Below, one piece after another: positions 1 to 64,000 of a stretch of 64,000 nucleotides of DNA (positions are counted from its first letter, which is position 1; every line of letters begins with the position of its first letter). Location: assembly GCA_963833985.1 (NCBI GenBank), contig CAWIAD010000002.1, positions 6,048,001 to 6,112,000 on the forward strand, read 5' to 3'. The translations under genes were made by a program, and so were the position numbers. A model generated the notes under the pieces. It saw nothing but the letters and a program-made list of their open reading frames with translations, did not search any database and was not told the origin of the DNA. Source of the stretch: an uncultured Planctomycetaceae bacterium (GTDB lineage: Bacteria > Planctomycetota > Planctomycetia > Isosphaerales > Isosphaeraceae).

Positions 1-544
1 AGTCGGGCCGCTCCCAGGCGGCCGTGAAGGCGCAGACGGCCCCGCTGCTCGAGCCGCCGATCGCGCGGTCGTTGCCGTCGTGCGAAAACCGGATGGGCCG
101 TTCGTCGGGCGTGGCCTTTTTCTCCACCTCCGGCAGCAGCTCCTCGAGCAGGAACCGCGCGTAGTGATCGCCCAGGCCGTCGTACTCGTAACTGCGGTTG
201 AACCGGTCCAGGGCCTGGGGCGAGAGCGCCTTGACCTTGCCATGCATCACGAACACGCCAATGGTGACGGGCATCTCGCGGTTGTGGATGAGCGTGTCGA
301 AGACGGCCGGAGCGCTGTACTGGATGCCGTCCTGGTTCACGTACAGGCAGGCGGGTGTCTTGCCGTCGTACTGCCGAGGAACGTACACCCAGTAGTCGCG
401 CACGGTACCGGGGAAGATCTTGCTCTGGTCGAAGGCGAACTTGTGGACCTCGCCCTTGGGCACGTCGTCACCGCGGACAGAAGCGTGCAGCAGCGCGAGC
501 GGAATGGACGCAAGGAGACGGGACAGAAAGCGGCCTCGGCTCAT
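1..544 (-). CDS. Esterase of the enterochelin-esterase-like alpha/beta-hydrolase family (5' part; runs off the window start)
   Basis: Not in the ORF track. Manual translation from ATG at 544 gives MSRGRFLSRLLASIPLALL...SKIFPGTVRDYWVYVPRQYD...NRSYEYDGLGDHYARFLLEELLP...RAIGGSSSGAVCAFTAAWERPD, with a signal-like N-terminus and a GxSxG nucleophile elbow. Confidence 0.8.
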   Translation of the reverse strand, partial: MSRGRFLSRLLASIPLALLHASVRGDDVPKGEVHKFAFDQSKIFPGTVRDYWVYVPRQYDGKTPACLYVNQDGIQYSAPAVFDTLIHNREMPVTIGVFVMHGKVKALSPQALDRFNRSYEYDGLGDHYARFLLEELLPEVEKKATPDERPIRFSHDGNDRAIGGSSSGAVCAFTAAWERPD

Positions 545-769
545 GGCAATGGATCCTCGTCACAGTTCGACTGGCTTGACTCCCCCTCGCGACCGGGGCC
601 ATTCTAGCCGAGGAGCGGGGGCTGCGACATGGAGTTCCGGATGCCGACCGCTGCGCACCGCGGCCCGAGATGCCTACACCGATTGATTCATAAAAAAGTG
701 GGAACCCTGCGGGACCCTCGTCCCATTACTCTATGTACCAACCAATGAATTCAGCGAAAAGGAGAGCCG

Positions 770-3289
770 GTGGCGGGCAGGAAGGATAGTGCGGCGCAGG
801 GCCAGTTCCGCTTGCTCATGCATGTCGGAGCCGTCGGGAAGCTGACGGACGGGCAGCTTCTGGAACGGTTCTCGACGGGCCGGGGTGATGCCGCCGAGCT
901 TGCCTTCGCAGCCCTGGTCGAGCGGCACGGGCCGATGGTCTGGCGGCTCTGCCGGGGCGTGCTCGCCGACCCGCACACCGCGGAGGACGCCTTTCAGGCG
1001 ACTTTTATGGTCCTGGTGAAGAAGGCGGGGGGGCTGTGGGTGAAAGACTCGCTGGGCGCCTGGCTGCACCAGGTCGCGTTCCGCACGGCCTCCAGCGCCT
1101 TGAAGGACGAGCTCAGGCGACGGCGGCACGAGCGCAGGGCGGCGGAGATGGCGGCCACATCTTGTGGCGTAGATCACGAAGGAGCGGACCCCGAGCTGGA
1201 ACGACTGCTGCACGCCGAGATCGACGGGCTGCCCGAACGGTACCGCGTGCCCATCGTGCTCTGCGATCTGGAGGGCTATTCCCACGAGCTGGCGGCACGT
1301 CATCTCGGCTGGCCCATCGGGACCGTCAAGAGCCGCCTGGCGCGGGGACGAGACCGGCTGCGTGACCGGCTGCGCCAGCGCGGAGTTCATCGGAGCCTGG
1401 CGCCGCTCCCGGCCGCACTCTGGAGCGAAGGCAGCAATCCCGTGCTCCCGACCGCCCTGGTCCGATCCACGACCATCCTCGCGATGCGGTTCGGTGTGTC
1501 TGAATCAATCAGCAGTGCATCGGTTGCTTCACTCGTCCAGGGGGTTCTCGAAACTATGTCCATCAATCGATGGCTCAAAGTCGCCGCGATCTTGCTTGTG
1601 GCCGGAGCAACGGCCTCCAGTGCCGGCATGATGTCCCGGAAGTCCGCCTCGGGAGGTGAGGCCTCGACGCAGAAGGCAGCCCAGCCCGGCCCGGGCCCGG
1701 ATGAAGCGGTCGCCGTGGTCAAGCAGGGCAAGTTCACGTTTTCCGTCGTTGCTCCGGGCTCGATCGAGGCCGAGCGTCGGGTGAGCCTGCTTTGCGAGGT
1801 CGCGGGCCGCTCGACCATCATCTCGATCGTACCCGAGGGCAAGAAGGTCAAGAAGGGAGATCTCCTCTGCGAGCTCGACTCGGCCTCGCTCCGCGACCAG
1901 CTCGTGAATCAGCGGGTCGCCACCCGGGATGCGGAGATGGTGTATCAGAGTGCCAGGGAATCACGCGAAAGCGCCGAGCTTGCGATCAAGGAATACGAGG
2001 AAGGCACCTACCCGCTGGAAAAAGCCACGATCGAGGGCGAGATCAGGCTCGCCGAATCCGCCGTCGCCATCGCCAGAGCACAGATGGAACGCACCCGAAG
2101 ACTTCACCAGCAGTTGAACGACGCGTTCGCGCGCAAGGAACCGGCCGAGGTCACGACGAGCCTGCGCACCGAGCTCGAACTCAAGAACCAGCTCGACGCC
2201 GCCGAACAGACCCTGATGCGCGAGCAATTGTCGGTCCAGAAAGCGCGGGGGAGGCTGAACCTGCTGGAGAACTATACGAAAGGGAAAATGGCGAAAGAGC
2301 TGAAAGCGAGGGCCGACGAGCGGAGGTTCGCAGAACTGGTCAAGGAACGTGCCGTCCAGCTCGAACATTCCAGGGAACGCAGCCTGGGAAGGCAAATCAC
2401 CCGATGCAAGCTCATCGCCCCCGGCGACGGCACGGTCGTGTACGCCAACGATCCACACCGGGCCGGGGGATGGCCTCAGATCGAGGAAGGTGCCACGGTC
2501 CGAGAGCGGCAGATCATTCTTTACATCGACGACCTCGATGGCCCGATGCAGGTGAACGCCAAGGCTCGAGAAGCATACGTCGATCGGCTCGCGCGCGGTC
2601 AGAAGGCCCGGATCGAGGTGGACGCGTTCCCGGGCAAGGTATTCTCCGGCGAGGTGGTCGAGGTGGCGCCGCTGCCCGACCCGGGCACCTTTTTCAACTC
2701 GGACGTAAAGGTCTACACCACCAGGGTCCGCATCAATGGAATCGTGGGCATGCTCCGCCCCGGCATGACGGCGCGAGCCGAAATCCTCGTGAGCGAGCGT
2801 GACAACGCCCTCACCGTGCCCATCGGTGCCGTTCTGTTATATGACGCCAGGGCACAAGTCGCGGTCAAAAAGCCCGCGGGCGAGTTCGAGTGGCGCGAGG
2901 TCATCCTGGGCGAGTCCAATGACGTGGAGATCGAAGTGAAGCAAGGCCTCAAGCCTGGAGAACAGGTGGCCCTCGCCCCGATGCATCTGCTCACCGAGCA
3001 GGAGCGCCTGAGGTTCTTCCCGACCCCGCCAGCCTCGACCCCGCCAGCCACGAGTAAGACCGCAGGTGCGGACCGGACCAGGGCGAAGGCGATCGGTAAG
3101 GAGGCCCGCGGTGCGCGCTTACCACCGGCGTTGATCGCCAAGCTCAGATCGATCGCGCCTGAAGACCGTGCCAGGTTGAAGAATGCCGGCCAGCAGGAAC
3201 GCGAGGCCATCCTGAGGAAAGCGGGATTCACCGATGCCGAGCTCTCGCAGTTCTTCGAGATGACCCAGTCGCCTCGCCGTCCCGACTGA
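770..3289 (+). CDS. ECF sigma-70 factor fused to an RND-efflux periplasmic adaptor (HlyD/MFP-like) domain
   Basis: N-terminus has sigma regions 2 and 4 (AEDAFQATFMVLV; GWPIGTVKSRLARGR). This is followed by a TM segment, lipoyl-like halves (IISIVPEGKKVKKGDLLCELD; LIAPGDGTVVY), a long coiled coil and a beta-barrel (LRPGMTARAEI). Confidence 0.85.
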   Translation: MAGRKDSAAQGQFRLLMHVGAVGKLTDGQLLERFSTGRGDAAELAFAALVERHGPMVWRLCRGVLADPHTAEDAFQATFMVLVKKAGGLWVKDSLGAWLHQVAFRTASSALKDELRRRRHERRAAEMAATSCGVDHEGADPELERLLHAEIDGLPERYRVPIVLCDLEGYSHELAARHLGWPIGTVKSRLARGRDRLRDRLRQRGVHRSLAPLPAALWSEGSNPVLPTALVRSTTILAMRFGVSESISSASVASLVQGVLETMSINRWLKVAAILLVAGATASSAGMMSRKSASGGEASTQKAAQPGPGPDEAVAVVKQGKFTFSVVAPGSIEAERRVSLLCEVAGRSTIISIVPEGKKVKKGDLLCELDSASLRDQLVNQRVATRDAEMVYQSARESRESAELAIKEYEEGTYPLEKATIEGEIRLAESAVAIARAQMERTRRLHQQLNDAFARKEPAEVTTSLRTELELKNQLDAAEQTLMREQLSVQKARGRLNLLENYTKGKMAKELKARADERRFAELVKERAVQLEHSRERSLGRQITRCKLIAPGDGTVVYANDPHRAGGWPQIEEGATVRERQIILYIDDLDGPMQVNAKAREAYVDRLARGQKARIEVDAFPGKVFSGEVVEVAPLPDPGTFFNSDVKVYTTRVRINGIVGMLRPGMTARAEILVSERDNALTVPIGAVLLYDARAQVAVKKPAGEFEWREVILGESNDVEIEVKQGLKPGEQVALAPMHLLTEQERLRFFPTPPASTPPATSKTAGADRTRAKAIGKEARGARLPPALIAKLRSIAPEDRARLKNAGQQEREAILRKAGFTDAELSQFFEMTQSPRRPD

Positions 3290-3324
3290 TCACAGGGTGC
3301 TGGCCGTTGCGACGCAGGATCGTT

Positions 3325-4605
3325 TCACGCCGGCCACTTTCCGATCGGGCATTGCTCATGCGACATGCGTGACTTCACGTGGGTGAAGCAGCCGCAAACG
3401 CGGCACCGCATACCGGTGTGATGCTCGCAGGTGTTGCAGGTGGCCATCCGCGCTTGTTGCAGAACGGGCTCGGTGGTCGTCAGCCCCGATCCGATGAATC
3501 GCATCATCGCCTTTGTGGCCGAGACCGCCATGCGCAAGAGGCCGGGTCCACTGTCCGGGTCGGCGGCCGCCTGGGTGGCCGTCATCACGCTGCCGCCCAT
3601 CGGCCCGCCCGAGACGACGCTGGCCCCCATCGCGCCTGGGGCACCTGCCGCGAGACCGGCCATGTCCATGCGATAGCGCTGAAGCTGGGCGCCATACCAG
3701 GAGGCCTCCGGCTTGCCGGTTCTTCGCAGCAGGTTGATCGACTCCTGCGCCCGGCCAATGGCCTGGTCGCGCTGGCTCATATCGGCATGGGCGATCGCCA
3801 TGTTCCAGAGCACGCGCGCCTCTTGCTGGCGGTCGCCTGCGGCGCGGGTCATGTCCAGGGCGCGGGTCAGGAGCGACAGAGCCCCGAAGGGGTCGCGCAG
3901 GTTGGCGTGGGCCATGCCCAGCCGTTCCACGATCAGCTTCTCGGCGTACGGATCGTTGAGCGCGCGCACCAGTTCCAGGGCCTTCTCCAGCAAGTGCCTG
4001 GCCGCGGCCGCCTGGCCCATCGCCATGAGCGCGTATGCCAGGTTGTGCAAGGCGTCGATCTCGCGGGCCCGGTCGCCGAGCATGCGGCACAGTTCGACGG
4101 CCTTCTCGAGCTGGGATGCCGATCTCTGGAGGTCGCCCTCGTTCATGGTGACGATGCCCAGGTCGATGAGCGCGGCCGCTTCCCGAAAGCGGTCGCCGCT
4201 CTGGCGCAGGCCTCGAGGCGCTGCTCGGCGAGCGCCACCGGGCAGCCGAGCTCGTCGGTTTCGGCCACACCCGTGACGGGTTGCGACGCGGAGCCGTTGC
4301 CAGGCAAGGCGCCGGCCGGCGCGGCGGTTCCCCGGGCCACAAGAAAAAGGCGGTCGGCGATGGGCTTGAGCCTGGTGACCTCGGGCAAGGCGGCCCGCAG
4401 CGCAGCCTCGTCCAGGGGCGCGTTCTCATCGTGGGCCCAGGCCAGGAACAGGTCAGTCTTGCGATCGCCGCACTTCTCTGCCGGCTGGCCGGTGGGCAGG
4501 GTCCAGGAGTCCTCGCCATCCTTGCCCGTGAACTTGCGCGCACAGCTTGCTCAGCAAGCCCCCGCCCAGACGCTGCCGCGCCCGGATCGATGTGACGGCC
4601 GTCAT
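3325..4605 (-). CDS. TPR-repeat protein with a C-terminal Cys-rich domain (two apparent frameshifts, near 4545 and 4205)
   Basis: TPR-like helices (ALHNLAYA, RLGMAHANL, VLWNMAIAHADM) and C-terminus RMATCNTCEHHTGMRCRVCGCFTHVKSRMSHEQCPIGKW. Upstream frames join into one plausible protein from ATG 4605. Confidence 0.65.
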
Positions 4606-5000
4606 GCAGATGCCGTGCTCGGTCTTGATCTCGAGCCGAGGAACGGTTCCAATCCTTTCCCAGTACTGGAATTCGCGGTCTCGGCTCTCCGGCAGCCAGA
4701 ACACCGCGCGGCTGCTCTCGCGTGCGGGATCGCGGAGGATGCCAGCGACGAGCACCAGGTTGCCCCAGTCAGGTAGTGTCATGCGAATTCGACTCGCTCT
4801 CCGGGCAGGTGGTTTCGGCGCTACGAGACTGCGTAAGGGATGCCATGAGTGGTGCCAGGACCCGCGATTGTACCTGCTGGAAAGATTCTCGACAAACCGG
4901 ATCGGCGAAGCGGAATCCGCGGCTGCCGCGTACACGGCCCGCCTTGAGAGCGTGACGCCCGGGGAGGACTCGCCGGGACATTCATCAGGAGGTGTATAGA

Positions 5001-5909
5001 ATGCAAGGACGCTTGCCTGACTTTATCGTTCTTGGCGCCATGAAATGCGCAACGACAACGCTCCACGAACAACTGGCGCGTCAGCGATGCCTGTTCATGA
5101 GCCATCCCAAGGAGCCAAACTTCTTCAGCGACGATGCGAACTACGGCCGCGGGCTGGACTGGTATGCCGGCTGCTTTCACGGTGCCGGGCCCGAGCAGCT
5201 TGTGGGCGAATCAAGTACGCATTACACGAAGCTTCCCACCCACCCGTACACTGTCGAGCGGATGATCCAGGTGCTGCCGCGAGTCAAGCTGGTCTACGTG
5301 ATGCGGCATCCGATCGACCGGCTCACCTCGCATTACCTGCATGAGGTGACCGTGGGTCAAATCTCGGTCGGCCTCGAGGAAGCCGTCGAGCAACACCCAG
5401 AACTCGTGGATTACGGCCGGTACAGCATGCAACTTGAACCCTACATCCGGACATATGGCCCGGAAGCCATCCTTCCCATCTTCTTTGATCGGCTGGTCGA
5501 TGAGCCCGACCAGGAGATGGAGCGGCTGGGCCGGTTTCTGGGGGCCTCCGAACCCATGCGATGGGACCACACGCTGAAACCGCAGAACGTGGGGCGCGAG
5601 CGGCTGCGCAACAGTCCCCTCCGCGAGACGCTCGTGCAACTGCCGTTGCTGAGCGCGCTGCGGCATGCCCTCTTGCCTCGACGACTGGTGGACGCCTTGA
5701 AAGCGTTCTGGAAGATCGGCGTGGATCCGCCTCCGGTTTCTTCCTCGCTGAGCGACCGGCTGCGCGAGCTCTTCGACGAGGACCTCGCGCGGCTCGGTTC
5801 GTGGCTTGGGATCGAGCTCGACTGCGGCTCGTTTCACGAGGCCGCCAGAAAGCCGTCGGTCGTCTGGAAGACGTTCCACACCGACCTGTGCGCCGCGCCC
5901 CGCTGCTGA
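5001..5909 (+). CDS. Sulfotransferase family protein
   Basis: PAPS-binding loop PDFIVLGAMKCATTTL, KEPNFF, and the 3'-phosphate motif MRHPIDRLTSHY. Confidence 0.9.
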   Translation: MQGRLPDFIVLGAMKCATTTLHEQLARQRCLFMSHPKEPNFFSDDANYGRGLDWYAGCFHGAGPEQLVGESSTHYTKLPTHPYTVERMIQVLPRVKLVYVMRHPIDRLTSHYLHEVTVGQISVGLEEAVEQHPELVDYGRYSMQLEPYIRTYGPEAILPIFFDRLVDEPDQEMERLGRFLGASEPMRWDHTLKPQNVGRERLRNSPLRETLVQLPLLSALRHALLPRRLVDALKAFWKIGVDPPPVSSSLSDRLRELFDEDLARLGSWLGIELDCGSFHEAARKPSVVWKTFHTDLCAAPRC

Positions 5910-5920
5910 CGACGGCCGGT

Positions 5921-8541
5921 TCACGGCTTGCGCTGGATCCGTAGCGACACGATACCCCAGCCCGGGACTGTGACTGGGCCATGGATCTCGGCGCTGGGCT
6001 GCTCGCTCGTGTCGCTGGCCCAGATCTTGAGCGGTCCCGATCCGCCTCCTCGCAAGCTCACCTGGCGATCCTGCCCCGATGCTCCGTACAGGCGGACGAT
6101 CCACGCACGGCCGTCGTCGCTGGGCTTGAGCGCCGTGACGAGCACCTCATGCTCCGAAAGATCAAATAAGGGCGTCGCAGTGGGCCTGGACCCGGCGCGG
6201 GCGTGGCGATGAGCGGCTGGCTGATGCCGATGGCCAGCCGCGAGGCGCGGGCTGGATCAGCCTGGCGATGCGGAAGGAGGACGAATCGAAAGACCGCTGG
6301 TCCTTCCTGGTAGGCGCGGTAGTTGGTGTGCCAGTGGTTGTTCATGGCCCACACGTAGAGCTGCTGGGTCGGCTCGATGGCCTTGCGCCAGGCGTCGGGA
6401 TTGGACTGCGAGTTCAGCAGCCTGGCAGTCAGCCCGCCAAGCTGGATCAGGGGTGCATCCAGCGTCACCCAGGTGACGCCGGAATCACGATTGGAGACAT
6501 CGACCCAGCGGCCCACCGTGAGCCAGTTCTTGCAGGCGCTGGGCATCTGGTCGAGCTCGGGTCGCATGGCTCCGATCGGCAGGTCTACCAGCATCTGCCC
6601 GCCCGGCACGTGGAACGGAAAAGCGAAGTTGACGCTCTCCTTGCCGTCCTTCTCGATGTAGCTCCTGGCGGCGAGCCGAGCCTTGTCCACGGTGTTCACG
6701 AGCTCGATCCGGTCCTGGCCCGCATACAGGCGGACGTCGCGGCGCAGGTGATGGCAGCCCGGCGCATCGGAGTCGATCATGAGCGAGGCCACCAGGGGAC
6801 CCCGATCGCCGGGCTTCACGGTCACGGTCCCCACCCCCTGCATGCCTGCCAGATCATCACCCTTGAAGTAGAGATAGTCGTTGATCGCATGCCCTGACGA
6901 GGAATCCACCAGGTTCCCATCGATCTCCGGGCTACGCAGCTCCGCCAGCCCGCCCGTCCGCGGATCGATGACGATCCGCACCAGGCCATTGCTCAGGACC
7001 GTACCATCGACGATTGCCGGAACGGCCGCCGGATACGCACCGCCAGGCGCAAGCGTGTACCGACGGGCGCAGAGAGGGGGCAGATCAGTCACCAGGATGG
7101 CCAGTTCCCCGCTGGCCAGGCGCTGCGAGGGCACCGGCCGGCCCTGATCATCGGCAACGCGATCTCCCCGTTCCGAGATCCCCTTCGGCACCAGCATCAC
7201 CTCGGTACGCGGCCACGAGGTGGTGTTGAACACGTCGAGATCCGCGCTGGCCACCAGGGAATCCGCGGCCTTCTCGCGACGCTCCAGGGCGCGCACCACG
7301 AGCGAGCGCGACTGCAAGCTGGCTTCCGCGGCGAACGACTGCTTGATTTGCCATTGCTCCTGTGTGAGCGGAAGGGACGGATCGGTGACGCTACAGTAGG
7401 CGCCCCATGTGTGTTCCGAGTAGAGCAGGACGTTGCGCCAGGCCTGGTCGAACGATCTGGCCGGATAGCTGGCCGGGTCGATCATGGCCCAGAGCGCCTC
7501 GGCCTGGGTGAGCCGGTCGGCGGCCGAGCGGTTCATGCCCGTCTCGACGGCAGACGACCCCGCGCCGTCTTCCCAGTAGGGCGTCCAGTCGCCGCGCACC
7601 CGCGGCAGCTTGTCGCCGTAGCGAGCCTCGAACGCCCGAAAGGCCTCGCTGGTCGACGCGATCTTGAACTTCGGCCAGTCGTGCTGCTGGTTCCATTCCT
7701 TGACGAAATCGCAGATGGCCGGGTCGGGCGTGGCATTGTCGCCGTGGCCGGACCAGCGGATGTAGGCGATGCCGTACGGATATCCCTTCCTCTCCAGCTC
7801 GGCGGTGTAGTCGGCGACGAACTTCGGGGTGAGTGTGCCCACGATGTGCGACATCGCGTATCCCCTGGTCGGAATCCAGACCAGCACCTTCTCCTTGCCG
7901 GACGGCGAGACCCAGTAAAACGGCCGGTTCTCCCACTTCACCAGGATGTCCCCGATCCGATCGGAGAAGTTGGGTGCGGCCGAGAAGTACCTGATGCCGG
8001 CCTGGGCCATCGCCGTGACGGTTCCCCAGGTGTAGCCCGGCACGTCGCTGATCATGGCCGAGTCGATCGGCACGCCGGTCTGCCCGGCCAGCCTCGTGGC
8101 CTCACGAAAGAGCCGCAGCAACTCCTCCTGGCGGCACAGGCCAGTGAGCTCATTGAGATACATGCCATTGAGCGCCACCTGGCCTTTCTTGACGGCATCC
8201 AGCAAGAGAGCCCGCTGCTCCGTCCCCAGCCTGTGGAGATAGAGATCGGCGGCCCAGAGGACCTCGACGTTCCAGACGAAACGGGCACCCTCGGGATAGC
8301 TCGCGGTCCGGCGCGCGGCCGCAATGCCTTGCAGCAGGTTGTCCACTTGCTTCTGCTCGATCCGCGACTGGAGCTCGGTGTAACCGATGTCGGTGTGCGA
8401 GTGGGGCAAGATGTAGATGGTCAGCTCGCGCTGGGTCGCGGGAGCGGCAGGGTCCGGGTCTGCGGCAGCCGCGGGGAATGCCGTCGCGGCCACGGTGATC
8501 GTGGTGATTCCAACGAGCAGCAGGTGTCGTCGCGTTTTCAT
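5921..8541 (-). CDS. Secreted glycoside hydrolase family 38 (alpha-mannosidase-like); frameshift near 6150
   Basis: Signal peptide MKTRRHLLLVG..., HSHTDIGY metal motif, ISDVPGYTW, LLYSEHTWGA. The C-terminal VLVTALKPSDDGRAWIVRL segment continues in ORF 5921..6145. Confidence 0.85.
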
Positions 8542-8931
8542 CGAGAGCCCCCTTCGGCCAGAGCGAACCGCCAGGCGGGGTAGAGGCAAATTCTGCCGAG
8601 GGCGTGGGTGGACCCCGGCGGGCGATCGCTCGGGACGTTGAGCTGGTGGGATGTCTCTGGCTGGCTAGCCGGTCTTCGAGGACCGGAGCTGGTCATTCAT
8701 CTCGGGCATGTGGCCTTGCGGCCGCGGACGGAAGACCTTCGTACCATTCCTCTGTGGTCGGCGCCAGGCTGAATCGTATCGTGCGCGGAACGACACCACA
8801 ATGAGCTGCTTCCTTCCAGCCCTGGTTCGAACCATCTTCGCGCCACATGAGCAAATGGCCGCCGTGTCGCACTCGTTGGTATCCTGAGATTGGAAACCTC
8901 ACTCTGAAGCCTCCAGCGCACGGAAATTCAC

Positions 8932-10221
8932 TTGAGCACTCCTGAAACCGGAAAGCGTGTGGTCATCACGGCTCTCGGCTCGCTGGGCGATCTGCACCCG
9001 TACCTGGCCATCGCCCTGGGATTGCGGGCGCGCGGCCATGAGGCGATCGTCGCGACCAGTGAATGTTATCGCGGCAGGGTGCAATCGCTGGGGCTTGAGT
9101 TCCGCCCGCTCCGACCCGACTCAGCGGTCGTGACTGACCCGGTCATGATGAGTCGGTTCATGGGTTCTCGGCTCGGCACGATGCGTGTCGTTCGTGATTG
9201 GTTCCTGGCACATCTGCGAGAGTCGTACGAAGACACGCTGGCAGCTTCTTCCGGGGTCGACCTGCTCGTCTCCCATCCTGCGACGTACGCAACCAGGCTG
9301 GTCGCCGAGCAGCAACACATCCCCTGGGTATCGACCATGACCGCGCCGGGAGGCTTCTTCTCGGCCCTGGCTCCGCCCGTGCTGCCCGTTGTTCCGGAAG
9401 TCAGCAAGGCGCTGTGCCCACTTGGGCCGTATTTCTGGGCCCCGATGCTCTCTTTTCTGAAGCGCGCAAGTCGAGGGTGGGCCCGGCCCATTGACCGGAT
9501 TCGGAGCGATCTTGGCCTGCCCCCTGCCCCGGAGTTGAACCCGCTGGTGGACGGCGTTGCGCCCTCGCTTCACCTCGCCCTCTTCTCGCGCTGGCTTGCC
9601 GCGAAGCAGTCCGACTGGCCGGCGCAGACCGTGGTGACCGGCTTCCCTTATCTGGACCAGGACGGCGCGAGCGGTTTGCCTCCCGACCTGACCCGCTTCC
9701 TCGATGACGGCCCTCCGCCGCTCGTCTTTACGCTGGGATCCTCGGCCGCGTCGATCGCGGGATCGTTTCACGAGGAAAGCGCCGCGGCTGCCCGGCGTCT
9801 GGGCCGCAGGGCCGTCCTGGTCCTGGGAGATCCGTGCACCCGGCCCGCATCGCTGCCCGAGGGAGTTGCCGCCTTCGACTATGCCCCGTTCGGCTTGCTC
9901 TTCCCCAGGGCCCTGGCGCTCGTCTATCCCGGCGGTATCGGCACCACCGGCCTGGCACTCCGCAACGGCGTGCCAATGCTGGTCATGCCCCTGGCCCACG
10001 AACAGCCTGACACTGCCGATCGTCTGATGCGCCTGGGTGTCGCCCGTACGATCAGCCGGCGCCGCTACGGGGCCGACCGAGTGGCACGGGAACTCACTCA
10101 ATTGCTGGGAGAAGAAGCATATGCGCGGCGGGCCGCGGAACTCGCCGGCCACGTCCGAGCCGAGGATGGAGTTGGCACAGCGTGCGATGCTCTGGAAGCC
10201 GTGCTCACTGGAGACTCATGA
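8932..10221 (+). CDS. Glycosyltransferase family 1 (GT-B fold, RhlB/sterol glucosyltransferase-like)
   Basis: GSLGDLHPYLAIALGLRARGHE at the N-terminus; C-terminal donor-binding PGGIGTTGLALRNGVPMLVMPLAHEQPD. Confidence 0.9.
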   Translation: MSTPETGKRVVITALGSLGDLHPYLAIALGLRARGHEAIVATSECYRGRVQSLGLEFRPLRPDSAVVTDPVMMSRFMGSRLGTMRVVRDWFLAHLRESYEDTLAASSGVDLLVSHPATYATRLVAEQQHIPWVSTMTAPGGFFSALAPPVLPVVPEVSKALCPLGPYFWAPMLSFLKRASRGWARPIDRIRSDLGLPPAPELNPLVDGVAPSLHLALFSRWLAAKQSDWPAQTVVTGFPYLDQDGASGLPPDLTRFLDDGPPPLVFTLGSSAASIAGSFHEESAAAARRLGRRAVLVLGDPCTRPASLPEGVAAFDYAPFGLLFPRALALVYPGGIGTTGLALRNGVPMLVMPLAHEQPDTADRLMRLGVARTISRRRYGADRVARELTQLLGEEAYARRAAELAGHVRAEDGVGTACDALEAVLTGDS

Positions 10222-10322
10222 CCAGCAAGGCCGCGCCGCGACGAGCATATCTTGCCGCGTCTCTGACATTTGTGGTATGACGGAACGCGTGAGACCACGC
10301 CCTGCGCTTGCGGAGCTCTGCG

Positions 10323-11542
10323 ATGCCAACTTGTGTGATCGCGCTTTCCATGATGAGCGCATTGTTCTTTACTCAGGGCGCGGTCACGGAGACGCCTCGG
10401 GAACGCTACCAGGCGCTGGTCAAGGAATACGATACCGAGCTCATGGCCTGGGAAGCACGCTACGGAGCCGGTGCGTTCAAAGACCCCGAGGCCCTTCTTG
10501 AGGCCCGTTATCGCGACTGGCCGGGCTGGCTTTACGCGGGTCGTTTTCTGGAGCTTGCCCAGGCCCACCTCGAAGACCCGGCCGCGATCGACGCCCTGCT
10601 CTGGATCACGAACCTGTCCTTTGCCGTCGGCGTGAGCGACCAGTTGCTCGTGGTTCCTTACACTCGCGCCTGGATCTCCTGGCGCAACGCCAGGTGTTCA
10701 ACGACAGCCGCATGACCCAGGCATGCAAGGCGCTCAGGTATCCGGCACCCTGGACCGAGCAGTTTCTACGAGCCCTCCTGGAACGGTCCACGAAACCCGA
10801 CATCCGGGGCATGGCCTGCCTGGTGCTGGCCCGCAGCCTTGCAAGCCGGAGGTCGATCGCCGTCGATCCCTGGTATGCCAGGGACGGACTATCCGCATTC
10901 ACATCATTCATGCGCCAGCGCGTTGATGCGGCCTGGATCGCCTACATCACAACGACGGATCTGCGGCAGGTGGACGAGGAGGCAGAACGGCTGTTCCGGA
11001 GAGCCACGGAGGAATTCGGCCAAGTCGTCTACGCGCGCGGAGCTCAAGGGCGGAAGATCACGGTCGCTGAGGTCGCCCGGTCGGAATGGACCGAGTTTCG
11101 CAAGCCAGCGCCTGGACGGCGGGTGCCCGAGATCGATGCCGACGACGCGGCAGGGAAGCGGCTCAGGCTCAGCGACTTTCAGGGCAAGGTCGTGGTCCTC
11201 TGCTTCGGCGGCTTATCCGACCCGCGCTGTCGCTCAACCTACACGCTTCTCCGCACGCTGAACGAAACATACAAGCACCAGCCGTTCGCGGTTCTGAGCG
11301 TCGAGACCGACACGGATCTCGAGAGCTTGCACCGGGCGCTCCACGACGGCACGATCACCTGGCGGTGCTGGCCGGATCGCGAGAGCAGGAACCCCATCGC
11401 CGCGGCTTGCCGCGTGACCGCCGTGCCGACCCTGCTGATCCTCGATCGCGACGGAACGATCCGTTTCATGAATCCCCGGGCCGATCACGTCGAAGACCAG
11501 GTGCGATCGCTGCTCCCGCAAGCAGACCCCGGGCAAAACTGA
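10323..11542 (+). CDS. Exported TlpA/redoxin-domain protein; frameshift near 10670
   Basis: Signal peptide in 10323..10715. The C-terminal part has LRLSDFQGKVVVLCF and VTAVPTLLILDRDGTIRF, typical of thioredoxin-like TlpA domains. Confidence 0.7.
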
Positions 11543-11578
11543 GAACGCGGCATTTCCAGCCCATGCGCGGCGGATGCC

Positions 11579-11608
11579 TTGACTCTCTGTCACGTTGTAG
11601 ATACAACT
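11579..11608 (+). promoter_or_regulatory. Sigma70-like promoter of marR overlapped by palindromic operator GTTGTA-N2-TACAAC
   Basis: TTGACT (11579-11584), 17-nt spacer, TACAAC (11602-11607). The palindrome GTTGTAGATACAAC at 11594-11607 covers the -10 element. Confidence 0.65.
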
Positions 11609-11613
11609 AAAGC

Positions 11614-12072
11614 ATGAAGCGCGGCAAGCCGAATCCAGAGATCGTCGACCGCATGGCCAGCGAATGCCTGGCCGTCCGCGTGCGGCTGATCAACCGGGTG
11701 ATCACGGGCCTGTACGACGCCGCCCTGCGGCCGTTCGGCCTGCGCATCAGCCAGGCGAACATCCTGGCGGCCGTCGGCAAGCTGGGCGAGGTTCGCCCCG
11801 CTGACCTGTCGCGCATCTTGCGGATCGAGAAGTCCACCCTCAGCCGTGACGTCGAGCTCATGAAGCGAAACGGCTGGCTGGCATCAGAACCGCCCGGCGG
11901 AGGCCGGAACCAGAAAGTCCGGCTCTCGCCAGAAGGGACTCAGCTCCTGATCCGGATGGGCCCTGCTTGGGAGAAGGCCCAGCGCGAGACTCAAGAACTG
12001 GTCGGCCCACGGGGAGAAAGCGCCGTCCATGAGATGGCCGGACGGCTCGGCTTCGGACAGAGCAATCGTTGA
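11614..12072 (+). CDS. MarR family transcriptional regulator
   Basis: 152 aa; YDAALRPFGLRISQANIL, winged HTH IEKSTLSRDVELMKRNGWL. Confidence 0.9.
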   Translation: MKRGKPNPEIVDRMASECLAVRVRLINRVITGLYDAALRPFGLRISQANILAAVGKLGEVRPADLSRILRIEKSTLSRDVELMKRNGWLASEPPGGGRNQKVRLSPEGTQLLIRMGPAWEKAQRETQELVGPRGESAVHEMAGRLGFGQSNR

Positions 12073-12112
12073 TCGAGCCAATCAAGCTGTTGCCAGCCCG
12101 TGCAGCTCGCAA

Positions 12113-12126
12113 GTTGTATCTACAAC
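12113..12126. promoter_or_regulatory. Second copy of the palindromic operator (GTTGTATCTACAAC), upstream of the Fe-S gene
   Basis: Exact reverse complement of 11594-11607; lies about 35 nt before ATG 12162. Confidence 0.7.
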
Positions 12127-12161
12127 ACGGTGCGACCTTTCACTTCCTCGGGAGAACGTTC

Positions 12162-13492
12162 ATGTCGAGAGTTGACGACCATCCGACCGTGATCCGGCAT
12201 CGCCAGACCGGCGCGCCGCGGCGCCAGAGATCGTGGACGCCCGGTGGCTGCGCCAGGTTTGCCTTGAGGCCGGGGCCGACGATGTGGGGTTCCTGGCGAT
12301 CGACCGGCCCGAGCTCGACGATCAGCGGGAGGACATCTTGCGCGTGTGCCCCTGGACCAGGGGGCTGGTAAGTCTTGTCTGCAAGATGAATCGCGAGCCG
12401 ATCCGCATCCCGGCCCGGTCAATGGCGAACCTCGAGTTCCATCACACCGGTGATCGGACCGATGAGGTAACGCGTGCCATCGTCGCGGCGCTGGAGGCGC
12501 GGGGGCACCGCGCCGTCAATCCGGCGATGGGATTCCCGATGGAAATGAACCGTTTCCCCCGCAAGGCCTGGGTGATCTCGCACAAGCCGGTCGCCGTGGC
12601 CGCGGGGCTGGGGCATATGGGCATCCACCGCAACGTCATCCATCCCCTGTTCGGCAACTTCATCCTCCTGGGCACGGTGCTGGTCGACGCCGAGATCTCT
12701 GAGGAAGGCCGGCCACTTGACTACAACCCTTGCCTGGAGTGCAAGCTGTGCGTCGCGGCCTGCCCCGTGGGAGCGATCAGCGCCGATGGACATTTCGACT
12801 TCTCGGCCTGCTATACGCACAACTATCGCGAGTTCATGAGCGGATTCGGCAACTGGGTCGAGAACGTGGTGGAGAGCAAGGATGCCGCCGATTACCGCAC
12901 CCGCGTCAGCGACAGCGAAACGGCCTCGATCTGGCAAAGCCTGAGCTTTGGACCGAACTACAAGGCCGCCTACTGCATGGCGGTCTGCCCGGCGGGCGAG
13001 GACGTGATCGGCCCGTTTCTGAAGGACCGCAAGGGATTCCTGAAGAGCGTGGTTGACCCGTTGCAGCAGAAGGAAGAGACAGTCTACGTCGTCCCCGGCT
13101 CGGACGCCCAGACATATGTGGCCCGACGTTTCTCGCACAAGACCGTCAAGCCCGTCTCCAACGGCCTGCGCCCGACCTCGATCCGCGGCTTCCTGGAGGC
13201 CCTCCCGTGGCTCTTCCAGCGCGACAGGTCCAGGGACCTCTCGGCCGTGTATCACTTCACGTTCACCGGTACGGAGCCCGACCATGCCACCGTGGTGATC
13301 CGCGACCGGACGATTCACGTCGAGCCGGGCCATGCCGGATCCCCGGATCTGAGCGTGAAGGCAGACAGCCGCGCCTGGCTGGGTTTCGTGCGAAAGGAAC
13401 GCAGTCTGGTCTGGTCGTTATTGACCCGGCGCATCCGCCTCAAGGGATCACCCCGCCTGCTCATGGCATTCGGCAAGTGCTTCCCGTCCTGA
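12162..13492 (+). CDS. QueG/reductive-dehalogenase-like 4Fe-4S protein with a C-terminal SCP2 sterol-binding domain; frameshift near 12220
   Basis: SHKPVAVAAGLGHMGIHRNVIHPLFG, CLECKLCVAACP, CMAVCP; C-terminal SCP2-like VYHFTFTG...RRIRLKGSPRLL. RBS GGAG precedes ATG 12162. Confidence 0.8.
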
Positions 13493-13536
13493 GTGTTTTC
13501 AGTGGGCTCGGACGCCAACCGCGGAGCCGGCTGGCG

Positions 13537-13914
13537 TCACGCAAACCGCATGAGCAAAATCAGCGAGGCCACGGCCATCACGATTCCGGCAACCTCGGCC
13601 GCGCTCAGCGGCTCCTTGAAGGCGATGGCGCCGATGGCCGTCAGCATCAGGATCATCGAGACCGAGTAAACGACGCCGATGGTCGCCAGTTTCAGGTGGC
13701 GCATCACATACAACCAACCGAATGCCGTCGAGGCATAGACAGCGAAACCGAGATAGAACCAGCCGGATCGCAGAGGGGACTTCTGGGCGCTCGCGAGCTT
13801 GAGCAAGAAGTCGCCGATCACGCCGACGGCGCTGAACCCCAGGGTGACCAGAATCGGCAAATGGCTCTTCAACGGAGTGACGATTCCACACCACGCTTGC
13901 CGGTGAAATTCCAC
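13537..13914 (-). CDS. Small multidrug resistance/DMT-family membrane protein
   Basis: About 125 aa with four hydrophobic segments and an FKEPLS motif. Confidence 0.7.
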   Translation of the reverse strand: MEFHRQAWCGIVTPLKSHLPILVTLGFSAVGVIGDFLLKLASAQKSPLRSGWFYLGFAVYASTAFGWLYVMRHLKLATIGVVYSVSMILMLTAIGAIAFKEPLSAAEVAGIVMAVASLILLMRFA

Positions 13915-14409
13915 GACGGGCGAAGACCTCGCCGCTCACCAGGCTTCGATCCGTTCACCAACGTGCCCAGGCGAGTTCTCTCTTCAGCGCCGCAAAGCCG
14001 TACGCTTGTTCTCGGTGAACCTGAGCCATCCGGACAAAACACCGGATCAGGCACTCAGGCGGTGGAAGCTTCGGATTGGAGAAGCCATCGATCGCAGGCG
14101 AGGTCTCGCTCGCGCAGAGTCCCGTCAGGGCTCATGCAATCAACTTTCAAAGAAGGCGTCGGAACGTCCGGCCAGGGCACTCCAGTGACGTTCTCCCATT
14201 CCGTGGCACGGGGGTCCGAGCCTGCCGCGCCCAGTACCTGAATTACAAACCATTGAATCAAAACCGCTTGGGCCTGCTTGAGGCGCAGATCAATTTCCCG
14301 TCTCGTCTTCTTCCGGGACGTCAAAATCGTTGCCGTCCTCACGCTCGGCCCAGGCTTACGCCGATACAATGCGCATGATTTGTGTACTGGCAAACCAGCA
14401 GGAACATCA

Positions 14410-15276
14410 ATGCGGGTCGTTCGGGTTCTGCTCATCCTCGGCCTGGCCTGTTCGACCGGCTGCACGAGCAGTCGGCTTCGCCAGCGGACGATCAACCAGG
14501 GCAGCACCCTGCCGGAGTTGCAGTTCCAGCAAGTCATGGACAACCTCGCCAAGTTCGCGACGAATCCCGCCGCCCTGCCATGGCACGTCAACCTGAGAGA
14601 GGGGACCACCCAGGTCACCGACTCACTCACCGGGGGTGCGGCGCTGGACATCGGTCCGCCGGTCACCTGGTTTCCGCAGCTCCTGGGGTCGAGGACCGCC
14701 GTCGCCCAGTGGGGCATGTCGCCGGTGATCGATGCGACCGAGCTGCGCCTGCTCCGGATCGCCTACCGCCGCGCGCTCGGCGCACCCGACATGCCCTCGC
14801 CCGAGTTCCTTGACGAGTTGACCCATGAGCTGAAGGACCAGCTCGCATCCAACTCCGACCTGAGGGACGAGTCGGAGTTCTTTTACGAGTTCCAGAGCCG
14901 GGCCAACCGCAGCGCCCGGGAGCTGGATGCCCACGTGATCACGACCAACGACGATACCGTCTGTGGCGACCTCGAACCCTTGCGTGATCGCTCGCCGCTG
15001 GCGAGGAACGTCTGCCGGAAGGTCGGAGTGATCCAGAGCGACCTCGCCAGGATCCAGCCCGGCTGGTTCCACGTCGGTGATAAGCGCGACGTTCCGAAGG
15101 ACGCCTGCTACGTCGGCAAGAGCGGCAACTGCTATGTTTGGGTGGGTCCTGAAGGACGCGATCAGCTCACCGAGTTTACCCTGACCGTGCTGAAGCTCTC
15201 CTCCCTGATCAAGGAGACGCAGACGCTGATCAACCCGGGCTCGGTCAAGTTCTCGCCGGGCGATCGGGGCGGGTAA
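14410..15276 (+). CDS. Hypothetical lipoprotein
   Basis: MRVVRVLLILGLACSTGC lipobox-like N-terminus; coding-like GC-rich codon usage. Confidence 0.65.
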   Translation: MRVVRVLLILGLACSTGCTSSRLRQRTINQGSTLPELQFQQVMDNLAKFATNPAALPWHVNLREGTTQVTDSLTGGAALDIGPPVTWFPQLLGSRTAVAQWGMSPVIDATELRLLRIAYRRALGAPDMPSPEFLDELTHELKDQLASNSDLRDESEFFYEFQSRANRSARELDAHVITTNDDTVCGDLEPLRDRSPLARNVCRKVGVIQSDLARIQPGWFHVGDKRDVPKDACYVGKSGNCYVWVGPEGRDQLTEFTLTVLKLSSLIKETQTLINPGSVKFSPGDRGG

Positions 15277-15490
15277 CCCAGGCGGCGCGTTGTGAGCCGT
15301 GCGGAGTGCTGACCTGAGACACTCCTGAAAACCGAATGCTGAAACGCGGACCGATCGGGTCATCTCCGTCATCCAGGCAGATGCTGCGGGATTTGACCCC
15401 GATCACACCCACTTACCCGCGATCTGCTGGCGGATGAAGTATTCATACTGGCACAATTGTTTATTCACGCCCTCCCCCCTCACCGCTTCA

Positions 15491-15919
15491 TCAGTCGAGC
15501 CAGTTCTCGACTCGCAAGCCTGGCACTCTCTCGAAATCGGCTCGGTTGGCGGACAGGAGAAGTGCGTGGTTGACCAGAGCCGTCGCCGCGATTCAGAGAT
15601 CCCTTGAGTCGATGCGAAGCTTCTGCGGGCGGAGATCATCAAATCGTCGGGCCGCTGCCTCATCGAACGGCACAATTTCGAACTCTTGGTAAAACTCGAA
15701 CAGCAAGGCCAGCTCGCGATAACCGGCGACTAGCCGAAGCGCCGTTTTCTCCTTGGCGATCACGGCCAGCCAGCCGCGCATCCGTTCCTCGACCGTGACA
15801 ATGGCCACACCTATGACTTCGGATGCCGGGACTGAATTGAGTCGATCGATCATTCGACGGCCGCGTTCACTGTCGGGGTATTTCAGGAACGTCGTATGGT
15901 CCGTGTCAAGGAGGATCAT
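15491..15919 (-). pseudogene. vapC: VapC (PIN) toxin interrupted by an in-frame TGA at 15593-15595
   Basis: MILLDTDH...VTVEERMRGWL...IVPFDEAAA...RDL*IAATALVNHALLLSANRADFERVPGLRVENWLD*. The canonical VapC C-terminus continues in frame after the stop. Confidence 0.85.
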
Positions 15920-16128
15920 TCGGCCAACTTTCCGCCCCGCGCCGCCTCCCGTTCGGCCTCACGGACGCGCATGCATTCCTCGTCGACCCTGCGCATGAAT
16001 TCGCTGTCGCGGAACATGCCGACCACATTGCGCCAATCTTTGCGGGAGCGGTCGACTTCCTTCGTCGCAATGACCTTCTCCAAGGCCTCGACTCGTTTGG
16101 CGAGGGATTCCAAGGTCAAGTCACTCAT
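15916..16128 (-). CDS. Probable antitoxin of the VapC pair
   Basis: 70 aa (MSDLTLESLAKRVEALEK...KDWRNVVGMF), GGAGGAG RBS, 4-bp overlap with the vapC start. Confidence 0.75.
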   Translation of the reverse strand: MSDLTLESLAKRVEALEKVIATKEVDRSRKDWRNVVGMFRDSEFMRRVDEECMRVREAEREAARGGKLAE

Positions 16129-16708
16129 TGCGTCTCCTCCAGACACTCAAACAGCCCCCCACAATCCTACTTTGCCAGGCTCACTTCTTGGAATGCGTCT
16201 TGGTGTGACTCCTCGCGCCTCCGATCCGGGTCCCGAGACTCAGCCGCTGCGCAGCAGGACGATGATGGCGTCCTTGACCGAAGGCGTCAGGCGGTGACGG
16301 TTCGCGACAAACTCCCGTAGTGCCGCGTCTTCGCGGACAGTGAGCAGTCAGCAGGGCGGACAGTTGACTCAACGACTATGATGCAAAACGACTTGTCAAA
16401 CGGCGACTTCGGCAGCAATTCCGGTGTCACTGAGCCGGTGAGGGGGGCTCCACGGCGGTGGACGGAAGAGAGAGTCAAGGGGTTGGATTGACGGACCAAG
16501 TGACGGGGACGCCCTTGCGCCTCGTCGTCCCGTTGGTGCCTCTTCGGCTGCGGTTTGTTTCGCAGGAACATTTCACGATTGAACGCTCTCGCATTCTGAA
16601 TTCTGGCTCGTGAGGGACCGGCCGAGAAGTGGCATAGCATCCGGTTGACCAGCTGCTTGATTCTCAAGCCTCCAGCCAGTCTCGTGGGCCGTCTGCCGAT
16701 CGTTCGTT

Positions 16709-16801
16709 TGTACCAGGAAGTGCCGCACGCCCTTGTGCGCTGTCACGCCCGCCGGGCGTCTTGCGTTGGTACAGAAACTGGTACAGGGCCATTTGGTAGA
16801 G
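16709..16801. repeat. Cluster of TGGTA(C/G)AG motifs (three direct, one inverted)
   Basis: TGGTACAG 16767-16774 and 16779-16786, TGGTAGAG 16794-16801, inverted TGTACCAG 16709-16716. Confidence 0.5.
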
Positions 16802-16969
16802 AAAATTAGCCGGACGCGCGCCGCTATGGACGCGACATAAAACTCGACCATCACAACACTTCAGCGGAGAGGACAGGACGCCAATTGAACTTTTTCTGGC
16901 CGGTGTCCGGGGCTGGGAAGCTGGTTTGCGGCGGCGGATGGATGACGGAAGGTCCAATTCGGATTGATG

Positions 16970-17992
16970 TTAGGGACGAAGACCGGAGTCGTTCTCAACG
17001 CCAAGCCGGTCCCACACATGAATCATCTGTGCTTGTTCAGCCGAAAGCCAATCAGCGACATCGTGTCCGTGACTCCTGCCACTACGATCCCAAATCCAGT
17101 AGGCATGAAGACCGATTGTATCCTCTGTTGGCAGAACCCTGTCGAGCCCCCAGGTGGAGAACAGCTTCCTTGAGCCCCGGTAGAGCCACGAGCACATGTC
17201 GGCCATGCTGCCACTGGTCTCGTTGGTGGCGAGTGCATCCGCGTAATGCAGGAGAGCAGCGTAGTCGGCATCCAGTTTCGTGTTGCGGAACTCTTTCCCC
17301 GGCGTGTCTTTCTCCCCGTACTTCAGCATGAACACGCACCAAAGGGCGAGGCTGCTCCGAGCGTGGTGGAAGGCGAACCATTCGGGGCCGAGTCCGTCCT
17401 CGGCCCCCTTGATGTACACGTCACTCGCTTCTTGGCGTCCATGCGCCAGTTGAATCCAGCGCTTTACCATCCGCTCTTGGTTTACCAGATCATCCATCTG
17501 GGGGCCGAGATTTTTCCCTTGACCCAGTTCCCGGCGAATCTGCCCGTAGGGGACGGAGCAGATTTCGCAGAACGTGCGGCACAAATGGACGAGTGCTTCA
17601 ACGGAATCCACCTCCCGTTGCTGGTAAGCGGGCCTCGTCAAAGACCGCAACTCGTCCGGTGCCTGCTCGCTGCGCTTGCCGAACCAGTACCTTGTCCGTT
17701 CGGTGAGAGACTTGTCGAAAGGCCCTCCCACGGGGGCTTTTGCCGTAAGCTCCTCTTTCAGCAATTCCCCGGTGTGCCGCCAGACCTCGATGGCATCGGC
17801 GAATTCCCACAGCTTGCGTTGAGCCTCGCTCCAGAGAGTGTCTCGGCTCCCGGTGCAGAGTTCGTAAACCAAGGTGTCCGTCAGGACGAAGGTGCAGCCG
17901 CACATGCGCAGCGCACGCAGCCTGCGGCACGACCTGCTTTCGGCTTGCAGGAAGCTCTTGTCGAGAATCACCTTGCGGCTGGTTTCGGCCAT
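16970..17992 (-). CDS. Hypothetical protein: PIN-like nuclease fold with a C-terminal DUF2934-like domain
   Basis: KVILDKSFL...FVLTDTLVYEL...LDADYAALLHYADALATNE acidic pattern; C-terminal EDTIGLHAYWIWDRSGRSHGHDVADWLSAE matches the DUF2934 pattern (AY..W...G...G....DW..AE). Confidence 0.6.
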   Translation of the reverse strand: MAETSRKVILDKSFLQAESRSCRRLRALRMCGCTFVLTDTLVYELCTGSRDTLWSEAQRKLWEFADAIEVWRHTGELLKEELTAKAPVGGPFDKSLTERTRYWFGKRSEQAPDELRSLTRPAYQQREVDSVEALVHLCRTFCEICSVPYGQIRRELGQGKNLGPQMDDLVNQERMVKRWIQLAHGRQEASDVYIKGAEDGLGPEWFAFHHARSSLALWCVFMLKYGEKDTPGKEFRNTKLDADYAALLHYADALATNETSGSMADMCSWLYRGSRKLFSTWGLDRVLPTEDTIGLHAYWIWDRSGRSHGHDVADWLSAEQAQMIHVWDRLGVENDSGLRP

Positions 17993-18108
17993 TCTTTCCT
18001 CAATAGTCCTCGCCGGTTGGTTCCGGCAAAGAGCTTTATCGGATCACGATCACGGAGACAGTAAGGCTGAAGTCCTTTGGCTGAGGTAGTTCATCACCCG
18101 TCATCCGG

Positions 18109-18441
18109 CTACTGGCCCTCGCTTTCGAGGAATGCCAGCACTCGGTCCAAACGCCGATCGTCCAGGTTGGCCATCTTGCGAAACACGTCGGGGCGCTGGA
18201 GGATGCGGTGACGGATGGCGTCGGGGATTTTTTCGGCGAGGAGCAGCAGCTCGTCGGGGTCCGCGTCCAGGGCGGTGGCCAGCTTGACAATCAGCTCGTT
18301 GCTGGGGAATTCGCCGAACGAGAGCTTCTGGTTCTCGATCTTGCTGAGGTAGGTAAACGTAACCCGCACCTTCTTCGCAACGTCCCGAAGGGTCAGATTC
18401 TTCGCCTGCCGTAGCTCGCGAATCCGCGTGCCGAAGATCAT
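18109..18441 (-). CDS. XRE-family HTH transcriptional regulator
   Basis: FGTRIRELRQAKNLTLRDVAKKVRVTFTYLSKIEN; AGGAGG RBS. Confidence 0.9.
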   Translation of the reverse strand: MIFGTRIRELRQAKNLTLRDVAKKVRVTFTYLSKIENQKLSFGEFPSNELIVKLATALDADPDELLLLAEKIPDAIRHRILQRPDVFRKMANLDDRRLDRVLAFLESEGQ

Positions 18442-18473
18442 CGGTTCCTCCTGCTTGCTGTCCCTTTGCCTTC

Positions 18474-18502
18474 ATCGTAAGATGGTAGCACGAGATAGTC
18501 AA
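18474..18502 (-). promoter_or_regulatory. Sigma70-like promoter for the HTH gene
   Basis: Minus strand TTGACT (18502-18497), 17-nt spacer, TACGAT (18479-18474). Confidence 0.6.
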
Positions 18503-18721
18503 CAAGTCGGTGGCGGTCGACATGAGCGACGAACGACATGGCGAATCCAGCCCACCAACGAACCGCGTAGGGAAGCCGCCAACACGAACGATTCGCTGTG
18601 TAGGTCTTCGCGGGGATTCTGAAATCAGAAGAAGGCATTTCGCCGCGCCGCTGCGTTCGCCCTTTGGAGATCGAAGGTTTCTTCCTGGATAGCCAATAAT
18701 CTAGCAGAGAGAGAGACTGGG

Positions 18722-20686
18722 ATGGGCGGCAAACTCCTCAAGACATTTTTGTCGACTGCGGTTTTAGTGTTCGTCTGCGGAACGCTCGTCGTGCTTTTGA
18801 CGCGAACGCCCACGGACGCCCGCAAAACCGGGGAGAAACCGAACGTCGCACCGGAGCCTACGCCAGTTACAGCCCCCGACCATATCCTACGTCTAACTGA
18901 AGCTGGCTGGGATCGCCGCGCCGCTGAGGCGGTCGTCGAGTTGAATAGGGAGTGGTTCACAATCCAGGCAGAAGAAAACGCTGCTGGTCTGGAACTTCAG
19001 CTTAAGCTACTGGACGGTTTAGGTCAGTATCCGACGCTGGCTCGCTTCATTTCACAGCATCCAGAAACAGCGGGGCTGCTGGCCGCTGCTGACGATCCTG
19101 AACTGATCGCAGCGGGACTTGATTCCGCCAACGAGAATTACGAGATCGTTGCCGGACTCTACGTGCAACACGCTGCGCCATCTGACGCTGTAGAGGTTGC
19201 CGAGGCGCTGAAGGCGAATAGTGAGCTGATTTGCACACTGCGCAGGCGGGGTCTGCTCGGTTGCGAAGTGCTGTTCATCTTTGACCGAAAGGACGTGGCT
19301 GCCGGGGAATACGAGACATGGCTTCGCGAGGTGATCCAAGCCAAATCCGCAGCATCCGACACTGAATTCGCGTCGTTCGTCAACCTTGCTATGCGCCACG
19401 GCCCTGCTCTCCGCGAACGGTTGAAGAAGAGTGCGAACTTCCGTCGCCACTTCCGGAATGAACTGTGGCCTCGACTGTCCCGAGTAGTCGAAGGCGAGCA
19501 AGGGATGTTCGAGCACTACCTCGACAAGGAACGCATCTGGGATTTGCTTGACCTCGAAAACGGGGAAGAGTTGCTGAAGCGATGTGGACTTCTGCCGATC
19601 GACCTACTCTATGGCTATCCGGAGATTGACCACCCGCCGTACCCGAAAACCCTGCATGACAAGATCGTGCAAGTGCTCCTGCGACGTGAGGACCGCACGA
19701 TTCATGCCCTCATGAAATTCCGCCGCGAGCCGCTGTTCCACAAGTTCATGCAGCGTGACCTATCGTCCGACACTTTTTCGGCTGCGCTGACACAGCTATT
19801 CAATGCCGGGCCGAATTCGCCCGACAAGCTGGCACTCTACGCGAGACTCGACGATACAGCCCTAGCAGATGAAGTCGGCCCGCCGACTTCAGGAATCGTC
19901 ACTTGGATACCGTTCTACTACACGGTCTACGAGGTCCCCAAAAAGCTGCTGCAGGGAAGAGACCCGACCGGTCTGGACTTGTTCTCGGCCGCGGTCGATC
20001 CCGTGTTCCTTGTGATCGACGTGTTTACGGGCGGGGGTACCGCGGCCGGCCGCAAAGCGCTGCTTGTTGGCGGTAAGGAAGCCACGGGTGCAGCGACTCG
20101 CAAGCTCGCGGAGAAGAGTGGAGAAAAGCTGCTTGTCACGACGCTGCGAGATACTGGCCTGGAACTCGCCCGCAAACAAGTCGGTAAAGAGGTCGCCGAA
20201 AAGATGGGTGAGAAAGAACTGATTAACTGGACGGTCACCGGAACGATGTCAGAGATGCAACAGGCGTTACGGACCACGATTGGCAAGGCGACGACGTTCG
20301 AGATTACCAGGCCCGTTCAATTTATGTTTCAGTACAGTCGAGTGGGCCGAGAAACTTGGAGACGCTTCACCGGAATGGAAGCAAGGCTTTTCATGCGAGG
20401 CGACGCTAAGGTTTATGTCCGGATCTCAAATCTGGCCGGGGCAGTCGTTGGAAGCCGCGGCGCCGCTTTTTTCGAGCGTACGGCACAGGATCTCGCTCTT
20501 GGCTCAGCGTTCGAAAGCAAACCCGGGAAAGATGTCCTGCATGAGGGTGTCAAACGTGTCATCTCAACCAAAGAGCAATTGCGATCATGGCAGCAGAACG
20601 CGTCGGCTTGGTGGCTTCTTAACGCAAGCCACAGTACCGCTCAAGCTGAACGGGAAGAGTTGCCACGACAAGGAGCGCAACAATGA
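18722..20686 (+). CDS. Operon gene A: hypothetical N-anchored membrane protein (654 aa)
   Basis: Long intact ORF in lower-GC DNA; N-terminal TM FLSTAVLVFVCGTLVVLL; stop overlaps the next ATG (ATGA). Confidence 0.85.
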   Translation: MGGKLLKTFLSTAVLVFVCGTLVVLLTRTPTDARKTGEKPNVAPEPTPVTAPDHILRLTEAGWDRRAAEAVVELNREWFTIQAEENAAGLELQLKLLDGLGQYPTLARFISQHPETAGLLAAADDPELIAAGLDSANENYEIVAGLYVQHAAPSDAVEVAEALKANSELICTLRRRGLLGCEVLFIFDRKDVAAGEYETWLREVIQAKSAASDTEFASFVNLAMRHGPALRERLKKSANFRRHFRNELWPRLSRVVEGEQGMFEHYLDKERIWDLLDLENGEELLKRCGLLPIDLLYGYPEIDHPPYPKTLHDKIVQVLLRREDRTIHALMKFRREPLFHKFMQRDLSSDTFSAALTQLFNAGPNSPDKLALYARLDDTALADEVGPPTSGIVTWIPFYYTVYEVPKKLLQGRDPTGLDLFSAAVDPVFLVIDVFTGGGTAAGRKALLVGGKEATGAATRKLAEKSGEKLLVTTLRDTGLELARKQVGKEVAEKMGEKELINWTVTGTMSEMQQALRTTIGKATTFEITRPVQFMFQYSRVGRETWRRFTGMEARLFMRGDAKVYVRISNLAGAVVGSRGAAFFERTAQDLALGSAFESKPGKDVLHEGVKRVISTKEQLRSWQQNASAWWLLNASHSTAQAEREELPRQGAQQ

Positions 20687-21732
20687 TCGTGAACTTTTAT
20701 CTGATGAATTCAATAAGCCGATTCCCTAAGACGGTCTACTGCCCAATTGTCGCAATCCTGCTCTCACTTGTCATTTCGTCGCAGGTGCTTGCTCAAGGCG
20801 TGCGGGGCGTCATGGACGACCTCGTGCGCGGCACAGCCCGAGTCGCAGATGACATCCCCGTGAAACGAATCGATGATCTCGTCGCAGAACTATCAAAGTC
20901 TCGCGCCGCACGCGAGGCGATTGATACCGAATTGCGAAAAGCGGGGCGGCTCACTGGAACCGGAGACGCCGTTCGTGGCACGGCCAGGTCTGACGAAGTG
21001 CTGCGGTTGCTGCGATCTGCAACGTCGGAGCTGGACCCGAATGTGATACGTCGCATCGAACAACTCGATGACGCTTCACGCGATGTGGCACTCGTACTTG
21101 CCAGGGGTGGCGAAGAATTCACGCGGACGCTCCCAGATCTCGCGACACGGGGCCGACTCTTGCGCGAAGGAGGTGCGGAAACAGTAGGGGCAGTGGGGAT
21201 GTTCGGCCCCGACGCCGCGCGAGCGGCATTGCGGTTGGACGAGGCTATCCGTGGCGGGTCAATCATCGTTAAGGATGGAACTCGCGCTGTCACCCTCGCA
21301 GACTTCGGGAACGTGATGACACGATCAGGCAACGCTTCGTGGCAATTCTGGAAGGAATTCGTTCAACCCCACTGGAAGATCTGGGCGGCCAGTGGCGCAC
21401 TGGCTGCTTATCTCGCGAATCCAGAGTACTTTCAAGACGCCGCCGGCCAACTTACAGAGGCCGGCTTCAAACATCTGACAGAGTTTGCCGGTGAGGTGGC
21501 GGCTGCGGCGATCCGTGGCGTCGGCCAGGGATCGGGAAACGCTGCAGAGAAGGTCACCAGCGCGGCGCAAGACACTTTCCTTCATGGAGACAAGTGGGCC
21601 TACGCAGTCGTCGGAACTCTAGTCTTTCTCGGTGGCGTTTCGCTGCTCTTTCGACGCGTGCGGTATTGGTTGTTCCGGCCCCTCCGCTGGTTGAACCAGA
21701 AGCCTGCGGATTCAAACACATCCAAAACGTGA
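20683..21732 (+). CDS. Operon gene B: hypothetical exported/membrane protein (349 aa)
   Basis: Signal-like IVAILLSLVISSQVLAQG; C-terminal TM WAYAVVGTLVFLGGVSLLF followed by a basic tail. Confidence 0.85.
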   Translation: MIVNFYLMNSISRFPKTVYCPIVAILLSLVISSQVLAQGVRGVMDDLVRGTARVADDIPVKRIDDLVAELSKSRAAREAIDTELRKAGRLTGTGDAVRGTARSDEVLRLLRSATSELDPNVIRRIEQLDDASRDVALVLARGGEEFTRTLPDLATRGRLLREGGAETVGAVGMFGPDAARAALRLDEAIRGGSIIVKDGTRAVTLADFGNVMTRSGNASWQFWKEFVQPHWKIWAASGALAAYLANPEYFQDAAGQLTEAGFKHLTEFAGEVAAAAIRGVGQGSGNAAEKVTSAAQDTFLHGDKWAYAVVGTLVFLGGVSLLFRRVRYWLFRPLRWLNQKPADSNTSKT

Positions 21733-21746
21733 TTTGGGAGATTGAT

Positions 21747-24335
21747 TTGACTGCAGATGTAGATTCTCCTGAACAGGTCTATCGCCTCGCGCTGTATGGT
21801 GTCCGGGCATCCGGAAAGACTTGCATACTGTCTGCACTCTCGCTGCCTCGCGTCGCTAACCCCAAAGGATTCTCGTGCTCCTGGATTGAGCAAGTTCCAG
21901 GGCATGCGTTCCCAACGGGTGACCCGACCACATGGACGACTGATGACCCGTTCCACGCCGGCTGGAAATGGCTCAACGAGCAACGGTGTCGCCTCAAGCG
22001 CGGCGAAATTCCTGCTCCAAACCCAAACCGCGAAGAGCCAATGCGGTTTCTGTTCGATTTCGGGTCACGCGACCACGGAACACGGCATATCGAACTGATC
22101 GATTATTCTGGGGAACTTGTCACCGCTTCTGCCAGTGAATTGGCCGCGAAGCTGCGTGACCACATGCAAGTCTGTGACGGACTCCTCGTCTTAGCGGAAG
22201 TGCCGTACCCTGGCAGAGATCACGCACCACTTGCTGACGATCTGGAGAAACTCAAGGGCGCGTTCTTATTGCTGCTGAACGGGCGTGACACCAGCCCAAG
22301 GCAAGACTGGCCGATCGCACTGCTCTTCAACAAGTGGGACCGTCGTGCCGATGCGGATTGCGACAGGCACGCCGAAGACCAGCAATTGATCGAAGAATTT
22401 CTCAATCAATCCCCTCCACCGCCGCAGTCGTCACTGATCGACACGATTACGAATGCCGTCAGTGACGATAATACTCGCTGCTTCCCAGTGAGCGCATTCG
22501 GCGCACACGAGATTCGAGGCGATGGACAAGAGGTTCCTCGACTCAATGGAACATCGCTGAAGTCACGAGGACTTGAGGACGGATTCGTTTGGGTCGCCGA
22601 TCGCTGTGATACAATCCGAGTGGAACGTCTCGAGGATGCTGCCAACGATACTTCCTGGTGGGCTTTCCCTCAGATCGTCTTCGGAAGGAAAGCCACAGCC
22701 GTTCGAACACTCGCATCCTCGTGGACCATGTGGTTTTGCGGTGTATCTGCGGCGTCCGCAATCTCAGCCGCCTGGCAACTTCGTCGACGTTTCCCGAAGA
22801 AAAGTCCTCTCCGCACTCGAACCATCGGAGCTTTGCGCAAGCTGTGGTGGAAATTCATCAGCCAGGTGGCCGTCTGCTTAATCGTACTGCTGGCGATTTT
22901 CTTCGGCATCGAGACCACTCTCGATGAAATCAATTATCGCGGCATTCTCGCAACTCGGGATGATCCGAGCGCAGAGGCCAAGCAACTGCAGCTTGGTGAA
23001 ACTTGGCTTGAGCACTATTTCGTCTCGCCGAGTTATCGACATTGGCTTTCATGCCAAACGATTCTTGACCGTTCGGATGCCCATAGTCTGCTCGTGCGAT
23101 TTCGAACACGGCGCGACGAAACTCTCTGGATGTCGGTTACCAATGCCGAGAATCCACACACACGACTGATCCTTGCCCGCAAGTACCTTGATGCGTTCCC
23201 GGCGGGATTGCACCAATCTGAAGCCCAGACAGTTGTCGCGGACGCTGATCGGCAGGAGATGCAGCACAAGAACGAAGAGTACCTGGCACAAATTGCGCTG
23301 AAGATCGACGCCATTTCGGCGAACGCAAATACACAGCTTGATGTCCTTCACAGTCTGAACGAGCAAGTGGGAACAATTCCACATCCCGAAGCGTCATCGA
23401 CATCGATTGAAACGCGCCAGGACGAGTTGAGAGGGCGCATTGCCCAGAAACAGACGGAAGTGGCCGAAGCCGTCAGACAAGCCGGCTGGGAGAAGTTCAA
23501 GCAGAGTTACTTCTCACTGATGCAGAACAAAAGTGTCGGCGATGCGGCGAGAGAGCTTGGATCTCGTGTTCCAAAGGACGCCGACTTACAGCTTCTCGTT
23601 GCGGACTTTACAAAACAAGCCCCGGCGATCATTCACGGGAAGGTGCAGGACGCACTAAAAAATCGCTCTTGGCAGATCGCCCGTGATTCTGCTCGATTGA
23701 TCACCAACCCGAATGTGGTGAAGCTACTTCCGGCGTCTTCCATCAAGGATCTTCAAAAGCTCGGAGAAGAGATTGACATCGCTGAAGATCGTGACCTTTA
23801 TGCTCAGATCAGGCGATACAAGCCGCAGTGCGGAGACCAGATTGATGCGTACCTCTCGCGAGCCCCTTTGAAGGCGATGAAAGTCGAAGTTGAGAAGTAC
23901 CGCCATTATGTTAATGCAATGAAAGAGCCCTTGGATCTGACACTCAGCCTGACCGCAATCCAATGGCACGACAAGTACTGGGCATGGCGCGTCAACTACT
24001 ACAATGACGTGACGGTTCAAGTCAGAGGAAAGCCATCGATCACGGCAACACGCGTACTGAGCAAGCCAAACACCCGAAGCGCCGATCTTGGCGATGGAAA
24101 GATAAATGCAGGCTTTAATGAGACCATTACCATCGATGTCTCAGTCGTGGCGAAATATGGATGGGTGGGCACGTCAACGATGTCCGGCGGTTCTGGAAGC
24201 TGGTCAGGCACCACAAATCAGCTTCGATCAGGAGTCACAATCGACCTCAACGGAGACGGATTCACGAACAAGGCCACGTTTTCGCTGACGGGGATTCCGC
24301 CCGAGCCACCACTGCCAGACTGGAAGATGCGATGA
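21747..24335 (+). CDS. Operon gene C: TRAFAC-class P-loop GTPase with a TM helix and a large C-terminal region
   Basis: G1 LYGVRASGKT, G3 LIDYSGE, G4 LLFNKWD, G5 FPVSAFG; TM QVAVCLIVLLAIFFGI. Probable TTG start at 21747 after GGGAG. Confidence 0.85.
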   Translation: MTADVDSPEQVYRLALYGVRASGKTCILSALSLPRVANPKGFSCSWIEQVPGHAFPTGDPTTWTTDDPFHAGWKWLNEQRCRLKRGEIPAPNPNREEPMRFLFDFGSRDHGTRHIELIDYSGELVTASASELAAKLRDHMQVCDGLLVLAEVPYPGRDHAPLADDLEKLKGAFLLLLNGRDTSPRQDWPIALLFNKWDRRADADCDRHAEDQQLIEEFLNQSPPPPQSSLIDTITNAVSDDNTRCFPVSAFGAHEIRGDGQEVPRLNGTSLKSRGLEDGFVWVADRCDTIRVERLEDAANDTSWWAFPQIVFGRKATAVRTLASSWTMWFCGVSAASAISAAWQLRRRFPKKSPLRTRTIGALRKLWWKFISQVAVCLIVLLAIFFGIETTLDEINYRGILATRDDPSAEAKQLQLGETWLEHYFVSPSYRHWLSCQTILDRSDAHSLLVRFRTRRDETLWMSVTNAENPHTRLILARKYLDAFPAGLHQSEAQTVVADADRQEMQHKNEEYLAQIALKIDAISANANTQLDVLHSLNEQVGTIPHPEASSTSIETRQDELRGRIAQKQTEVAEAVRQAGWEKFKQSYFSLMQNKSVGDAARELGSRVPKDADLQLLVADFTKQAPAIIHGKVQDALKNRSWQIARDSARLITNPNVVKLLPASSIKDLQKLGEEIDIAEDRDLYAQIRRYKPQCGDQIDAYLSRAPLKAMKVEVEKYRHYVNAMKEPLDLTLSLTAIQWHDKYWAWRVNYYNDVTVQVRGKPSITATRVLSKPNTRSADLGDGKINAGFNETITIDVSVVAKYGWVGTSTMSGGSGSWSGTTNQLRSGVTIDLNGDGFTNKATFSLTGIPPEPPLPDWKMR

Positions 24336-25876
24336 ACGGCCTTGCGCTCTTCGCTGAAACACCGCGGGCCGGGGAGTTGGGCCACCGCTTTCTTGTGCCC
24401 TTCAATCTTTCAGTTTCGGAGTCAGAGGTTGCCGAGTTCGTTCAAGTCGCTGACAGTGACCTTTCAGTTGGCGAGAACTTTGTTGCCATTGGGCGCAAGG
24501 TTCCCCAGCGTAGCGCCGCAGGCGCAATTCGAGAAGGCCGTGAGGTCGTGGTCTTGGCGGGCATCGATGTGACACGTGTCTCCGCGCACGACTTGGCCCG
24601 GATCGTGATGTCTCTTCAAGAGTGCCTGGACAAACTTGATCAACTCGTGAGCGGCGGACTCGACTGGAATTCCATTACAGCGGGGGAAGTGATAGTCCGG
24701 CGGAAGGAGTTGCGAGATTGGCTGGACGTTCTATCGACCGTTCCTATCTCAGTAACCGAATGGCGTAATGGCCCTCGCCACCTAAGCACCATGAGGGCGA
24801 CGCCTTCACAGCAACTGCACGCCCCCATTTTCATGGTAAAGTGGCGCACGAGCCTCCTGGCGTTGTTGGCGTTCGCATTGGGAATTGCTGGAGGCGTTTC
24901 CTTCGTTAAGTTCCACTTTCTTGGCAATGCGTTGACTCAACGTGACCAGACAACCACAAACGACGATATCGCCTCACCTTCAGACGAACCCAAGCGACGT
25001 CCAAAGTCGGCCCCGGGATCCACCGTTCCAATAAGTCGTCCAGGCGGCGTGTCTGTGGACAATGCTGATGTACTTCGAAAAGCAGTTCAGACCGGTAAGG
25101 TCGATGCACTCGTGGACATTCTCACTTTGCTGCCCAGCAATGGCAGCATCGCGGCGGAGGATTTCCACGCCTTGATCGAGTTTTCCACAGGGCTCGTGGA
25201 AAAGAGTCGTTTCGACGATGGCGTGCGGATCGTCACACAGCTAATCAGGCTTCAGGGCGCACAGTCGCTCGACCAGTCAGCGGTCGCTCGGATAGAGGAT
25301 TTGCAGAGGAAGGCAAGTGAGGGGTGCGAGTCGATCAACCAACAAGACCGCCGTCTGTATGAGTCTGTGCGTGAATCCACGGACGAGCAGCAAGTTGGCG
25401 CTGCACGGCGCTATCTCGAACGCGGACCACGGCAGTCCATGTCTCAGCCTGTCAAACGCTGGATCGAGTGGGCAGAAAAGACAGTTGATGCTGAGGTGGT
25501 CCGTGTAGACCTGCAAACAGACGTACCATTGACAATCAAGTTTGCGGCCAACAAGCGAGAGATCGGCTATAGACTGGAATCTGTTGACGTCATTGCGAAT
25601 TCGCGCCCGTTGGCATTTGTTATGACGCACATTGGAATTACGCGACAACGACTGCCGGCTTCCGTTCAGGTCATAGTCGAGGCTGATAACGCCGCTCACC
25701 TGCGAGCGCCCTCGCGTTTCGTGGGCGATTTTCAAATAGGGACACGGTCGAAAGGTGTCACTCAAGTATTGTTGCAATCGGCCGGAGTACCACGACAAAC
25801 GGGGGCGATTAGCATTCGATTTCCATTACTTCAAGACACTCCCGAACTGCCCGAATGGAAAGAGGTCTTGCCATGA
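24332..25876 (+). CDS. Operon gene D: hypothetical single-pass membrane protein
   Basis: ATG 24332 overlaps the gene C stop (ATGA); begins MNGLALFAETPRAGELGHRFL; TM SLLALLAFALGIAGGVSFV. Confidence 0.85.
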   Translation: MNGLALFAETPRAGELGHRFLVPFNLSVSESEVAEFVQVADSDLSVGENFVAIGRKVPQRSAAGAIREGREVVVLAGIDVTRVSAHDLARIVMSLQECLDKLDQLVSGGLDWNSITAGEVIVRRKELRDWLDVLSTVPISVTEWRNGPRHLSTMRATPSQQLHAPIFMVKWRTSLLALLAFALGIAGGVSFVKFHFLGNALTQRDQTTTNDDIASPSDEPKRRPKSAPGSTVPISRPGGVSVDNADVLRKAVQTGKVDALVDILTLLPSNGSIAAEDFHALIEFSTGLVEKSRFDDGVRIVTQLIRLQGAQSLDQSAVARIEDLQRKASEGCESINQQDRRLYESVRESTDEQQVGAARRYLERGPRQSMSQPVKRWIEWAEKTVDAEVVRVDLQTDVPLTIKFAANKREIGYRLESVDVIANSRPLAFVMTHIGITRQRLPASVQVIVEADNAAHLRAPSRFVGDFQIGTRSKGVTQVLLQSAGVPRQTGAISIRFPLLQDTPELPEWKEVLP

Positions 25877-27243
25877 CCGGGCTGGGCCTGATTGTCGAGA
25901 CGCCTCGCGGTGGGAATGCTGGGCATCGCTTCCTGACTTCCCGAAGCAACGCGGGTGAAAAAGAAGTCGCCAGCGCAGCGGCCTCCGCAAGTCAATCTGC
26001 GGTTGGGCGAGCGTATATCTCCGTTTCACGGCAGGTCATTCAGCGGCTTCAAAATGGCTCGGTTCGTGAAGGTGCCGAACGGATGATATTGCATGGTCTC
26101 GACGTTGACCAACTTCAGCCCGAGCAGATCGAACAGGTCAAAATAGAGTTGACCACGCTTCTCCTATCGCTCGACAGCCTAATTCAGTCAATCGAATGGC
26201 CGTCTGATAGCCAGTCAACTGTGATCTTTCGCGAAGAGCTACGGCAGTGGGTTGACCGCGAAGTGTTTCGACATTTGCCCCGCTCGCGCTTGACTGCTTC
26301 CAGTGGCGTCCAAGATTCTGTGCCGCCCTCTCGATCCCAGTGGAAATGGTTAATCATCGGCACCTGCACTCTGGCCAGTATTATAGTGCTTTCGTTGTTT
26401 CTTGGGCGTCACGGTGGCAAATCTGAAATCGGGACTAACCAGAAGCTGTCCCCCCCATTGATCCATAACGAATCGAGAGTTCGGGAATTGGCAAGCGAGT
26501 GGCAATGTACTCCCGAAGAGGCCCTGAGTTCACTGATGCGTGCGAGCAACTGGGACCGGCGACGAGAAGCTGACAGCCTGACCTTATCAGCCGGAATGAC
26601 CGACGGTGAGATTCTTGAAATCCTCAACAAGGTCGAAGCAAGCAAGGGTTCGGATCGGTTTTGCGTCTCGCCAAGCATTGAAGGCGTTGTTGATTTCCGC
26701 CGGTTTGTAGAGGAGAGTACCTCGCTATCTGCTGAAAAAATGAGACACCGCCGTAACTGGCTATATTCTACTTGGATGCAGTTTACAGTTCTTAAGCAGG
26801 CTGCTGAAAAAGTCCATGACGCTCTGATTCAAGTGGGGACTGAGGACGCGTTCTCGCGAATGCTCGTCTCCGTTGCGGAAGTCCAAACAGAAGTTGGCCT
26901 AGGGGATACTTTTCAGAAGCCGGTGACGCCGTTGCTTGAAAGGCAAGACTTGATGATCTTCCGACTGCTGGACGACGTGCGACAGAAATGTGCTGCAGCC
27001 GGGTTCGATCAGTTCGGCACCGAAGGAAGGGGCGGCATGGCCGCCGCAGGCGAGTTAGTGACGTTTGTTGCGGAGTTGCGAGTGCATCATGAATCGGTGC
27101 GTAACGCGCTTAGAATGAGTCGCGCGAGACTCACAGATTCAATTCGCGACAAGCAAGGTGCGAACAACGCGAGCGCGGTGTTTGAAGCTTACAAGTCTTT
27201 CGAGGAGTTCCTTGAGCAGCTTTTGAAGAATCCGAATCCTTAG
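25873..27243 (+). CDS. Operon gene E: hypothetical single-pass membrane protein, N-terminus paralogous to gene D
   Basis: ATG 25873 overlaps the gene D stop (ATGA); begins MTGLGLIVETPRGGNAGHRFL; TM WLIIGTCTLASIIVLSLFLG. Confidence 0.85.
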   Translation: MTGLGLIVETPRGGNAGHRFLTSRSNAGEKEVASAAASASQSAVGRAYISVSRQVIQRLQNGSVREGAERMILHGLDVDQLQPEQIEQVKIELTTLLLSLDSLIQSIEWPSDSQSTVIFREELRQWVDREVFRHLPRSRLTASSGVQDSVPPSRSQWKWLIIGTCTLASIIVLSLFLGRHGGKSEIGTNQKLSPPLIHNESRVRELASEWQCTPEEALSSLMRASNWDRRREADSLTLSAGMTDGEILEILNKVEASKGSDRFCVSPSIEGVVDFRRFVEESTSLSAEKMRHRRNWLYSTWMQFTVLKQAAEKVHDALIQVGTEDAFSRMLVSVAEVQTEVGLGDTFQKPVTPLLERQDLMIFRLLDDVRQKCAAAGFDQFGTEGRGGMAAAGELVTFVAELRVHHESVRNALRMSRARLTDSIRDKQGANNASAVFEAYKSFEEFLEQLLKNPNP

Positions 27244-27340
27244 CCGGTATGCTTTCGCTGATATCCTCAGCGAACCACCGGGAGCATGGCACACGGCTCG
27301 ACGGTGATGGGCAGCTAGTAACGATACGCGGATTCACAGC

Positions 27341-27530
27341 TCAATGAAAGCTTGGCTCTAGATCCTCGCGGCGTCGCTCCAACGCAAGGCGTTCCTGGAA
27401 CGTCATTGGTTTCGCGGATGATTCGCGTGTCGTCGCTGTCTGGTCGGTAGTGAGGGCTGGTAGGTTGGCTTGCTCGGTTTCTGTAGGGTTGTCGCGGTCG
27501 GCCAATCCAGACGTGTTCGTCCTCGAAGCC
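27341..27530 (-). pseudogene. Second, shorter remnant of the same helicase/methylase-type C-terminal tail
   Basis: KPMTFQERLALERRREDLEPSFH resembles QPMTFQERIAMERQRQDREPSLP at 27874-27945. Confidence 0.5.
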
Positions 27531-27873
27531 AAGCTCCCCGGCATTGCCTCCCCGTGGGCTCTATTCACCGTCGCCGTCGGAGTGTTTCGTCGCGGGGTTC
27601 ACAAGCCCCGCGCCCCTGTGACGAAATTCGACAGAGGCAGAGGTGATGCTTTTCTGCTCTTTCCAGTCCATTCACCAGAGCCGGAGGTGGATTCCGAGCG
27701 GGGGTTCCTTCTACCTGGGCCATCCTGGAGTGCGGGCTGCGGCATATTCTGGTTTTTGCAACCGATTGAGCGAAGGAAGGTGGGGGTCTGGGGGCGGGAA
27801 ACTGGGGCCTCTGGTTCCCGCCCCCGGATGACTGGCGAGCGGTGGCCTTTACCGACGAACGCTCTAGCTGGCC

Positions 27874-28500
27874 TTACGGCAAGCTCGGCTCGCGATCTTG
27901 CCGTTGGCGTTCCATCGCAATTCGCTCCTGAAACGTCATCGGCTGCCCAGCAGTTAAATCATCCCCGGCTGCCGGCGGCGGCTGGAGAACTGATGGTTCC
28001 GGCGAAACATCGCCTTCGACAGGGTGATCCGATGCGAAATTCGCTTCCTGCCGCTTGCGTATGCGAGCGGTGATCGGTTCCTCGGCCGTTGCTTGCTTCG
28101 ACTGAACTCGCTGTGGCGTGGCTTCTATTGTGTTGGCGGCTTTCAGTGCCTTGACCCTCTCGGCCAGTTCCGAAACGGTCGGACCGTCTTCGTTGCTTGC
28201 TTCATGAGCCGTGGCGGATAGACCGGCCTTGAGCTGGTCGCGCAGGCTGGTGAATTCGGATAGGTAGGCGTCGTGTGCGAATGGCTTGCCCAAACGCTCG
28301 CGGTAATCACGCAGCTGCGATTCGGCGATGGCCAGGTCCTGCCGGACGCGCACTCACTCGGAGCCGTAGCCAGTGACCAGGCGTTCGAGGGCGTTCAGCA
28401 CGGCACGCGGCCCCTGGTGGTCGCGCGACAGCGTGGACAGGCGTGTGATCGCGCCTTCCAGAAACACGTCCGGCGGGAATTTGCGGGTGCAGGATCAGGT
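27874..28500 (-). pseudogene. C-terminal relic of a large mobile-element DNA methylase/SNF2-helicase (DarB-like) gene
   Basis: LILHPQ/FPPDVFLEGAITRLSTLSRDHQGPRAVLNALERL...SE*VRVRQDLAIAESQLRDYRERLGKPFAHDAYL has a frameshift, an in-frame TGA (28354-28356) and no 5' part. The family call is from recall of the KPF..E.EL-type tail. Confidence 0.5.
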
Positions 28501-28666
28501 CAATGCAACGGAACGGGTTGTACACCGAATGGCGAAACGGAGGACGGGACTTGAACTGCCTAATGTCTGATCATGAAGCCAATTACGTCAAATCATGCGA
28601 AATCGTGAAGCATCCCCGAGGACCATTGAACTCGATGATCGAGTCGCAAGTCTCGTCTGAACGGGG

Positions 28667-28703
28667 AGAAAGCCCTTCGACGTACTCGTCGAAGGGCGTT
28701 TTC
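28667..28703 (-). terminator. Intrinsic terminator-like hairpin downstream of tRNA-Ser
   Basis: Perfect 11-bp stem GCCCTTCGACG / CGTCGAAGGGC (28672-28697) with a 4-nt loop and short T runs on both strands. Confidence 0.7.
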
Positions 28704-28713
28704 TAAAAACAAG

Positions 28714-28802
28714 CGGAGAGGGTGGGATTCGAACCCACGTCGCAGCTTTCGCCACGAACGGCATTTCCAGTGCCGCACCTTCGGCCTCTCGGTCACCTCT
28801 CC
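28714..28802 (-). tRNA. tRNA-Ser(GGA)
   Basis: GGAGAGG acceptor stem, anticodon arm CGGCA-CTGGAAA-TGCCG, long variable arm, GGTTCGAATCC T-loop, discriminator G. CCA is not encoded. Confidence 0.97.
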
Positions 28803-29390
28803 AGAACGGTCCAAACTTTTGTCTTCCAGGTAGTTGCGTCAGTCCGCTTGCCCCAGGGTTCTTGTGCCGAGCGCGGTCGCGGATCTTGGCGACCCTTTTG
28901 CCGTAATGGGCGTCGGCGATACGGCTTTTTTACCACGAGTGCCGCCCTTGCGTCCAGGAGTTGCGTCGATCCGCACGGAACGTTTTCGCCCGATTCATGA
29001 CCGGCCGGTTCCAAGAGCAGTAACTCGTGCTCCAGCCGCCGGCGCCTCACTTGGAATGCCTGTGATTGCCCTCGGTCCCGGGCAGCCTTGACTGACGGTT
29101 CATCCTTGTGCAACCACTCTCGCTGGCGGCCTTACGATTGGTGAGATCTGCGAGATCTGCGAATTGAGAACTTGAACATCTCGCTCATCGGTTCCTCGGG
29201 TTCGAGAAGGACCCATCCGGTGACATTTTGCGCTTACTGGACAACCTTCAGCTATCCCGATCCTTGCTTGCGGCGATGGGGAAGCATTTCGGGGGGCGCT
29301 CTGTTACGATTGCATTCTCTGAACGAAACAGCCGCTCAGACAAGCCTCCTTGGCACGGAGACGTAACCCCTCGACGAGTTGAGGTGGACG

Positions 29391-32300
29391 ATGCCGAACC
29401 CGGCTCGGTCGCTTTTGCTGCGCTACGGCAGCGCCCTCGCCACCGTCGCGCTGACGACCGGAGTCCGGTACGCCCTCGGCCCGCTTATGGGCCAGCGCCA
29501 GTCCTTCCTTTGCTTCGACCTTGCCGTCCTCTTCACAGCCTGGTACGGGGGCTTCGGACCGTCTGTCGCGGCCATCTTTCTCTCCTGCCTCTCGGCGGCG
29601 TACGTGTACCTCCCACCGCACGGCTTGCTCCATTCCAGCGACCCCGGCGATCTCGTCGCCCTGGGGATGTTCGTCGCCGTTTCCTCAGCGATCGTCGCCT
29701 TCAGTGAAGTGAACCGAGCCACGCAGCGACGCCTGGAGCGGGAGGTCGCCGACAGGAAGTTCGCCGAGGAGGAGGCTCGGGACAGCGAGGATCGCTTCCG
29801 GCAACTCTCCGATACGATGCCCCAGATCGGCTGGACGGCTGAGTCTGACGGTTCGGTTCGCTACTTCAACAAGCGTTGGTACGAGTACACGGGTCTCACC
29901 CCGGATGAGTCGCTGGCGCACGAGGGCTGGCGGGCGATCGTCTACCCCGCTGATCTCGCCGGGCTTTACGAGATCCGAAACAGGGCCGTCCGGAGCGGCG
30001 GTTGGTTCGAGACCGAGGCCCGCCTGCGGGACGGTCAGGGAGACTACCACTGGCACCTGGTCCGCTCGGTGCCGGTGATGGACGACTCCGGTCGGGTACT
30101 GCGGAGGTTCGGTACGGCGACCGATATTCATGACCGCAAGCTCGCCGAGCAGGAGCGCCAGAAGTTCGTGTCGCTGGCTCGTAACAGCGGCGAGTTCATC
30201 GCCATGTACGACTTGCAGGGCATGCCTTTCTTCGTCAACGACGCCGGGATGCGGATGGTCGGGCTGGACAGTCTGGAGGAGGCTGTGCGTACCCCGGTGA
30301 AGGATTTCTTTTTCCCAGAGGACCAGGCGTTCATCACCGGGGAGCTCTTCCCCAGGGTGATCGAGAATGGTCAAGGCGAGGTCGAGATCCGGTTCCGCCA
30401 CTTCAGGACCGGGGACGCCCTGTGGATGCTCTACAACGTCTTCGCCCTCCCCGACGTCGAGGGACACCCCTGCGGGCTCGCCACGGTGAGCCGGAACATC
30501 ACGGAGCGCAGGCGGCTCTCCGAACAACTGGAGGAAGAGCGAAACCTGCTCGACGCCCTGTTCGCATCGACCCCGGTCGGGCTCGGCTTCGTGGACGCCG
30601 AGTTCTGTTTCCGGCGGGTCAATGAGGCAACCGCCAGGACAAACGGCGTGCCGGTCGAGGCCCACATCGGGCGCACCCTGGCGGAAGTGCTGCCGCACCT
30701 CTGGCCGACCCTCGAGCCGTTGTACCGCAGGGTGCTGGAGACGGGCGAGCCGATCCGCGACCTGGACGTGGAAGGCGAAACTCCCGGGTGTCCGGGTGTC
30801 CCCCGGAGCTGGCTGGCGAACTACTACCCGGTGCGGATTGGCGGGTCGGTCGTCGGGGTCGGCTTCGTCATCGTGGAGACGACCGAGGCCAGGAAGCGGG
30901 AGTTCCGGCTGCGCGAGGCCGAGCAGCAGTTGCGGGAGCGGGCAAAGCTGCTGGAGACGGTCCTGGCGGCGACGCCGACCCCGATCTGGATCTCTCACGA
31001 CCGGGACTGCCGGGAGATCACCGGGAACCCAGCCTCATACCGGTTCCTGAAGATGGCCGAAGGGGGCGTCGTGTCGGCGACCGCCCCCGGCGACTTGCCG
31101 AAGACCCGCAACTTCCGGGAGTACCGGGACGATCAGCCGGTCGATCCCCGCGACCTGCCGATGCAGGTGGCGGCCAGGGACGGGGTCGAGGTCCATGACG
31201 CCGAGTTTTCGGTGATGTTCGACGACGGCGGCGTGCGGCACCTTTACGGCAACGCCGTCCCGTTCCGGGACGAGGGCGGCGAGGTGACGGGGTCGATCGC
31301 CGCCTACGTGGACATCACCCGGCTGAAAGAGGCCGAGGCGGCACTTCGGGACGCCGACAGGCGCAAGGACGAGTTCCTGGCGATGCTCGCCCACGAGCTG
31401 CGCAATCCGCTCGCCCCGATCCACAACGCCGTCTCGATCATGGCGATCGCGCAGGACGACCGGGAGGCCCAGCAGTGGTCCCGTGAGGTGATCGAGCGGC
31501 AGATCGCCCACCTGACAAGCCTGGTGGACGACCTCCTGGACGTATCCCGGATCACACAGGGCAAGATCACGCTGACGAAGGTACCGCTGGAGGTCTCGTC
31601 GATCATCGCGGCCGCCGTCGAATCGAGCCGACCGCTGATCGAGGCACGCGGGCACGACCTGGAACAGAGATTGCCCGAGGAGCCGCTCTGGGTTGATGGC
31701 GACCTCACTCGACTCTCGCAGGTGGTCCTGAACCTTCTGAACAACGCCTCCAAGTACACGCCGGAAGGCGGGCATATCCGGCTCAGCGTCGGGCGGGTCG
31801 GTGATCTCTGTCACATCAGCGTGCGTGACGACGGCGAGGGCATCGCGCCTGAGACTCTGCCCACGGTTTTCGGCCTGTTTGCCCAGGCGTCCCGGTCACC
31901 CGACCGGTCACAGGGCGGCCTGGGGGTGGGACTCACCCTCGTCAAGCGACTTGTGGAGATGCACGGCGGCGCGGTTGAGGGCCGGAGCGACGGGCCCGGC
32001 AAGGGCAGCGAGTTCGTCGTAGATCTTCCCCTTCTGCGTGCAGCACCGTCTCAGGTCGAACCGGCTGCTGCGCTGGCGAGTCCCGGATCGAGCCTCGGTT
32101 GCACACGTCGCATCCTGATCGTGGACGACAGCACGGACACCACGGATACGCTGAAACGCCTCCTGTGCAGGCTCGGGCATGAGGTCGAGGTCGCCCATGA
32201 CGGTACCATGGCGATCCGGGAGGCGGTTCGCTGCACTCCGGAGCTTGTTCTGCTGGATATCGGTTTGCCGGGCATGGACGGGTACGAGGTCGCCCAGAGA

Positions 32301-32474
32301 CTGAGGCGGGAGCCGGCGCTGGACGGAATCTTCCTGGTTGCCCTGACGGGTTACGGCAGCGAGGCCGACCGCCAGCGGAGCACGGCAGCGGGGTTCGATG
32401 ATCACCTCGTGAAGCCGGTGGAGCTCAACGCCCTGCTGCAAGTCCTCAGGAGGAGACAGGCTCGCAAGCTGTAA
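29391..32474 (+). CDS. Hybrid sensor histidine kinase (DUF4118-like TM region, four PAS domains, HisKA, HATPase, receiver)
   Basis: FLAMLAHELRNPLAPI H-box, NLLNNASKYT N-box, GGLGVGL, C-terminal receiver LLDIGLPGMDG. Confidence 0.92.
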   Translation: MPNPARSLLLRYGSALATVALTTGVRYALGPLMGQRQSFLCFDLAVLFTAWYGGFGPSVAAIFLSCLSAAYVYLPPHGLLHSSDPGDLVALGMFVAVSSAIVAFSEVNRATQRRLEREVADRKFAEEEARDSEDRFRQLSDTMPQIGWTAESDGSVRYFNKRWYEYTGLTPDESLAHEGWRAIVYPADLAGLYEIRNRAVRSGGWFETEARLRDGQGDYHWHLVRSVPVMDDSGRVLRRFGTATDIHDRKLAEQERQKFVSLARNSGEFIAMYDLQGMPFFVNDAGMRMVGLDSLEEAVRTPVKDFFFPEDQAFITGELFPRVIENGQGEVEIRFRHFRTGDALWMLYNVFALPDVEGHPCGLATVSRNITERRRLSEQLEEERNLLDALFASTPVGLGFVDAEFCFRRVNEATARTNGVPVEAHIGRTLAEVLPHLWPTLEPLYRRVLETGEPIRDLDVEGETPGCPGVPRSWLANYYPVRIGGSVVGVGFVIVETTEARKREFRLREAEQQLRERAKLLETVLAATPTPIWISHDRDCREITGNPASYRFLKMAEGGVVSATAPGDLPKTRNFREYRDDQPVDPRDLPMQVAARDGVEVHDAEFSVMFDDGGVRHLYGNAVPFRDEGGEVTGSIAAYVDITRLKEAEAALRDADRRKDEFLAMLAHELRNPLAPIHNAVSIMAIAQDDREAQQWSREVIERQIAHLTSLVDDLLDVSRITQGKITLTKVPLEVSSIIAAAVESSRPLIEARGHDLEQRLPEEPLWVDGDLTRLSQVVLNLLNNASKYTPEGGHIRLSVGRVGDLCHISVRDDGEGIAPETLPTVFGLFAQASRSPDRSQGGLGVGLTLVKRLVEMHGGAVEGRSDGPGKGSEFVVDLPLLRAAPSQVEPAAALASPGSSLGCTRRILIVDDSTDTTDTLKRLLCRLGHEVEVAHDGTMAIREAVRCTPELVLLDIGLPGMDGYEVAQRLRREPALDGIFLVALTGYGSEADRQRSTAAGFDDHLVKPVELNALLQVLRRRQARKL

Positions 32475-32790
32475 GGGCGGTTGCGTGGGAAGAGATGCCA
32501 GCGAAGCCGACCGTTGCGTGCTGGCGTCCTGAAGGCTTGTGTCGTGAAGCGCTGCGCTGGAAAGCGGCGAATTCCGTGCGTGGTTTTCAGGATTCCCGTT
32601 CCGGGCTCAGTGCTCTCTCGGCATCCTCGGGCCCGGCACCGGAGAGATCGGGAAGCTCGCCGTGCGCTTCACAGTATCTTCATTTGACTTCAGTCCATCG
32701 TATTCGCATTAATTGTCGCATGGCCGGAGCAAAAAAGATCTGCTCTGATGTCGTCAATCGATGAATACTCTTAGAATTTGGGGTGATGGC

Positions 32791-33108
32791 GTGCCGCCTC
32801 TCCTTGAACGGGTCTTGACGCTGCTCCTGATCGTCAGGGTGGTTGCCGCGCCGGTCACCTTGAGCTGGTCGTCGCTTCATCACCCGTCCACGTCCTGCCT
32901 GACGGTCCGGACGTGTGCCTGGCCGGCACGCGGTGAGCGTTCCCCGCTGGCGGCGTTGCAGCACGTGAGGGAGCGCGATCCAGGATCAGGGACTTTCTTG
33001 AGGCCGTGGTTTCTTCCCTCGAGCCCCCATGGATCGTGCCGTCTCGCTCTGACCCCGGGCCTGATTCACTTCCCACAGCGTCGCGCGCCCTTCGCCCTGC
33101 GTTGCTAG
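32791..33108 (+). CDS. Small hypothetical protein with an N-terminal hydrophobic segment, ending RRAPFALRC
   Basis: LTLLLIVRVVAAPVTLSWS hydrophobic stretch; lies upstream of the DUF1559 gene. Start uncertain (32761 or GTG 32791). Confidence 0.4.
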   Translation: MPPLLERVLTLLLIVRVVAAPVTLSWSSLHHPSTSCLTVRTCAWPARGERSPLAALQHVRERDPGSGTFLRPWFLPSSPHGSCRLALTPGLIHFPQRRAPFALRC

Positions 33109-33504
33109 CGGCGACGGCCACTTCCTCACGCTCCGACTCGACCGTCGTCGAAATCATCGGCGTCCCTCGCGCCCGACGGGCACATTCGTTCAAACTGGCC
33201 ACACGGTCGAATCCCGCAGTCATTTGCAGTGGCAAGTGTCAGCTCCGGCCGTGTGCCAGACCGCTGAAGCGGGCCTGATTCGGCGTTGTTCTGACCACTG
33301 TCCGGCATTCATTCTGTGGCGCAGGTTGGTCACCTCGTCCCTTCAGCCAGGGCACAGGGCAGGTCCTCACGGCGGCTGCTCCCTGGCGCAACTCTGATGC
33401 AGTGCCTTGTCGTTTCGAATTCGCAAGTTCGTCTCGGGCGGCCTTGCAGCCTTGCAGGCTGTGTTTTACCGCACTGACTCACCTTATCCCGAATGGAGAT
33501 CCTG

Positions 33505-34627
33505 ATGCAGAAACGTGGGTTTACCCTGATTGAGCTTCTGGTCGTCATCGCAATCATTGCGGTTCTGATTTCCCTGTTGCTTCCCGCTGTCCAGTCCGCG
33601 CGAGGCCGCGCGCCGGGCTCAGTGCACAAACAACATGAAGCAATTCGGTCTGGCTTTCATGAATTACGAGAGTGCCAATGGAACCTTCCCTCTCAAGTCG
33701 GTCCTGCAACCGTTACAGGGCGGTGCCCCGGGCAGTTTTCTCGTCGCCTCATGCTGGAGCCCGTTTGCGCGGGCGGGGACGTTCCTCGAACAGGGAGCAC
33801 TTTTCAACTCGATCAATTTCATGGGGTGGACGTACGACGACCCGCCCAATACGACGGTGTCCATGACCCCGCTGGCGGTGCTGTACTGCCCGAGCGATCC
33901 CGGCTCGCACATCAACGACAATTCGCTCGGCGGCACATACGGGGCGACGACGAGCTACGGGACCTGTGACGGCGACTGGTACGTCTGGTCGGTCAACTGG
34001 AACGGCAGCACGAACACGAGCGGCCCGATGAACCGCTCGCTGTTCGGGCCGAATTATGCACGCAGAATCGCAATGATCACGGATGGCACGAGCAACACAA
34101 TGGCGATGTCGGAGGGCCTTATTGGCCACGGCCAGATGCGGAGCTGCCAGGGCGCGGGAGCGACCGTTTCGGACCCCGTCACGGGGACGTACTCCTTCAC
34201 CAACATCCCGGCTCCGGGCCCCAATTCCATCGTGGCGCTGAGCTACCAGATCAACAACTGCGGCACGGCCTCCGGGAAGCCCAAGGCTGGTGGACCGATC
34301 GGCCACACCCGCGCGTACGACGGGGGCGTGTACTACTCGGGTTTCACCACCGCCATCACGCCCAATAACGACCCGAAGACCATGAGTCGCGCGACCGGTT
34401 ACACCAATGCCGGACAGGTTGTTGCCATGGACTGGGACTCTGTTGACGAGAACGACGGAGGACCGACCTTCATGGCCCTGAACGCTACCAGCGACCACCC
34501 AGGCGGCGTGAACGTCCTGTTCGCCGACGGCAGCGTCCATTTCGTGAAGAATTCCGTGAACCCGATCTCCTGGTACAGCCTTGGCACCATTGCCGGGGGC
34601 GAGGTGATCAGCGCGGATTCGTATTGA
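33505..34627 (+). CDS. DUF1559 family prepilin-type N-terminal cleavage/methylation protein; frameshift near 33605
   Basis: [45 protein letters not shown] and the H-X9-DG motif [16 protein letters not shown]. Confidence 0.92.
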
Positions 34628-34719
34628 CCTTGATTTGTGGCGGGTGGCGGGACGTGCCGATCCGACCTCCCGGGTCGCTCCCACCACCCGTCACCGAGCA
34701 CTGGTTGGAGTCTACATCG

Positions 34720-35130
34720 ATGTCAAGTCGAGCCCGGAGGTTGTTCGTGCTGATCCTGGCCCCCGCCCTCCTCGTTCCCTTCTCGAGTTGCGGAGTTTCC
34801 GGAGGAGGTAGCTCGCGGGACACCTTGTTCCCCGTGAAGGGAATGGTCACGTACAAAGGGAAGCCAGTCACCAGGGGCCTTGTGAAATTTGAGCCCGATG
34901 GCTACGGACGGAAGGCGAGCGGTCCACTTCAGGCCGATGGGACCTTCGTGCTCACCACGGAGAAGGTAGGGGACGGGGTGGTTGCCGGCCACCACCAGGT
35001 CTCGATCAGCGGCACCGGAGACCGCCACGCCAGGGAGCTCATACCCACGAAGTACACTCAGCGCATGAGTTCGAGGCTTGAGGCCGATGTCGACGCGGAA
35101 CATACCGAGTTCAACTTCGACCTCAAGTGA
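34720..35130 (+). CDS. Carboxypeptidase-regulatory-like domain lipoprotein (usual DUF1559 partner)
   Basis: FSSCG lipobox, PVKGMVTYKGKPV, DGTFVLTT, IPTKY, FNFDLK. Confidence 0.8.
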   Translation: MSSRARRLFVLILAPALLVPFSSCGVSGGGSSRDTLFPVKGMVTYKGKPVTRGLVKFEPDGYGRKASGPLQADGTFVLTTEKVGDGVVAGHHQVSISGTGDRHARELIPTKYTQRMSSRLEADVDAEHTEFNFDLK

Positions 35131-35276
35131 CCGCAGGCCCGACGGCTGAGCATCGGAACCAGCAGATCGGCAGGTTCCGGCGCGGTAAGAACGTCAGCAC
35201 GTGCCGATTCTTCCTGATGACCGCCCGGAGATCGCCAGGGGACTTCCGGGGCGTGGATCTCTGTGGCAACCAGGCG

Positions 35277-36153
35277 TCACGGCTTGACGGCGAGCACGCG
35301 CACGCTGGCGGCGTAGTCGTTGACGTTGTAGCGCGACAGCAACTCCGCGAGCCGCTGGTGCAGGCTGGCACTGGTGGTCTCGCCGTTATTCGAGCAGCAG
35401 CCGACCTCCGCGATGGGCAGGCATGACGCCGGGGGCGAGCAGCACCCGGCCTGGTTTTCTACCTTGGCGTAGGCGTGCAGATCGCTCCCGCTGTCGACGA
35501 TCTCGACATGGGCGAACCCTGCCTCGGACAGCATCCGGCGATAATCCCCGATCAAGCTCGCGCCGGCAATGCAGCCGACGTAGGCCATCAGGTCATTGCC
35601 AATCTCGGGCGGCAAGTCGCGCTTCAGCGCGATGTCGCTGACCGCAAGGCGGCCGCCCGGCCTGAGCACCCTTGCAATCTCCCGGAACACCGCGGGCTTG
35701 TCGGGTGCGAGATTGATCACACAGTTCGAGATCACGCAGTCGACCGAGGCGTCAGGAAGCGGGAGGCGGTCGATCGTGGAGAGGTGATACTCGATGTTCG
35801 TCAGCCCTGACCTGGCGGCGTTCTGACGAGCCAGGTCGATCATCTCCTGGGTCATATCGATGCCGATCGCCTTGCCGGTAGGACCGACCTTGCGCCGCCA
35901 GGAGCACGTCCAGGCCCCCGCCGCTGCCGAGATCGACGACGACCTCGCCCTCGCGTAGATTGGCTGTGGCCGTGGGGTTGCCGCACGACAGTCCCATGTT
36001 CGCCTCGGCGGGGATGGAGGCGAGTTCCTCGGGCGAATAACCGAATGCTTCCGCGACGGCCTTCACGCCCTGGTGATCGGAGGACAGGCCGCTGGTGGCG
36101 ACCGACCCGTACTTGTCCTTCACGGCCTGGATCAGAGACTCGGACATGGTCAT
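35277..36153 (-). CDS. arsM: Arsenite S-adenosylmethionine methyltransferase; frameshift near 35895
   Basis: [44 protein letters not shown]. Confidence 0.9.
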
Positions 36154-36165
36154 TCTCCTGTGAGG

Positions 36166-37161
36166 TCACCGGTCGCGCTGGTTCAGGCGGTTCCTGGCCT
36201 GCATCATCACGCTCAACATCAGTCTGCCGATGTCATCCCGGCGCTCGGCGTACTTCTGAGATTCGAACACGCTGTCGTCATAAATCTTCGGGTCCAGGTA
36301 GGGCATCGAGATGCGGGCCGCGGCTCCCTTGACGAACGGGCATGCGGCATCCGCCTCCCCGCAGACCATCAGGGCGGCGAAGCCATTCTGGGGGTTGGCA
36401 GCATCGAAGTAGGCTTTGGAGAACTCGGTCGCCTCCATGCCCGAGCCCCACCTGACGACGTAGACCGGGTTGGCGGTCTTCGGCTCGCCCCGGGGTGCCT
36501 CCTTGCCCGTCGGCTCGACATCGACGCCGATCACCTTGAGTGCGGCGATGGTGCGCGGGTTGAAGGCGCTGGGCGCTGTGCCGCCACTGTGGAAGCGAAT
36601 TTCGGGCATACCGTAGTAGGCAGCCGCGATGTTCCCCATCGTCGCCCCGAGAATGCTGCGGCGACTGTTACCGGTGCAGACGGCAGTGACGTGGAGAGGG
36701 TGTCCCGGCTTGTAGTTCTTGACGATCCAGTCCACAAGCTTCTCGCCGGCTTCGCGGTGCGGCTCGTCGATCATGTCGAATGAGGTGGTCAGCATGTCGG
36801 CGTGAGCAGTGACTCCAGGGTTGAGAGACCTGCGGGACTCGGGCACATCGGCTTCCAGGCATTTCTTGACCTCGGCAGGATCGAGGCGACCGTCCTTCCC
36901 CGCGAGCTTACTGAAGGTCGAAGTGTCCATGAGTCCCTGTACTCCCGTAGCGGTGAGGATGCCTTGTTTGCCCAGAGCCTTCGAGAGCTTGCCCTTGGAC
37001 TTCTGGTCGCTCTGGGGGGTGATGGACTCGGCGGTGCCGAAGCGATGGACGAGCCAGAGTGAGCGAACCAGTGGTCCCACTTCGTCGCCAGCCAGGCACT
37101 GCGTGCTCAGGACCAGGAGCAGCGCTGGGGCGAGCCAGAGAAGCCGGATACGTCGAGTCAT
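36166..37161 (-). CDS. LMW-PTPase/ArsC-like protein with a signal peptide and an extra N-terminal domain
   Basis: VCTGNSRRS P-loop, HSGGT, MVCGEADAACP, YLDPK; N-terminal MTRRIRLLWLAPALLLVLSTQCLA. Confidence 0.8.
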   Translation of the reverse strand: MTRRIRLLWLAPALLLVLSTQCLAGDEVGPLVRSLWLVHRFGTAESITPQSDQKSKGKLSKALGKQGILTATGVQGLMDTSTFSKLAGKDGRLDPAEVKKCLEADVPESRRSLNPGVTAHADMLTTSFDMIDEPHREAGEKLVDWIVKNYKPGHPLHVTAVCTGNSRRSILGATMGNIAAAYYGMPEIRFHSGGTAPSAFNPRTIAALKVIGVDVEPTGKEAPRGEPKTANPVYVVRWGSGMEATEFSKAYFDAANPQNGFAALMVCGEADAACPFVKGAAARISMPYLDPKIYDDSVFESQKYAERRDDIGRLMLSVMMQARNRLNQRDR

Positions 37162-37443
37162 GGAATTGTTCCTCGTTGATATAAGATCACCGATCGCGGA
37201 TGGCAGCTACCCGATCCAGCCTGGCCATCCAGAACCTGCCACAGCTCACGATGCCAGGAAACTGCTGGCATTCTGACCATGGCACCAGGTGCGGAGTGCG
37301 GAGTGCGAAGTGTGCGCAGCGCCACATCCCGCCAGCCCGCTGGAGCAGGGCGGCAAAGACGTTCTTGTCAGCGGCAGGCTGGTCCTCGGGGAGATGGAGC
37401 AAGGCGGGGAAGTGAGCGCCGCAGCACTCCGGGTGCAGAGCCG

Positions 37444-38547
37444 TCATGGTTGTCGCTCCATTTCCCCACCGAAGTACCGCCGGCGAAACAGGAACGCCAC
37501 GTTGACCAGGCCGATCATCACCGGGACTTCGACCAGGGGGCCGATGACGGTGGCGAAGGCGGCTCCCGAGTTGATTCCGAACACGGCCACCGCGACGGCG
37601 ATGGCAAGCTCGAAGTTGTTGCTCGCTGCCGTGAACGAGAGCGTGGTTGTCTTGGCATAATCCGCACCGAGCTTTCGCCCGACCCAGAACGAGACCAGGA
37701 ACATCGCCACGAAGTAGATGAGCAGGGGCGCGGAGATCCGCAACACGTCGAGCGGGACCCGGATGATGTTCTCCCCCTGGAGTGAGAACATGACCACGAT
37801 CGTGAACAGCAGGGCGATGAGCGTGATCGGGCTGATCGCCGGTATGAATGTTTGCGCGTACCAGTCCCTGCCCTTGACCCGGAGCAGGATGAACCGGGTG
37901 ATCATGCCCGCAAGGAAGGGGATGCCCAGATAGATGAACACGCTCTGGGCAATCGCGGCGATCGTGATCCTGGACAGATCCACTGCCCCGAAGTCGTGAC
38001 CGATCCAGGAGGGCACAACCTTGACGAAGAGATAAGCGAAGACCGAATAGAAGAAGACCTGGAACAACGAGTTCAAGGCGACCAGGCCCGCCGCGTACTC
38101 GCTGTCGCCACGTGCCAGGTCATTCCAGACGATGACCATGGCGATGCAGCGCGCGAGGCCGATCAGGATCAGCCCGATGGCGTACTCGGGCTTGTCAGGA
38201 AGGAATGCCAGGGCAAGACCGAACATGAGGACGGGACCGACCACCCAGTTGAGCAGGAGCGAGATCCCGAGCACCTTCGTGTCGCGAAAGACCCGGGGTA
38301 GCTCCTCGTAATGGACCTTCGCCAGCGGTGGGTACATCATCAGGATCAGCCCGAGAGCGATCGGGAACGAGGTCGTACCGACCGACAGGCCCGTGATGGT
38401 CCTCACGACACCGGGGGCCACGTTCCCGAGCAGGACGCCCACGGTCATTGCCGTGAAGATCCAGAGCGTCAGGTAGCGGTCCAGGAAGGCCAGCCGAGCG
38501 GAAGGTCGTGCGGGACAGTCGGTCCTTGCTTCGCGCAGTCTTGGCAT
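37444..38547 (-). CDS. acr3: ACR3-family arsenite efflux transporter
   Basis: [52 protein letters not shown]. Confidence 0.95.
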
Positions 38548-38596
38548 CGGTCGTTTGCATCCGCTCAGGCAGATATAGTGGGAGAAAAAAGAGAGC

Positions 38597-38974
38597 CTAT
38601 TCCCCGCCGCTACAGCAGGAGATCTTTTTGGTCAGCCGCTCATGGTCCAGGCGGAAGACCTCCGGGTCTCCTAGACAGGTGCCCAGGCAGCCCAGGAGAA
38701 TGCGGCGCAGGCTCGTCCTGGGCTTCGCCAGGCGGTAGTAAACCCAGAGACCTTCTTTGCGTCCAGCCACCAGTCCATGCCTTCGGAGGTACGCCAGGTG
38801 CCGCGAAACGGTTGGCTGCGGAAGGCCCAGGGCCTCGAAGAGATGGCAGACGCAGACCTCGTCGCGCTCGCCGCTGAGCAGGTTCAGCAGACGCAGGCGC
38901 ACCGGGTCGGCGAACGCCTTGAGCGTCCGTGTCGACTCCTCGAGTTCCGTGGCCTCTTGTCGAACAATCTTCAT
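38597..38974 (-). CDS. arsR: ArsR/SmtB metalloregulator
   Basis: [35 protein letters not shown]-terminal CC. Confidence 0.92.
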
Positions 38975-38985
38975 TCTGATTGCCG

Positions 38986-39014
38986 AATATAGTCGGCCAG
39001 GGCGGACGGGTCAA
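38986..39014 (-). promoter_or_regulatory. Sigma70-like promoter of the ars cluster
   Basis: Minus strand TTGACC (39014-39009), 17-nt spacer, TATATT (38991-38986). Only 11 nt separate it from the arsR ATG, implying a very short leader. Confidence 0.65.
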
Positions 39015-39045
39015 CAGGTGACCGCCGTTTCCAGATCGTGGAACC

Positions 39046-40218
39046 TCAGGAAGACACGGAGTGAGCCGCCTCGCGAGCGCGGTTCGCCGGCGCGGGGAGA
39101 GCCGCCGACAACAGCGTTGCCAGCATCAAGACGAACAGCAGCGCCACGAACACAGTGCCAAGGCCTTTCCAGTCCGCGAGCCGGCCCAGGAGCGGGGCGG
39201 CCATACCGCCGACGCTCACGGCCAGTCCCAGGGTCACGCCCGAGGCCACGCCCACGCGGCTGGGAAGGTACTCCTGGCCCAGCACGACCTGCACGCTGGA
39301 CGGCAGGAAGATGCAGAGCGCCAGCGGAATCAGCAGCGCCAGGGCGAGGGACCGGTCTGTCGTGAGCACGAAGAGAGCAAGGAAGATCGAAGCTCCGACG
39401 AACCCGGAACGGAGAACAGTCCGCCGGCCCAGGCGATCGGCGAGCGCGCCGCCGGCCAGGGTCCCGACGATACTCGTTCCGAGGAAGACGGCCAGGGCGT
39501 TATTGCCGGCGGCCGCGTCCTGTCCCCAGCGGTTCATGAAATAGAGGGCCAGGAATGTATTCAGGCCGAAGAACGTGACCGAGCGGCAGATCGTCGCCCC
39601 GCTCAGAATCAGAAATCCTCTCCAGTGATCCGCTCCCAGACTCGGGCCATGCTCGTTCCGACGGCCCGACGATCTGCCCGCAGCCGGCCGTGGCTGGATC
39701 AGCAGTGTGGCCACCAGCCCGGTTGGCAAGAGCAGTACGAGCACGCCCCGGATGCCCCATTCCACGACCAGCAGCGTGGTCAGAATGGGCGCCAGGGCGA
39801 ACCCGATCACGCCTCCGACCGTGAACCAGCTCATCCCGGTTGCGCGCCGGTCGCCGCTGGCCAGGAACGCCCTGCGAGCGGCCTCCGGGTGGAACGCGGC
39901 CACGCCCAGGCCGCTGAGGGCGAACGCCAGCAGAACCACGGGAAAGTTGATCGCCTGCGCTCCCAGGGCCAGGCCCGCGCCGGTGAGGACGATGCTCGCC
40001 GGCAGCAACCAGCTCAGGGCGAGGCGGTCCGCAACCTGGCCGAAGAGCGGTTGCACGACCGAGGATGAGGCACTGATGGCAAAGACCAGGCTGGCGGCCG
40101 CCGTGTACGAGAAGTGCCGCTCGACCACCAGGAACGGCAGCAGCGCGGGGACCGTGCCCTGGCACAGATCGGTCAGGAAATGCCCTGCTGCCAGATTCGC
40201 GATGGCTCGCCGGTTCAC
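39046..40218 (-). CDS. MFS transporter (Fsr/fosmidomycin-resistance-like)
   Basis: About 12 TM segments; SSVVQPLFGQVADR, GVAAFHPEA. Confidence 0.88.
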   Translation of the reverse strand: MNRRAIANLAAGHFLTDLCQGTVPALLPFLVVERHFSYTAAASLVFAISASSSVVQPLFGQVADRLALSWLLPASIVLTGAGLALGAQAINFPVVLLAFALSGLGVAAFHPEAARRAFLASGDRRATGMSWFTVGGVIGFALAPILTTLLVVEWGIRGVLVLLLPTGLVATLLIQPRPAAGRSSGRRNEHGPSLGADHWRGFLILSGATICRSVTFFGLNTFLALYFMNRWGQDAAAGNNALAVFLGTSIVGTLAGGALADRLGRRTVLRSGFVGASIFLALFVLTTDRSLALALLIPLALCIFLPSSVQVVLGQEYLPSRVGVASGVTLGLAVSVGGMAAPLLGRLADWKGLGTVFVALLFVLMLATLLSAALPAPANRAREAAHSVSS

Positions 40219-40282
40219 AGGCGTCCCTCCGGGAACAGCGCGGGCTTGAGCCGCAAGGTGCGACTTGTATGCTCACTGATCC

Positions 40283-40936
40283 TCACCACACCCAGGTCAG
40301 CAGCCGATAGCGAACCTGGCGGACGTAATCGCCGTAGCCTTGCAGGTGGTTGCACAGGTAGCGATCCTCGAGGATCGTCCTGCGCAGGATGAGGAGCACG
40401 GCGGGCGCCGCGGGCACGAGCGACCACCAGGAACCGAGCATCAGTCCGGTTCCCAGGAACGAGAGGAGCATGCCGGCATAGCCAGGATGGCGCACATAAC
40501 GGTAAGGACCCCCGGAGACCAGGTGGTGTCCGCGTTCGTCCTGGATGCGAACCACCGGGGAGAAGAACCGATTGACGGCCATCGCGCGTGTGGCCAGTGC
40601 CAGACCGGACCCGAAGCACAGCAGGCCGGCAACATGAGGTATCACGCCGACGGTTCCGGACCATCCGAATCGACCCGCATCGAGTCCGGCGACGATCACC
40701 TGGGCGAGCAGGAACGGCGTGATGCGCCATCGCAGGCCGCGGTCCTGCCCGCCCGGGCCGGGGCGGAATCGCTCACGCAAGAGGCCAGGGTCGATGGTCC
40801 GTAGACCACGTGCCATGAATGCGGCGTGCAGGGTGAGGAGTGCCCAGAACCAGGGTAGGTCCAGCCGGCCCGCGGAGCCGAACAGGAGGGCTGCGAGCGA
40901 GCATTCCATGGCCATCAACCGGATCACAAGCGGCAT
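40283..40936 (-). CDS. Isoprenylcysteine carboxylmethyltransferase (ICMT/Ste14) family membrane protein
   Basis: NRFFSPVVRIQ, GPYRYVRHPGY, EDRYL...GY..Y...VRYRL. Confidence 0.88.
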   Translation of the reverse strand: MPLVIRLMAMECSLAALLFGSAGRLDLPWFWALLTLHAAFMARGLRTIDPGLLRERFRPGPGGQDRGLRWRITPFLLAQVIVAGLDAGRFGWSGTVGVIPHVAGLLCFGSGLALATRAMAVNRFFSPVVRIQDERGHHLVSGGPYRYVRHPGYAGMLLSFLGTGLMLGSWWSLVPAAPAVLLILRRTILEDRYLCNHLQGYGDYVRQVRYRLLTWVW

Positions 40937-40993
40937 GTTTCACGCAATCGAGTCTGCCGGAGCGCAAGGGCGTGGTGAGCCGGGTCGACACTC

Positions 40994-43513
40994 TTACCCT
41001 TTGAGTCTGCCGGCCCTTGCGAGGACACTGTCGATCGCTGTGATATCTACGGGTTTGGTCAGGTGGAAATCAAGCCCCGCCTGTTTCGACTCGCGCTTGT
41101 CATCCTCGCTCCCCCAGCCGGTCAGTGCGACGAGCACGGTTTCACGCAGGGCGAGTTCCTCCCGCATTCGCTTCGCCACTTCGTAGCCGTTCATTCCGGG
41201 GAGTCCAATATCCAGGAACACCACGTCGGGAAGGAACGGGCGAGCTAGTTCCAGGGCCTCCAGGCCGCTGTTCGCGGTCCGCACCTCGTGCCCGCGGATC
41301 TGGAGCATGGCCGAGAGGCTGTTGGCGCCGTCCACGTTATCATCGACGACGAGCACGCGGCGGGCCGGAATGCACGGATCCAGCGCCTCTGCGCTGGGGC
41401 CCGCGGCCGACTGGACGGAAGGGGACGCGGTCTCGGCGATGGGAAGGCGAAGAGTGAACGTGCTTCCCTTGCCCAGGCCCGGACTCTCCGCGGTGATGCT
41501 GCCGCCGTGGATCTCGATGAGCCGTTTCACGAGGGCCAGTCCGATGCCCAGCCCCCCTTGCGAGCGATCGAGGGTGCGATTGATCTGGGTGAACATCTCG
41601 AAGACCTCGTCGAGCATCAGCGGTGGGATTCCCAGGCCGGTATCGCGGACTTGAATCCAGACCTCCGCGTTCTCGCAACCTGCAACCACTTCAATGGAGC
41701 CGTTCTGGGGCGTGTACTTCGCGGCGTTCGTGAGCAGGTTGGTGATCACCTGAGAAAGCCGGGTCGGGTCGGCGAGCAGCCAGACGGGTTCCCGAGGCAA
41801 AGTCGTGCTCAGCCGGTGCCCGGCTGCTTCGATCATGGGGCGAGCCGCCTCCAGGGCCGTGTCGGCGACGGCTTGAAGCGTCACCAGTTCCTTCTGGATG
41901 TTGACCTTGCCGGTCGTGATCCTCGAAACGTCCAGCAGATCGTCGATGAGCCGGACCATGTGGGAGAGCTGGCGTTCCATCATCTCCTGAGTTCGTGCGT
42001 TCATGGCACGATCTTGTGTGGCCTTGAGCAGATGAAGCCCGGTCCGGATGGGCGCCAGGGGATTTCGCAGCTCGTGCGCCAGTGTGGCCAGGAACTCGTC
42101 CTTCCGCCGATCAGCATGTTGTAGCGCCTCTTCGGCACGCTTCCGCTCGGTGACATCCTGAGTGACCGAGAGCACGAGCTCGATGGCGCCTGCGGCGTTG
42201 CACTCCGGCACCAGCCGGGTCGCGTACAAACGTTGGCCCGATGGGCCCTGATATGCGAACTCGAAGGATCGAGGTTCTCTGGTTGCAAACACGGACCGGA
42301 TTGCTGGCTCCCAGGCATCACAGAGCTCCGCCGGCATTCCCGCGGCACGCATCGTGCGGTGGAGCAGCCGGTCGCGCGGTTGGCCGGTCGCCTTCTCGAA
42401 GGCCGAGTTCAGGAACACGGACCGCAGTTCGCGGTCAAAACGGATCAAGACGTCCGGCGAGCTGTCCGCCAGGGTGCGCAGCTCCCGCTCGCGTTGCTGC
42501 AATGCTTGCTGTGCCGTCCGCCGTTCGGTGATGTCCGTGATTGTCCCCGTGATCGAGGCCGGCTGTCCGGTGGAATCCACCTGGACCAGGCCGAGGATGG
42601 TCACCCAGCGCACACTGCCGTCGCCGCGAACGATGCGGAACTCCGAGGCCAGCGCGTCGGTCCCGTGCATGGCGGCGTCGAGGGCCCTGTCCAGGCGATC
42701 CCGGTCATCGGCGTGGACAAGCTGCTTGAATGCGTCGAGCGTGGACTGGGAGCTTTCCAGTTCCAGGGCGTGAATGTCGTGGCTCTCCTCGGACCAGGTC
42801 AAGCGGGCCGTTGCGAACTCCCAGAACCAGACCCCGGTTCGGCCCGCCTGCAAGGCGAGCCGTAGCCGTTGCTCGCTGGCGCTCAGCGCGGCGTTGCTCC
42901 GGACAAGCTCGGCCGTGCGTTCGGCGACGCGCTGCTCCAGTTCATCGTTGAGTTGCCGAAGTTGCTCCTCAGCGCGGCGGCGCACGGTGATTTCCTCCAT
43001 CAGCGCGTGGTTGGCCTGCGCGCTCTCGCGGTTCTTGCGGTACAGCTCGGCGAACACGGCGACCTTGGAGCGGAGGATCGCCGGGTTGATTGGCTTGTGC
43101 AGGTAGTCCACGGCACCTGAGCCGTACCCCTCCAGCACGTAACGGTCTTCGTTGTAGTAGGCGGTGAGGAAGATGATCGGCACATCCGCAGTCTTCTTGC
43201 GCTGCTTGATCATCTGGGCCAGCTCGAAGCCGGTCATGCCAGGCATCTGGATGTCGATGATCAGCAGGGCGAACTCCTCGAGAACCAGCGCCAGCAGGGC
43301 GTCTTCCGCGGACGCGGCCCGGACGAGGCGATACCCCGATCCCTCCAGGACGCTCTCCAGGACAGTCAGGTTCCTGGGCTCATCGTCCACGAGCAAGATG
43401 TTGATCGACCCGTCATCGGCAGAAGCCTCCGCGGAGAGCGCCCCACGGTCTGGCGTTTTCTCCGTGGTGATCGTGCCGCTTGCCTCGGACGATGTGTATT
43501 TCATAGTGCTCAT
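40994..43513 (-). CDS. Hybrid kinase: receiver-PAS-PAS-HisKA-HATPase-receiver
   Basis: N-terminal ILLVDDEPRNL receiver, FLATLAHELRNPL, C-terminal FLDIGLPGMNG. Confidence 0.9.
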   Translation of the reverse strand: MSTMKYTSSEASGTITTEKTPDRGALSAEASADDGSINILLVDDEPRNLTVLESVLEGSGYRLVRAASAEDALLALVLEEFALLIIDIQMPGMTGFELAQMIKQRKKTADVPIIFLTAYYNEDRYVLEGYGSGAVDYLHKPINPAILRSKVAVFAELYRKNRESAQANHALMEEITVRRRAEEQLRQLNDELEQRVAERTAELVRSNAALSASEQRLRLALQAGRTGVWFWEFATARLTWSEESHDIHALELESSQSTLDAFKQLVHADDRDRLDRALDAAMHGTDALASEFRIVRGDGSVRWVTILGLVQVDSTGQPASITGTITDITERRTAQQALQQRERELRTLADSSPDVLIRFDRELRSVFLNSAFEKATGQPRDRLLHRTMRAAGMPAELCDAWEPAIRSVFATREPRSFEFAYQGPSGQRLYATRLVPECNAAGAIELVLSVTQDVTERKRAEEALQHADRRKDEFLATLAHELRNPLAPIRTGLHLLKATQDRAMNARTQEMMERQLSHMVRLIDDLLDVSRITTGKVNIQKELVTLQAVADTALEAARPMIEAAGHRLSTTLPREPVWLLADPTRLSQVITNLLTNAAKYTPQNGSIEVVAGCENAEVWIQVRDTGLGIPPLMLDEVFEMFTQINRTLDRSQGGLGIGLALVKRLIEIHGGSITAESPGLGKGSTFTLRLPIAETASPSVQSAAGPSAEALDPCIPARRVLVVDDNVDGANSLSAMLQIRGHEVRTANSGLEALELARPFLPDVVFLDIGLPGMNGYEVAKRMREELALRETVLVALTGWGSEDDKRESKQAGLDFHLTKPVDITAIDSVLARAGRLKG

Positions 43514-43545
43514 ATGCGTTTGGTGTCTCGAGACGTCCTTCTGTC

Positions 43546-50699
<7,154 letters not shown>

Positions 50700-51510
50700 G
50701 GTTCACTGCCCGGGTTGAAAGCCAGATGGATCAGGATCACCGGCGCCGGTAATGGCGATCCGCTCTCGCTTCGTCTCGCGAACGTCCTTCAGCCGCAGCA
50801 AGGAAATCCATCCCTCTGGCGGCTTCATCCGCCTCCGCAACGTCCGAATTGTTGTAGTAAAGTCCGCGAGGGGAGCACTCCCCGCAATGGCCGGACCAAT
50901 CCGTGCCAGCCAGCGAAGACATCTGGTTCACGCGTGGCATGATCTGTGGCCAAGCGCAGTCCTCTGCCGTGAGCCATGTGCCGGCAACGATTCTGGAGGG
51001 CGCAGACTCCCCCCCGCCCTCGACCGGCCCGGTGTGGCGGCCCCAGGATCAATCGTCATGACCAGGAGCTCGACCTCCAGCACTCCCCGAGCCGTGCTCG
51101 AGGCGGCCAGGGCAAACGTCTCCAACGAGAGTTGCCCGGGAAGTGCAACGCGTCTGGCGAAAAGATTAACGCGACTTCACAAACACGAATCACGAGTTAT
51201 CCTGCACATCATACTGGCCCAGGGCCGGTGCGTCGACTCACGGCACGCGGGGCCCTTTGGATTTTCCTGAAGCGGCTGCAATCCGCCGTGATTGCAAGAG
51301 CATGAGTCCTGCCGGGCCATGGACGATCGGGTAATGAGGTGAGCCCCCTGAGAGCCCTGGCAACAAGAGCGTGAACAGGATTCAAAGAGAAATGAGAGGT
51401 GGTCGGCCGGCGATTGTCTTTGATAGGCTTCACCGATCGGGCTCGCCATGGCGCCGGGCAGGCACAGCCCAGGAAGCTGGGAGCCGAAGATTCGGGGAGG
51501 AGCGCCGACC

Positions 51511-51906
51511 ATGAGTCAGACCGGGGTGTTCGAGCACGCCCTGCGGGTGGCGCCGGCGGACATTGACCAGCTTGGGCATGTGAATAACGTGGTCTACCTG
51601 CGGTACGCGCAAGATGCCGCGGTGGCCCACTGGTATTCCGTGGTGGACGGGGACCATCGCGACAGCATGGTCTGGGTAGTCCGGCGGCATGAGATCGATT
51701 ATCTGAAACCGGCCTTCGCCGCCGACGAGCTGGTGGCGCGAACCTGGGTGGGCGAGCCCGCCGGAGCGACGCTGGAACGCTTCGTCGAGATCCGCAGGTC
51801 GCGCGACGGCGAGCTGCTGGCCCGCGTGCGCACCGTCTGGGTGGCGCTCGACGGGCGAACACTCCGCCCGCGCCGCATCAGCGATCGGCTACGCGAACTC
51901 TTCTAG
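51511..51906 (+). CDS. Acyl-CoA thioesterase (4HBT/hotdog fold)
   Basis: DIDQLGHVNNVVYLRY; GGAGGAG RBS before ATG 51511. Confidence 0.9.
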   Translation: MSQTGVFEHALRVAPADIDQLGHVNNVVYLRYAQDAAVAHWYSVVDGDHRDSMVWVVRRHEIDYLKPAFAADELVARTWVGEPAGATLERFVEIRRSRDGELLARVRTVWVALDGRTLRPRRISDRLRELF

Positions 51907-51948
51907 AACGCGGGGCGCGCGCAGGACGTCGAGCCCGCGAACGATATC

Positions 51949-51973
51949 GCCGGGCCGGCTTGATCGGCCCGGC
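51949..51973. terminator. GC-rich hairpin between convergent genes
   Basis: GCCGGGCCG-N7-CGGCCCGGC perfect 9-bp stem; no strong U tract. Confidence 0.4.
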
Positions 51974-52043
51974 GGAGCGGTGCGGCAGGAGATTGCGCCG
52001 TCCGGGCCAGGGTTGGCACGGGGAACCGGCCCGGTTCTTGGCG

Positions 52044-52514
52044 TCAGTTCCCCGCCTTCTCCTTCTCCTTCTCCTTGGCTGCGGCCGCCTTCCTGGCTGC
52101 GGAAGCTGCCTTCTTCTGCTGTTCGGCCTCGGCGAGCGCCCGCTTCTGCGGCGCGGTCAGAACGGCCTCGAACTCCTTCTCACGGCGCGCCCGCAGATCG
52201 TCAACCTGCTTCTCGAGCGCCTGGATCTTCGGGTAATACTCGCCCTGGATCTTGTAGAGCTTTTCTTTCTGCGACTCCGAGAGGCCGAGCTTCGAGTACC
52301 CCGGCGGCACGCGGTGCGTCACATCCGGCGGCGCCGTCTTGGCCGTCTGCTTGCTGCTGGAGCTGGAGCCGGCGTCAGACTTCTTTGTCTTCGCCGCCTG
52401 AGACTTCGCGGTGCTGCTCTCCTGAGCACCCAGTGGAAGGACTCCGGTGGTCAGTAGCATCATCGCGCTGGCACTGGCAAGAACGGCGAGCGACCGGCGG
52501 GCAAGCAAGATCAT
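52044..52514 (-). CDS. Hypothetical exported helical protein (LTxxQ-like)
   Basis: Signal peptide; RVPPGYSKLGLSESQKEKLYKIQ...VLTAPQK. Confidence 0.7.
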   Translation of the reverse strand: MILLARRSLAVLASASAMMLLTTGVLPLGAQESSTAKSQAAKTKKSDAGSSSSSKQTAKTAPPDVTHRVPPGYSKLGLSESQKEKLYKIQGEYYPKIQALEKQVDDLRARREKEFEAVLTAPQKRALAEAEQQKKAASAARKAAAAKEKEKEKAGN

Positions 52515-53223
52515 GGACGTCGACCTTTCATGACCGAAAACCCATAACAGGCAACCAGTAAGTAAGCATCGATCATCGAGTCTACGCGCGGTTCGTGCGA
52601 GATTCCAGAGACCGCCTTGCCAGGTCACCGCGGTTTCACTTTCACCTCGGCAACAGGCGTCACAGAAGCGGCGCACTGTTTTGAACCATCGACCAGGTTG
52701 TCAAAGAGCATCGGCAAGGTGCCGTTGTATTCAGTCTACGACCGGACCGGCGGGCGCTTGCGAGATTCTCCGCGGTTTACTTTCCCTGTGCCGGCGCGGC
52801 CGGGTCCGTTCACCTCAGGTCATCCATGCGTCTGCTCTTCTGAGCGATCCCCTGTGACTCCTCAGGCGCCCCGGAGGGCAGTGATTTTCCTGGTGCCTGC
52901 GGAGGTCCGCGGAACGTCCGACACTTGTGGGGTGTGTCGAGCGCAGCGACGACGCACCGAACCAGGAACGGCGTGAAGGCTGAACTTCCAATCGATCACC
53001 GCGCGGATCGCCGGTCATGACGAATGCCCAGATGCGGGGACCGCCAGGGGAGATCCTGCTACCAGCTTCAAGAGAACAAGCAAAGCAGGTACTCCCTGGT
53101 TGACGTGGTCTTCCCGGAGGCTCAGCATGAACAGCACATCCCCTCCGGGCTGCTTCGGCGAGAAGCTGGTGGGCCTCGTCGATGATTCAGCCGGGGTCGG
53201 GTATCATCGCTCTCTTGAATGAC

Positions 53224-53802
53224 ATGAGTTCTTCATCAAGAGGCAACGAACAGGTTGATCCCGGGGACTCCGGGGCATTGCTGGCCCTGGTGTACGATGA
53301 GCTGCGCAAGCTGGCGGCCCATGCGCTGGCTCGCGAGAATCCTGGCCAGACGCTTCAGGCCACGGCTCTTGTGCACGAGGCGTACTTGCGGGTCGTGGGT
53401 GCTAACGAACCGGACTGGGAGAATCGGGGTCATTTTTTCGCCGCGGCCGCCGAGGCGATGAGGCGGATTCTCGTCGAGCAGGCGCGACGGAAGAAACGCA
53501 TCCGTCACGGCGGCGGGAAACACCGTGTCGCTCTGGAGGAGGCCTGTTCACTCATCGACCCGCCCAACGAAGAGATTCTCGAACTCGACGAGGCCCTGAC
53601 CCGGCTCGAGCAAATCAAGCCGGATCGTGCCAGGGTCGTCAAGCTGCGCTTCTTTGCGGGGTTGACCATGCCGCAGGTTGCTCAGACGCTGGGAATCTCG
53701 TTGCCGACCGCTGAGCGCTACTGGAAATTTGGTCGCACCTGGCTTTACGCCGAGCTTCAGGGTCATCATGCACTCAAAGGGAAAAATGATCATTCCGGCT
53801 GA
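53224..53802 (+). CDS. ECF-type sigma factor (planctomycete ECF/STK-associated type)
   Basis: LVYDELRKLA, TLQATALVHEAYLR, HFFAAAAEAMRRILV, VKLRFFAGL. Confidence 0.92.
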   Translation: MSSSSRGNEQVDPGDSGALLALVYDELRKLAAHALARENPGQTLQATALVHEAYLRVVGANEPDWENRGHFFAAAAEAMRRILVEQARRKKRIRHGGGKHRVALEEACSLIDPPNEEILELDEALTRLEQIKPDRARVVKLRFFAGLTMPQVAQTLGISLPTAERYWKFGRTWLYAELQGHHALKGKNDHSG

Positions 53803-53859
53803 TGGGATCAGGAGGCTCACGTCGCATTGTCTTCTGGAGTTCTTTCCAGGAGATTGACC

Positions 53860-56800
53860 ATGACCGACCTGTCCGCCGTCGAATCGATTTTCCACGCCGC
53901 CCTTGAACAGCCGACGGCCGAGGCCCGCGCCTCGTTTCTGGACGATGCCTGTCCCAACCCCGAGTTACGGGAACAGGTCGAGCGGCTGCTTGCCGCCCAC
54001 CCCCAGGTTGGCAGCTTCATGAACCACCACGTGGGGGAACACACCGAGGATTACGCTCCGGGGCTGGAACAGCCCGGCGTCCTGATCGGACCCTACAAGC
54101 TGATGGAGCAGATTGGCGAAGGGGGCATGGGGCTGGTGTTCGTGGCCGAACAACAGCAGCCCGTGCGTCGGAAGGTCGCGCTCAAGATCATCAAGCCGGG
54201 AATGGACTCGCGCGACGTGATCGCCCGCTTCGAGGCCGAGCGGCAGGCACTCGCGCTCATGGACCATCCCAATATCGCACGCGTCTTCGACGCGGGCACG
54301 ACCCAGAGCGGCCGGCCCTATTTCGTGATGGAGCTGGTCAAAGGGATACCGATCATCGAGTACTGCGACGGACAGCAACTCACGACTCGGGAGCGGCTCG
54401 ACCTTTTCCTGGCGGTCTGTCAGGCCGTGCAGCACGCGCACGGTAAGGGAATCATCCATCGCGACCTCAAGCCGTCGAATATCCTGGTTGCGCCTCATGA
54501 CGGCGAGCCGGTGGTCAAGGTGATCGATTTCGGCGTGGCCAAGGCGATCGGCCAGCAGTTGACCGATAAGACGATCTACACTCGCTTCGCCCAGATGATT
54601 GGCACGCCGCTCTACATGAGCCCCGAACAGGCCGAGGTCAACGCGCTCGATGTCGACATCCGCAGCGACGTCTACAGCCTGGGCGTGCTGCTCTATGAAC
54701 TGCTTACGGGCACCACGCCATTCGATAAGCAGCGTTTCGCGACCGCGGCTTACGACGAGATTCGCCGGATCATCAGGGAAGAAGAGCCTCCGCGGCCGAG
54801 CACGCGGTTGAGCACGCTGGGCGAGACCCTCACCAAGGTCTCGCCTCAGCGCAAGACCGAGCTGACCCGGCTTTCCGCCTTCATCAAGGGGGATCTCGAC
54901 TGGATCGTGATGAAGGCGCTCGAAAAGGACCGGCGCCGGCGCTATGAAACGGCGAGCGGCCTGGCAGCCGACGTGCGGCGATTCTTGAGCGAAGAGCCCA
55001 TCGAGGCGCGGCCACCATCAAACTGGTACAGGTTCCGGAAGCTGGCAAGGCGACACCAGGCTGCGTTGATCACGACGTCGATCGTCGCCACGGCGCTCAT
55101 CATTGGAACAGTCTTGAGCGCATGGCAGGCCCTGCGCCGACTCGGGCCGAGCGGACCGCGCAGGACGCACAACGGCACGCCGTCACCGAGCGCGACCAGG
55201 CCAACGCCCAGCGCCAGCAAGCCGATGAGGCAAGGAACCACCTGCGCCGCACGCTCTATGCCGCCGACATGGGGCTGGTTCAGGCCGCCTGGGAAGGGGG
55301 GCGTCATCGAGAGGTGACGCGTCTGCTCGAACGCCAGAAGGCCGAAAACCCAGACCTCATCGGCTTCGAGTGGGACTACTGGATGAGAAGATCCCACCAG
55401 GCGGCGAGGACGATTTCCTTGCCTCGGAGTACATTTACCTATTTCCCCGCCTTCAGCGGCGATGGCTCGCGGTTCGTCGCGATCTCCGGTCGGATCCCCG
55501 TCAAGCTGAAGGGCAAACCGCTGAATTACCAGGTTGAGAGCTGGAACGTGTGGGATGTGGCCAGCGGGCGAGTCGTTGCCACGGTCTCGTTGCCGGAGGG
55601 GGACGGAGAGTTCGCCATCCTCAACCAGGACGGATCGCGCCTGGCGATCGCCCTGAAGACCGAGGACGAGGCCTCCGGCAGTCACGAGCATTTCCTGATG
55701 GTGGTCGAGACGGCCACCGGCCGCAGGGTTGTGCGCCAGACGCTGAAGAACAATCTTTATCACGTTGAGTTCAGCGCGGACGGCCGGAGGCTCGGGGCGG
55801 TTGTCAGTCCTCACGCGGCGAAGGAGAAACACGGTCCCGGGAATGCGCTTCTCGTCTGGGACGCGGAGACAGGGGCCGAGATCCGGGCAATCCCGGGCAC
55901 GTTCCCGCGGGGAGGTCCGAGGTTTGCGTTCAGTCCCGACGGCAAACGCGTGGCGGCCACGATCCAGGCGGGCACCGATCCGGGCCTGAGGGACATCAAG
56001 CTCTGGGAGGTCGATTCCGGTCGCGAGATCGCCTCGTTTCCGACGGCCGGCCCGATCGACATGGCGGCGCTCTGCTTCAGTCCCGGCGGTGAGGCGCTGG
56101 CCGCTGTCGCGGTGTATCCCACCGGTGACGTCTTGCACGTCTGGGATGCTGGGACGGCGCGATCGCGCTTTTCCCTTCCGCTCGGGTCGCAGGGCCTGCT
56201 GACGCGGGCGGCCTTCAGCCCGGACGGCCGCCGGATCGCCTGCGTGCTCAACGGGCTTCAGCTCGGCGTCTGGGACGCCGCCAAGGGCAAGCAGATCGCA
56301 ATCTACCAGGATGACATCGGCGCGGCTGACTCGATCACGTTCGGCCGGAACGGTCGAGAACTGCTGGCGGCCGACCTCTACGGCACGGTGAAGATCTGGG
56401 ACGCCCCGGACGGTCCGGACGACCACTTGCTGGACACCGAGGGACGGGTCAGCAGCCTGGCCGTGAGTCCCGACGCGCGGTGGATCGCCGGTGTTGTGAG
56501 GCCGGAGGCCACCACGCCATGGGGTAATACGCCGGTCGTCAAGGTCTGGGACTCGAAGGGCCGATTCGTCCGTTCGTTCGGCCGTCCCGCACTGGCCAAT
56601 GACGGCGAGGTCCCGGTCGGATGGCTGAGCTGGAGCCCCTGCGGAGACCGCATCGCCTATGCCGCCAATCGAATGCAGTTCCGAAAAGGGGATACCCCGG
56701 GCCTGGGGGCGATCGACGGTGCCCTCACCGTCTGGGGACTCGATGGCAAGGAGCTTTTCCACATCAAAGGAAACGGCTGCGGTTTCGGCAGGCCCTCGCT

Positions 56801-57512
56801 TGACTCCGACGGCAAGCGCGTCGCGGCTCTGTGGTACCAGGAGGACGCGAGGTCCCTGACGATCGACCCCGGACGGAGCGATGCAAAGGTCTGGGACGTG
56901 GCGAGCGGGCAGGTCGTGACGAAAATCCCGCATTGCACGCACGCCGCTCTTGATCCCCAGGGCCGACGCCTCGTGGGCTTCGCGCAGGCACCCGATCAGT
57001 CCTGGCGGGCCTGCGTGTGGGATGTCGAGACGGGGGCGGAAATCACCCGGCTGGAAATACCCGATCCCGGGCTCGTCCCCGCAGCGACAAGCCTTGCGTT
57101 CAGCCCGGACGGTCTTGCGGTGGCGGCATCGATCGCGTTCCGCAACCCGAACAGGAGCGGCGATGCGTCTCGAGACGTCCTCATGGTCTGGGACCTTGCT
57201 TCCGGCAAGCTCAGGCAATTGATCCGCGGCCAGTTCGGCACCGTCGCCTTCTGCCCCGACGGCTCCCGGATCGCTGGCGTGTACGGCTCGAGCGCGGCCG
57301 AGGTCGGGCTCTGGGATGCCGCGACAGGGCGGCAGGTGCTCGCGCTCAAGGGGCACGGCCTGAACTCGAATTCCATGTACAGCGGAATCGCCTTCTCTCC
57401 GGATGGGCACCAGATCGTCTCGGCGGTCCCGCGGAGTGTCCTGGCCAACAGCGTCAGCAAACAGGCCGAAATCAAGCTCTGGGACGCTGCCCCGTGGACG
57501 GGGACGCCCTGA
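53860..57512 (+). CDS. Ser/Thr protein kinase with WD40 repeats; frameshift near 55135
   Basis: IGEGGMGLV, VALKIIK, HRDLKPSN, DFG, GTPLYMSPEQ; the 3' ORF has many AFSPDG...WD repeats. Confidence 0.92.
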
Positions 57513-57677
57513 CCAGCGCGAGAGGCCCGCGGGGTCCGGGGCCCTTGGGGTCAGTCAGACACGGGGCGGCGTCGGCTTCCAGGGGCCTCCGCGGAAACAC
57601 CGAGGGGCTGCCTTCGTGCCCTGCCTCCGCGCTGGCCCGCCACCCGCGAGCAAGTGGCCCGCGTGATCCGGACCGGG

Positions 57678-59055
57678 TTACTTCCTGGTTGCGGACTGAA
57701 TGCGATCGCCCTGGAGGAAGGTGTATTCGGCATCAGTCAGGGCCACATCGCCGCGGCGGCACTTGACGTTGGTGAAATAGGGAGTGATGCCGGCGCCGTC
57801 CTGAAGGATGGCGTTATCCTGCAAATGAAAATGAAGGTGGGGCTCGCTGGAGTTGCCGCTGTTGCCGCAAAGGGCGAGCACCTGGCCCTTGCGAACCTTG
57901 TCGCCGCGGTGGACGTGCAGGGAGCCGGGCTTGAGATGCGCGTAGACGGCGTACTCGTGGGAGCCCTGGTCAATGATCAGGCAGTTTCCGACGGCGCACA
58001 AAGGGTTCATGGAGCCTGGCTCGTTATCGGGGACGCCGTCGATCGCGGTGACGACGGTGCCGGGTGCGGCGGCCAGGATTTCCTTCCCGTAAACGAAATA
58101 ATCTTCGTTGCGGCGACCGGTACCCCTTGTAAGAGCGGCCGTCGGTACCATTGATAATGAGATCGGCGGCGCGTTGCTGGCCACGAACGGAGGCGTGGTT
58201 GTTGACCTTTTCGTTGTCGCCGCCCCCAAAGACGTACCACTCGCCTCGAAACGGAAGCTGCATGGGGGTGCGGCTGCGCCGGACGGCCGTCGAGCCGGCC
58301 GCCGGACCAGAACCGGGCGGGGTCACGGAGAGACCGGAAATCTTGTCGGACGCGTCGAGGGTGATCTTGAAGTCCCAGGCTCCGCGCTCGGCGGTCACTC
58401 GCACGATGGCGGTGGGGCCGGTGACTTGTGGGCGCCGGCTTCCTTCAGCTTGCCCTTGGCGGTCACCAGTCCGCGGAAAAAGGGCGTGGCCTTGTCGGGC
58501 GGAAAGACCTGCCGCATCTGAGCGTCGAAGCTTGCCTGGATGGCCGCCGAATCGTTGCGATTGATCGCCTGAATGAGTTTGTTGGCCACCTTGGTGAAGC
58601 GCTGGGCGGAAGCAGACGCGGACCCGGACGCAGCCGCAGACCCGGACGCGGGCGCAGCAGGCGCAGCCCGGCCGCGGCGCCGCAGCAGCGGCATCTGTGA
58701 TGAGCAGTCCGGCGATCTTGCCCGAGGGATTCAGGGTGATCTTGAAGTCCCAGGCTCCGCGCTCGGCCGTCACTCGCACCATGGCGGTGGGACCGGTGAC
58801 TTGTGGTGCGCCGGCTTCCATCAGCTTGCCTCTGGCGGCCACCACTGCGCGGAAAAAGGGAGTGGCCTTGTCGGGCGGAAAGACCCGCTGCATCTGCGCG
58901 TCGAAGCTGGCCTGGATCGCGGACGAGTCCTCTCTGTTGATGGCCTGGATCAGTTTCTTCGCGGTTTCGAGGAAGCGGTCGTCGTCGTTGATTTCGCCGC
59001 GGAGAGTGGCAGCCAGTGAGCAGAGCAACAAGCCAGAGAACGCGACGAGTCGCAT
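57678..59055 (-). CDS. M23-family peptidase with two tandem N-terminal DUF3887-like domains (several frameshifts)
   Basis: Signal peptide MRLVAFSGLLLCSLAA; duplicated AIQASFDAQM..VFPPDKATPFFR..V.A.GKL.EAGA..VTGPTA.VRVTAERGAWDFKITL; M23 motifs YAHLKPGS and GNSGNSSEPHLHF. Confidence 0.8.
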
Positions 59056-59220
59056 GAAAGGGCTCCCTGTCGGTTTGCAGCCGAAATGTGGAGGCTCGAA
59101 TGCATTCGCGTGAGTGTACCGACAGACCTTCATGACCGACAGAGACTGGAATTCCACGGCTGCATTGCCTGTCCGCTTTTTTTCTTGTTTTCCCAGTGGG
59201 ATGGTGCGTCGTCGCTGTGC

Positions 59221-59356
59221 TTGATCATCTTGAGCGCCTTGAGCGCCTTGAGCGCCTTGGTCGATCTTGATCATCTTGATCATCTTGATCATCTTGAGCG
59301 CCTTGAGCGCCTTGAGCGCCTTGAGCGCCTTGAGCGCCTTGAGCGCCTTGAGCGCT
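59221..59356 (+). repeat. Compound 9-bp minisatellite, left array (15 units)
   Basis: TTGATCATC x1, TTGAGCGCC x3, TTGGTCGATC x1, TTGATCATC x3, TTGAGCGCC x7 (last unit imperfect). Confidence 0.95.
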
Positions 59357-59512
59357 GACAGCCCAGGGGAGGACGGACCTGGACCCCTTGGTTCCAGACG
59401 CAATCCCACGAACGGGAATACTGCCTAAATATATCCCATATACGGGATAGTTCCTGGGGGGAGGCAATACCCTTGAAATGGCCACAAGTTGAGTGCAGGC
59501 AGAGGTTTGTCC

Positions 59513-59658
59513 CTCGTTCCAAGCTCCGCCTGGGAATGCCGTCTGCGACGCTCCGCGTCGATTGGGCGCGTGCCGAGGCTGGGAAATCCATGGGACTTAG
59601 AGCGTCCCGACCGGTGTTCCCACCCAGAGCGTGGTAACAAGTCGAGCGTGGGAACAAG
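59513..59658. repeat. REP/REPIN-like palindromic element
   Basis: Arms CTCGTTCCAAGCTCCGCCTGGGAATG and GTTCCCACCCAGAGCGTGGTAACAAG, inner GACGCTCCGCGTC / GACTTAGAGCGTC, and an extra GAGCGTGGGAACAAG half-site. Confidence 0.6.
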
Positions 59659-59708
59659 TCTGTCGCAAGCCTCTGGCCCCTTTTTGTTTACGCTATTTCA
59701 ACCGAACT

Positions 59709-59807
59709 GGATCAAGGCCGCTCAAGGTGATCAAGATGATCAAGGCGCTCAAGGCGCTCAAGATGATCAAGATCGACCAAGGCGCTCAAGGTGATCAAGA
59801 TGATCAG
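59709..59807 (-). repeat. Compound 9-bp minisatellite, right array (inverted relative to the left)
   Basis: GGCGCTCAA, GATGATCAA and GATCGACCAA units are reverse complements of the left-array units. Confidence 0.92.
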
Positions 59808-60181
59808 CGCGCATCGGATGATCCGCAGGTCGGCCGGTCGCACGGTTGGTGGGCGAGTTGTCTGGGGCGTCGGGAATGCAGGTTCCCGTTCTGGTCGTCA
59901 GCAACCCGAGAGAGGAAACGGAGGGAGCAGGCTGGACCGGCGGCCAAGGAATGAGCCGCGGCAGCGAAGAGACTGGTGTGGGAACGCTCCGGGAGCGGCT
60001 GCGATCCGTGGAATGCCGCCGCCGCCGGCCGGTTCGCATGGCTCCGCGGCACCGGTCCCCGGACGGACGGTGACCCTCTTCCCTCTGCGATGAAACGTTC
60101 GCTACACTTGACCGCGGTTTGATTTGCGATCAGCGGTCCTGGACGAACGCGACTTGATTTCCTGCTCGGAGACGCCCTGTC

Positions 60182-61093
60182 ATGTCGATGGATGCGAAGC
60201 CGCCCTTGACCACCCCTTCGACGGCTCCCACGGTCAGGCACCGGGAGAAGGGGATCCGGATCTTCATGTGGCCCAAGATGATCTACATCTTCCCGTCGGC
60301 CATCGTCGCCCTCATCTGCGCGATCGGGATGTGGTCGCTCAGGGAGAAGACGTACGATCCCAGCAAGCCGGGCACCACGGTGACGACGAGCAAGCCGGGC
60401 ACCACGGTGACGACGAGCAAGCCGGGCGAATCGGCGGAGGCCGATGTCAGCACCAGCAGCACCGCAACCACGACGTCCCCGGCCCCGGCCCGGATGTCCC
60501 AGCGCGATCGGTTCACCACCCCGCAGAACCTCCTGGGCGTCCTCTTCCTGGCCATCCTGGGCTTCAACTTGCTGGTGATGGCTCTTGATTTTCCCAGGTT
60601 CGAGCTCGTCGGCGTGATCTTGCTGACCCTCTTCGCCATCTTCTTCGTCCTCTGGCTCGGGGCGTTCTTCCAGCTCGACCTCATGAAACCGATCAATGCG
60701 CTCTTCGAATCGATCTACGTGTTCGCGAACGCGGGCTTCTACTTCTTCTACTTCATCATGGTAACCATCCTGCTGGTGCTGGTTTACTGCACGCGCTGGC
60801 TTGATTACTGGGAAGTGCTGCCCAACGAGATCCTCCATCACCACGGTCCCCTGAGCGACCTGGAACGGTTCCCGACCATGAACCTGAAGTTCGATAAGGA
60901 AATTCCGGATGTCCTGGAGCATATGCTGCTCGGCTCCGGCAGGCTGGTGCTGCACGTTCCCAACGTCGAAAAGTCGCTGGTGCTGGACAACGTGCTGTTC
61001 ATCAACTCGAAGGAAGAAGCGCTCAAGCGGCTGATGAGCCGGCTCGAAGTCCGCATCACCACGGACCAGGAGATCGGCGAGCGGGACACCTGA
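60182..61093 (+). CDS. Hypothetical multi-pass membrane protein with an internal 27-bp tandem repeat
   Basis: Four hydrophobic segments; SKPGTTVTT x2.4 at 60362-60427. Confidence 0.8.
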   Translation: MSMDAKPPLTTPSTAPTVRHREKGIRIFMWPKMIYIFPSAIVALICAIGMWSLREKTYDPSKPGTTVTTSKPGTTVTTSKPGESAEADVSTSSTATTTSPAPARMSQRDRFTTPQNLLGVLFLAILGFNLLVMALDFPRFELVGVILLTLFAIFFVLWLGAFFQLDLMKPINALFESIYVFANAGFYFFYFIMVTILLVLVYCTRWLDYWEVLPNEILHHHGPLSDLERFPTMNLKFDKEIPDVLEHMLLGSGRLVLHVPNVEKSLVLDNVLFINSKEEALKRLMSRLEVRITTDQEIGERDT

Positions 61094-61116
61094 GCGGAAG
61101 GAGCGCCCGTAGCGTG

Positions 61117-61987
61117 CTAGCGCCGGGCGTTCTGCTCACCGGGTTCCCGGCTCTGGGCGTGGGTGGGGAGATGCGGCCTGAGCAATGGTTCAACGTTCGG
61201 CGGGGGCCCGGCGCCAGGGGCCCGGGTCCCCTGCCAATCCTTTTGCAGCTCGTCGCGAATGGGGCCAATCAGCGTCTCCTCGATGTCGCGGAGACGGCGG
61301 GCGATGTAAGCGCCGTCGAGTACCCGGTGATCGTAGATCAGCTTCACGACCACGCCGCCCGGTGGCCGGATCAATCGGGCCGTAGGTGAGCGTTGTGGAC
61401 AGTGGCGAGATCGGATGCAGGTTCTCGGCTCCCAGGTTGCCGTAACTGCTTAACCCGAACGTGCCGAACCGCTTGCACCGCTTGTACCCCGATAGGTTCA
61501 GCGTGACCCACCAGAACATCCGCCGCACCGGCGTTGGCACGCGGCTGAACCTCAGGGCCTGGCGATAGAAGCCGATCTTCTCCAGGGTCTCATTCTTGTA
61601 CCACAGGAGAGCTTCCTGGATCTGGGTCAGGCTCTGGTACTCGGGGGCTCGAAAGATGCCCACGAACACCCCGTCCTCGCCCTGGTATTCGCGCTCGATA
61701 GCCAGCGCGCAGTTCATCCATGGATGCTCGTAAAGCCGGGGCCAGGGGAACTCCAGGAAGGAGCGTCTCAGGGGGGTGTACTGCGCACCGACCAGGGCGT
61801 ATGCCTTCATGAACAGGCAGGCCCAGGAGGGGCGAAGCGGGTGTTGAGCCCGAGCCTCGAAGACCGGCTTGAGGTTCATCACCCGGCTCACCGGCGCCGA
61901 GGGAACCTTGTGCGCGAAGTGAACCAGGTCGCCGATGAATCGTCGCGGGCCGCTGAGGGGAAAGTAACTTCCCTTGGGTTCGTGCAT
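61117..61987 (-). CDS. 2-oxoacid dehydrogenase E2-like/CAT-fold acyltransferase, catalytic domain only; frameshift near 61365
   Basis: FGTFGLSSYG, TTLTYGPID, then in ORF 61117..61374 KLIYDHRVLDG. Confidence 0.75.
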
Positions 61988-62328
61988 CCATGCACCTTTC
62001 GCAGAAGCGAGTCATGATCCTCGGGGATCTCGACCGGAAGTCCTGGCCCGTCAACATTCCGCGGAGTCCGGGCGGGCGGCGGGGGTGTCGGCGTGGGACC
62101 AGGAGGTCGGGAGCGTACAGGAAAACCAGGCGTGGGGGAAGGTGAAGCTGTGCGGAAGACGCCGTCGCGGCACGGGGGCCGGCGCGCCACCTGGGTCTCC
62201 CCAGAGTGGCCCGGCTATGCCATAATCCTCTGGTTGTGAGAGGAGAAGGTCACAAGAAAGCCCGCGTGGTGGAGCTGGCCGGGTTCTGTCTGGCCCGGTC
62301 GCAGCCGCTCATCGGAGTGCAGAGAGCC

Positions 62329-63105
62329 ATGGTCTCCGTGCATCTGCTCCCTGGACAGATTCCTCCAGGCGGACTGCGCGGGGGGGTCGCGGTGGTGATC
62401 GACGTGCTCCGCGCCTCGACCATGATGGTTCATGCACTCGTGGCCGGCTGTACGGAGGTCCGTCCCTGCGCCGAGATTGACGAGGCCCGCGGTCTTGCGG
62501 CATTATTGCCGGCGGGTCAAGCGCTGCTGGCCGGCGAGCGGCACGGCGTTGCGATTGAAGGTTTTGATCTGGGCAACTCGCCGGGCCAGTGCACGCCGGA
62601 GGTTTGCCAGGGCAAAACCCTGATCATCACCACGACCAATGGCACCAGGGCGTTGCTGGCCGCGGTGGATGCCGAGCTTGTGCTCGTGGGCTCATTCGTG
62701 AACTTCGCGGCCACGACGCAGCGGTTGCTGCACCAGTCCCGGCCCATTCATCTGGTCTGCGCGGGCACGGAGGGGCGGATCAGCTATGAAGACACGCTGC
62801 TGGCAGGCGCGTTCGCCAGGCACTTCAAGGACCTGGATCATGTCATGGCCAACGACGAGGCTGAGATCGCTGGCGGTCTCTGGGCCAGGGTCGAGGATAT
62901 GATCTGGTTGCGCAGCGAGAAGAACCAGCCGGAAGAAGCCTCGGACCGGCTGGTTCATTACCTGACCCGGGGACAGGGAGGTCAGCGCGTGGTAGAGTTA
63001 GGGCTCAGCGCCGACATCTCCGATGCCAGCCGCCTCAACCGGCCCGGCTACCAGATCGTCGCAGAGCTGCGTCGCGATCCGTTGCGCATCGTGGCCGGTC
63101 GCTAG
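62329..63105 (+). CDS. comB: 2-phosphosulfolactate phosphatase family protein
   Basis: VVIDVLRAST, GERHG, FDLGNSP, TTTNGTRA, EDTLLAG. Confidence 0.9.
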   Translation: MVSVHLLPGQIPPGGLRGGVAVVIDVLRASTMMVHALVAGCTEVRPCAEIDEARGLAALLPAGQALLAGERHGVAIEGFDLGNSPGQCTPEVCQGKTLIITTTNGTRALLAAVDAELVLVGSFVNFAATTQRLLHQSRPIHLVCAGTEGRISYEDTLLAGAFARHFKDLDHVMANDEAEIAGGLWARVEDMIWLRSEKNQPEEASDRLVHYLTRGQGGQRVVELGLSADISDASRLNRPGYQIVAELRRDPLRIVAGR

Positions 63106-63215
63106 TGGGGTTCGCACCGGTTGAAAGATGTGAGCAGAAGCCGATCACCAGCCGCCGAGTCGCGCGACCGGCGGCGTCATTGTGAAGCCGGCGGTAAGGG
63201 AAGGCAGGATGGATG

Positions 63216-64000
63216 ATGGACCTGGAGATGGACAAGCTGGTCTCGCTCTGCAAGCGCCGGGGGTTCATTTTCCCGTCGAGCGAGATCTACGGCGGCATCA
63301 ACGGCTTCTGGGATTATGGTCCACTGGGCGTGGAGCTGAAGAGGAACATCAAGGAAGCCTGGTGGCGCGACAATGTCCAGATGCGCGACGACATGGTCGG
63401 GCTGGATTGCTCGATCATCATGAACCCGAAGGTCTGGGAGGCCTCGGGCCATGTCGGCGGGTTCAGCGACCCGATGGTCGACTGCAAGGATACCAAGGAG
63501 CGCTACCGGGCCGACCAGATTTACGTCTTCGCCTATATCTTCCCGGCCGTGAACCACAAGGGAGAGCCGACCGAGGCCTGGCTGGCGGGCCTGGGAGGCT
63601 CGCCGGAAGAGGCGTCCGAGCTTCCCGCGAAGAAGGCCGCCAAGCTCGCCAGGAAGTTTGGTCATCCCACGGCGCCGGCCGCGGTCATCCCCTACCTGAA
63701 CCTTGCCGTGAGCGACCGGGAGAAGGTGATCGGGCCGTCCACCGACGAGCGGGGCACGCTCACGGAACCGCGCTCGTTCAACCTCATGTTCAAGACGTTT
63801 GTCGGTGCGTTGGAGCAAGAGTCGAACGTGGCCTACCTGCGGCCGGAGACCGCCCAGGGGATCTTCGCCAACTTCAAGAACGTCGTCGATACGGGCCGGG
63901 TGAAGCTTCCCTTCGGCATTGCCCAGGTTGGCAAGAGCTTTCGCAACGAGATCAACCCGCGCAACTTCACCTTCCGCTCGCGCGAGTTCGAGCAGATGGA
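63216..64000 (+). CDS. glyQS: Glycine--tRNA ligase, alpha2 type (5' part; runs off the window end)
   Basis: Not in the ORF track. Manual translation gives [38 protein letters not shown]...FNLMFKT...[11 protein letters not shown]...[23 protein letters not shown]. Confidence 0.95.

Follow-up and report, generated by a model that had tools for sequence, protein, structure and literature searches.

The 64,000-nucleotide stretch of planctomycete DNA analysed here (the window) contains an intact operon of five genes, A-B-C-D-E, which share one orientation, span a compact 8.5 kb (18722..27243) and carry no internal stops in an ORF check. Genes A (18722..20686, + strand, 654 aa) and B (20683..21732, +, 349 aa) are followed after a 14-nt gap by C (21747..24335, +, 862 aa), whose TTG start is preceded by GGGAG, and then by D (24332..25876, +, 514 aa) and E (25873..27243, +, 456 aa); ATGA overlaps at 20683, 24332 and 25873 join the other reading frames. 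The genes have a GC content of 0.54-0.59 and a GC3 of 0.57-0.63, against 0.65 for both contigs, and each of the A-E proteins possesses at least one hydrophobic segment. The gene arrangement, the low GC relative to the host and the presence of a transmembrane or signal segment in every protein had been claimed in an initial annotation of this DNA, and all are borne out. That annotation also placed the operon in a tRNA-Ser island. The dip in GC, a tRNA-Ser(GGA) gene (28713..28802, -) that bounds the low-GC region on its right side and an adjoining broken ORF (27874..28500, -) agree with this placement, but no duplicated tRNA 3' end, att site or repeat of note was found in the window, and no flanking ORF scanned matched an integrase family. 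The broken ORF is interrupted by an in-frame stop, its C-terminal peptide recurs as a second, decayed copy, and it has no significant Pfam match; we take it to be a mobile-element remnant. An XRE-type HTH gene (18109..18441, -), divergent from the operon, is a possible regulator; it was not observed as a conserved neighbour in related loci.

Protein C is a membrane-anchored, DO-GTPase-related protein and forms the core of the system. Its structural model (pLDDT 85) begins with a GTPase domain and continues through a membrane helix into a long helical rod, capped by a tip with a C2 fold. The GTPase domain (21777..22649, +; residues ~11-301), predicted to adopt a small-GTPase fold, bears the motifs GVRASGKT (G1), DYSGE, NKWD and VSAFG. 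These motifs are conserved across 72 relatives, with D-Y-x-G-E, and hence the Walker B glutamate, in 67 of them and G4 [NT]KWD in 65. Both the sequence and the model place a transmembrane helix at residues 370-388 (22854..22910, +). The rod (22917..23924, +; residues 391-726), predicted to be periplasmic, holds two similar helical modules (451-505 and 672-728), and the C-terminal beta-sandwich (23925..24293, +; residues 727-849) has a predicted C2-domain fold that matches 3w56 (Z 10.6, rmsd 2.6, 108 aligned), myoferlin C2A (Z 10.7) and Itch C2 (Z 10.3). The TRAFAC motif set followed by a membrane helix, a helical region and a beta-rich end, as annotated initially, was thus recovered in sequence and model, and the suggestion of a cytoplasmic switch with periplasmic arms is supported by the predicted topology. 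In protein C, a bacterial GTPase is connected through the membrane with a predicted C2 domain. A search of viral contigs gave 97 pattern matches, 0 of them relatives of C.

D and E are paralogues that share a conserved N-terminal domain of 140 aa, followed by a membrane helix and a variable outer part. The outer part of D includes a helical module like those of the C rod (336-381), and that of E is unrelated to it. Among eight D/E proteins of the Beggiatoa family (28 pairs), median identity is 64% in the N-domain, 20% after the membrane helix and, for the last 130 aa of the C proteins linked to them, 45%; 43 D/E outer parts fell into 26 unrelated clusters, a variable component linked to the core as in DO-GTPase systems. 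The module thereby offers a natural allelic series of outer domains. D/E occupies the slot held by GAP1 in DO-GTPase systems. It is shorter than GAP1, has a transmembrane helix where GAP1-M would be, and yielded a Pfam GAP1 match in 0 of 52 proteins. When the N-domain was compared with GAP1-N by hhalign, E was 0.04 over 21 columns; 10 of 40 shuffled controls did as well, and a positive control gave 1e-4. The Atlas gave no usable match for this domain. No enzymatic family was recognised in the variable D/E component.

Protein A has an N-terminal membrane anchor, an all-helical region (~51-385) predicted to be periplasmic, a hydrophobic hairpin (~392-445) and a conserved C-terminal alpha/beta region. 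Its model has a pLDDT of 78 but is poor at the hairpin, with values below 50 at 427-468. Neither the best Foldseek hit (TAL repeats, E 7e-3) nor the best VIA hit (designed repeats, Z 5.8) is meaningful, in queries with the whole 654-aa chain that single domains could escape. In the hairpin (19895..20056, +) an amphipathic helix leads through a conserved GR turn into a hydrophobic segment, which is followed by a Gly/Lys-rich stretch; 76 of 78 A homologues retain this candidate membrane-inserting element. It resembles the helix-turn-hydrophobic hairpins of PT-TG (PF14449) and of the SseC translocon (PF04888) in appearance only, both likenesses falling below the level of evidence. Although PT-TG was its top Atlas match (0.82), 0 of 35 hairpin segments matched PT-TG in Pfam, and this identity was rejected. 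So was the reading of A as a PT-TG-bearing polymorphic toxin: unlike PT-TG and SseC proteins, A is membrane-anchored and its C-terminus is conserved rather than variable, with moderate conservation throughout the protein. Protein B has a signal-like N-terminus, a Gly/Ala-rich helical body and a C-terminal membrane helix with a basic tail.

The gene set is present in several bacterial phyla, and the recurrence of its order across them indicates that the order is not due to chance. The initial annotation had predicted a conserved multi-gene membrane module with the order A-B-C-D-E. The module is confirmed, since A, C and D/E occur together in the order A-(B)-C-D/E in 36 of the 56 loci with enough flanking sequence. 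The full order holds only in part: B is optional (12/76 loci), two D/E domains are found in only 1/76, and as D and E are paralogues they share one slot in a fixed unit A-C-D/E. C stands alone in 11 of the 56 well-flanked loci. Among 55 genomes of the G371 family, relatives of Beggiatoa, C is present in 27; all 20 genomes with D/E are among these, as are 18 of the 20 with A. Neither A nor D/E was found in 7 of the 27 C-bearing genomes, whose assemblies may be incomplete. The operon is mobile and patchily distributed. Strong window-type matches occur in only 4 of 121 genomes (the source genome and 120 of its family), the genes are low in GC, up to 5 matches occur per genome, and the nearest tree neighbours of the window copy belong to other planctomycete families. 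These neighbours come from a quick tree of 36 of the 72 window-type rows, in which 6 intended rows were dropped because the pattern missed their P-loop and the relations among groups are left unresolved. Many related loci lie among housekeeping genes, and specific defence or toxin-antitoxin neighbours were identified by PADLOC at only about 5 of 29 loci (L018, L019, L027, L058 and L059; no control set).

The GTPase family of C is, as judged from profile comparisons, a sister branch of the DO-GTPases, whose 'GTPase-centric' systems have been proposed to be conflict systems (Kaur, Burroughs, Iyer and Aravind 2020, PMC7159879). The class is known from genome prediction only, that account being the single one in the literature searched; according to the part drawn on here, the DO-GTPase-GAP1 core is not exchanged. 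Kinship of C to these proteins, claimed initially, is upheld: 45 and 40 of the 72 C relatives weakly match DO-GTPase1 and DO-GTPase2, respectively (E up to 0.05, best 1e-8), although the window C does not, and PF19993/PF19975 marks appear on 4 of the 120 C homologues listed. As in GAP1-N2-type systems (PMC7159879, in the part consulted), a TRAFAC GTPase with a Glu after the Walker B Gly is accompanied by membrane-associated parts and a partner gene directly downstream, and some DO-GTPase members described there likewise have a GTPase, a transmembrane helix and an outer beta-sandwich in succession, as well as kinase neighbours; like the present operon, they are known from prediction only. In contrast to DO-GTPase systems, the operon has a single GTPase without an N-terminal zinc ribbon. 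No GAP1 or second GTPase was detected in the window, as had been noted, two GAP1-N profiles matched 0 of 76 loci, and scans of the five proteins and of 111 neighbours (chosen from 201 flanking ORFs, with four others added) revealed neither a GASH component (N1 type) nor an FNIII-repeat one (N2 type). Neither A nor B, nor the rod and C2 tip of C, has a counterpart in the portion of the PMC7159879 description consulted, in which 'C2 domain' has 0 occurrences. The operon thus provides a compact, intact test case of a DO-GTPase-related branch, with a clear switch and a candidate regulator that replaces a supposedly fixed GAP1 partner.

The source genome also holds a distant A'-B'-C' copy. C' passes the Pfam DO-GTPase2 (PF19993) cut-off (47.4 bits vs 27), is usually followed by a GAP1-N2/GAP1-M-like gene, and in a profile comparison with C scores 99.3% over 240 columns. 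Because C' is present in 116 of the 121 genomes and its GTPase is highly conserved, it looks like a housekeeping protein. This sister branch corrects the initial interpretation on two counts: the operon does not stand apart from known systems, and a purely anti-phage reading leaves the near-universal presence of the branch in the host family unexplained. With a mobile and a core version in one genome, the relation between conflict-type and housekeeping forms can be asked directly.

None of the five proteins had a significant match in Pfam, NCBIfam or PADLOC scans (in PADLOC-DB 2.0.0, 0 families at E up to 1), in keeping with the initial failure to assign a named system, and the literature searched on YcjX/YcjF, TssM/TagF and C2-domain GTPases of planctomycetes contained no description of the module. 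None of the parts showed an enzymatic effector domain. The closest solved structure to the C GTPase domain is YcjX (6NZ4/6NZ5/6NZ6; Z 13.7-14.1, ~245 aligned, rmsd 4.3-4.5; for 6NZ4, Z 13.7, 249 aligned, rmsd 4.4), but identity is 14%, Arf-like GTPases lie within about 1 Z, and the solved YcjX chain lacks a rod or C2 tip. Weak DUF463 matches occur in 4 of 72 C relatives, and neither the partners nor the neighbours scanned include a YcjF-like family. Dynamin/atlastin/GBP-like proteins gave only partial Foldseek matches (query TM 0.15-0.18), and VIA ranks YcjX and Arf-like domains higher.

The combination of a membrane-anchored GTPase, a predicted long outer arm and fast-changing outer ends of its partners points to an alarm switch in the envelope. 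We tentatively favour, at somewhat less than even confidence, a model in which the five gene products form one inner-membrane complex that acts as a GTP-gated envelope surveillance (conflict) switch with a membrane-inserting output. Detection of a foreign or damaged envelope structure would fall to the variable, predicted periplasmic parts of D/E together with the helical body of A, whereupon the conserved D/E N-domain, in place of GAP1, would set the nucleotide state of the C GTPase. The predicted rod and C2 tip of C would then move the hydrophobic hairpin of A into a membrane, which would be either breached or sealed; in kinase-fused variants the output would be an ECF-sigma response. That the parts are tied together is indicated by fusions of B to the GTPase N-terminus (one homologue, P0099), of a kinase and membrane helix to the A body (7 loci) and of kinase to GTPase. 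Besides these fusions, co-conservation, conflict-like variability, mobility, DO-GTPase kinship and retention of the A hairpin argue for a surveillance switch; the lack of an effector domain, the near-universal C', the few defence neighbours, the many loci among housekeeping genes, the solo C loci, the C-bearing genomes lacking both A and D/E, the failed PT-TG test, the poor model of the hairpin and the moderate conservation of A throughout its length argue against it.

The prevalence of C' is more readily accommodated if the module is an envelope tether or membrane contact site, a rather doubtful contender. Here C would span the periplasm, its C2 tip gripping the outer membrane; A and B would stabilise or remodel the contact, and the GTPase would cycle attachment during budding, filament growth or shaping of the periplasm, the window copy being an acquired spare. 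The predicted arm of C, a long helical region that ends in a C2 fold, recalls Munc13, extended synaptotagmins and ferlins, with Munc13 and an extended synaptotagmin C2 among the fold matches; in several Thioploca/Thiomargarita genomes solo C has a fixed set of housekeeping neighbours; and YcjX is listed as a stress protein. Such a tether leaves the hypervariable D/E outer parts, the multiple paralogues per genome, the patchiness and the inserted defence genes unexplained. Furthermore, the likeness to eukaryotic C2 tethers is at fold level only (6-16% identity), in C the fold is joined to a GTPase across a membrane, Munc13 matches poorly over the whole chain (TM 0.10), and a C2 fold alone does not show lipid binding. 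A further, unlikely reading is a GTP-driven tethering or fusion machine, in which the Munc13/synaptotagmin-like arm would bring a second membrane to the translocon-like hairpin of A and the D/E ends would serve as allele-specific identity keys. If true, aggregating and filamentous bacteria would possess an apparatus for kin recognition or cell-cell exchange that is core in one planctomycete family and mobile elsewhere.

Cell-to-cell contact or an export conduit, with C as energising scaffold, D/E as TssL-like and A as translocon-like components in kin recognition or in exchange among neighbours within aggregates or filaments, is improbable. In the part of PMC3346141 consulted, TssM (IcmF) carries the motifs Walker A, hhhhDxxG and (N/T)KxD and is a binding partner of TssL. 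This type VI secretion (T6SS) pair resembles C and D/E: one protein, anchored in the membrane, has a GTPase-like domain in the cytoplasm and a large part in the periplasm, and its partner is composed of a cytoplasmic domain and a transmembrane helix. The C GTPase matches the TssM profile (87%, E 4e-6, above 15/15 shuffled controls), four D/E homologues stop directly after the membrane helix, one distant A homologue weakly matches SseC (E 5e-4), and the hosts include genera scored as multicellular in the part of Kaur et al. (PMC7159879) drawn on. The TssM match, however, spans only 60 columns around G4, and IcmF-related_N matched weakly in only 2/72 C relatives. TssM is absent from the fold matches listed for C, but that list was taken up by GTPases. 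Additionally, no T6SS family (TssL, TssJ, baseplate, sheath) was found in the five proteins or 111 neighbours, the loci have no conserved outer-membrane channel gene, D/E did not match TagF significantly, the partners are unrelated by the tests run, and C ends in a predicted C2-like domain. Least probable of these alternatives is pure trans-envelope signalling, with A and D/E as receptors and C relaying to a Ser/Thr kinase and ECF sigma factor without membrane damage. The kinase fusions described above are consistent with such a relay, of the 7 A proteins fused to a kinase only 1 gave a match to the hairpin profile, and ECF sigma or kinase genes adjoin many planctomycete loci. Against it, the flanking ORFs scanned in the window include no kinase or sigma factor, and such neighbours were seen mainly in loci of planctomycetes, in which kinase and ECF sigma genes are abundant.

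The five co-oriented open reading frames A to E (window 18722-27243) were all borne out, together with their overlaps and hydrophobic segments, when the window sequence was checked against the initial annotation. Scans with Pfam, NCBIfam and PADLOC, the last proposed in that annotation, gave a significant match for none of the five proteins. We conclude that the operon is a real, cross-phylum branch of the DO-GTPase class of Kaur et al. 2020 (PMC7159879) that is undescribed in the parts of that paper covered here, and the paper's source data may already list some such neighborhoods. The operon lies within a stretch of lowered GC content (0.53-0.59 over approximately 16-29 kb of the window, compared with approximately 0.58-0.69, mostly 0.61-0.68, elsewhere). 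This stretch ends at tRNA-Ser(GGA), in keeping with the proposed tRNA-Ser island, and a search for an att duplication found none.

The central protein, C, is a membrane-anchored GTPase with the full motif set first ascribed to it, and G1, G3, G4 and G5 are conserved among its relatives. An AlphaFold2 model based on 80 sequences (pLDDT 85, pTM 0.51) starts with a GTPase domain, continues through a long helix that includes the TM segment into a helical rod, and ends in a beta-sandwich. YcjX is the best structural match of the GTPase domain (Z 13.7-14.1), Arf-like proteins scoring about 1 Z lower, and the sandwich resembles C2 domains (Z 10.3-11.7, rmsd 2.6-3.8, 108-119 aligned). If the GTPase is cytoplasmic, the single TM helix would place the rod and C2 tip in the periplasm. 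The GTPase domain of the window protein matched neither DO-GTPase1 nor DO-GTPase2, and weak matches to these profiles were found in 45/72 and 40/72 relatives, respectively. One homologue, P0030, is marked by Pfam for TrkA-N/TrkA-C, and the initial 200 residues of the GTPase match are missing from it, a pattern that an RCK module in place of the cytoplasmic switch would produce.

Homologues of C at E <= 0.001 numbered 140 among 7,994 scored candidates, most of them full length, and 440 cluster representatives were obtained; no relatives were found in viral contigs. A profile scan of GTDB genomes yielded 76 related loci, which by their record titles come from Planctomycetota, Thermodesulfobacteriota/Deltaproteobacteria, Beggiatoa-related sulfur bacteria, Competibacteraceae, Chromatiales and Verrucomicrobiota. 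A lies upstream of C in 45 of the 65 loci with sufficient upstream DNA and, in the same survey, D/E lies downstream in 45 of 60. The co-occurrence across genomes on which the initial annotation had staked its reading was seen among the 56 loci flanked on both sides, which are arranged as A-C-D/E (28), A-B-C-D/E (8), C-D/E (7), A-C (2) and C alone (11). The proposed A-B-C-D-E order is conserved in part: A-C-D/E or A-B-C-D/E accounts for 36 of these 56 loci, B is present in 12 of the 76, and only one of the 76 (L001) has two D/E N-domains. Within the family of the Beggiatoa relative G371, C is present in 27 of 55 genomes. All 20 genomes that have D/E also have C, as do 18 of the 20 that have A; these counts are given without a statistic because the genomes are related and contributed to the search profiles. 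At six loci (L014, L025, L031, L039, L054, L055) a solo C occupies a fixed position beside a trigger-factor gene cluster in Thioploca/Thiomargarita, suggesting that C was domesticated a second time, in this case without A or D/E. Immediately after the closest five-gene operon come two MMR_HSR1/dynamin-like GTPase genes in tandem (L001:14892-18520).

The upstream protein A, with 78 homologues, had no fold match in structure searches. In its model (pLDDT 78) an anchor leads into a helical body, a hairpin of poor model quality follows, and the C-terminal region is alpha/beta. The hairpin is kept in 76 of the 78 homologues; in 53 of those 76 its highest hydropathy over 17 residues is at least 1.5. 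An Atlas lead (PT-TG, 0.82, under the Atlas evidence level) and one SseC match among relatives of A hint at a possible membrane-inserting role for this segment. PT-TG itself was rejected as the identity of the hairpin, with Pfam PT-TG matching 0 of 35 segments. A Ser/Thr kinase and TM helix are fused in front of the A body at seven loci, with the hairpin profile matching only one of these seven proteins, and the GTPase is fused to a kinase in P0094, P0221 and L022 and to B in P0099.

D and E are paralogues that have in common a 140-aa N-domain, followed by a hydrophobic helix in 47 of the 48 proteins carrying it. The outer parts of at least 60 aa in these proteins (n=43) fall into 26 clusters, and median identity across eight Beggiatoa-family loci is 64% for the N-domain, 20% for the outer part, and 45% for the end of C. 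A helical module in the outer part of D resembles those of the C rod (E 3.5e-8); the C2 profile of C found no match in D. Positive-inside counts for the window D and E are ambiguous (1/1 and 2/3). The N-domain may be a much-diverged GAP1-N: the two align at the first strand and glycine loop, but 10 of 40 shuffled controls reach an equal score. In five Beggiatoa-family loci (L013, L015, L018, L019, L027), D/E is followed by a second TM protein akin to the D/E outer part and without most of the N-domain; these loci also carry a conserved ORF of 180 aa that matched nothing in Pfam.

The source genome (G000) possesses a second, distant operon, A'-B'-C', at host GC (C2:2881756-2888006, L077). C' scores over the DO-GTPase2 cut-off, and a profile comparison gave 99.3% probability for its alignment with C. 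Matches to C' came from 116 of the 121 genomes covered (the source genome and 120 of its family); of these 121, only 4 have a strong window-type C. In 250 other genomes of the phylum there were just five weak partial matches to C'. Of 21 C' loci, 19 have B', 13 have A', and 14 have a GAP1-like gene after C'; of 13 such genes scanned, 7 weakly matched GAP1-N2 and 4 GAP1-M. The GAP1-N2-like gene of the source genome is unlinked from A'-B'-C' (C2:5223587-5224207). In a quick tree, window-type C and C' separate from other DO-GTPases with support of 98 and 100, respectively, the order among the groups not being settled. Three more loci score over the DO-GTPase2 cut-off, A-(B)-C modules at L212 and L213 and a related GTPase at L214, with downstream partners that are different again. 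Since the downstream partners differ among the window type, C' and L212-L214, A-(B)-C is, on the sequences compared, a stable unit whose partner is exchangeable or has diverged past detection. The unrelated-looking partners of these last long DO-GTPases (L212:7139-8458, L213:9135-10160, L214:6573-8279) resemble GAP1-N and D/E at their starts, each having a short hydrophobic strand and then an aromatic-glycine loop, but profiles gave no significant connection.

In the parts of Kaur et al. 2020 covered, the described systems are defined by a DO-GTPase and GAP1, with GASH or FNIII proteins, and this core pair is stated not to be exchanged (PMC7159879). The window operon has the GTPase; no GAP1 was detected, as was initially stated, and no GASH or FNIII. 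It would work like DO-GTPase systems and is a member of neither described subtype. No T6SS genes are linked to the module, and the operon matches none of the named systems compared, as first supposed.

We tentatively favor the reading that A-B-C-D/E is a predicted GTP-gated surveillance switch. The D/E outer parts and the A body would be variable outer sensors, the D/E N-domain would be the cytoplasmic regulator of C, and the C arm and A hairpin would produce an output at the membrane. This preference rests on the variability, on the patchy distribution, and on kinship to a class of predicted conflict systems. Several findings speak against it: C' has core status, C also occurs alone, no enzymatic effector was found, and the defence-neighbor signal is modest and uncontrolled, with PADLOC placing defence-type neighbors at approximately 5 of 29 loci once generic kinase, methylase, ATPase and glycosidase matches are discounted. 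GmrSD-like and HigBA-like genes sit within the operon at L019 and L027.

The module may instead serve as an envelope tether, which we consider rather unlikely. A contact conduit resembling TssM of the T6SS (PMC3346141, covered in part) is distinctly unlikely; TssM provides a working analogy for the system, and its profile match to C extends over 60 columns only. Pure kinase/ECF signalling seems improbable.

In 10 gammaproteobacterial genomes (L218-L227, L243-L253), the TssM N-domain is followed approximately 3 kb further downstream by TagF, an order of GTPase then adaptor as in the window operon; TagF was not detectably homologous to D/E or GAP1-N. The source genome also encodes a third, short DO-GTPase2 paired with GAP1-N2, both over Pfam cut-offs (C2:4376309-4377613; L170, L209), near chemotaxis-like genes judged by eye to include CheA-like and response-regulator ORFs. 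Two small overlapping ORFs at the left boundary of the low-GC stretch (window 15593-16130, minus strand) may encode, judging by motif, an antitoxin and a PIN toxin, the second having no Pfam match. A 340-aa ORF (window 16970-17992, minus strand), co-oriented with an XRE gene, has a C-terminal DUF2934 domain (E 2e-8) and an N-terminus that we take to be PIN-like. Just past the tRNA-Ser 3' end, window 28502-28712 is 69% similar to G000:C1:1366717-1366933, which adjoins a related tRNA-like sequence on a contig other than that of the window.

Follow-up and report, generated by a model that had tools for sequence, protein, structure and literature searches.

In a window of 64,000 nucleotides (the whole stretch of DNA that was analysed) from an uncultured Planctomycetaceae bacterium, we found two adjacent genes, D and E, that begin with the same domain of about 135-140 aa. 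This domain defines a family with a single TM helix behind it, a recurrent gene order and a set of conserved residues. Judging from structural models, it is probably a membrane-held longin acting as an arginine-finger GAP of the directly upstream GTPase.

Gene D (24332-25876, forward strand, 514 aa) and gene E (25873-27243, forward strand, 456 aa) meet in an ATGA overlap. An earlier note, made from the sequence alone, had proposed that their N-termini are paralogous. Indeed, BLASTP aligns D1-190 with E1-184 (69.3 bits, E=6e-17, 68/200 identities), with no significant alignment beyond these segments, and the motifs quoted at the time are present. The domain covers aa 1-140 of D (24332..24751, forward strand; defined by BLASTP, family alignment and co-fold, with the fold taken from the paralogous E model) and aa 1-140 of E (25873..26292, forward strand). 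Hence, the N-terminal domain of about 130 aa described previously is real and, at 135-140 aa, extends slightly past the position then given as its end, from 26270 to about 26292. It had been called unnamed, and no Pfam, NCBIfam or PADLOC family matches it. A profile search of the HMM kind suggested earlier recovered 355 clusters, in nearly all of which the domain stands at the N-terminus with one TM helix behind it, and in the source genome only the D and E copies pass a domain HMM at E≤0.05. Another 400 genomes of the phylum, searched with the protein or the alignment, gave no match, nor did plasmids or viral contigs; 0/176 candidates of a first metagenome scan were confirmed, the ESM Atlas gave no usable match, and a PDB sequence search gave no convincing one (best E 0.0068, across 41 positions).

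The TM helix comes directly after the domain in 104 of the 106 long members. It spans aa 174-192 in D (24851..24907, forward strand) and aa 160-178 in E (26350..26406, forward strand), both located by hydropathy, and basic residues stand ahead of it in both proteins. The two tails (D, 24923..25876, likely extracytoplasmic and ending PELPEW; E, 26407..27243; both forward strand) are unrelated to each other, as the first description, i.e., one helix followed by unrelated C-termini, had it. The D tail is probably a relative of the one carried by the upstream GTPase (gene C), and the E tail, without a family match, occurs elsewhere as stand-alone TM-anchored genes in other loci. The idea of a duplication onto different tails holds insofar as two paralogous copies carry unrelated tails; the duplication is old, and it is not required. 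From 32 loci given by a motif scan, four without the domain by HMM (L028, L040, L047 and L052) were excluded before loci were counted; one copy is seen in 13 of the 20 distinct loci (some cut by contig ends), and the two-copy state in 7, where the copies belong to separate old lineages. A recent locus-specific duplication was set aside, sister grouping of the D and E of the window being rejected (p-AU 1.2e-8). Since many loci hold one domain-plus-TM gene only, and tail-less members exist, the tails can be done without, and the duplication dates far back.

The operon lies on the forward strand and starts with gene A (18722..20686), which is TM-anchored, and gene B (20683..21732), which has two hydrophobic segments and is present in 7/7 two-copy loci; neither is of a known family. 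Gene C (21729..24335, its start codon placed from the overlap with B) encodes a DO-GTPase-like domain (21768-22628), a TM helix near aa 376 and a long tail. Its GTPase motifs are GxxxSGKT, PxPN, DYSGE, NKWD and SAxG, of which DYSGE is invariant in 16/16 GTPases, as in a TRAFAC GTPase with a conserved Glu in Walker B. The best-matching families are DO-GTPase1 (PF19975) and DO-GTPase2 (PF19993), matched by 13/16 and 9/16 GTPases at E≤1 (lowest E-values 6e-4 and 2.5e-5, respectively); the window copy scores 11.7 bits, below the curated cut-off of 27. Its G2 Thr is replaced by Asn, and the enzyme may therefore hydrolyse poorly or differently. A tRNA-Ser (28713..28802, reverse strand) marks the edge of the low-GC stretch containing the operon, near which no attachment-site repeat of the tRNA end was found. 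Of the 20 distinct loci, 15 have the GTPase gene directly upstream of the domain gene and another 3 have a truncated GTPase-type tail there (18/20 together), with stop/start overlaps in most loci; homologues are thus mostly found beside a GTPase, in line with the partner proposed by the earlier note. No GTPase lies within 3.9 and 2.8 kb upstream in L042 and L053, respectively. A related A-B-GTPase locus in the source genome adjoins no domain gene, and L057 has a related GTPase without a D/E-type domain.

The fold was approached through an AlphaFold2 model of the E domain (pLDDT 91.3), which predicts a longin over the whole domain. Its best match by VIA-align is the longin 8yqg (Z 9.2, rmsd 3.6, 117 aligned, residues 1-136), the only one with Z >8, followed by FNIP2 (Z 7.3), Lst4 (7.0), GATOR1 (6.8), FLCN (6.5) and DENND1A (6.3); the top rows all contain longins, further longins lie at Z 5-7.3, and roadblock folds score lower (Z ~5.2). 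Foldseek returned no match at E≤0.001 for either the E or the GAP1-N2 model, and among the rows listed the sole TMq >0.3 belongs to the same longin; CutA and PAS/LOV, in its top rows, were set aside for low TM-scores. The elements of the E model are E5-10, E19-22, H29-41, a one-residue bridge at 44, E48-58, E64-74, H83-106, E117-119 and H121-127, i.e., compared with the longin order beta-beta-alpha-beta-beta-beta-alpha-alpha, there is no full beta3.

The candidate arginine finger is D Arg67 (24530..24532, forward strand), 93% conserved in its column, and its counterpart E Arg65 (26065..26067, forward strand), invariant in 11 aligned sequences and kept in 61/62 E-type proteins. This Arg is located 3-6 residues before E71 in 151/152 sequences, and E R65 stands at the start of the last hairpin strand, E64-74, before the long helix. 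Its equivalence to the longin-GAP finger was assigned by strand order, published fingers sitting in the beta4-beta5 loop according to two reports (10.1101/2020.04.16.045708; 10.64898/2026.01.05.697756). The earlier note had named the conserved Arg residues generally as arginine-finger candidates; this suits the near-invariant Arg of REG (R67/R65), modelled on the P-loop, and not Arg12 of ETPR, which is disfavoured, being 83% conserved, Asn in one subgroup and absent from the predicted interface list. His18 of the GHRF motif in D (24383..24385, forward strand) is 89% conserved, and the D and E copies both keep Arg, His and Gln. The GP motif, described in PMC12290439 as a feature of eukaryotic GAP longins, is absent: at its position before beta2 we find G (59%) or N (36%), then H (89%).

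Co-folding the D domain with the GTPase domain of C, as had been advised, produced a confident complex (score 0.86; best control 0.00). The mark is reached by 116/157 solved pairs and 2/215 mismatched pairs, a calibration outside which our job lies, as it was run with ligands (GTP and Mg). Runs agree on at least 97% of contacts, with a partner pLDDT of at least 85. In the model, R67 contacts P-loop residue 14 and switch I residues 82 and 84, H18 contacts S114 and E116 of switch II plus switch I, and the GTPase side includes the invariant P82, S114, E116, L117, A126 and E255. Conservation enrichment in the predicted interface columns versus the rest was not found (p=0.42), and the high score may stem from resemblance to longin-GTPase complexes of solved structure.

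A comparison with GAP1-N profiles, also proposed beforehand, gave no likeness in sequence and a predicted one in fold. GAP1-N1 and GAP1-N2 (PF20012, PF20013) match neither D nor E at E≤1, none of 19 aligned members at E≤0.1 and none of 94 homologues at E≤0.001, and PF20013 finds another locus only in the source genome. Sequence membership in GAP1-N2 was rejected, the profile-profile E=0.14-0.16 falling within column-shuffled controls and global mode giving E=0.74; 0/151 genomes gave any GAP1-N1 member, and the comparison covers GAP1-N2. The GAP1-N2 model is itself a longin (Z 8.1, same top match as the D/E domain) with an invariant R90 before the last strand; in the two models, built separately and each compared with longins, the Arg either immediately precedes or opens the final strand of the sheet. 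No Pfam match to GAP1-M, GAP1-C, GASH or FNIII was found in genes A-E or the scanned neighbours. The D/E domain probably represents a third type of GAP1-N-like module, an arginine-finger GAP anchored in the membrane.

Among the roles of adaptor, GAP and GEF raised by the earlier note, the evidence favours GAP. The longin domain would be held against the membrane's inner face; in the co-fold, that of D is predicted to cover the P-loop together with switches I and II, R67 lying at the P-loop and H18 contacting Glu116 of switch II. R67/R65 would then reach the phosphates and speed GTP hydrolysis, and by faster hydrolysis the domain would reset or hold off the membrane GTPase switch. The variable tails may time the encounter of GTPase and GAP; pairing of D with C could run through their related tails, and E would be a second GAP copy with a different tail. 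Least certain is the last step, in which the switch might gate protein A as part of a mobile DO-GTPase-type system that deals with conflict or envelope stress.

The same fold, context and co-fold could also describe a non-catalytic longin that serves as effector or platform, senses whether the GTPase is GTP-bound and uses the Arg for binding. SRX reads the GTP state of SRbeta in this platform manner, and an SRP-receptor chain is among the fold matches (Z 6.8); the G2 Thr-to-Asn change and the missing GP motif point the same way. We hold this possible and rather doubtful, because the Arg in the finger position is near-invariant and contacts the P-loop in the co-fold, and because GAP1-N2 has an invariant Arg at the corresponding position. 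An obligate D-E heterodimer in two-copy loci, one longin holding the GTPase and the other giving the Arg, like C9orf72-SMCR8 or FLCN-FNIP, would fit the two lineages maintained in 7 loci and the heterodimeric state of eukaryotic longin GAPs. However, both copies keep the three conserved residues, most loci show a single copy, and D alone is predicted to form a confident complex, so that this arrangement is unlikely.

Nucleotide exchange is, according to PMC12290439, the more usual longin role, and GEF structures of the Mon1-Ccz1, TRAPP or DENND1 kind appear among the fold matches (Z 5.3-6.3); yet the co-fold is confident with GTP and Mg, an Arg hairpin is placed at the P-loop, and it is by this Arg that the Avl9 preprint separates GAPs from GEFs (10.64898/2026.01.05.697756). 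We give such a GEF only a small chance. That the domain has no action on the GTPase, gene order reflecting shared membership of a membrane complex, could be argued from L042, L053 and L057, and is most improbable given the confident co-fold and the upstream GTPase or tail in 18/20 loci. A longin GAP thus stays our preferred reading.

Longins with an arginine finger are known from GAP complexes of eukaryotes and from Asgard archaea (PMC12290439). We see about an even chance that bacteria, too, own membrane-anchored longin GAPs, with a beta4-beta5 arginine finger as in FLCN, NPRL2, SMCR8 and Avl9, beside their GTPases. GAP1-N2 would be of the same class; hence, within this reading, DO-GTPase systems would be bacterial longin GAP-GTPase switches, and the mode would not be confined to eukaryotes and Asgard archaea. 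Our literature search found no paper describing the D/E family or naming GAP1-N a longin; in the main text of PMC7159879, "longin" and "DENN" do not occur, and its source-data supplements could list these loci. A 2026 preprint states in general terms and citing unpublished observations that profilin-longin-like domains often accompany TRAFAC GTPases in conflict systems (10.64898/2026.10.19.760177). A membrane-tied bacterial family of about 140 aa beside its own GTPase offers a two-protein test of a lone longin as GAP and of the age of the mechanism, and the modelled fold and candidate catalytic residue of GAP1-N2 would give DO-GTPase conflict systems a testable switch mechanism.

Among known systems, MglA supplies its own Arg. 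MglA-MglB (PMC3521125) resembles our pair in that a small bacterial GTPase neighbours its GAP, which has a related profilin-like fold; MglB, however, is a roadblock, a circular permutation of the longin. FLCN-FNIP2, NPRL2-NPRL3 (GATOR1) and SMCR8-C9orf72 share the longin fold (Z 4.6-7.3), a conserved Arg in the last hairpin and the predicted binding over the switches, at 6-12% identity in structural alignments. Unlike them, D and E have a TM helix in place of a DENN module, G/N-H instead of the GP motif and no full beta3 in the model, are membrane-anchored, and keep the Arg in both paralogues. The monomeric DENN GAPs Avl9 and DENND6A (10.64898/2026.01.05.697756) likewise use one longin whose Arg finger lies between beta4 and beta5; in them the cDENN domain binds the switches, a task that our model assigns to the longin alone. 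Asgard longins (PDB 8yqg; FLCN/SMCR8-type longins, PMC12290439) are also prokaryotic and include the best fold match; D and E differ in being bacterial, TM-anchored and paired with a DO-GTPase-like protein, not a Rag/Arf type. From DO-GTPase/GAP1 systems (Kaur et al. 2020, PMC7159879), the operon differs by the lack of Pfam matches to GAP1-N1, N2, M and C and of a GAP1-N2 profile match, a GTPase below DO-GTPase cut-offs with Asn for the G2 Thr, a TM helix at once after the domain, and genes A and B of no known family. The same paper nonetheless describes a TRAFAC GTPase whose Walker B DxxG is followed by Glu, a partner gene directly downstream, TM anchors and a patchy spread, all as here, and GAP1-N2, a known DO-GTPase partner, is modelled as a longin with its Arg at the same place.

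Genes D (24332-25876) and E (25873-27243) are the fourth and last genes of a five-gene run, A-B-C-D-E, whose stops and starts overlap and which lies near a tRNA-Ser gene. The stretch that holds this run has a GC content of 54-58%, against about 64% for the window. The earlier note had proposed that both proteins start with a shared, paralogous domain, and this is borne out by an alignment over their first 190 residues (34% identity, E=6e-17), past which the two do not align. In each, a single hydrophobic helix preceded by basic residues follows the domain, which suggests that the domain lies on the cytoplasmic side. Gene A (18722-20686), for which Pfam gives no match in eight relatives, encodes a putative effector; its C-terminal segment (IPFYYTVYEV...GRDPTG) presumably resembles pre-toxin TG motifs. 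The operon flanks (15593-18441 and 27874-28353) are consistent with a decayed island: they hold a DUF2934-containing ORF plus other ORFs, i.e., what we take to be a PIN-like ORF, an apparent helicase C-terminal remnant and, on the divergent side of A, a small HTH gene.

HMM annotation covered one genome locus and 32 metagenome loci that a motif scan had picked out; four of the 32 lacked the domain and were left out, and the other 29 loci, with the window, form 20 clusters at 85% identity, a biased sample since the scan reaches about half of the family (73/152). A GTPase gene stands directly upstream of the domain gene in 15 of the 20 clusters, with stop/start overlap in most, and a cut GTPase-type tail in three (two by HMM, L045 by eye). 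In the remaining two, neither was found upstream; these orphan copies lie at L042:3891-4955 and L053:2819-3241, the latter ending without a TM helix. At several single-copy loci (L038, L039, L043, L044, L045, L048 and L029) the gene consists of the domain and TM helix alone (about 170-190 aa), and E-type tails occur as separate genes at L029, L031, L051 and L056. Hence, what is conserved is the GTPase together with the membrane-anchored domain, and tails can be exchanged. On the other hand, the window's genome holds a related A-B-GTPase locus with no adjoining domain gene, which counts against an obligate link. This second, distant operon (L057:9754-16004, G000:C2, minus strand) encodes a GTPase above the DO-GTPase2 cut-off, with a TM-like segment and a long tail, and no longin-type gene adjoins it.

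Further variation was seen around the operon. At locus L005, the D gene (9249-10004) has lost about 790 bp internally without a frameshift: window-equivalent positions 196 and 981 are joined at a short common AREG stretch, and the domain end and TM helix are gone. In this locus, E is followed on the same strand by two GTPase genes, dynamin-like or MMR_HSR1, with hydrophobic ends (11552-15183), a pair not seen in the other loci examined. In four low-GC loci (L031:8525-9064, L038:6683-7237, L051:801-1580 and L056:9498-10037), the operon is followed by a conserved gene that codes for about 180 aa, carries a WTTAADFDLAA motif and, we assume, is TerD-like; Pfam gives no match for its motif-bearing part.

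The D/E duplication is old. For six two-copy loci, a tree of 174 domains gathers the first copies into a single clade (support 95) and the second ones into a separate group (support 89); tail types are mixed over the clades. The D-type tail is likely related to that of GTPase C: a profile of 22 D-type tails matches the latter at E=4e-16, a partly circular result because the tail class, built by single linkage, included C's tail. In a direct comparison, one D-type protein matches C's tail at E=8e-12. Window D reaches only E=0.026 against C, with a terminal PxLPxW in common. In a smaller, careful tree, whose deeper branches are weak, window D and window E as one group were rejected (p-AU 1.2e-8).

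No Pfam, NCBIfam or PADLOC model significantly matches D, E or the domain in 94 homologues. Searched against 1.84 billion representatives, a profile built from 19 relatives of D and E, tail positions also included, matched 355 clusters at E<=0.001. The 150 best of these, a few matching through the tail only, and earlier matches gave an alignment of 152 domains. The domain starts at most 30 residues from the N-terminus in all proteins except one, and a TM helix follows it in 104 of the 106 long members. The most conserved positions (D numbering) are T10, P11, H18, G47, Q59, R67, E71, L75, G77, L95, W112 and W130; R12 is conserved in 83% and replaced by Asn in 8%. The source names include Planctomycetota, Pirellulales, Pseudomonadota and Candidatus Parabeggiatoa. 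Within the window's phylum, a sample of 400 other genomes yielded no match; the system is thus rare and patchy.

The E domain was modelled from 19 sequences (pLDDT 91.3, pTM 0.86). Foldseek gave no match at E<=0.001, the one listed row with TMq >0.3 being a Lokiarchaeal longin (0.45). This longin also came first among 48,161 chains in VIA-align (Z 9.2, rmsd 3.6, 117 aligned), followed, at Z 5.3-7.3, where values below 8 can reflect a common arrangement, by FNIP2, Lst4, SRP receptor, GATOR1, Vamp7, FLCN, TRAPP, DENND1A and Mon1-Ccz1; we take the untitled chains to be longins. From this uniform list and the whole-domain coverage, a longin fold is predicted. R65 of E lies where the hairpin turns into its last strand, ahead of the long helix.

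All 16 C domains keep GxxxSGKT, PxxN, DYSGE, NKWD and SAxG. In Pfam, DO-GTPase2 and DO-GTPase1 come closest to them, the window copy falling under the cut-off. At the position aligned with the G2 Thr in a DO-GTPase-type protein of the window's genome, they carry the invariant N85. Co-folding of the GTPase domain with D 1-140, GTP and Mg scored 0.86 (best control 0.00), passing a mark that 116/157 solved complexes and 2/215 mismatched pairs reach, counts only roughly valid here; runs had at least 97% of contacts in common and a partner pLDDT of at least 85. This pass could stem from likeness to solved longin-GTPase complexes. On the GTPase side (counted from 21768), the predicted interface covers residues 13-14 (P-loop), 81-89 (switch I) and 114-126 (switch II); R67 contacts 14, 82 and 84, H18 contacts 84, 86, 87, 114 and 116, and Q59 contacts 84. 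R12 is not among the residues listed for this interface, whose contacts are those between the two proteins.

We consider it fairly probable that the D/E domain, held at the membrane, would act on GTPase C as an arginine-finger GAP, the tails deciding when the two meet. An Arg stands 3-6 residues ahead of E71 in 151 of the 152 aligned domains, and the predicted interface includes P11, H18, R19, Q59, R67 and G69; overall, its columns are not more conserved than the rest (p=0.42). That the domain would be a non-catalytic platform seems unlikely to us. Still less probable is an obligate D-E heterodimer; two copies occur in seven of the 20 clusters, all seven with gene B, and one copy in the other 13, some of them cut by contig ends. 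Of these three rivals, a role as GEF we hold to be the least probable.

We infer the biological role of the system only by likeness to DO-GTPase systems and from its patchy, island-like location. DO-GTPases were defined by Kaur et al. (PMC7159879) with a three-domain GAP1 downstream. The profile comparison of its N-terminal domain GAP1-N2 (fifteen sequences, four of them weak matches) with the D/E domain was not significant. Its model (pLDDT 86) matches the same longins as the E model (8yqg, Z 8.1, rmsd 3.8, 118 aligned) and places an invariant R90 ahead of the last strand. At L058:6319-7920, downstream of chemotaxis-like genes, a DO-GTPase-type gene precedes a stand-alone GAP1-N2 gene of 220 aa, a minimal pair for GAP1-N2 as predicted GAP. 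Among longin GAPs, the betaL4-betaL5 loop holds SMCR8 R147 and FLCN R164, according to 10.1101/2020.04.16.045708, and also the Arg of Avl9-type GAPs, according to 10.64898/2026.01.05.697756. Eukaryotic GAP longins carry a GP motif, as stated in PMC12290439, whereas the D/E domain has G/N-H in its place. The profile result, the common longin matches and the position of R90 thus point to a domain that is predicted to work like GAP1-N and like a longin GAP and that, by defining features, is a member of neither.
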